A DNA stretch of 40,000 bases from Dryocola boscaweniae (lineage in GTDB: Bacteria > Pseudomonadota > Gammaproteobacteria > Enterobacterales > Enterobacteriaceae): contig NZ_JALHAP010000078.1 of assembly GCF_025215095.1 (NCBI RefSeq), positions 277,425-317,424 on the forward strand, read 5' to 3'. Positions within the stretch are counted from its first letter, which is position 1. Every line of letters starts with the position of its first letter. Shown here piece after piece: positions 1 through 40,000 of the stretch. The position numbers and the translations under genes are program-made. Below the pieces are notes generated by a model. The model ran no database searches and was not told where the DNA came from. It saw only the letters and a program-made list of their open reading frames with translations.

Positions 1-441
1 GCTACGCCGCTAATCTCCATCGATCTCGTTGTGGAAAACCTGGCGGGTGAATACCTGCTGGGGTTGCGCACCAATCGCCCTGCCCAGGGCTTTTGGTTCG
101 TGCCGGGCGGACGGGTGCAGAAAGATGAAACCCTGGCCGACGCTTTCGTCCGTTTAACCGAGGCGGAGCTGGGCCAGCGCTTCACGCTTGAGGACGGGGA
201 GTTTTACGGCGTGTGGCAGCACTTTTACGACGACAATTTTTCAGGGCAGGATTTTTCCACCCACTACATCGTGCTCGGCTACCGCCTGCGGGTGGATGAC
301 AGCAGGCTGACGCTGCCTGTCGAGCAGCACAGGGACTACTGCTGGCTGACGCCGGAAGCGTTACTGAAGCGCGATGATGTGCACGACAATAGCCGCGCCT
401 ATTTCATCAGACAAGGCAAAGGCAAGGTACCCGGTTTATGA
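1..441 (+). CDS. gmm: GDP-mannose mannosyl hydrolase (Nudix; WcaH/Gmm/NudD), 5' end outside the window
   Basis: The reading frame is open from base 1 ([13 protein letters not shown]...), so the listed start at 31 is internal. The translation matches recalled E. coli Gmm closely ([22 protein letters not shown] Nudix region, [22 protein letters not shown]-terminal VPGL). The stop overlaps the wcaI start (ATGA). Confidence 0.9.
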
Positions 442-1679
442 AAATTCTGGTCTACGGCATTAACTACTCACCGGAGCTGACCGGTATCGGGAAATACACC
501 GGTGAAATGGTGGAGTGGATGACCAGCCAGGGCCATGAGGTGCGCGTTATCACCGCACCTCCTTATTATCCGGTCTGGGAAGTTCATCCGGATTATTCGG
601 CATGGAAGTATAAAAAAGAGCAGGGTGCTGCGACCGTCTGGCGCTGCCCGTTGTACGTGCCGAAACAGCCTTCCACCTTAAAGCGCCTGATTCATTTAGG
701 CAGCTTTGCGGTGAGTTCTTTCTTCCCGCTGCTGGCGCAACGTCGCTGGAAGCCGGATCGCATTATCGGCGTGGTGCCGACTCTCTTTTGCGTACCGGGC
801 ATGCGGTGGCTTGCAAAACTGAGCGGGGCGCAAACGCTGCTGCATATTCAGGATTACGAAGTGGACGCTATGCTCGGTCTGGGCATGGCGGGCGGCGGCA
901 AAGGCAAAGTTGCGAAGCTTGCTCAGCGCTTCGAACAGAGCTGCCTGCATAACGTCGACAATGTGTCGACGATTTCGCGCTCGATGATGAACAAGGCCAT
1001 CGAGAAGGGCGTTGATCCGAAACGCGTGATCTTCTTCCCGAACTGGTCGGAAGTAGAGCGTTTTCGCGATGTTTCGGCGCAGGAAGTGCAAATTGTGCGC
1101 GAAAGCCTGCGGCTGCCAGCAGACAAAAAGATAATTCTGTACTCCGGCAACATCGGGGAAAAACAGGGCCTGGAAACGGTTATTGATGTTGCTGAGCGCT
1201 TTGCGGAGCAGCCGTATCTGTTTGTGATTGTCGGTCAGGGCGGCGGGAAAAAACGCCTCGAAAAAGGGGTAGCGGATCGTGGCCTGCATAACGTGGCGTT
1301 CCATCCGTTGCAGCCTTACGACGCTTTGCCTGCGCTATTGCGTGTTGCCGATTGCCATCTGGTTATTCAGCGCCGCGGCGCAGCAGACGCCGTGCTGCCG
1401 TCCAAGCTGACCAACATTTTGGCCGTTGGCGGCAATGCGGTGATTACCGCTGAGCCGGAAACCGAGCTCGGTCAGCTTTGCGAACTGTATCCCGGCATTG
1501 CCGTGTGCGTGGAGCCAGAGTCTGCCGACGCGCTGGCCGTCGGGATTGAACGCTGCCTGCAATTACCCGCGCACAATACGGTGGCACGTGAGTATGCCGA
1601 ACGCACGCTCGAAAAAGAGAACGTGCTGAGTCAATTTATTGCAGCTATCTCTCCACAAGATGTCGGGGTTAAATCATGA
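438..1679 (+). CDS. wcaI: Colanic acid biosynthesis glycosyltransferase WcaI (GT4 family)
   Basis: 413 aa. The N-terminus [27 protein letters not shown] and the [19 protein letters not shown] block are near-identical to recalled E. coli WcaI. Position between gmm and manC is conserved. Start and stop both overlap neighbours by ATGA. Confidence 0.9.
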
Positions 1680-3112
1680 GTCATTCGCAGCTTTATCCGG
1701 TCATTATGGCTGGCGGGAACGGCAGCCGTTTGTGGCCTCTGTCCCGCGTGCTTTACCCGAAACAGTTCCTGTGCCTGAAAGGGGAACTGACTATGTTGCA
1801 AACCACCATCTGCCGCTTAAACGGCGTACAGTGCGAAAGCCCGGTGGTTATCTGCAACGAAGAACACCGTTTTATCGTCGCTGAGCAGCTTCGCCAGCTC
1901 AACAAGCTGACGGAAAATATCGTGCTGGAGCCTGCCGGACGCAACACCGCTCCGGCCATCGCGCTGGCGGCTTTGGCTGCCATTCGCAATCAGCCGCAGT
2001 CCGATCCGCTGATGCTTATCCTTGCCGCCGACCACGTGATTCAGAATGAAGATGCTTTCCGCGAAGCGGTGCGTAACGCGCTGCCGTATGCCGAAGCGGG
2101 CAAGCTGGTGACGTTCGGCATCGTGCCGAATTTGCCGGAAACGGGCTACGGCTACATTCGCCGTGGACAGCCAGAAACGGCCGGCGTGGACGCTGTGGCG
2201 TTTAGCGTGGCGCAGTTTGTCGAGAAGCCGGATGCTGAAACCGCGCAGGGCTACGTTTCCAGCGGCGAATACTACTGGAACAGCGGCATGTTCCTGTTCC
2301 GCGCCGGGCGTTACCTCGAAGAGTTGAAAAAATTCCGTCCGGATATTCTGGCCGCGTGCGAAAACGCTATGGCGAACGTTGACCCGGATCTGGATTTTGT
2401 GCGCGTGGATGAAGCGGCCTTCCTGGCCTGCCCGGACGAGTCAATCGACTACGCGGTAATGGAAAAAACCGCCGATGCGGTAGTGGTGCCGATGGACGCG
2501 GGCTGGAGCGACGTGGGCTCCTGGTCTTCCCTGTGGGAAATCAGCGCCAAAAGCCCGGAAGGGAACGTGCATCACGGCGACGTGATAAGCCATGAAACGG
2601 AAAACAGCTATATCTATGCGGAATCCGGCCTCGTGACGACGGTTGGCGTTAAAGATTTAGTTGTGGTGCAGACCAAAGACGCCGTGCTTATCGCCGACCG
2701 CGATCACGTTCAGAGCGTGAAGAAGGTTGTTGAGCAGATTAAGCACGACGGCCGTCATGAACACCACAATCACCGCGAAGTCTACCGCCCGTGGGGTAAA
2801 TACGACTCCATCGATTCCGGCGACCGTTATCAGGTGAAGCGCATCACCGTGAAGCCGGGCGAAGGTTTGTCTTTGCAGATGCACCATCATCGGGCTGAAC
2901 ACTGGATTGTGGTGGCGGGCACGGCGAAAGTCACCCTTGGCGATGACGTGAAGCTGCTGGGCGAAAACGAGTCCATCTATATTCCGCTGGGCGTGACGCA
3001 CTGCCTGGAAAACCCCGGCAAAATTCCGCTCGACCTGATTGAAGTGCGTTCCGGCACTTACCTCGAAGAAGACGACATCGTCCGTTTTAAAGACCGTTAC
3101 GGGCGCATTTAA
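1676..3112 (+). CDS. manC: Mannose-1-phosphate guanylyltransferase (CpsB/ManC)
   Basis: 478 aa. It has the nucleotidyltransferase motif [18 protein letters not shown] and a C-terminal cupin domain ([15 protein letters not shown]). Collinear with E. coli CpsB. Confidence 0.95.
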
Positions 3113-3185
3113 CGCGTAAACATTCATCATTCCCCGCAGCCTGACTCTGCGGGTTGGGTAACTGTTGCCCGAAGGAGCGAAAACG

Positions 3186-4556
3186 ATGCAAAAATTGACC
3201 TGTTTTAAAGCCTATGACATTCGCGGCAGGCTGGGTGAAGAGCTGAACGAAGACATCGCGTGGCGCATTGGCCGCGCCTACGGCGAATACCTGAAGCCGA
3301 AAACTATCGTGCTGGGCGGCGACGTGCGTCTGACAAGCGAAGCCCTGAAGCTTGCGCTGGCGCGCGGTCTGCAGGATGCGGGCGTGGATGTGCTGGATAT
3401 CGGCCTGTCCGGCACCGAAGAAATCTACTTTGCCACCTGGCATCTGAAGGTGGACGGCGGCATTGAAGTCACCGCCAGCCACAACCCGATGGACTACAAC
3501 GGCATGAAGCTGGTGCGCGAGGGCGCGCGTCCCATCAGCGGCGATACCGGCCTGCGCGACGTGCAGCGTCTGGCGGAAGCCAACGACTTTCCGCCGGTCG
3601 ATGAGGCGAAACGCGGCAGCTACAAACAGATTTCCGTGGTTGAGGCGTACATCGACCACCTGTTCTCCTACATCAACGTGAAGAACATCAAACCGCTGAA
3701 GCTGGTGATTAACTCCGGTAACGGCGCTGCGGGCCCGGTTATCGATGCCATCGAAGCGCGCTTTACAGCCCTGAACGTGCCGCTGACTTTTGTGAAAGTG
3801 CACAACACCCCGGACGGCAACTTCCCGAACGGCATTCCTAATCCGCTGCTGCCGGAGTGCCGCGACGATACGCGCAATGCGGTGACTGAGCACGGTGCGG
3901 ACATGGGTATCGCGTTTGACGGCGATTTCGACCGCTGCTTCCTGTTCGATGAGAAGGGGCAGTTTATCGAGGGTTATTACATCGTCGGCCTGCTGGCGGC
4001 GGCGTTCCTCGAAAAACAGCCCGGCGCGAAAATCATTCACGACCCGCGTCTGAGCTGGAACACGGTGGATATCGTTGAGCGCGCGGGCGGCACGCCGGTG
4101 ATGTCGAAAACCGGGCATGCGTTTATCAAGGAGCGTATGCGCCAGGAAGACGCCATCTACGGCGGCGAGATGAGCGCCCACCACTATTTCCGTGATTTTG
4201 CCTACTGCGACAGCGGGATGATCCCGTGGCTGCTGGTGACCGAGCTGCTGTGCCTGAAGGGCAAAACGCTTGGCGAGCTGGTGCATGATCGCATGGCGGC
4301 GTGGCCGGCAAGCGGCGAAATCAACAGCAAGCTGGCGGACCCGAAGGTGGCGATTGAGCGCGTGCATCAGCACTTTGCGCCGCATGCCACGGATATCGAC
4401 CACACCGACGGGGTGAGCATGGCGTTCGGCGACTGGCGCTTTAACCTGCGCTCCTCAAACACCGAGCCGGTGGTGCGTCTGAACGTGGAGTCGCGCAGTA
4501 ACGAACAACTGATGCAGTCCCGAACGCAGGAAATTATGGCGCTGCTGAATCAGTAA
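3186..4556 (+). CDS. manB: Phosphomannomutase (CpsG/ManB)
   Basis: The ORF opens at 3165, but the ATG at 3186 ([14 protein letters not shown]) follows a GGAG Shine-Dalgarno and matches the E. coli CpsG N-terminus. The active-site TASHNP motif and GDFDR metal loop are present. Confidence 0.95.
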
Positions 4557-4582
4557 TTTGTGGGTATGGATCTCCGGACATT

Positions 4583-4663
4583 TGTAGGGTGGATAAACGC
4601 AGCGCCATCCACCGCGTGGCTGCTTAAAAGCACGGCGGATGGCGCAGGCTTATCCGCCCTACA
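4583..4663. repeat. Pair of inverted REP-like palindromic units (BIME-like) in the manB-wcaJ spacer
   Basis: tgtagggtggataaacgcagcgccatccaccg (4583-4614) and cggcggatggcgcaggcttatccgccctaca (4634-4663) are near reverse complements of each other. They resemble the enterobacterial REP consensus (..GGATG.CGC...CTTATCCG.CCTACA). Confidence 0.7.
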
Positions 4664-4710
4664 CGTTCAGGGAAGAGGGAATCCGTCACCCTTTTAATAA
4701 AGGTAAAACG

Positions 4711-6105
4711 ATGACAAATCTAAAAAAGCGCGAGCTGCCAAAAACGAACGCATCGTTAATCTCTATGGTGCAACGTTTCTCAGACATAACCATTATGTTT
4801 GTTGGGTTATGGGTGGTGTGTAAGGTCAACGCGTTGCCGTTTTTGTACATGCATCTGCTGATGGCCCTGCTTACCCTCGTTGTATTCCAGATGATTGGCG
4901 GCATTACCGATTTTTACCGCTCCTGGCGCGGCGTGAAGATTTCCAGCGAACTGCTTTTGCTGTTGCAAAACTGGACCCTGAGCCTGATTTTTAGCGCCGG
5001 TCTGCTGGCCTTTAATCCTGATTTTGACGGCTCGTTCTGGGTCTACTTTGCCTGGTATGTGTTGACCAGCTTCGGCATGGTCGTGTGCCGCTCGTTTATC
5101 CGCTTTGGCGCGGGCTGGCTGCGCAACATGGGCTATAACACTCGCCGTATCGCTATTGCCGGCTCCCTGCCGGTGGGCCGCGCGCTCGCCAGCAGTTTCC
5201 GCAATGAACCCTGGTTAGGTTTTGAGGTCACCGGGGTTTATGACGATATGCAGCCTGCCACCGATCTTGGCGACTATGCCGGCAGCTTCGCGGACCTGCT
5301 GGAAGAAGCGCGCTCCGGGCGAATCGATAACGTTTATATCGCTATGGCGATGAGCGAAGAAGCGCGCATTAAAAAGCTGGTGCGCGAGCTGACCGACACC
5401 ACCTGTTCGGTGCTGCTTATTCCTGACGTTTTCACCTTCAATATTCTCAACGCCCGTACCGAAGAGGTGAATGGCGTGCCGGTTGTGCCGCTGTTTGATA
5501 CGCCGCTTAACGGCATCAACCGCATACTCAAGCGCCTGGAAGATATTGTGCTCGCTCTAATGATTCTGCTGCTGATTTCCCCGGTGCTGCTGTGCATCAG
5601 CGTGGCGGTGAAGGTGACTTCGCCGGGACCGGTTATTTTCCGTCAGACCCGTTACGGAATGGACGGCAAGCCGATTAAGGTGTGGAAATTCCGCTCCATG
5701 AAGGTGATGGAGAACGACGCGGTGGTGGTACAGGCTACGAAAGGGGATAAGCGTATTACGCCGGTCGGTAACTTCCTGCGTCGCACCTCTCTTGACGAGC
5801 TGCCGCAGTTCATCAACGTGCTGCTGGGCGGGATGTCGATTGTCGGCCCGCGTCCTCACGCCGTGGCGCATAACGAGCAGTATCGTTCGCTGATTGAAGG
5901 CTACATGCTGCGTCATAAGGTGAAGCCTGGCATTACGGGCTGGGCGCAGATTAACGGCTGGCGTGGCGAAACGGATACGCTGGAGAAAATGGAAAAACGC
6001 GTTGAGTTTGACCTGGAATATATCCGCGAATGGAGCCTGTGGTTCGACATAAAAATCGTCTTCCTGACGATTTTCAAAGGCTTTGTTAACAAAGCCGCGT
6101 ATTAA
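4711..6105 (+). CDS. wcaJ: Undecaprenyl-phosphate glucose phosphotransferase WcaJ (colanic acid initiating enzyme)
   Basis: The ATG at 4711 gives MTNLKKRELPKTNASLISMVQRFSDITIMF, matching the recalled E. coli WcaJ N-terminus. The track start at 4639 lies inside the REP element. The C-terminal bacterial sugar transferase domain (PGITGWAQINGWRGETDT) is present. Confidence 0.95.
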   Translation: MTNLKKRELPKTNASLISMVQRFSDITIMFVGLWVVCKVNALPFLYMHLLMALLTLVVFQMIGGITDFYRSWRGVKISSELLLLLQNWTLSLIFSAGLLAFNPDFDGSFWVYFAWYVLTSFGMVVCRSFIRFGAGWLRNMGYNTRRIAIAGSLPVGRALASSFRNEPWLGFEVTGVYDDMQPATDLGDYAGSFADLLEEARSGRIDNVYIAMAMSEEARIKKLVRELTDTTCSVLLIPDVFTFNILNARTEEVNGVPVVPLFDTPLNGINRILKRLEDIVLALMILLLISPVLLCISVAVKVTSPGPVIFRQTRYGMDGKPIKVWKFRSMKVMENDAVVVQATKGDKRITPVGNFLRRTSLDELPQFINVLLGGMSIVGPRPHAVAHNEQYRSLIEGYMLRHKVKPGITGWAQINGWRGETDTLEKMEKRVEFDLEYIREWSLWFDIKIVFLTIFKGFVNKAAY

Positions 6106-6116
6106 GTGAGCCACCA

Positions 6117-7595
6117 ATGAGCCTGAGAGAAAAAACCATCAGCGGCGCCAAATGGTCCGCCCTTGCGACGGTCATTATTATCGGCCTGGGGCTGGCGCAG
6201 ATGACCGTGCTGGCGCGAGTGGTGGATAATCACCAGTTCGGCCTGCTGACGGTGTCGCTGGTGATTATCGCCCTGGCGGATACGCTGTCGGATTTTGGTA
6301 TCGCCAACTCCATTATTCAGCGTAAAGAGATAAGCCATCTTGAACTGACAACGCTTTACTGGCTGAACGTGGGCCTGGGCTTAGTCGTCTTCGCAGCGGT
6401 GTTTTTGCTGAGCGATTTTATCGCCAGCGTGCTGAACACCCCGGCGCTTGCGCCGCTAATTAAAACGCTGTCTTTTGCGTTTGTCATTATTCCCCATGGC
6501 CAGCAGTTCCGTGCTTTGATGCAAAAGGAGCTGGAGTTCTCAAAGATTGGTTCGATTGAGACGATTTCCGTGCTGGCGGGCTTTAGCGTGACGGTGAGCG
6601 CTGCGATGTATTATCCGTTCGCCATGACCGCCATTGTCGGCTACCTGGTCAATACCCTGGTGCGTACCGCTTTGTTTGGTTTTTTTGGCCGCAAAATTTA
6701 CCGCCCGGGCTTTCATTTTTCGCTTAAATCAGTCGGTTCCAACCTGAAGTTTGGCGCCTGGCTGACTGCGGACAGCATCATCAACTATGTGAATACCAAT
6801 CTTTCGACGCTGGTGCTGGCGCGCATCCTCGGCGCAAGCGTAGCCGGGGGCTATAACCTCGCTTATAACGTCGCGGTGGTGCCGCCGATGAAGCTCAACC
6901 CGATTATTACCCGCGTGCTGTTCCCGGCCTTTGCCAAAATCCAGGATGATACCGACAAGCTACGCGTTAACTTCTACAAGCTGCTGTCGATTGTCGGGAT
7001 CATTAACTTTCCGGCGTTGCTCGGCCTGCTGGTGGTGTCGAATAACTTCGTGCCGCTGGTGTTTGGCGAGAAGTGGCAGTTTATTACGCCGATTCTGCAA
7101 CTGCTGTGCGTGGTGGGCCTGCTGCGCTCCATCGGGAATCCGATTGGTTCGCTGCTGATGGCGAAAGCGCGCGTGGACATCAGCTTCAAATTCAACGTCT
7201 TTAAAACCTGCCTGTTTATCCCGGCGATTATCGTTGGCGGGCATCTCGGCGGTGCGCTCGGCGTGACGCTTGGCTTCCTGTTCGTACAGGTGGTGAACAC
7301 GGTGCTGAGCTACTTCATCATGATTAAACCGGTGCTGGGCTCAAGCTACCGGGAGTACATCTTAAGTCTGTGGCTGCCGTTCTATCTTTCCATTCCAACG
7401 CTTGTGGTGAGTTATGCGTTGGGCGTGCTGCTTGCGGGACATTTATCCCTTGCAGCTTTGCTTGGCGTGCAGATTGCCGCCGGTGCGGCTTCCTTTATCG
7501 TCATGCTGGCGCTTTCCCGTAACGCTCTGGTGGTGGAAATGAAACGCCAGTTTTGTCGCAACGATCGTTTAAAAGCGCTGCTTCGCGCGAGCTAA
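6117..7595 (+). CDS. wzxC: Colanic acid repeat-unit flippase WzxC (MOP superfamily)
   Basis: 492 aa, polytopic and hydrophobic throughout. Conserved position after wcaJ. The N-terminus MSLREKTISGAKWSA is typical of WzxC. Confidence 0.9.
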   Translation: MSLREKTISGAKWSALATVIIIGLGLAQMTVLARVVDNHQFGLLTVSLVIIALADTLSDFGIANSIIQRKEISHLELTTLYWLNVGLGLVVFAAVFLLSDFIASVLNTPALAPLIKTLSFAFVIIPHGQQFRALMQKELEFSKIGSIETISVLAGFSVTVSAAMYYPFAMTAIVGYLVNTLVRTALFGFFGRKIYRPGFHFSLKSVGSNLKFGAWLTADSIINYVNTNLSTLVLARILGASVAGGYNLAYNVAVVPPMKLNPIITRVLFPAFAKIQDDTDKLRVNFYKLLSIVGIINFPALLGLLVVSNNFVPLVFGEKWQFITPILQLLCVVGLLRSIGNPIGSLLMAKARVDISFKFNVFKTCLFIPAIIVGGHLGGALGVTLGFLFVQVVNTVLSYFIMIKPVLGSSYREYILSLWLPFYLSIPTLVVSYALGVLLAGHLSLAALLGVQIAAGAASFIVMLALSRNALVVEMKRQFCRNDRLKALLRAS

Positions 7596-7619
7596 GAACC
7601 CCAAAGAGGTCCTGACATT

Positions 7620-8900
7620 ATGAAATTATTGATTCTTGGCAATCACACCTGCGGTAACCGCGGCGACAGCGCTATTCTGCGCGGGTTAATTGATGCCATT
7701 ACCACCATTGATGAAAGCGTGCAGGTTGATGTGATGAGCCGCTATCCGGTGAGCTCTGCCTGGCTGCTGGGCCGCCCGGTGCTGGGCGACGGTCTGTATA
7801 AGCAGATGAAACAGCACAATAATGCCGTAGGGCTGATGGGGCGCGTTAAAAAAGTGCTGCGCCGTAAATATCAGCATCAGGTTTTAATGGCGAAAGCCAC
7901 CGACCGCGGACGACTGCGCAATATCTCTATTCCGCAGGGCTTTATCGACTTTGTGAAATCGCTGCAAAAATATGACGCGATTATTCAGGTTGGCGGATCT
8001 TTCTTCGTCGATTTGTACGGCGTTTCTCAGTTCGAACACGCGCTGTGCAGTTTTATGGCGAAAAAGCCGGTGTACATGATTGGCCACAGCGTAGGCCCGT
8101 TCCAGGACCCGCAGTTCAACCAACTGGCGAGCTACGCGTTTGGCAACGCGAAGGCGCTGATCCTGCGTGAATCCGTCAGCCTTGATTTGATGAAGCAGAG
8201 CAACATCGATACCCGCAAGGTTGAGCAGGGCGTGGATACCGCCTGGCTTGTTGAGCATCACAGCGAAAGTTTTGTGCCGAGCTACGCGGTGCAGCACTGG
8301 CTGGAAATCATCAGGCGTAAGAAAACCGTCGCCATCACTTTGCGAGAGCTGGCGCCGTTTGATAAACGCCTCGGCACCACGCAGAAAGCCTACGAGCAGG
8401 CGTTTGCCGCCGTGGTCAACCGCGTGATTGAACAGGGTTATCAGGTGCTGGCGCTTTCAACCTGTACGGGCATCGACAGCTATAACAAAGATGACCGCAT
8501 GGTGGCGCTGAATCTGCGTCAGTATGTGAACGATCCTGACCAGTATCACGTGGTGATGGACGAGCTTAACGACCTTGAGATGGGCAAAATCCTTGGCGAG
8601 TGCGAGCTGACCGTTGGCACGCGTCTGCACTCCGCTATTATTTCGATGAACTTTGGCACCCCGGCCATTGCCATCAATTACGAACACAAATCCGCGGGCA
8701 TTATGCAGCAACTGGGCATGCCGGAAATGGCCATTGATATCCGTCAGCTTCTTGACGGTTCGTTGCAGGGCGTTGTTGCAGATGTGCTGGGCCAGTTGCC
8801 AGCTATTAATGAGCGCCTTGTTCAGGCGGTGCGTGCTGAACGTGAAACTGGCCTGCGTATGGTTGAGTCCGTGTTAGCCCGCGTGAAGGAGGCCAAATGA
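7620..8900 (+). CDS. wcaK: Colanic acid pyruvyl transferase WcaK
   Basis: 426 aa. The polysaccharide pyruvyl transferase signature starts at MKLLILGNHTCGNRGDSAIL. Synteny is wzxC-wcaK-wcaL. Confidence 0.9.
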   Translation: MKLLILGNHTCGNRGDSAILRGLIDAITTIDESVQVDVMSRYPVSSAWLLGRPVLGDGLYKQMKQHNNAVGLMGRVKKVLRRKYQHQVLMAKATDRGRLRNISIPQGFIDFVKSLQKYDAIIQVGGSFFVDLYGVSQFEHALCSFMAKKPVYMIGHSVGPFQDPQFNQLASYAFGNAKALILRESVSLDLMKQSNIDTRKVEQGVDTAWLVEHHSESFVPSYAVQHWLEIIRRKKTVAITLRELAPFDKRLGTTQKAYEQAFAAVVNRVIEQGYQVLALSTCTGIDSYNKDDRMVALNLRQYVNDPDQYHVVMDELNDLEMGKILGECELTVGTRLHSAIISMNFGTPAIAINYEHKSAGIMQQLGMPEMAIDIRQLLDGSLQGVVADVLGQLPAINERLVQAVRAERETGLRMVESVLARVKEAK

Positions 8901-10117
8901 AGGTTGGCTTCTTCCTGCTTAAATTCCCCGTAGCTTCCGAAACCTTTGTGCTCAATCAGATCGTTGCGTTTATCGAGATGGGCTATGAGGTTGAAATCGT
9001 CGCCATCCAGAAAGGAGATTTGACCAACACTCACGCGGCGTTCAAAGAGTACAACCTCGCTGAAAAAACAACGTGGCTGATGGATGAGCCGGAAGGAAAG
9101 GTGGCGAAACTGCAGTCCCGCGCGTTGAATACGCTGCGCGGTTCGCTGCGCCCCCGTACATGGCGGGCGCTGAACGCTTCGCGCTACGGCGAAGAGGCCC
9201 GGAATTTAATTCTGTCTTCAATTTGCGGGCGTAACCCGCAAACGCTGCAGGCGGATGTCTTTATCGCCCACTTTGGCCCGGCTGGCGTAACCGCTGCCAA
9301 GCTGCGCGAGCTGGGGCTGCTGCAAGGAAAAATCGCGACTGTTTTCCACGGCATTGATATCTCAGGGCGTGAGGCGCTGGCGCACTACACGCCCGAATAT
9401 CAAAAGCTGTTTGCGCGCGGCGATCTGATGCTGCCTATAAGCAATTTGTGGGCCGGGCGGCTGGAGAAAATGGGCTGCCCGCCAGCGAAAATTGCCGTTT
9501 CACGCATGGGCGTGGACATGGACCGTTTCTCGCTGCGCCCGGTTAAAGCTCCCGCCAAAACGCTTGAGATAATTTCCGTCGCGCGTCTGACCGAGAAAAA
9601 AGGGCTGCACGTGGCGATTGAAGCCTGCCGCCTGCTCAAAGAGCGCGGCGTGGATTTTCGTTACAACATACTTGGCATCGGCCCGTGGGAAACCCGTCTG
9701 CGCACGCTTATCGAACAGAATCAACTGGACGACGTGGTGTTTATGCCGGGCTTTAAACCGAACCACGAAGTAAAGGCGATGCTGGATGAAGCAGACCTGT
9801 TTTTATTGCCGTCCGTTACCGGCGAGGACGGGGATATGGAAGGTATTCCTGTCGCGTTAATGGAAGCGATGGCGGTAGGCATTCCTGTGGTATCGACCGT
9901 TCACAGCGGCATCCCTGAGCTTATTGATGCCGGCCGTTCAGGCTGGCTGGTGCCGGAATACGACGCCGTTGCGCTTGCCGACAGGCTGCAGGCCTTTGCC
10001 GATGTCGAAGAAAACGAGCTGGAACCGATGCTGACCCAGGCCCGCAAGAAAGTCGAAACCGAATTTAATCAGAAAGTTATATATCAAAAGCTAGCCCGTC
10101 AGCTCCATACGCTGTAA
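8897..10117 (+). CDS. wcaL: Colanic acid glycosyltransferase WcaL (GT4)
   Basis: 406 aa. It has the GT4 EX7E-type C-terminal region ([20 protein letters not shown]). ATGA overlap with wcaK. Syntenic position. Confidence 0.9.
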
Positions 10118-10146
10118 ACCCACCGAGTGAAGCTTCACGAGGACGT

Positions 10147-11574
10147 ATGCGCAAAAGATTTGAATCCACAGTCCCTTCATTTTCCTCCTCCCGCCGCAGG
10201 CTGTTATGGGCCAGTTCAGTACTGGCCGCAGCGCCCTTAGTTTTATCTCGCACGGTTCTGGCTGCCGGCGGCAAAAGCGAGGTAAACATTCAGAAATTCT
10301 ACAATGGCGACTGGCCTGCAGCGTTCAAACAGGCCTTTGCCGCTGCCGATGCCGTTGTCGTGCCCAATGATTTGGTCTGCGACAATATCAACACCGCGAT
10401 TTTTATGCCGGAGAATAAGACGCTGCGGGTAGCTGGCGGCCTTAAGGGCAACGGCAAAGGACGTTTTGTCTTGCAGGATGGGTGTAAAATCCTCGGCGAG
10501 AAAGGCGGACGTTTTAATAACATTATCCTGGACGTTCGCGGGTCTGACTGCACCATTCAGGGCATTGATATGAGCGGCTTCGTGCCGGTGATGCAAATTT
10601 ATATCGGCGGCAGGGATAAGCGCACCATGCGTAACCTCGTCATTGATGACATCACTATCCATGACGCCAACTACGGCATACTTCGCCAGGGTTTTCACAA
10701 CCGCATGGAGAACGTGAAGATAACCAACGGTCACTTCAGTCATTTACAGGGCGATGCCATCGAGTGGAACGTGGCGATTAACGACCACGATCTGCTTATC
10801 TCCGATCATGTGATTGATAACATTGATTGCACCAACGGCAAGATTAACTGGGGGATTGGCATCGGCCTTGCGGGAAGCACTTACAATAATGAGTATCCGG
10901 AAGACCAGGCGGTGAAGAATTTTGTGGTGGCTAACATCACCGGCAGCAATTGTCGCCAGCTTGTTCACGTTGAAAACGGTAAACATTTCATTATTCGCAA
11001 TGTGAAGGCGCGCAATATTAATCATACTTTCAGCAGGAAGGCCGGAATTGATAATGCCACGGTAGCCATTTATGGCTGTGATAATTTCGTGATTGATAAT
11101 ATAGATATGGTGAATAGCGCAGGGTTCCTTATTGGCTATGGTGTTATTAAAGGCAACTATTTGTCTATTCCGCAAAACTTCCGGCTTAACGACATCACGC
11201 TTGATAACAGCAACATGTCGTATAAGGCCCGGGGCATTCAAATCTCTTCCGGTAACGCCACTTCGTTTGTCGCTATTACTAACATGACAGTGAAGGGGGC
11301 GACGCTTGAGCTGAACAACAAGCCTCAGCACCTTTTCCTGAGAAATGTCAATGTGATGCAGCGTGCAGCCGTAGGGCCTGCGCTGAAGCTGCGCTTTGAT
11401 TTACGCAAGGACGTGCGGGGCCGCTTTATGGCGAAAGAAGACACGCTGCTTTCGCTGACCAACATTCATGCGGTCAATGAGAAAGGACAGAGTTCAGTGG
11501 ATATCGACCGCGTAGATCATAAGCATGTGAACACCAGTAACCTTAATTTTGCTCTACCACCGTTGCGTAAATAA
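10147..11574 (+). CDS. wcaM: Colanic acid biosynthesis protein WcaM (beta-helix protein with Tat-type signal)
   Basis: 475 aa. Long identical stretches to recalled E. coli WcaM ([46 protein letters not shown]). The N-terminus has a twin-arginine motif ([17 protein letters not shown]). Confidence 0.85.
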
Positions 11575-11602
11575 ACAATCAAGCGACTTTACGATTTTTC
11601 TG

Positions 11603-11634
11603 AGCCCTTATTGACTTTAATAAGGGCTTTTTAG
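11603..11634 (+). terminator. Rho-independent terminator ending the colanic acid operon
   Basis: A perfect 10-bp stem, agcccttatt / aataagggct, with a 6-nt loop, followed by ttttt, about 30 nt after the wcaM stop. Confidence 0.65.
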
Positions 11635-11693
11635 TTTTGTATCCCACGAGCCGGGGGATAAGATGAAGTACAAACTTTGGGGATCAATTCATG

Positions 11694-11722
11694 CTGGCAT
11701 CAGAGCACGAAAAGACTATAAT
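11694..11722 (+). promoter_or_regulatory. Candidate sigma70 promoter for galF
   Basis: ctggca (-35-like, 4/6), a 17-nt spacer, then tataat (perfect -10 at 11717-11722), about 30 nt upstream of the galF start. Sequence pattern only. Confidence 0.35.
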
Positions 11723-11751
11723 CCCTCAACCATTTTAGAGGTGGGCTGAAT

Positions 11752-12648
11752 ATGATTAATTTGAAAGCAGTTATCCCGGTAGCCGGTCTTGGCATGCATA
11801 TGTTGCCTGCGACAAAAGCCATCCCGAAAGAGATGCTGCCGATTGTCGATAAGCCGATGATCCAATACATCGTCGATGAAATCGTGGCCGCGGGTATCAA
11901 AGAAATCGTGCTGGTAACCCACTCTTCCAAGAACGCGGTTGAAAACCATTTCGACACGTCTTATGAGCTTGAAGCACTGCTGGAACAGCGCGTGAAGCGC
12001 CAGTTGCTGGCTGAAGTGCAGTCAATTTGCCCGCCGGGCGTGACCATTATGAACGTCCGTCAGGCACAGCCACTTGGGCTTGGCCATTCCATTTTGTGCG
12101 CGCGCCCTGTCGTTGGCGATAACCCATTTGTCGTTGTGCTTCCGGATGTGGTGCTGGACAACGCAAGCGCTGACCCACTGCGCTATAATTTGGCTGCAAT
12201 GGTAGCGCGCTTCAATGACACTGGCCGCAGCCAGGTTCTGGCGAAACATATGCCGAATGAAGACCTCTCCGCTTATTCCGTTATCACAACACAAGAATCG
12301 CTGGATAACGACGGGCAGGTGAGCCGCATCGTCGATTTCGTCGAGAAACCAGACCAGCCGCAAACCCTGGATTCAGACCTGGCAGCCGTTGGCCGCTATG
12401 TGTTGTCTGCGGATATCTGGGCGGAACTGGAAAAAACCGAACCGGGCGCATGGGGCCGTATTCAGTTAACGGATGCCATCGCCGCGCTAAACAAAAAACA
12501 GCCGGTAGAAGCTGCTCTGATGACAGGTGAGAGCTACGACTGCGGCAAGAAAATGGGTTACATGAAAGCGTTTGTGGAGTACGGCCTGCGTAACCATAAG
12601 GAAGGGCAGAAGTTCCGGGATAGCATCCAGAAGATGCTGGCTCGTTGA
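11752..12648 (+). CDS. galF: UTP-glucose-1-phosphate uridylyltransferase-like protein GalF
   Basis: 298 aa. [51 protein letters not shown] is essentially identical to recalled E. coli GalF. This is the classic 5' flank of O-antigen loci. Confidence 0.95.
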
Positions 12649-12683
12649 TTTTAAGCCGATGAAAAAAAATCTCTTATGAGAAG

Positions 12684-12752
12684 AACGGCAGTTAAAGTGG
12701 CAATGGGGTTGCGATTGGGCAGCTTTGTTGGGGCTGACTGCCGTTTTTTTAT
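12684..12752 (+). terminator. Possible galF terminator (long-loop hairpin plus T-tract)
   Basis: aacggcagt (12684-12692) pairs with actgccgtt (12737-12745) and is followed by T7. The 44-nt loop is atypically large, so confidence is low. Confidence 0.3.
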
Positions 12753-12881
12753 GTAAGGCAAAAGGAAGGGGAATCTGCTGGTTAGCGAGCCTATTGGCAT
12801 AAATAAGATTTGGCTGTTGTTTATTCCAATGTGTTCCGCCTCGACAATATTTGTACGAGACATAAAGCGAGTAGCAAATAT

Positions 12882-12920
12882 CAGTATTCTGGTAGCTGTT
12901 AAGCCAGGGGCGGTAGCGTG
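12882..12920 (+). promoter_or_regulatory. 39-bp JUMPstart element containing the ops site (RfaH loading site)
   Basis: cagtattctggtagctgttaagccaggggcggtagcgtg matches the recalled JUMPstart consensus. The 12-nt ops GGCGGTAGCGTG sits at 12909-12920, about 110 nt upstream of rmlB. Confidence 0.85.
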
Positions 12921-13028
12921 GTTAAAGGCTTTGTTAGACTCATTCCCGTGTTTTCATCTTACTCAGGATTATCATCTTCAGTATAAGTCTTGAAGATAAT
13001 CATTACATATTAGAGAGAGAATATTTTC

Positions 13029-14114
13029 GTGAAAATTCTTGTTACTGGTGGTGCCGGTTTTATCGGTTCTGCGGTCGTTCGTCACATCATAAATAATACT
13101 CAAGACAGCGTCGTTAACGTCGATAAATTGACCTATGCGGGTAACCTGGAATCCCTGGCAGAAGTCTCCGATAGTGAGCGCTATGCGTTTGTTCAGGCAG
13201 ATATTTGCGACAGAAATGCTTTAGATAAGATTTTTGCAGAACATCAACCAGACGCGGTAATGCACCTGGCGGCGGAAAGCCATGTTGATCGTTCTATTAC
13301 CGGGCCTGCTGAATTTATCGAAACCAATATTGTCGGGACTTATACCCTTCTGGAAGCTGCTCGGGCCTACTGGTCTCAATTAAATGATAGCTGTAAAGCA
13401 GGCTTTCGTTTCCACCATATCTCTACGGATGAAGTTTACGGCGATTTACCGCATCCGGACGAACGTCCGGCAGGTGAAGAATTACCTCTGTTTACAGAAA
13501 CAACTTCTTATGCGCCGAGCAGCCCATATTCTGCTTCTAAAGCATCCAGTGACCACCTGGTTCGTGCGTGGCAACGTACCTATGGCTTGCCGTGTATCGT
13601 GACCAATTGTTCAAACAATTACGGCCCGTTCCACTTCCCTGAAAAACTGATCCCATTAGTAATCCTCAATGCTCTTGAAGGCAAAAACCTGCCGGTATAT
13701 GGCAAAGGCGATCAGATTCGCGACTGGCTCTATGTGGAAGACCATGCACGTGCGCTTTATACCGTAGTAACTCAGGGCCAGATTGGTGAGACATACAATA
13801 TTGGTGGCCATAACGAGAAGAAGAATCTCGATGTTGTAATGACGATTTGTGGCTTATTGGATGAACTGGTCCCTAAAACCACTTCATACCGTGAACAAAT
13901 CACCTACGTTGCAGACCGTCCGGGACATGATCGTCGCTATGCTATTGATGCCAGTAAAATCAGCCATGAACTGAACTGGAAACCACAGGAAACCTTCGAG
14001 AGCGGTATTCGTAAAACCGTACAATGGTATCTGTCAAACCAGCAATGGGTCGAAAATATTAAGAGCGGGGCCTATAAAAATTGGATTGAGCAAAATTATG
14101 GGGATCGCAAGTAA
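13029..14114 (+). CDS. rmlB: dTDP-glucose 4,6-dehydratase
   Basis: 361 aa with a GTG start. Motifs: [14 protein letters not shown] Rossmann, [15 protein letters not shown] (YxxxK), NCSNNYGP. Confidence 0.95.
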
Positions 14115-15013
14115 TGAATATCCTTCTGTTTGGCAAAACAGGCCAGGTCGGCTGGGAACTACAGCGCTCTCTGGCCCCGTTAGGCAATATAATTGCAGTT
14201 GATGTGCATTCGACTGAATATTGCGGTGATTTCAGTAATCCAGAAGGCGTTGCGGAAACCGTACGCCGAGTGAAGCCTGATGTAATTGTAAATGCAGCAG
14301 CACATACTGCCGTAGATAAAGCCGAAAGCGAGCGTGATTTTGCGCAATTGCTTAATGCGACGAGCGTAGAAGCTATTGCTAAAGAAGCAGAAAAAATCAA
14401 CGCATGGCTGGTTCATTATTCTACGGATTATGTTTTCCCTGGCGATGGTGAAAAACCATGGCAGGAGACAGATGCTACAGCGCCCCTTAATGTGTATGGC
14501 GAAACAAAATTAGCTGGTGAAATTGCTGTGCAACAATACTGTACCAGGCATCTGATTTTTCGTACCAGTTGGGTATATGCCGGGAAAGGAAATAATTTTG
14601 CAAAAACCATGCTGCGCCTGGCTAAAGATCGTGCAGAGCTAGCTATTATTAACGATCAGTTTGGAGCACCAACCGGGGCAGAGCTATTAGCTGATTGCAC
14701 AGCGCATGCAATTTCCACCGCATTGCGCAAACCAGAGGTAGCAGGGCTTTATCATCTTGTTGCTTCTGGTACCACAACCTGGTTTGATTACGCTAACCTG
14801 GTATTCGCTGAAGCGAAAAACGCTGGTCTGGTACTTGCCGTTAATAAAACTAATCCAGTACCTACATCTGCATACCCTACACCAGCGAAACGGCCTCATA
14901 ACTCCCGGCTAGATACTTCGAAGTTCCAGCAAACATTTAACTTAACATTGCCTTGTTGGGATGTTGGCGTGAAGCGTATGCTGGCCGAGCTTTTTGCGGC
15001 TTCGAATGCATAA
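14114..15013 (+). CDS. rmlD: dTDP-4-dehydrorhamnose reductase
   Basis: 299 aa. [27 protein letters not shown], and YG-TKLAGE are all typical RmlD. The start overlaps the rmlB stop (TAATG). Confidence 0.95.
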   Translation: MNILLFGKTGQVGWELQRSLAPLGNIIAVDVHSTEYCGDFSNPEGVAETVRRVKPDVIVNAAAHTAVDKAESERDFAQLLNATSVEAIAKEAEKINAWLVHYSTDYVFPGDGEKPWQETDATAPLNVYGETKLAGEIAVQQYCTRHLIFRTSWVYAGKGNNFAKTMLRLAKDRAELAIINDQFGAPTGAELLADCTAHAISTALRKPEVAGLYHLVASGTTTWFDYANLVFAEAKNAGLVLAVNKTNPVPTSAYPTPAKRPHNSRLDTSKFQQTFNLTLPCWDVGVKRMLAELFAASNA

Positions 15014-15073
15014 TAAATAATATTAACAGTGCTCAAGCTAAAGAGCGCTTTCAATACATTGGGATATCAAATA

Positions 15074-15946
15074 ATGACTTCACGTAAAGGAATTATCCTC
15101 GCTGGTGGTTCTGGTACTCGCCTGTACCCGGTAACAATGGCCGTCAGCAAACAACTTTTGCCTATTTATGACAAGCCGATGATCTATTACCCACTCAGCA
15201 CATTAATGCTGGCGGGCATTCGAGACATCCTCATCATCAGTACTCCACAAGATACACCGCGCTTCGAACAATTGCTGGGAGACGGTAGCCAGTGGGGTTT
15301 AAATCTTCAGTATAAAGTGCAGGATAATCCGGATGGTTTGGCACAGGCGTTTATCATTGGCGAAGAATTCATTGGTAACGATGATTGTGCATTAGTTCTT
15401 GGCGACAATATTTTCTACGGCCATGATTTGCAAAAGCAGCTTGAAAATGCCGTGGCAAAAGAGTCAGGAGCTACGGTCTTTGCTTATCATGTTCACGATC
15501 CTGAACGTTATGGCGTTGTTGAGTTTGATAAAGATGGCAAGGCCATCTCCCTTGAAGAGAAACCACTTGAGCCAAAAAGTAATTATGCGGTTACAGGACT
15601 TTATTTCTATGACAATAGCGTTGTAGAAATGGCTAAAGGTCTGAAGCCTTCAGATCGTGGTGAATTGGAAATTACAGATATTAACCGTATCTATATGGAA
15701 CAGGGCCGCATGTCAGTAGCCATGATGGGCCGCGGTTATGCATGGTTAGATACCGGCACGCATCAGAGCCTTATCGAAGCGAGCAACTTCATTCAGACCA
15801 TTGAGCTGCGCCAGGGGCTAAAAGTCGCTTGCCCTGAAGAGATAGCGTTTCGAAAAGGGTTTATTGATGCCGAGCAAGTAAATAAATTAGCACAGCCATT
15901 GTCAAAAAATGCTTATGGGAAGTATTTGTTAAATATGATTAAGTAA
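15074..15946 (+). CDS. rmlA: Glucose-1-phosphate thymidylyltransferase
   Basis: The ATG at 15074 gives [21 protein letters not shown], the canonical RmlA start (290 aa). The track start at 15029 is an upstream in-frame GTG with no support. Confidence 0.95.
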
Positions 15947-15961
15947 TCATCAGATAATTTA

Positions 15962-16762
15962 ATGTTATATACAGAAGAAATAATGGGTATGGGAAATTTT
16001 ATAAGCGTAATATCACATGGTCACGCTGCGTTGATAAAAGAACTAAATGTATTGTCTAAATTAGCCATAAGCAACACAGTGATTATTAAATGTAATAAAG
16101 AAAGCGATGTCGTTGCGTTAGAAGGGTATTGTAAAAAAAATAATATTCATCTTATTACTGATAACTATGGCTTAGGTTTCGGTGCGAATAATAACTTAGT
16201 ATTTAACTATTGTAGAAAAAATCTCGGATTGAAAGCTGAAGACTATTTCATTGTAATGAACCCTGACTTAGAAATAGATACATATGAACTTAAAAAATTA
16301 AATTGCTATGTATTAGAAAACGCATCAAAATTATCGACTATAAATTTATATAAAAATGAGGAAAAAACAGTCTCAGATGACGCAATAAGAAAGTACCCTA
16401 AAATGGGGGATTTTTTTCTATCATTAGTATTAAAGAAAAATCGTTCTAAATATAATAAGACGCTGATTGAAAAACCTACGGAAGTTGATTGGGCTGCAGG
16501 TTCTTTCCTGATGTTTCAAGCGGATCATTATCAGCAACTTGGTGGATTTGATGAGAAATATTTTATGTATTGTGAAGACATAGATATTTGTTATCGTTCT
16601 AGTTTATTAAAGCATAAGCCAATATATTATCCAGATGTTACGGCTGTTCACTATGCGAAACACGCTAACAGATCCTTTTTATCAAAACATTTCTTCTGGC
16701 ATCTTAAGAGTGCTTTATTATTTCTTGCGATGCGATATAAAAACCCAATTAAAATCAATTAA
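15962..16762 (+). CDS. wbbL: WbbL-like GT2 rhamnosyltransferase (predicted dTDP-Rha:GlcNAc-PP-Und transferase)
   Basis: Collinear with recalled E. coli K-12 WbbL: VISHGH, GFG-NNN, NPD, RK-P, VDW-AGSF-M, GFD--YFMYCEDID-C-R, HYA-H-NRSF-SK-F-WHLKS. Alternative starts at 15983 or 15989 (MGMGNFISVISHGH) would fit the family length better. Confidence 0.8.
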   Translation: MLYTEEIMGMGNFISVISHGHAALIKELNVLSKLAISNTVIIKCNKESDVVALEGYCKKNNIHLITDNYGLGFGANNNLVFNYCRKNLGLKAEDYFIVMNPDLEIDTYELKKLNCYVLENASKLSTINLYKNEEKTVSDDAIRKYPKMGDFFLSLVLKKNRSKYNKTLIEKPTEVDWAAGSFLMFQADHYQQLGGFDEKYFMYCEDIDICYRSSLLKHKPIYYPDVTAVHYAKHANRSFLSKHFFWHLKSALLFLAMRYKNPIKIN

Positions 16763-16787
16763 TGTGCCTTTTTAGTAGAGAGTGTTT

Positions 16788-17339
16788 ATGAATTTTGTCG
16801 AAACAGAAATAAAAGATGTGAAAATTATTGAACCAAAAGTGTTCGGTGATTCGAGAGGCTTTTTTTATGAAAGTTTTAATGAAAAAAAGTTTATAGACGA
16901 AACTAAACAAAATATAATTTTCTGTCAAGATAACCATTCAAAATCTTCACGAGGGGTTTTACGAGGCCTACATTTTCAACGAAACCCCTATGCTCAAGGA
17001 AAACTAGTTCGATGCATTGCAGGATCGGTTTTTGATGTTGCAGTGGATATTAGAATAGATTCGCCAAGTTATGGTAAGTATGTGAGCGTAGTTCTGTCTG
17101 CAGAGAATAAGAAACAATTGTGGATACCTGCGGGTTTTGCTCATGGATTTTTGACATTAGAGGATAATACTGAATTTGTATATAAAACTACAAATTATTA
17201 TCATCCGGAAAGTGAAGGTTGCATTGTATGGAATGACAAACAATTAAATATAAATTGGCCAGTTATCGGAGAAATAAAGTTATCTGATAAAGATAATTTA
17301 GGAATGACATTGGCGCAATACATTGAAGAATTTAATTAA
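16788..17339 (+). CDS. rmlC: dTDP-4-dehydrorhamnose 3,5-epimerase
   Basis: MNFVETEIKDVKIIEPKVFGDSRGFFYESF, QDNHS-S--GVLRGLHFQ, KLVRC--G-VFDVAVD and YKTTNYYHPESE are all RmlC hallmarks. The ATG at 16788 follows a gagag SD; the track start at 16782 is a GTG two codons upstream. Confidence 0.9.
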   Translation: MNFVETEIKDVKIIEPKVFGDSRGFFYESFNEKKFIDETKQNIIFCQDNHSKSSRGVLRGLHFQRNPYAQGKLVRCIAGSVFDVAVDIRIDSPSYGKYVSVVLSAENKKQLWIPAGFAHGFLTLEDNTEFVYKTTNYYHPESEGCIVWNDKQLNINWPVIGEIKLSDKDNLGMTLAQYIEEFN

Positions 17340-17341
17340 AT

Positions 17342-18256
17342 ATGAATGCAAATGTGCTGGCAGTAATTGTACTGTATAATCCTAACATCATTATTCTCGA
17401 TGCCTTAATCAAAAGTATAATTGATCAAGTTGAATATCTCTGTGTGGTTGATAATAGTCCATCCCCTGCTGAATATTCAGTTAACCAATTATTAAAGGAA
17501 CATATCCATAAAAGCATTTATCTCCCTTTTCATGACAACTTAGGCATCGCAACTGCACAGAATAAAGGAATTAAGTGGGCGAAGGATAATGGATTTACAC
17601 ATGTATTGCTTTTAGATCAAGACAGTCTTTTGCCTCCAAATATGGTTTCTGAATTATTGTCTGATGAGAATAAGTTAGTAAGGATTGGCTACAAAGTTGC
17701 TGCTATAGGTCCTTCTTTCATTGACCAGAAAACTAACGAAACGACATCCGCTGTAGAAACAGGATTTTTAAGAACCAAAAAGAAAACTGTTTCCAGCGAA
17801 AATACCCTCCCGGTAAAAAGTGATTATATAATTGCCTCTGGCTCATTGATCCGCATAAGTACTTTAGATACCTTGGGGGGTATGAGAGAAGAGTTATTCA
17901 TTGATTGGGTAGATATTGAATGGGGGGAACGATGCCACAATGCGGGATATTTTTCATTTATATCCAGAAATGTTATCATGCAGCATAGCATTGGAGATGA
18001 GCATATTAATATTTTAGGGAAAATAATATATTTGCACTCTGATTTCAGAAATTATTTCATAGTTCGAAATGCTGTCTATCTGTCAAAAGATCCATCGATT
18101 CGATGGAAATTGAGGTGTTCTATGTTTCTAAAAACACCTTATTACATCACGCTTTTCTCTTTACTTTCTAAAAAGAAAATTTACTCTTTCAGGTTACTTC
18201 TTAGAGCAGTTATGGATGGGCTTCGCAATAAAATGGGGAAAGGTTATTTTAAATGA
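17342..18256 (+). CDS. GT2-family glycosyltransferase, L-rhamnosyltransferase-like
   Basis: 304 aa. It has the GT-A N-terminus (AVIVLYNPN, VVDNSP, GIATAQNKGI) and a DxD-type LLLDQDS motif. The pattern resembles the rhamnosyltransferase subgroup of GT2, but acceptor and donor cannot be read from the sequence. Confidence 0.75.
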   Translation: MNANVLAVIVLYNPNIIILDALIKSIIDQVEYLCVVDNSPSPAEYSVNQLLKEHIHKSIYLPFHDNLGIATAQNKGIKWAKDNGFTHVLLLDQDSLLPPNMVSELLSDENKLVRIGYKVAAIGPSFIDQKTNETTSAVETGFLRTKKKTVSSENTLPVKSDYIIASGSLIRISTLDTLGGMREELFIDWVDIEWGERCHNAGYFSFISRNVIMQHSIGDEHINILGKIIYLHSDFRNYFIVRNAVYLSKDPSIRWKLRCSMFLKTPYYITLFSLLSKKKIYSFRLLLRAVMDGLRNKMGKGYFK

Positions 18257-19311
18257 CACCATACTACACCTTCCTTTTTTTAACCCTATTTTTGGTTACC
18301 CTAAGTAGTGTGATGAAAAAACAGTCAAAAGCGTTAAGTGATCTCGCTTGGCTGTTTCTTCTTTGCTCTTTAGCTGTGATTGCAGCTATTAGGGCACCAG
18401 GTGTGGATCGTGACTATTATAATTATTTAAGCTGGTTTGGTTTAATAAACTCAAGTTTTACTGACGCAATTGCAGAAAATAAAGATTTGGGTTTTGTTTA
18501 CTTGTACAAAATAATATCCTTTTTAACTCCTGAACCTTGGCTTTTCTTCTTTGTAATAAGCTTGCTTGCTTTGCAGTTTAAGAGAAAATTTGCGGTGACC
18601 ATATTTAATGGTCGTTTTGTCGGGATGCTATTCTTGCTTATAATTGCAAGATTTTATTTGCTACATGAATTTACTCAAATTCGTGCTGGTTTAGCAATAG
18701 CTTTAAGTTCATATGCGGTTGTTATAAACCTAAACAATAAAAATAAACATAGTCATATTTATTTTTTGATGGCTATTTTAATGCATCTTTCGACAATTTT
18801 AATACCGGCGTTATTGATGGCATATAAAATTTTCCCATTCGTTCGGAAAAGATATTTTTTATTATTACTACCTTTGCTAGGATTTTGTTCTGCTGGTGTA
18901 TCTATATTAATTTTAAGAAATATTGAAATGCACCGTTTATTAATTTATGCGGATGCAGACCAATTACAAGGCGTTTCATTATTATCTTTTTATTATATTG
19001 TGCGATTTGCAGTTTATTATTTTATTTTAATTAGGGTTTATGATTATCTAGAACCTTCAAAAAAAGCTATTGTTTATTTTTCTGCTGTCAGTTTATTCAG
19101 TAATGCGGCGTTTTCATGGAGTAGTGTAATATCATTAAGAATCGTTGAATTATTGGGAATGTTTGACTTAGCTATGTTTATACTTCCTGTCTTGTATGTC
19201 AAAAATAATAGTGTTTGGATATATAAACTATTAGTGGTTATATTAGCAGTAATTCTGTTTACTTCAACCGTAAAGATTATGAATCCCTATGAAACTTTTT
19301 TATTTAATTAG
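18253..19311 (+). CDS. wzy: O-antigen polymerase Wzy (EpsG-like family)
   Basis: 352 aa, about 10 predicted hydrophobic spans. It has an EpsG-like FTQIRAGLAIAL motif. Very AT-rich. ATGA overlap with the upstream GT. It is the only polymerase-like membrane protein in the cluster. Confidence 0.7.
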   Translation: MTPYYTFLFLTLFLVTLSSVMKKQSKALSDLAWLFLLCSLAVIAAIRAPGVDRDYYNYLSWFGLINSSFTDAIAENKDLGFVYLYKIISFLTPEPWLFFFVISLLALQFKRKFAVTIFNGRFVGMLFLLIIARFYLLHEFTQIRAGLAIALSSYAVVINLNNKNKHSHIYFLMAILMHLSTILIPALLMAYKIFPFVRKRYFLLLLPLLGFCSAGVSILILRNIEMHRLLIYADADQLQGVSLLSFYYIVRFAVYYFILIRVYDYLEPSKKAIVYFSAVSLFSNAAFSWSSVISLRIVELLGMFDLAMFILPVLYVKNNSVWIYKLLVVILAVILFTSTVKIMNPYETFLFN

Positions 19312-19422
19312 TAGTGACCAGCGGTATGTTTGTGAGTTTTAGCTGTTGTCATTAAGATATATGTCAGTCTTATTTCCTGAGTTGAAACCGCGTTTGCAAG
19401 AATATCAAGTTTGAGGTTTTTT

Positions 19423-20172
19423 ATGAATCATATGAAAGTTGTTTATACTGCTCTTTTTGGTAATTATGATCAATTGATATCTGCACCGATTAGCTCAGAA
19501 GAAATTTGTTATATTTGTTTTACTGATCAAAAAATAAAAGACTCAAAGGGTTGGCGCATAATTCAAGTGGATTCAGAAGCCTCGAATTTTTCAAAGGCAA
19601 TGTTAAACCGATATTATAAAATCAATCCACATCTATTTTTTAGTGATTATGATAGCAGCCTTTATGTTGATGCAAATATCGAAATCATCAAAGACCCATC
19701 TTTTCTATTTGATAAATATCTTAAGAATGCAGATATAGCTGTACCAAAACATTTCTCCCGGAACTGTATTTTTTCCGAAGCTACCGAGTGCATTATAGTT
19801 GGTAAAGATAAAGCTAGCCGAATTCGAAAGCAAATGAAAAAATATAAAGCAGAAGGCATGCCAGAAAATTTTGGGCTGGGTGAGAATAATATTATTTTCA
19901 GAAATCATAATGATATTAAAGTTAAAAAAATTATGGGCGAGTGGTGGCGTGAGATGAATACGGAATCGTCTCGAGATCAATTAAGCTTTGGATATATACT
20001 TTGGAAAAATAAATCTCAATTTCTTTATATGGATGAGTCATCTAGAGCTGGTAAGGGTTTCTTTAAGTATCATATGCATAATGAGGTTGCAAGTAAACGG
20101 CATGTATCAAGGATGCATCATAAGCTTTCTGTAAAATTCCGAAAAGTGATTTATTTTAATCTCAAATATTAA
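19423..20172 (+). CDS. DUF616 (TOD1/MUCI70-like) putative glycosyltransferase
   Basis: 249 aa from the ATG at 19423 (gagg SD 6 nt upstream; the track start at 19411 is TTG). Pattern VVYTALFGNYD ... YYKINPH ... YDSSLYVDANI ... H--RNCI--E ... WWREM---S-RDQLSFGYILWK is what I recall for Pfam DUF616. Confidence 0.6.
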   Translation: MNHMKVVYTALFGNYDQLISAPISSEEICYICFTDQKIKDSKGWRIIQVDSEASNFSKAMLNRYYKINPHLFFSDYDSSLYVDANIEIIKDPSFLFDKYLKNADIAVPKHFSRNCIFSEATECIIVGKDKASRIRKQMKKYKAEGMPENFGLGENNIIFRNHNDIKVKKIMGEWWREMNTESSRDQLSFGYILWKNKSQFLYMDESSRAGKGFFKYHMHNEVASKRHVSRMHHKLSVKFRKVIYFNLKY

Positions 20173-20293
20173 AGACTTGGTCTCCGAGTTTAAAATTCAA
20201 ATATGATAAAATCCTCGACGTTTAACAGAAATTCATATTGGCAATATTTTTTCCAACTATTTCAGTTAAAGTTCAATTTGGCATGGGATATTT

Positions 20294-21163
20294 ATGTTAC
20301 AAGTAAAAAAAATATTAAGAGAGCTAAGAGCCCGTTTATTCCCCGATGCTTTATATTTAGAACATGTCTTCGTAAAGCAAGTAGGCTACAAACTGAACCT
20401 AAAGAATCCCCAAACCTTCAATGAGAAGTTGCAATGGTTGAAAATTAATTATCGTAAGCCACTATTAACGCAGTGTGCTGATAAATATGCTGTACGAGAA
20501 TACATTGCAACGGTTATTGGTGAACAATATTTAATACCTTTGATCCATGTGACTGATGAACCAAATGATTTACTTACTTTTGAGTTCCCTGATTACCCTT
20601 GTATTGTAAAATCTAATCATGATAGTGGCGGTTATCAGATCATCAGAGATAATAACGTTGATCGAAATAAATTAGTTACTGATGCAAGCGGATGGATTAA
20701 AAATAATCATTTCTATAAAACAAAAGAATGGCAATATAAAAATATTAAGCCTAAGATTATTATTGAAAAATTACTAATGGACGAGAATGGTCATATACCA
20801 AATGATATAAAATTTAGTTGCATAAATGGCCGCGCTGAAATTGTTCATGTTGATTCAAATAAAGAAGTTAAGCATTTACGAAATAATTATACTCGTGAGT
20901 TCGAACCGCTCGCCATGAACTGGCCAGCAGAGTATGATCGTAATGTCTATTTTCCTAAGTCCAAAGTTTTCCCTGAAGCCAGGCAACTAGCAGAAATACT
21001 TGCTAAACCTTTCCCTTTTGTGCGTGTTGATTTCTATTTTGTAGGTGAAAACATATATTTCGGGGAGCTTACGTTTCATCCAACTTCAGGCTTTGGCCGT
21101 TTTTCACCCAACTATTATGACTTCAAATATGGAAGCAAATTAACTTTGCCAAAAGTTATTTGA
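20294..21163 (+). CDS. TupA-like ATP-grasp fold amidoligase family protein
   Basis: 289 aa. LNLKNPQTFNEKLQWLKINYR, DKYAVREYI, IVKSNHDSGG, PFPFVRVDFY and IYFGELTFHP-SG fit the recalled ATPgrasp_TupA family profile along the whole length. Confidence 0.65.
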   Translation: MLQVKKILRELRARLFPDALYLEHVFVKQVGYKLNLKNPQTFNEKLQWLKINYRKPLLTQCADKYAVREYIATVIGEQYLIPLIHVTDEPNDLLTFEFPDYPCIVKSNHDSGGYQIIRDNNVDRNKLVTDASGWIKNNHFYKTKEWQYKNIKPKIIIEKLLMDENGHIPNDIKFSCINGRAEIVHVDSNKEVKHLRNNYTREFEPLAMNWPAEYDRNVYFPKSKVFPEARQLAEILAKPFPFVRVDFYFVGENIYFGELTFHPTSGFGRFSPNYYDFKYGSKLTLPKVI

Positions 21164-21405
21164 TTTATTTTTGTCAGTTATAATGCCTTTGTTAATGCTT
21201 TAATCCCTGTATAGTTAAATTTTCTTATATAATATTTGCGTGATGTCCACGAAGCAAAATAGTTTTACATATACTATTAATCATCAATTTATTATTCAGC
21301 ACAGCACTTTTTTCTATTGCTATCATCTAATCTTAAGTTAACATCTAAGCCACATTCTAAGCTGCGCATATAACGCGCAGTGACCACACCTGACAGGAGT
21401 ATATG

Positions 21406-22812
21406 ATGTCCAAACAACAGATCGGCGTTGTCGGTATGGCAGTGATGGGGCGCAACCTGGCGCTGAACATCGAAAGCCGTGGCTACACCGTCTCCGTTTT
21501 CAACCGCTCCCGCGAAAAGACCGAAGAAGTAATTGCTGAGAACCCAGGCAAGAAACTGGTTCCTTTTTATGCGGTGCAGGAGTTTGTTGAATCGCTGGAA
21601 AAGCCTCGTCGTATCCTGTTAATGGTGAAGGCTGGCGCAGGCACTGATGCAGCCATCGATTCTCTAAAACCGTACCTTGATAAAGGCGACATTATTATTG
21701 ATGGCGGTAACACATTCTTCCATGACACCATCCGTCGTAATCGTGAACTGTCTGCAGAAGGCTTCAACTTCATCGGGACCGGTGTTTCCGGCGGTGAAGA
21801 GGGGGCGCTGAAAGGCCCATCCATCATGCCAGGCGGCCAGAAAGAAGCTTACGAATTGGTTGCACCGATTTTGACTAAAATTGCTGCGGTAGCAGAAGAC
21901 GGCGAGCCTTGCGTGGCCTATATTGGTCCAGACGGCGCTGGTCATTACGTTAAAATGGTACATAACGGCATCGAATACGGCGATATGCAACTAATTGCAG
22001 AAGCCTACGCACTGTTGAAAGGTGGCCTGAATCTATCCAACGAAGAGCTGGCGCAGACTTTCACCGAGTGGAATGAAGGTGAACTGAGCAGCTATTTGAT
22101 CGATATCACTAAAGATATCTTCACTAAGAAAGACGAAGAGGGTAAATACCTTGTTGATGTGATTCTAGATGAAGCCGCAAACAAAGGCACCGGTAAATGG
22201 ACCAGCCAGAGCTCCTTGGATCTGGGTGAGCCATTGTCACTGATCACCGAATCCGTGTTCGCACGTTACATCTCTTCTCTAAAAGAGCAGCGTGTTGCTG
22301 CATCTAAAGTGCTATCCGGCCCACAGGCTGAGCCAGCCGGTGACAAAGCGGAATTCATCGAGAAAGTCCGTCGCGCGCTGTACTTGGGCAAAATCGTTTC
22401 TTACGCTCAGGGCTTCTCTCAGTTACGCGCTGCGTCTGATGAGAACAGTTGGAACCTGAACTACGGTGAAATCGCGAAGATCTTTCGTGCTGGTTGCATT
22501 ATCCGCGCCCAGTTCCTGCAGAAAATTACCGACGCTTATGCTGAAAATGCTGGCATCGCAAATCTGTTGCTGGCTCCATACTTTAAGCAAATTGCTGATG
22601 ACTATCAGCAGTCACTGCGTGATGTGGTGGCCTATGCTGTTCAGAACGGTATTTCAGTGCCGACGTTCTCTGCAGCTATTGCTTACTACGATAGCTACCG
22701 TGCCGCTGTGTTACCTGCGAACCTAATTCAGGCACAGCGTGACTACTTCGGTGCGCATACCTATAAGCGTATTGACAAAGAAGGTGTGTTTCACACCGAA
22801 TGGCTGGATTAA
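21406..22812 (+). CDS. gnd: 6-phosphogluconate dehydrogenase (decarboxylating)
   Basis: [30 protein letters not shown] from the second ATG, 468 aa. Near-identical to recalled E. coli Gnd throughout. An aggag SD lies upstream. Confidence 0.97.
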
Positions 22813-22838
22813 TCTGGTTTAACTCAATTCGATAGCAA

Positions 22839-22867
22839 GGCCCGGTGATAATGACCGGGCTTTTTTA
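22839..22867 (+). terminator. Rho-independent terminator after gnd
   Basis: Stem gcccggt / accgggc with a 7-nt loop, followed by tttttt, about 30 nt after the gnd stop. Confidence 0.7.
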
Positions 22868-23058
22868 TTGATACAAATCCCTAGCCACTCATGTCACCAA
22901 GTTCTCCTTGATATCAAAAATATATTGCAGAATAAGTTGCTGCTTTAGTTCTTCTTTGCAGAATGGTCCTCGCTTTAACAGTGAAAAACCACAAAGGTTG
23001 TTTATTGTGGCGATGCTGTTTATGCTTCCTTATATACAAATGTGAAAAAATAGAACGA

Positions 23059-24225
23059 ATGAAAATAACAATTTCAGGAACAGGCTATGTTGGTCTCTCA
23101 AACGGTATCCTGATAGCACAAAACCATGAAATAGTCGCGCTGGATATCGTGCAAGCCAAAGTGGATATGCTTAACCAAAATATTTCTCCTATTGTTGACA
23201 AAGAGATTCAGGAATATTTAACAAGCAAGCCGCTTAACTTTCGTGCTACCACGGATAAAAAAGATGCCTATAGCGGCGCCGATTATGTAATTATCGCCAC
23301 GCCGACGGACTACGATCCGAAGAGCAATTACTTCGATACCTCAAGCGTTGAAGCCGTTATTAAGGATGTTATCGCGATTAATCCAAATGCAGTTATGATT
23401 ATTAAATCCACGATTCCAGTCGGTTTTACTCAGTCGATTAAAGAAGCGCTGGGTATTGACAACGTGATTTTCTCACCAGAATTCCTGCGTGAGGGTAGGG
23501 CACTTTATGACAACCTGTATCCGTCACGTATTGTCATCGGTGAGCGCTCTGAGCGTGCAGAACGTTTTGCCGAATTGTTACAGGAGGGGGCTATCAAAAA
23601 AGATGTCCCAGTATTGTTTACCGATGCCACGGAAGCAGAAGCAATTAAACTTTTCGCCAATACCTATCTGGCCATGCGTGTAGCCTATTTCAATGAGCTG
23701 GACAGCTACGCCGAAAGTCTAGGGCTGAACACGCGTCAGATCATTGAAGGTGTTTGCCTCGACCCGCGCATCGGTAACCACTACAATAATCCATCCTTTG
23801 GCTACGGTGGCTACTGTCTGCCAAAAGATACTAAGCAACTGTTAGCTAACTATCAGTCTGTACCCAACAATCTGATCTCAGCGATTGTGGATGCTAACCG
23901 TACGCGTAAGGACTTTATTTCTGATTCTATTTTGGCGCGTCAGCCGAAAGTAGTGGGCGTGTACCGTTTGATCATGAAGAGCGGTTCGGATAATTTCCGC
24001 GCATCGTCTATTCAGGGGATCATGAAGCGTATCAAGGCGAAAGGTGTTCAGGTTATTATTTACGAGCCAGCGATGAAAGAGGATGAATTTTTTCATTCAC
24101 GTGTGGTGCGTGAATTGAGTACGTTCAAGGAAGAGGCGGATGTGATTATTACGAACCGAATGGCAGAAGAGTTGGCTGATATTTCCGAAAAGGTTTATAC
24201 TCGTGATTTATTTGGTAACGATTAA
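23059..24225 (+). CDS. ugd: UDP-glucose 6-dehydrogenase
   Basis: The ATG at 23059 gives [16 protein letters not shown] (388 aa), the canonical Ugd start. [12 protein letters not shown] contains the catalytic Cys. The track start at 22963 adds an unsupported Cys-rich extension. Confidence 0.95.
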
Positions 24226-24254
24226 ATTTCTTCTCTAAGTCTAATGGCCGTATG

Positions 24255-24289
24255 TAAATAGTGCTAATGTTTACTATGAGCACTATTTA
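24255..24289 (+). terminator. Perfect 11-bp hairpin after ugd (possible weak terminator or RNA element)
   Basis: taaatagtgct (24255-24265) pairs with agcactattta (24279-24289) across a 13-nt loop, 30 nt after the ugd stop. Only a short T-run follows, so terminator function is uncertain. Confidence 0.35.
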
Positions 24290-24501
24290 TTGTAACTATA
24301 CTAAGTAATAAGTTCTACTATAGCCCTCTAACATCAAACTTGATTGCTAAAATTAAATTCTATTTTCTCAAAGATTAATTTTTCCTTTAGATGAAATACA
24401 TTGGTTTTTTTATCGTGTTTTTATTTGCTCTATTTTTTTTGGAGTGTGTTTGGGGTGCTATATATTATAAATATGGAAGTGTTTTATTTGAAGAGATTTA
24501 T

Positions 24502-25725
24502 ATGAAGAAATTTGTATCGAAAGAGTTTTTGACAAATTTTGCTGGTTTGTCATCTATAAATGTGCTTGGTATTCTGCTACCATTATTAACAATGCCTTTT
24601 CTGTCAAGAAGTCTTGGCTCAGAAAGCTATGGCGTGGTGTTGCTTTTTTCAAGTCTCTTAATATTCATGGTCATTATTATTGACTATAGTACTAATATTA
24701 ATGGCGTGAGAGATGCCGCTGTTAACATGAATGACAAAAGTCTTCTTCAAGATATTTATGATAAATATCAAGGGATTAGGCTTTTTTTTGCGTTAGCATT
24801 TATTCCTTTATCGTTAATATATTGTTTGCTTTACCTTAGTCTATTCGACACTTGGCAGTACATTGAGGTCATTTTAGTAAGCGTGCTTGGTTATTATTTA
24901 TCTGCTCCATGGTTTCATCAGGGTACTTCAACCCTTGCTTTTTTCTCTGTAATTTCTATATTTACCCGTCTTCTGCAAACGGTTGCTATCTTTTATTTTG
25001 TACATGACGAAAATTCTGCATTTATTGCTATGAGACTCAATGCTTATTTTTTCTTAATTTCCGGTTTTATTATGTATTTATATCGATTGAAGAGGATGAG
25101 GATAAAGGAATCATATAAGATTTCCTTTCCCCTAAAAGATTTAAAAGAAGGATGGGATACTTTTCTTGGCGATTTCTCCCCAAATCTTTATAGTAATATT
25201 CCACCTTTAATTATCGGAGCTTTAGTTAACCCGGTAATTTTTGCATGTTACTCCTTAGCTATAAGAATGATTAATATTGCTGGTAGCTTTCAATCAATTG
25301 CGGCAAGAGCATTGTACCCACTTATTGTAAAGGGTACTGCAACTTTTAGAATATTATTTTGTATTAATTTAATAATGTCGATTGTTCCAGTTGTTATAAT
25401 TATTTTTTTTGGTAGGGATTTGGTATTATTATTGTTGGGTAATGGATATGAGCAGTCTTATATTTACTTGTTGATATGTACTCCTAGTATTATTCTTTAT
25501 TCAATACTATGTTCTTTTGCTTATGGTTTCTTTCTCCCTAACAGGCATGATAAAATTTTTAAAAGGATTTCCATTTTTTCGTCTGTTATTCCTGCGTTTA
25601 TTGGCTATCCTCTTATTCATTTCTTTGATGTCTATGGCGCCATATTTATGTTGGTGCTAGCGAGAGCAATGTTTGCATTTTCTTATTCATATTTTTACTG
25701 GAGGTTAAACAAAAAATTAATATAA
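24502..25725 (+). CDS. wzx: O-antigen repeat-unit flippase Wzx (MOP/PST family)
   Basis: From the ATG at 24502, MKKFVSKEFLTNFAGLSSINVLGILLPLLTMPFLSRSLGSESYG is a typical Wzx N-terminus. 407 aa, about 12 hydrophobic spans, very AT-rich. The open frame extends upstream to an ATG at 24391 (37 extra hydrophobic residues, no SD). Confidence 0.75.
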   Translation: MKKFVSKEFLTNFAGLSSINVLGILLPLLTMPFLSRSLGSESYGVVLLFSSLLIFMVIIIDYSTNINGVRDAAVNMNDKSLLQDIYDKYQGIRLFFALAFIPLSLIYCLLYLSLFDTWQYIEVILVSVLGYYLSAPWFHQGTSTLAFFSVISIFTRLLQTVAIFYFVHDENSAFIAMRLNAYFFLISGFIMYLYRLKRMRIKESYKISFPLKDLKEGWDTFLGDFSPNLYSNIPPLIIGALVNPVIFACYSLAIRMINIAGSFQSIAARALYPLIVKGTATFRILFCINLIMSIVPVVIIIFFGRDLVLLLLGNGYEQSYIYLLICTPSIILYSILCSFAYGFFLPNRHDKIFKRISIFSSVIPAFIGYPLIHFFDVYGAIFMLVLARAMFAFSYSYFYWRLNKKLI

Positions 25726-26039
25726 CCAATTAGGAGTGTGCAAAGTTTTCAATGAATAGTAGTCGCTTGGTTGCGTCAATAATAAATATTTAGCTTGTGA
25801 TTTTTAGTCTTTGTTGATAGTAACTCTTGCCTTCATTTTTTAGAATGTGAACAACATATTGTGGTGATGGGATTGGGTTTGGTTGTTTTATGTTTTTAGT
25901 TAATATTAATATTGTGTGGGAATAGGATACCGTTTAGTTTTCCTGTCTGCTCTCATTAAATAAAAAATCATAATGATTATTTTAAGGGTTATTAACTGCA
26001 AGTTAATATTAAGGTGATTGATTTTCATTGATAGAGTAT

Positions 26040-26988
26040 GACTTTACAAAATTACAAAATTACTCACTTCCCTTTTTAGAGAGGTTTGAGTTTTGAAATC
26101 AATTACCTGATACAGTGATTTAATGTTGGCACCGGTTTCTATAACATCGCCTGGTAACATCGGCATCATATTTTTTCTGCTTCAACCTCTGATGCCTTTT
26201 CAACATCCCTCAGCTTGACAGGTAAACTATTGTTCATATTGTTAACGGGGGATATGGTGCGGAATTGATTGCCCGGGAGTTAGTTTCCACAGTCCCGTTT
26301 ATGTCTACCCGAGGTATCCGGACAATCGCTTCAGCAATATAATTGATACAGGTGAGGTCACGCTGTATCTTACAATTGTTATAAATGTCAATACTTTTCC
26401 CTTCGGTCATAATCTTAGTGCGCTTAAAGAGTACTATGTCCGGACTGCCTCTTGGGGCATACACCGTAATGAAATGCAGGCCGTTGGTTGGCAGGTTATA
26501 AAGATAGTAGTAAGTATGCGACATCAGTTCGTTGACTTTTTTGATGGACGCTGGAGTGATGCCGGGTAGTCAACCGAGTCATCGGTAGAAAACGGCATTT
26601 TGCAGTTCAGACCATGTATGGAACAGGAAGAAGCGTACAGGAGATGGGGAACCTTGTTATGACAACAGACTTCAGCACACATGGCAAAACTATTTGCCGA
26701 TGAGAAGTTTGATCGCGTGATTCACTTTGCAGTTCAGACCGGTGTGTGTTATTTGATCGAAAATCTGTACGCCTAGGCTGATTCAAAATTTTTTGGCCAT
26801 TTATGTTATCACGGTTGGCCAGATACAGTTTAAAAAGCGTGAAATTTCCTGATAAAAAAATCTAAGTGCGCTGTATACGACTGACGTCGTATTAATCATA
26901 CACGTTTTCAAGTTCAACAATTTGATGTCCTACTTTCAAAAACGCGCTTACCAACAAGGCCCGCTACACATGTAATCAGAAATTTCAT
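26040..26988 (-). pseudogene. gla: Decayed UDP-glucuronate 4-epimerase (gla/uge type, SDR) with frameshifts, stops and an internal inversion
   Basis: Minus-strand pieces read MKFLITCVAGLVG (Rossmann, ATG at 26988 with gaggaa SD) and GHQIVELENVYD*YDVS, then (after the inverted segment) CCHNKVPHLLYASS-SIHGLNCKMPFSTDDSVDYPASL, HTYYYLYNLPTNGLHFITVYAPRGSPDIVLFK, GKSIDIYNN-KIQRD and MMPMLPGDVIETGANIKSLYQVIDF. These are collinear with recalled Gla/Uge sequences but need several frameshifts and contain in-frame stops. Track ORFs 26234-26524 and 26914-27096 are fragments of this gene. Confidence 0.75.
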
Positions 26989-27177
26989 ATGGTTCCTCAC
27001 CAAGCATCTACGCCATGACTGCTTAACTGCACCAAAATGGGGTTCATGATAGTGCGATATGCTCGGCTTACTAAACCTTTTTTCGATATAATTCATCTGA
27101 TTCCTATAGTAAATTATTCAACAAGCGGTACACTAAGTGAATAATATTTTTTTACGCTTTTACCGCTAAAGGATTGT

Positions 27178-28158
27178 ATGTCTCAGAACGACAATAACGT
27201 GGTCAGTCGTAGTAGTGACCCTGAGCAAATTGATTTCATTGATCTTATAATGCAGCTTTGGCGCGGTAAGTGGACGATTATCGCGTTTGTCATTGTTGCT
27301 ATTGTGCTTGCAGGCGCGTATTTACTTGTTTCTAAAGAGAAATGGACTTCCACAGCGGTTATCACTCAGCCAGATGCTGCGCAAATTGCAACATACAACA
27401 ACGCGTTAAACGCTATTTACGGCAATTCGGCACCCAACATTACGGATGTACAGAATCGTGTGGTTGGGCGCTTAAGTTCCTCAATGTCGGCCTTGTCCGA
27501 AACTCTGGCGAATCTGGAGGCACCTGAAACATTGACGATTGAACCTTCAGTGAAAGGCCAGCAGTTACCGCTGAAAATTTCCTATGTTAGCGATACTCCG
27601 GAGAATGCCCAGGCTAAGGTTGCTCAGTATCTTCAACAGGTTGATGAGCAAGTTGGCGCAGAGTTAGGGGTTGACCTTAACGACAGCATTAAAATGCAAA
27701 TTACCACGCTTGAAGATTCTCTAAAAACTCAGGAAAAAGTGGCTCAGGAACAAAAAGATCTGCGTATTAAGCAGATCAGCGAGGCGCTGAAATTTGCTAC
27801 AGAAGCAAAAGTTGCTTCACCTCAGTTACAGCAGACATCAGATGTGACTCAGGATACGATGTTTTTGTTAGGCAGCGAAGCGTTGTCCTCAATGATTAAA
27901 AATGAGGCGACTCGTCCATTGGTATTTTCTCCGGCTTATTACCAGACCAAACAAAACCTGTTCGATATCCAGAACCTGAAAATCGATCCTAAAACTATCC
28001 ATGCGTATCGCTATGTGATGAAGCCAACCCTTCCTCTTCGCCGCGATAGCCCGAAAAAGGGTATTACCCTGATACTGGCGACGTTGCTGGGTGGAATGAT
28101 TGGCGCTGGCGTGGTGTTAGGACGTAACGCGATTCGCAATTACAAAACCGTTGCTTAG
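27178..28158 (+). CDS. wzzB: O-antigen chain-length determinant WzzB (Cld/Rol, PCP-1 family)
   Basis: 326 aa. DPEQIDFIDLIMQLWRGKWTII, KEKWTSTA-ITQPD and the C-terminal RRDSPKKGITLILATLLGGMIGAG match recalled E. coli WzzB. There is a TM span at each end. Confidence 0.92.
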   Translation: MSQNDNNVVSRSSDPEQIDFIDLIMQLWRGKWTIIAFVIVAIVLAGAYLLVSKEKWTSTAVITQPDAAQIATYNNALNAIYGNSAPNITDVQNRVVGRLSSSMSALSETLANLEAPETLTIEPSVKGQQLPLKISYVSDTPENAQAKVAQYLQQVDEQVGAELGVDLNDSIKMQITTLEDSLKTQEKVAQEQKDLRIKQISEALKFATEAKVASPQLQQTSDVTQDTMFLLGSEALSSMIKNEATRPLVFSPAYYQTKQNLFDIQNLKIDPKTIHAYRYVMKPTLPLRRDSPKKGITLILATLLGGMIGAGVVLGRNAIRNYKTVA

Positions 28159-28173
28159 TTTTTCAAATGAAAC

Positions 28174-28200
28174 AAAAAGGCCGCATCAGCGGCCTTTTTC
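28174..28200. terminator. Bidirectional terminator between convergent wzzB and hisI
   Basis: aaaaaggccgc atcag gcggccttttt: a GC-rich 7-bp stem flanked by an A-run and a T-run, so it can serve both strands. Confidence 0.75.
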
Positions 28201-28214
28201 ACATCCGGACAAAA

Positions 28215-28819
28215 TCACTTATGCCGCTTACGCAAATTCTCGATCACTGCGCTCAAATCTAAATCCTGATCCTGCAGTAGCACCAGCAGGTGATACATCA
28301 AATCCGATGCCTCATTAGTCAACTCATGGCGATCGTTTACCGTCGCTGCCAGCGCGGTTTCAACGCCTTCTTCACCCACTTTCTGCGCGATGCGCTTGGT
28401 GCCGCTGGCGTACAATTTTGCGGTGTACGAACTTTCCGGATCGGCAGTTTTGCGCGATGCCAGCAGCTCTTCCAGCTCAAATAAGAAATGCCAGCTATGT
28501 TTGGCTGGAGCGAAGCAGCTTGAGTTACCGAGGTGGCAGGTCGGGCCAATCGGATTTGCCAGCACCAGCAGGGTGTCGTTGTCGCAATCAGGCGTGATGC
28601 TGACTACATTCAGGAAATTGCCGGAGGTTTCGCCCTTCGTCCACAGGCGCTGTTTGGTACGCGAGTAGAAGGTAACCTTGCCGCTCTGTTCTGTCTGCGC
28701 CAAAGCTTCGGGATTCATATATCCCAGCATCAACACTTCGCCTGATACGGCATGTTGTACGATGACCGGTATCAGGTCATTGGTTTTTACCCAGTCCAGT
28801 TGGGCTCGTTGCTGTTGTG

Positions 28820-28826
<7 letters not shown>
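28215..28826 (-). CDS. hisI: Bifunctional phosphoribosyl-AMP cyclohydrolase / phosphoribosyl-ATP pyrophosphatase
   Basis: 203 aa. [33 protein letters not shown] and the C-terminal ENLRKRH match E. coli HisIE. Confidence 0.97.
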
Positions 28827-34376
<5,550 letters not shown>

Positions 34377-34380
34377 GGGT

Positions 34381-35280
34381 TTACTCCATCATCTTCTCAA
34401 TTGGCAGCACCAGAATGGAGCTTGCACCCAGCGCTTTGAGTTTTTCCATGGTTTCCCAGAACAGGGTTTCGCTGCTCACCATGTGCATCGCCACGCGCTG
34501 CTGATCGCCTGCCAGCGGCAGAATGGTTGGGCGTTCGGCGCCAGGCAGCAGAGCGACTATCTCGTCCAGGCGCTCGCTTGGCGCGTGCAGCATAATGTAT
34601 TTAGATTCGCGCGCCTGAATCACGCCCTGAATACGGGTCATTAATTTGTCGATCAGTTGCTGCTTGGCTTCCGGCATTTCGCCGTCGCGCTGGATCAGGC
34701 AGGCTTTGGAGCGGTAAATCACTTCCACTTCGCGCAGGCCGTTTGCTTCAAGGGTGGCGCCGGTGGAAACCAGGTCGCAAATGGCGTCAGCCAGACCGGC
34801 GCGTGGGGCAACTTCAACGGAACCGTTTAACAGGCAGGATTTAAACTGCACGCCTTTACCATCAAGATAGCGCTTTAGCAGGTGAGGATAAGACGTTGCG
34901 ATACGCTTGTTGTTCAGGCAAGCAGGACCATCCCAGGGATCGTCTACGGAAACAGCCAGCGAGAAGCGACAACCGCCGAAATCCAGACGACGCAGGGTGA
35001 AATAACGCGGGTCTTCGCCCTGCGCGCGGCGGGTCAGCAACTCTTCTTCCAGCACGTTTTCACCAATGATGCCCAGATCTACCACGCCGTCCATTACCAG
35101 GCCGGGAATGTCGTCGTCACGCACGCGCAGAATGTCGATGGGCATATTTTCTGCCAGCGCAATTAAACGCTGGGTGTGCAGATTGATTTTTATGCCGCAG
35201 CGGGCCAGTAATTCGCGTGAATCATCGCTAAGTCGCCCGGATTTCTGAATAGCTATGCGTAAACGGTTATTGTCTAACAT
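34381..35280 (-). CDS. hisG: ATP phosphoribosyltransferase
   Basis: The ATG at 35280 gives [32 protein letters not shown] (299 aa, as in E. coli). The longer track ORF, reaching 35403, reads through the attenuator and is not credible. Confidence 0.96.
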
Positions 35281-35316
35281 TGGTCGTTGCCCCTTAGTCA
35301 TGCCTGTCTGTCGTCC

Positions 35317-35352
35317 AAAAAAAAGCCCCCGAAAGAAATCTTCCGGGGGCTT
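35317..35352 (-). terminator. his attenuator terminator hairpin
   Basis: The minus strand reads agcccccggaagatttctttcgggggc followed by T8, between hisL and hisG. This is the same architecture as the E. coli/Salmonella his attenuator. Confidence 0.85.
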
Positions 35353-35414
35353 CATCACTCGTTCATGCACCTCTGGAAGATCTTTTCGTCTTCCAGCACA
35401 CATCGCCTGAAAGA

Positions 35415-35465
35415 CTAGTCAGGATGATGGTGATGATGGTGGCTTGCAGTTTGAACGCGTGTCAT
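35415..35465 (-). CDS. hisL: his operon leader peptide
   Basis: The minus strand reads atg aca cgc gtt caa act gca agc cac cat cat cac cat cat cct gac tag, giving [16 protein letters not shown] (16 aa, six consecutive His codons). Confidence 0.9.
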
Positions 35466-35503
35466 AAAATTCTCGTATGAATGTTTATTCATGATGTGCT
35501 TTT

Positions 35504-35533
35504 AACGTAAACCAGATTCAGCGTTGAGCGCAA
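35504..35533 (-). promoter_or_regulatory. Probable his operon promoter
   Basis: The minus strand reads ttgcgc, then an 18-nt spacer, then tacgtt, followed by aaaagcacatca. It aligns positionally with the recalled E. coli hisp (TTGCTT-N18-TAGGTT-AAAAGACATCA). Confidence 0.55.
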
Positions 35534-35663
35534 GGGCTTTTTACCCTCATGTTTAATATTCTGTTTGAGCACGCTAATTGTCAGTTCGCTTAACGTGGCG
35601 TAGCCTTATTACAGGCGAGTCAAACCAGCGCAGCATAAAATGCTGCGTCTCAGGAGAGAAGGC

Positions 35664-36491
35664 ATGAAAAAGGTTGCGATTGTCGGGTTAGGATGGTTGG
35701 GCATGCCGCTTGCGCTGTCATTATCAGCGCGAGGCTGGCAGGTTACAGGAAGCAAAACTACGCTCGACGGCGTTGAAGCGGCGCGCATGTGCGGTATCGA
35801 TAGTTATCAACTGCAACTGACGCCGGAACTGGTTTGCGATAGCGACGATCTGGATGCGCTATTAAACGTTGACGCGCTTGTCATTACGCTTCCCGCTCGC
35901 CGGACAGGCGAAGGTGATGATTTTTATCTGCAGGCGGTGCAGGAAATTGTCGATAGCGCTCTGGCGCATCAAATTCCGCGTATCATTTTTACCAGTTCGA
36001 CTTCCGTTTACGGGGACGTTGAGGGAACGGTGAAAGAGAGCTCAATGCTTGCCCCGGCTACCGCCAGCGGACGCGTGTTAAAAGAGCTGGAGCAGTGGCT
36101 GCATGATTTGCCGGGCACGTCAGTCGATATCCTGCGTCTGGCGGGGCTGGTGGGGCCGGAACGCCACCCGGGACGTTTTCTTGCCGGCAAAGCGGATGTC
36201 GCCAACGGCAGTCATGGCGTTAATCTGGTTCACCTTGAAGATGTTATTTCCGCAATTACGCTTCTGCTGCAGGCTCCTAAGGGTGGACACATCTATAATT
36301 TATGTGCGCCCGCTCATCCATCGCGTGAAGAGTTTTATTCCCAGATGGCGCGCCAGCTCAATCTGGCGGCGCCGACGTTTCGCGCGCAGGAAAAATCGGG
36401 GCACGGCAAGCTTGTGGACGGCAGCCGTATTTGCAATGAACTGGGGTTTGAATATCAGTATCCAAATCCGTTAGTGATGCCCATGCAGTAG
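35664..36491 (+). CDS. yeeZ: NAD(P)-binding SDR-like protein YeeZ
   Basis: The ATG at 35664 (ggagagaagg SD) gives MKKVAIVGLGWLGMPLALSLSARGWQVTGSKTT, near-identical to recalled E. coli YeeZ. 275 aa. Confidence 0.9.
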   Translation: MKKVAIVGLGWLGMPLALSLSARGWQVTGSKTTLDGVEAARMCGIDSYQLQLTPELVCDSDDLDALLNVDALVITLPARRTGEGDDFYLQAVQEIVDSALAHQIPRIIFTSSTSVYGDVEGTVKESSMLAPATASGRVLKELEQWLHDLPGTSVDILRLAGLVGPERHPGRFLAGKADVANGSHGVNLVHLEDVISAITLLLQAPKGGHIYNLCAPAHPSREEFYSQMARQLNLAAPTFRAQEKSGHGKLVDGSRICNELGFEYQYPNPLVMPMQ

Positions 36492-36530
36492 CGCAGCGGG
36501 TGGCATTGCTCGTTACCGCAGGGGGCGAGT

Positions 36531-37457
36531 TTGAAACCATTGCTGGACGTATTGATCATACTTGATACCCTCGATAAAGAAGGGAGCTTTGCTGCGGCAG
36601 CGACAAAGCTCTTTAAAACCCCCTCCGCGCTCAGTTACACCGTTCAAAAACTCGAAAACGACCTCAATATCCAAATTCTCGACCGCTCCGGTCATCGGGC
36701 GCGTTTTACGCGAACCGGCCAGCTTCTGCTGGAAAAAGGCCGCGAAGTTCTGCATACGGTACGCGAACTGGAACAGCAGGCGATTAAGCTTCATCAGGGC
36801 TGGGAAAACGAGCTGGTGATTGGCGTGGATGATTCCTTCCCGTTTTCATTGCTCACGCCGCTTATCGAGGCCTTTTATAAAAGCTACAGCGTAACGCGCC
36901 TGAAGTTTATTAACGGCGTGCTGGGCGGATCGTGGGAGGCGCTCACCGAGGGGAGGGCGGATATTATTGTCGGCGCGATGAGCGATCCCCCGTCGCTGAG
37001 CGGATTTGGATTTACGTTGCTCGGGCAACTGGAGATCGTCTTTGTTGTCGCCCCTCACCATCCGCTGGCAGAAGCGGAAGAACCGCTAACCCGACGCATG
37101 ATCAAACGCAGCAGGGCGGTCGTTGTCGGTGACACCTCTCGTCTTGAACCCTCGCGTGCGATGCACCTTCTTGAAGATCAGGAAGCGATCACCGTATTTG
37201 ACTTCAAAACCAAGCTTGAACTGCAAATCAGCGGCATCGGCTGCGGTTATATGCCGCGCTATATGGCCCAGCGTTTCATCGAAAGCGGCGTATTGGTTGA
37301 GAAGCAGGTCGTTTCTCATGTGCCTTTTGTGCCTGTCTGGATCGGCTGGAATGAGCAAACCGCCGGGCTTGCCAGCGAGTGGTGGCGGGAACAAATCGTC
37401 GCCAGCCCAGAAATCGCCACCGTTTACGGCACGACGAAAAATAATGCTTCCGGGTGA
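36531..37457 (+). CDS. yeeY: LysR-family transcriptional regulator YeeY
   Basis: 308 aa with a TTG start after a gggggcgag SD. MKPLLDVLIILDTLDKEGSFAAAATKLFKTPSALSYTVQKLE is the wHTH region. Collinear with recalled E. coli YeeY. Confidence 0.9.
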   Translation: MKPLLDVLIILDTLDKEGSFAAAATKLFKTPSALSYTVQKLENDLNIQILDRSGHRARFTRTGQLLLEKGREVLHTVRELEQQAIKLHQGWENELVIGVDDSFPFSLLTPLIEAFYKSYSVTRLKFINGVLGGSWEALTEGRADIIVGAMSDPPSLSGFGFTLLGQLEIVFVVAPHHPLAEAEEPLTRRMIKRSRAVVVGDTSRLEPSRAMHLLEDQEAITVFDFKTKLELQISGIGCGYMPRYMAQRFIESGVLVEKQVVSHVPFVPVWIGWNEQTAGLASEWWREQIVASPEIATVYGTTKNNASG

Positions 37458-37583
37458 GTGGCAGACCCCCGGCCCCACATCTATTGTTAAAAATGGATCG
37501 ATATTTCTTCTGAATATGTCTTCGCGTTGAAATTTTCCCCCCTGCTTTAATTTGCAGAGGTTTTTTGTGCGCAAGGAGTCCGT

Positions 37584-38882
37584 ATGAAGCAAACCAATCA
37601 ACAATGGCAGTCGCGGCGTGAGCAGGCGGTTCCTCACGGAGTGGGTAATTTGCTGCCTGTCTATATAGATAAAGCAAAGAACGCTGAATTATGGGATGTG
37701 GAAGGCAATCGTTACATTGATTTTGCGTCAGGTATCGCCGTCCTGAATACGGGACATAACCATCCGGCAGTGATAGAAGCGGTTCGTCAACAGTTGGACC
37801 ATTTCACCCATCCCTGTTTCCAGGTTACGCCTTATGGCAACTATATCGAGCTTGCTGAACGCCTGAATAAACTGGCCCCGATTAGTGAACCTTGCCAGAC
37901 TTTATTTCTTACAACCGGCGCAGAAGCGGTTGAGAACGCAATCAAAGTCGCGCGAATAGCTACCGGCCGTTCGGCGGTGATTGCTTTTCGCGGCGCATTT
38001 CACGGGCGCACTTTATTAGGCATGGCGTTAACCGGCAAAGTGCAGCCTTATAAAAAAGGTTACGGCCCGTTCCCGGCGGGTATTTATCACGCACCTTATC
38101 CTGCCGCCTATCTTGGCGTTACGGACACCCAGGCGCTTGCCTCGCTGGCGGGTATTTTCGCCGCCGACGTTTCGCCTGACGAGGTCGCCGCAATTATTAT
38201 CGAGCCGGTGCAGGGAGAAGGCGGTTTTTACGCCGCCTCGCCGCAGTTTATGAAGCAGCTTCGTTCCATTTGCGACAAACACGGCATCGTGCTGATAGTT
38301 GATGAAATCCAGAGCGGCTTCTGCCGCACGGGCAAAACGTTCGCTATTGAGCACAGCGAAGTCGAACCGGATTTGATTACCATGGCGAAAAGCCTGGCGG
38401 GCGGCTTCCCGCTTTCGGCGCTGGTAGGAAAAAAATCACTGTTTGATAAAGCGCTGCCGGGCGGACTTGGCGGCACTTACGCAGGGTCGCCTGTCGCCAT
38501 CGCCGCGGCGCTGGCCGTGACCGATATCATTGAGAAAGAACAGCTAAACCTGCGTGCTCAGGCGATAGGGGAGCAAATCACCACAAAATTGCATCAACTG
38601 GCTGAGCGATTTGACTGCATTGGCGATGTGCGCGGATACGGCGCGATGATTGCTATGGAACTGGTCGAAGGGCGCGACAGCCACCGCCCGGATAAGGAAC
38701 TTACCGCCGCGCTGGTGCAGGAGGCGGGCCGTCAGGGGCTTGTCCTTTTATCCTGTGGAGTACGCGCAAACGTCATCAGATTCCTGGTGCCGCTAACCGC
38801 CGAAAAAGAAATTGTTAATCAAGGCCTCAACATCTTGTCATCCTGCCTCGAATTGGTGCAAAATACGCGCCTCACAAAATGA
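37584..38882 (+). CDS. Class-III PLP aminotransferase, GabT/PuuE-like (omega-amino acid:2-oxoglutarate type)
   Basis: 432 aa with a strong aaggag SD. GIAVLNTGH-HP, TTGAEAVENAIK-AR, IIEPVQGEGGFY, DEIQSG--RTG and MAKSLAGGFPL (PLP lysine) are collinear with recalled E. coli GabT. Substrate cannot be assigned from the sequence. Confidence 0.85.
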   Translation: MKQTNQQWQSRREQAVPHGVGNLLPVYIDKAKNAELWDVEGNRYIDFASGIAVLNTGHNHPAVIEAVRQQLDHFTHPCFQVTPYGNYIELAERLNKLAPISEPCQTLFLTTGAEAVENAIKVARIATGRSAVIAFRGAFHGRTLLGMALTGKVQPYKKGYGPFPAGIYHAPYPAAYLGVTDTQALASLAGIFAADVSPDEVAAIIIEPVQGEGGFYAASPQFMKQLRSICDKHGIVLIVDEIQSGFCRTGKTFAIEHSEVEPDLITMAKSLAGGFPLSALVGKKSLFDKALPGGLGGTYAGSPVAIAAALAVTDIIEKEQLNLRAQAIGEQITTKLHQLAERFDCIGDVRGYGAMIAMELVEGRDSHRPDKELTAALVQEAGRQGLVLLSCGVRANVIRFLVPLTAEKEIVNQGLNILSSCLELVQNTRLTK

Positions 38883-38890
38883 GATTAAAA

Positions 38891-38921
38891 AACCGACGTT
38901 AAACGCGTCGGTTATTTTTTT
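38891..38921 (+). terminator. Rho-independent terminator after the aminotransferase gene
   Basis: aaccgacg ttaaacg cgtcggtt (8-bp stem) followed by a T7 tract (atttttttg), 9 nt after the stop. Confidence 0.75.
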
Positions 38922-39088
38922 GCATTGAGTCTAAGCAGTTAAACAGGCATCCGCCAAAAAAACCAAGAGGCCGGGCTTCGTACCGGATAGATATTAGCTT
39001 TTAAAAAACGACAGTCGTGTCGCCGAGGAAAACAAGATGGGGCAGTTTTTTGCTTTTGCGCATGTATCCGCCGTTTGGGGGAATGACC

Positions 39089-40000
39089 ATGTCGCTTAAC
39101 GTCACCGCAGGTGCAAACACCCGCCCAGGTCTGCGTAAGACCCTGACGCTGGTTCCGGTAGTTATGATGGGCCTTGCCTACATGCAGCCGATGACCTTGT
39201 TTGATACTTTCGGTATTGTTTCCGGGATGACCGATGGCCATGTGCCGACGGCTTATGCCTTTGCTCTGGTGGCGATTCTGTTCACCGCGCTGAGCTATGG
39301 CAAGCTGGTGCGTCGTTTCCCGTCTGCGGGTTCCGCCTATACCTACGCCCAGAAAGCAATCAACCCTACCGTTGGGTTTATGGTTGGCTGGTCATCGCTG
39401 CTGGACTACCTGTTCATGCCGATGATCAACATTCTGCTGGCAAAAATTTACTTTGAAGCGCTGGTGCCAGGCGTGCCGTCGTGGCTGTTCGTTGTTGCGC
39501 TGGTGGCCTTTATGACCATCTCTAACCTGCGCAGCATTAAAACCGTGGCCAACTTCAACACCCTGATTGTGGTGCTGCAGATGGGCATCGTTGCGGTAAT
39601 TGTTGGCCTGATTGTTTATGGAGTTTCCCACGGTGAAGGCGCAGGTACGCTGACCAGCAGCCGTCCATTCTGGTCCGGTGATGCGCACGTAGTACCGATG
39701 ATTACCGGCGCGACAATCCTGTGCTTCTCGTTCCTCGGTTTTGACGGTATCTCTTCCTTGTCTGAAGAGACCAAAGACGCTGAGCGCGTGATCCCAAAAG
39801 CCATCTTCCTGACCGCGCTGATTGGCGGGATGGTATTTATCGTTGCATCTTATTTCCTGCAACTGTACTTCCCGGACATCTCTCGCTTTAAGGAGCCGGA
39901 TGCATCCCAGCCGGAAATCATGCTCTATGTAGCGGGCAAAACCTTCCAGTGGGGCGTGCTGATTTTCTCCAGCGTGACCGTTCTGGCTTCCGGTATGGCG
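39089..40000 (+). CDS. plaP: Putrescine importer PlaP (YeeF; APC superfamily), 3' end outside the window
   Basis: Not in the ORF track because no stop occurs before the window end. The ATG at 39089 (gggggaa SD) gives MSLNVTAG...[46 protein letters not shown]... The frame stays open for all 304 codons to base 40000 and is near-identical to recalled E. coli PlaP. The track ORF 39392-39862(-) is its antisense shadow. Confidence 0.9.

Follow-up and report, generated by a model that had tools for sequence, protein, structure and literature searches.

[quoted passage not shown] We give about an even chance to the reading that the pair acts as a glycosylate-then-decorate module in a Wzx/Wzy-dependent, RfaH/ops-controlled O-antigen operon, in which a hexuronic acid would be linked to rhamnose and then converted to a uronamide. 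The window referred to below is the whole stretch of 40,000 nucleotides that was analysed. It had previously been interpreted from its letters and open reading frames (the “sequence-only reading”), and we state where the present results bear on that interpretation.

The O-antigen gene cluster

The genes of the cluster are arranged in the order galF, ops, rmlBDA, a WbbL-like GT2 gene, rmlC, a TIGR01556 GT2 gene, wzy, the DUF616 gene, the ATP-grasp gene, gnd, ugd, wzx, a gla relic, wzz, and his. The presence of wzx, wzy, and wzz, together with sugar-pathway and glycosyltransferase genes between galF and his and an upstream ops element, identifies it as a Wzx/Wzy-type enterobacterial O-antigen cluster. 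The ops element, GGCGGTAG (12909-12916, + strand), is located upstream of rmlB and marks an RfaH-dependent operon. On the + strand, no terminator-like site was found between rmlB and a hairpin after gnd (22837-22863), and the same scan predicted promoter-like sites at a frequency not above that in shuffled sequence. The dTDP-L-rhamnose pathway is encoded by rmlB, rmlD, and rmlA (13029-15946, + strand) and by rmlC (16782-17339); all four genes are present, as had been proposed, and their products share 83-88% identity with the Rml proteins of Escherichia coli O54. The polymerase Wzy is an EpsG-family protein (18253-19311, + strand; PF14897, E 5.1e-28), and the flippase Wzx (24391-25725, + strand; PF01943, E 1.4e-12) is encoded downstream of gnd-ugd, a layout also found in the E. 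coli clusters L002 and L059. The GC content is 31-33% at the DUF616 and ATP-grasp genes and 54-58% in the flanks, so the description of the pair as very AT-rich, and its placement within this gene set, are confirmed by base composition and gene calls. Because a search of complete E. coli genomes for the cluster returned a weak match for rmlC alone, the cluster does not represent an E. coli serogroup.

Gene calls and Pfam searches also agree with the earlier count of three glycosyltransferase candidates and an initiating transferase encoded outside the cluster. The first candidate, the WbbL-like GT2 protein (15983-16762, + strand), is a candidate for the first rhamnosyltransferase acting on GlcNAc-PP-Und. 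Its Pfam GT2 matches are weak; its homologues at 47-52% identity are named WbbL by some sources, and it is retained alongside the pair in the clusters L057 (69%) and Erwinia L020 (47%). The second (17342-18256, + strand) belongs to the rhamnosyltransferase subfamily TIGR01556 (NCBIfam, 216.6 bits; cut-off, 200.55) and has homologues in O54 (35%), in E. coli OgN (L002; 42%), and in Erwinia (31%). The sequence-only reading had called both proteins rhamnosyltransferase-like; this holds by profile score for the second, whereas the first is WbbL-like by source names only.

The predicted DUF616 glycosyltransferase

The third candidate is the DUF616 protein (19423-20172, + strand), a soluble protein of 249 amino acids with a predicted GT-A fold, whose gene starts with ATG preceded by GAGG 7 nt upstream. 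It matches PF04765 (TOD1_MUCI70) with 76.1 bits (cut-off, 21.4; E 3.8e-21), residues 6-198 corresponding to profile positions 73-291 of 314, and the same domain was detected in all of its homologues (285 of 285). In a Foldseek search of the PDB with the AlphaFold2 model (pLDDT 92.8), the top 50 matches all came from the families GT8 (XXYLT1, LgtC, WbbM, LARGE1, and GlyE), GT6 (GTA/GTB and alpha3GalT), and GT24 (UGGT), with a probability of 1.00 and TM scores of 0.42-0.53. GT8, GT6, and GT24 are retaining families. The model thus predicts a nucleotide-sugar glycosyltransferase fold of the GT-A, retaining type, and the family assignment made from motifs is upheld by both the profile and the predicted structure. 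Among 40 homologues, the residues D16, D83-x-N85, H110, R113, E119, R184-D185-Q186, and H219 are invariant; the conserved motif is D-x-N rather than the canonical DxD, which counts against the mechanism proposed below, and D16 and H219 are equally fixed.

The Pfam family takes its name from TOD1, a reported ceramidase, and it might be argued on this ground that the DUF616 protein is a hydrolase resembling a TOD1-type alkaline ceramidase. We find this scarcely credible: the predicted fold is GT-A, all of the top solved matches are nucleotide-sugar glycosyltransferases, the gene resides in O-unit assembly clusters and is needed to complete the transferase count, and GalA transferase activity has been demonstrated for MUCI70/RGGAT1. 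The latter founded the family GT116; its donor is UDP-GalA and its acceptor Rha-terminated rhamnogalacturonan I (RG-I), onto which it transfers GalA, as the sequence-only reading had correctly stated. The window protein and RGGAT1 have the PF04765 domain in common, above the gathering score; for each of them a retaining-type GT-A enzyme is expected, and each is found in a rhamnose and uronic-acid context. The likeness is one of family profile; the window protein has only 249 amino acids and no membrane stem, and its acceptor would be a lipid-linked O-unit, whereas RGGAT1 elongates a polymer. To our knowledge, not one bacterial DUF616 member has been characterized biochemically, and our literature search on DUF616 found no paper on a role in bacterial polysaccharides.

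The ATP-grasp protein

The ATP-grasp gene (20294-21163, + strand) encodes a stand-alone predicted amidoligase of 289 amino acids that has a 100% identical counterpart in Enterobacteriaceae bacterium H20N1. Residues 44-282 match positions 1-239 of the 241 positions of PF14305 (ATPgrasp_TupA) with 154 bits (cut-off, 25; E 6.5e-45). The nearest solved folds to its AlphaFold2 model (pLDDT 94.8) are PsnB, Ddl, LysX, and biotin carboxylase (Foldseek probability 1.00), so that here too profile and structure bear out the proposed family. Nine residues, K106, H109, E145, E158, D171, K173, R244, D246, and E258, are invariant among 40 homologues; the model is consistent with an ATP-grasp fold in which K106, E158, R244, D246, and E258 probably serve as nucleotide- and Mg-binding residues. 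Sequence searches of the PDB found a relative for neither this protein nor the DUF616 protein.

Characterized relatives are the Campylobacter jejuni domains Cj1438C and HS19.11C, which amidate the C6 carboxylate of GlcA once the sugar has already been incorporated into the chain; the earlier description of the Cj1438 C-terminal domain as a glucuronate amidoligase agrees with the literature. Both systems have a TupA-like ATP-grasp fold, a surface-polysaccharide locus, and a coupling to a glycosyltransferase step. They differ in that Cj1438C is fused to a GT2 domain whereas the window protein stands alone, and in that the Cj1438 system belongs to an ABC-transporter capsule and the window cluster to the Wzx/Wzy pathway. 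Unlike the Cj1438 system, the window cluster has no genes for serinol-P or ethanolamine-P synthesis and no Cj1435-type HAD phosphatase. A search of the cluster for a HAD phosphatase and for enzymes dedicated to phospho-amine synthesis was negative (no HAD, aminotransferase, or decarboxylase ORF), and it has no PGA_cap gene. Given these absences, the best candidate for the amine is a free metabolite that is commonly available, an amino acid for example.

TupA-like ATP-grasps also occur in other enterobacterial surface-polysaccharide loci, examples being Proteus mirabilis WemR and further proteins predicted to ligate amino acids to the O-antigen. We know of no described link between WemR-type ligases and DUF616. 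Amino-acid decoration by the WemR-type ligases is itself a prediction (Iyer et al., 2009). The earlier statement that the two families have almost no characterization in enterobacterial O-antigen synthesis is thus fair as regards biochemistry, but both families are present in the published O54 cluster, and TupA-like addition of amino acids to surface polysaccharides has long been predicted.

Recurrence of the gene pair

The sequence-only reading had suggested a search for the pair in other O-antigen clusters, and the pair does recur. In every cluster with a close ATP-grasp homologue (at least 56% identity), DUF616 and rml genes are also present (9 of 9: the window, L057/L058, E. coli O54 L009, Enterobacter sichuanensis L060, L061, Erwinia L020, and Vibrio L062, L063, and L064). 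Among the more distant TupA loci, DUF616 is found in only 4 of 78, each time directly beside the TupA gene. The converse association is loose: a TupA gene lies within 10 kb of DUF616 in only 7 of 45 species genomes, leaving 38 loci without an ATP-grasp gene. Across the partnered clusters, the ATP-grasp proteins are 56-78% identical and the DUF616 proteins as little as 38-44%; the window DUF616 protein is nearer to unpartnered DUF616 proteins (46-52%). This pattern points to re-assortment of the two genes.

The closest described system is that of E. coli O54, the cluster of which occupies the same chromosomal locus and to which the Enterobacter sichuanensis cluster is related. It resembles the window in its ATP-grasp (68% identical) and DUF616 (43%) proteins, in rmlBDAC, and in a rhamnosyltransferase-like GT2 (35%). 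It differs in that its DUF616 and ATP-grasp genes are not adjacent, as they are in the window, and in having a PGA_cap gene whose sequence overlaps the start of the ATP-grasp gene, a HAD and orf261 pair, another GT2 gene, and an intact gla. The companion of the O54 HAD is orf261, not the ATP-grasp gene. The HAD is an unlikely amide-pathway phosphatase, because L061 keeps PGA_cap and ATP-grasp genes and has no HAD. We also considered whether DUF616 might be a ribofuranosyltransferase that depends on PRPP and works with this HAD, and rejected the idea, given that many DUF616 clusters lack the HAD, that the HAD travels with the unannotated orf261, and that the fold is that of a nucleotide-sugar GT-A enzyme. 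Of 14 O54-type complete genomes, ten match at only 90-95% identity; in L010, which represents these ten, frameshifts disrupt both PGA_cap and the ATP-grasp gene, and DUF616, HAD, and orf261 are still 95-97% intact. The one-sided pairing (9 of 9 against 7 of 45) and this decay in O54 suggest that the ATP-grasp step is a dispensable decoration dependent on the DUF616 product. The strict association with DUF616 clusters is also compatible with, though no proof of, amide formation on the C6 carboxylate of a uronic acid.

Alternatively, the two genes might be independent passengers of a mosaic cluster, DUF616 acting as a backbone glycosyltransferase and the ATP-grasp protein on an unrelated target, for instance a protein or a different polymer of the envelope. 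The loci with unpartnered DUF616 and the incongruent phylogenies of the two proteins point in this direction, as does the TupA-like CfmP of Klebsiella, which modifies the fimbrial protein FimA without any need for surface polysaccharides. [quoted passage not shown] We therefore regard the passenger explanation as improbable.

Uronic acid and rhamnose

If the pair forms and then modifies a rhamnose-linked uronic acid, a uronic-acid donor is required, and its use by the DUF616 enzyme is supported indirectly by sequence comparisons. The gene for UDP-glucuronate 4-epimerase, gla, is uncommon in E. coli (293 of 5426 genomes; 5.4%) but is present in all three of the DUF616-bearing E. coli O-clusters, and gla-like genes are found near 10-13 of the 45 DUF616 loci. 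In L039 and L029, DUF616 forms part of one protein with RgpF rhamnan-synthesis domains, and TupA is joined to glycosyltransferase domains in L029 and L053, as in Cj1438. In the window, a tblastn search with O54 Gla located a gla pseudogene (26050-26940, - strand) consisting of four pieces spread over three frames; it contains in-frame stops and an inverted fragment and retains about 57-60% amino-acid identity. The gla relic of the sequence-only reading is consequently real but does not belong to the substrate set in which it had been placed: as a decayed pseudogene, it leaves UDP-GalA without a supply from this locus. The use of ugd as evidence for an O-antigen substrate did not survive either, since the ugd found at this position belongs to the housekeeping genes and is uninformative on the O-antigen. 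More widely, and against the use of a uronic-acid donor, the majority of DUF616 loci have neither gla nor ugd within 10 kb, and neither gene was found in the loci of Erwinia L020 and Cronobacter sakazakii L005.

These observations leave room for another explanation, that DUF616 transfers a neutral or amino sugar (Gal, Glc, or GlcNAc) and that the ATP-grasp protein ligates to another carboxylate or a hydroxyl, possibly forming an ester. It would account for the roughly 32-35 of 45 DUF616 loci with no gla-like gene within 10 kb and for the dead local gla; the fusions of DUF616 to GT2, GT8, and sulfotransferase domains suggest varied contexts, and the ester-forming macrocyclases PsnB and AMdnB are among the top ATP-grasp fold matches. 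The main objections are that gla accompanies DUF616 in all three E. coli clusters against its low background, that the characterized DUF616-family members take UDP-GalA, that an ATP-grasp enzyme requires a carboxylate and the cluster encodes no other carboxylate-bearing sugar pathway, and that the only characterized TupA-like polysaccharide enzymes amidate C6 of GlcA. We consider this explanation rather unlikely.

It could also be that the cluster is a decaying remnant, in which gla has been lost, the DUF616 and ATP-grasp steps are idle, and the O-unit is truncated or altered. The heavy degradation of gla is in keeping with this, and the decay of the ATP-grasp gene in the O54 genomes represented by L010 shows that such a loss happens. 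However, the two ORFs are uninterrupted and retain every residue that is invariant in their families, and pN is far below pS relative to the syntenic diverged cluster L057 (DUF616, 0.174/0.749; ATP-grasp, 0.125/0.764), values that indicate that both genes are under purifying selection. A working gla may also be located elsewhere in the genome, as must hold for the Erwinia and Cronobacter clusters without a local gla. Decay of the module is very improbable on this evidence.

Proposed mechanism

In the glycosylate-then-decorate reading, WecA, encoded elsewhere, would prime the unit on Und-P, and the WbbL-like GT2 and then the TIGR01556 GT2 would add L-rhamnose from dTDP-L-Rha. The soluble, retaining DUF616 enzyme would transfer a hexuronic acid from its UDP-sugar, in alpha linkage, onto the terminal rhamnose; GalA is favoured as the donor sugar if a working gla exists elsewhere in the genome, and otherwise GlcA supplied through ugd. 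The cytoplasmic ATP-grasp enzyme would then use ATP to activate the C6 carboxylate of the new uronic acid as an acyl phosphate and couple it with an amine, generating a uronamide ahead of flipping by Wzx and polymerization by Wzy. The amide step would be an optional decoration, whereas the glycosyl transfer would not.

The O54 O-polysaccharide, which Naumenko reportedly described in 2018, is said to contain alpha-GalA-(1->2)-alpha-Rha with the GalA free and no amide. GalA on rhamnose is also what RGGAT1 makes, and the O54 cluster encodes the 43% identical DUF616 protein, but the lack of an amide counts against the proposed mechanism. So does a review of E. coli O-antigens, in which O54 is not among the amino-acid-amide serogroups listed. 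Tentatively, and with less than even confidence, we speculate that the pair is a portable cassette shared by the Enterobacteriaceae and Vibrio, which builds a pectin-type alpha-GalA-(1->2)-Rha on lipid-linked O-units and then amidates the GalA carboxylate. If so, a bacterial function would be known for the first time in GT116, and the ATP-grasp protein would represent a uronamide ligase that stands alone, works with a free amine, and can dispense with a phosphatase. MP1 and other E. coli O54 strains from rodents would then be expected to carry an amidated O54 variant that differs from the amide-free structure reported for O54.

Biological significance

If these proposals are correct, functions would be assigned to two families that are widespread in bacterial surface-glycan loci, and GT116, the family of the plant RG-I backbone, would be tied to bacterial O-antigen chemistry. 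The O54 strains would constitute a natural experiment, since PGA_cap and the ATP-grasp gene are intact in some (MP1 and R12) and decayed in others (AR_452 and H10). The ATP-grasp subclade together with DUF616 would provide a genomic marker predicting charge-neutralizing uronamide decorations, which alter the serology of the O-antigen, phage receptor specificity, and surface charge.

The Gene Cluster and Its Transcription

On the + strand, galF (11752-12648) is followed by an ops element, GGCGGTAG, at 12909 upstream of rmlB, and then by rmlB, rmlD, and rmlA (13029-15946), a WbbL-like GT2 (15983-16762), rmlC (16782-17339), a TIGR01556 rhamnosyltransferase GT2 (17342-18256), wzy (18253-19311), the DUF616 gene (19423-20172), the ATP-grasp gene (20294-21163), gnd (21403-22812), ugd (within an ORF at 22963-24225), and wzx (24391-25725, GC about 31%). 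A gla pseudogene occupies about 26050-26940 on the - strand, and wzz lies at 27178-28158. The central cluster genes have a GC content of 31-33%, versus 54-58% in the flanks. Because our scan of the window found no terminator-like site on the + strand from rmlB as far as the hairpin that follows gnd, DUF616 and the ATP-grasp fall within the main O-antigen transcription unit.

The wzx gene is set apart from the other O-unit genes, 3' of gnd, the terminator-like hairpin (22837-22863), and ugd, a layout common to E. coli OgN and an O155-type E. coli cluster. Six copies of the ops octamer GGCGGTAG are present in the window (279, 2782, 9871, 12909, 33530, and 36058; 0.84 expected from shuffles); only the + strand copy at 12909, 5' of rmlB, is in the canonical position, the others being in the colanic-acid and his regions. 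Called mechanically, the ugd ORF (420 aa) has 32 more codons at its 5' end than the 388-aa product of the public record, which has the typical Ugd size; this N-terminal extension is probably not translated. The window covers the galF-to-his O-antigen region of "Enterobacteriaceae bacterium H20N1" (GCA_025215145.1), one of whose proteins matches the ATP-grasp at 100% identity. A search of the complete E. coli genomes found the cluster in none of them.

Families, Folds, and Selection

The two proteins score far over the curated cut-offs for PF04765 (TOD1_MUCI70, 76 bits) and PF14305 (ATPgrasp_TupA, 154 bits), respectively. A sequence search of the PDB found no solved relative of either. AlphaFold2 models built from 40-sequence alignments are both confident (pLDDT 92.8 for DUF616 and 94.8 for the ATP-grasp). 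The DUF616 model has a GT-A fold, and each of the 50 solved structures that match it best is a nucleotide-sugar transferase from GT8 (XXYLT1, LgtC, WbbM, and LARGE1), GT6 (blood-group transferases), or GT24 (UGGT), three families that CAZy lists as retaining. The other model has the ATP-grasp fold, with PsnB, D-Ala-D-Ala ligases, LysX, and biotin carboxylase as its best solved matches. The residues invariant across homologues (D16, D83-x-N85, R184-D185-Q186, and H219 in DUF616; K106, E158, R244, D246, and E258 in the ATP-grasp) fit active enzymes. A metagenomic cluster, L057, has the gene order of the window, with DUF616 71% and the ATP-grasp 78% identical; the low pN values (0.17 and 0.13, respectively) beside saturated synonymous sites indicate that both genes are under purifying selection. 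The sequence-only reading had described this region correctly in its coordinates, ORFs, gene list, and AT-richness, and its assignment of the two families holds by both sequence and fold.

A One-Way Association

Seen from the DUF616 side, a TupA-like ATP-grasp lies within 10 kb at only seven of 45 loci (one genome per species), and it is absent beside DUF616s 46-52% identical to that of the window in C. sakazakii, Lelliottia, O155-type E. coli, and an E. coli O-type without a name. When the ATP-grasp is taken as the starting point, each inspectable cluster with a homologue at least 56% identical turns out to have rml genes and a DUF616 as well. These clusters are the window, L057, and L058; E. 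coli O54 (68%); Enterobacter sichuanensis (66%); L061, an enteric metagenome-assembled contig (66%); Erwinia sp. (62%), in which the pair is adjacent and the overall gene set is that of the window; Vibrio sp. 1865 (56%); and two further metagenome contigs (at least 56%). At more distant TupA loci (36-46% identity), DUF616 is found in 4 of 78, directly adjoining each time. The partnered ATP-grasps remain 56-78% identical while their DUF616 partners drop to 38-44%, and the window DUF616 is nearer to unpartnered DUF616s than to these partners; the ATP-grasp has therefore been re-assorted among DUF616 lineages. On this comparative evidence, the pairing is meaningful, with a dependence that runs one way.

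The E. coli O54 Cluster

Fourteen complete E. coli genomes are of the O54 type, and 10 of them match the region containing the intact ATP-grasp at only 90-95% identity. In AR_452, which represents those 10, the ATP-grasp and the adjoining PGA_cap gene are frameshifted and degraded (11000-12850). Compared with E. coli MP1, these two have diverged to 65-82% amino-acid identity, versus about 96% for the rest of the cluster (DUF616 and others intact at 95-97%). Intact versions occur in the rodent-derived isolates MP1, R12, and LI60C3. Together, co-occurrence, re-assortment, and this decay describe what would be a dispensable decorating enzyme whose substrate is made by DUF616.

According to the 2018 work of Naumenko and colleagues, the O54 unit is reportedly ->4)-alpha-D-GalpA-(1->2)-alpha-L-Rhap-(1->2)-beta-D-Ribf-(1->4)-beta-D-Galp-(1->3)-beta-D-GlcpNAc, and is said to have no amide. 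If so, the alpha-GalA-(1->2)-Rha bond, a linkage shared with the plant RG-I backbone, would most naturally be ascribed to the retaining-type DUF616. Decay of the module in most O54 genomes may account for the missing amide. The gene content (two GT2s, DUF616, and a HAD hydrolase plus an unannotated 261-aa ORF) fits the unit composition in number. A review of E. coli O-antigens lists Ribf in O54 and does not include O54 among its amide-bearing serogroups.

In MP1, the 261-aa ORF (8102-8887) is intact, overlaps the HAD stop codon, lacks a RefSeq annotation, and has no Pfam or PDB match. The two travel together, also in Enterobacter sichuanensis, and are both absent from L061; they may be a phosphatase/transferase pair for the ribofuranose.

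Proposed Donor and Acceptor

MUCI70 is RGGAT1, a founding GT116 enzyme, which transfers GalA from UDP-GalA onto rhamnose-terminated RG-I. The papers bear out the sequence-only reading on this activity and on the amidation of GlcA by the Cj1438 C-terminus. Two genomic arguments fell away. The gla relic had been counted in the substrate set, but it is an old pseudogene and no resource for UDP-GalA, being so heavily decayed that it aligns with O54 Gla (57-60% identity) as four pieces spread over three frames and broken by in-frame stops; a small part of it is also duplicated, inverted, on the + strand. The ugd gene, also counted in that set, is a housekeeping gene with a fixed place here, so that it is uninformative about the O-antigen. 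The donor could be either UDP-GalA, made by a gla elsewhere, or UDP-GlcA; a distant gla copy is plausible because the Erwinia and Cronobacter DUF616 clusters also lack a local one. A uronic-acid donor has indirect support from the distribution of gla (UDP-GlcA 4-epimerase). Only 293 of 5426 complete E. coli genomes have this gene, yet an intact copy adjoins each of the three E. coli O-clusters that contain DUF616. Of the 45 DUF616 loci, 10-13 have a gla-like gene no more than 10 kb away.

As for the acceptor, DUF616 is fused to RgpF (rhamnan synthesis) in Falsirhodobacter and an alphaproteobacterial MAG (L039, 8273-11533, and L029). Fusions of TupA with glycosyltransferase domains occur at other loci. 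In L029 (8260-9915 and 10843-13008), DUF616-RgpF is followed 1 kb downstream by a TupA ATP-grasp that is fused to a GT61-like domain. Other DUF616 fusions, found elsewhere, are with GT2, GT8, and sulfotransferase domains.

Proposed Amide and Amine

Cj1438C amidates the C6 carboxylate of GlcA after GlcA has joined the growing chain, with the phosphate on the amine subsequently removed by a HAD phosphatase; HS19.11C has the same activity. Other TupA-like enzymes, such as WemR of Proteus, are predicted in the literature to ligate amino acids to surface polysaccharides. A Klebsiella TupA-like protein acts on fimbriae, so family membership by itself does not settle the substrate. Our ORF and domain survey found no amine-synthesis or phosphatase genes in the window cluster, which also lacks the PGA_cap partner present in O54, Enterobacter, and Vibrio; the simplest guess for the amine is therefore a free amino acid. 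In Vibrio sp. 1865 (9024-15530), wzy and DUF616 are flanked by PGA_cap and ATP-grasp genes, two of each, in a rhamnose cluster with ugd and a gla-like epimerase nearby, which suggests two different amide decorations.

Comparison with Known Systems

Plant RGGAT1 is a polymer-elongating Golgi enzyme, whereas the bacterial DUF616 is short and soluble and is predicted to act on a lipid-linked unit. The C. jejuni Cj1438C system includes phospho-amine and phosphatase genes, whereas the window ATP-grasp stands alone, without that system, in a Wzx/Wzy pathway. The published O54 cluster already holds both families, and the window pair is therefore not a new system. In the literature searched, we found no paper that assigns a biochemical function to any bacterial GT116-like enzyme or that describes how this ATP-grasp subclade is coupled, one way, to DUF616. 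The gla argument excepted, comparative genomics largely supports the original interpretation, with its chemistry as a prediction. The proposal that DUF616 would add a hexuronic acid to rhamnose, and that the ATP-grasp would amidate its carboxylate, is a clearly framed hypothesis that is cheap to test, and not a surprise.
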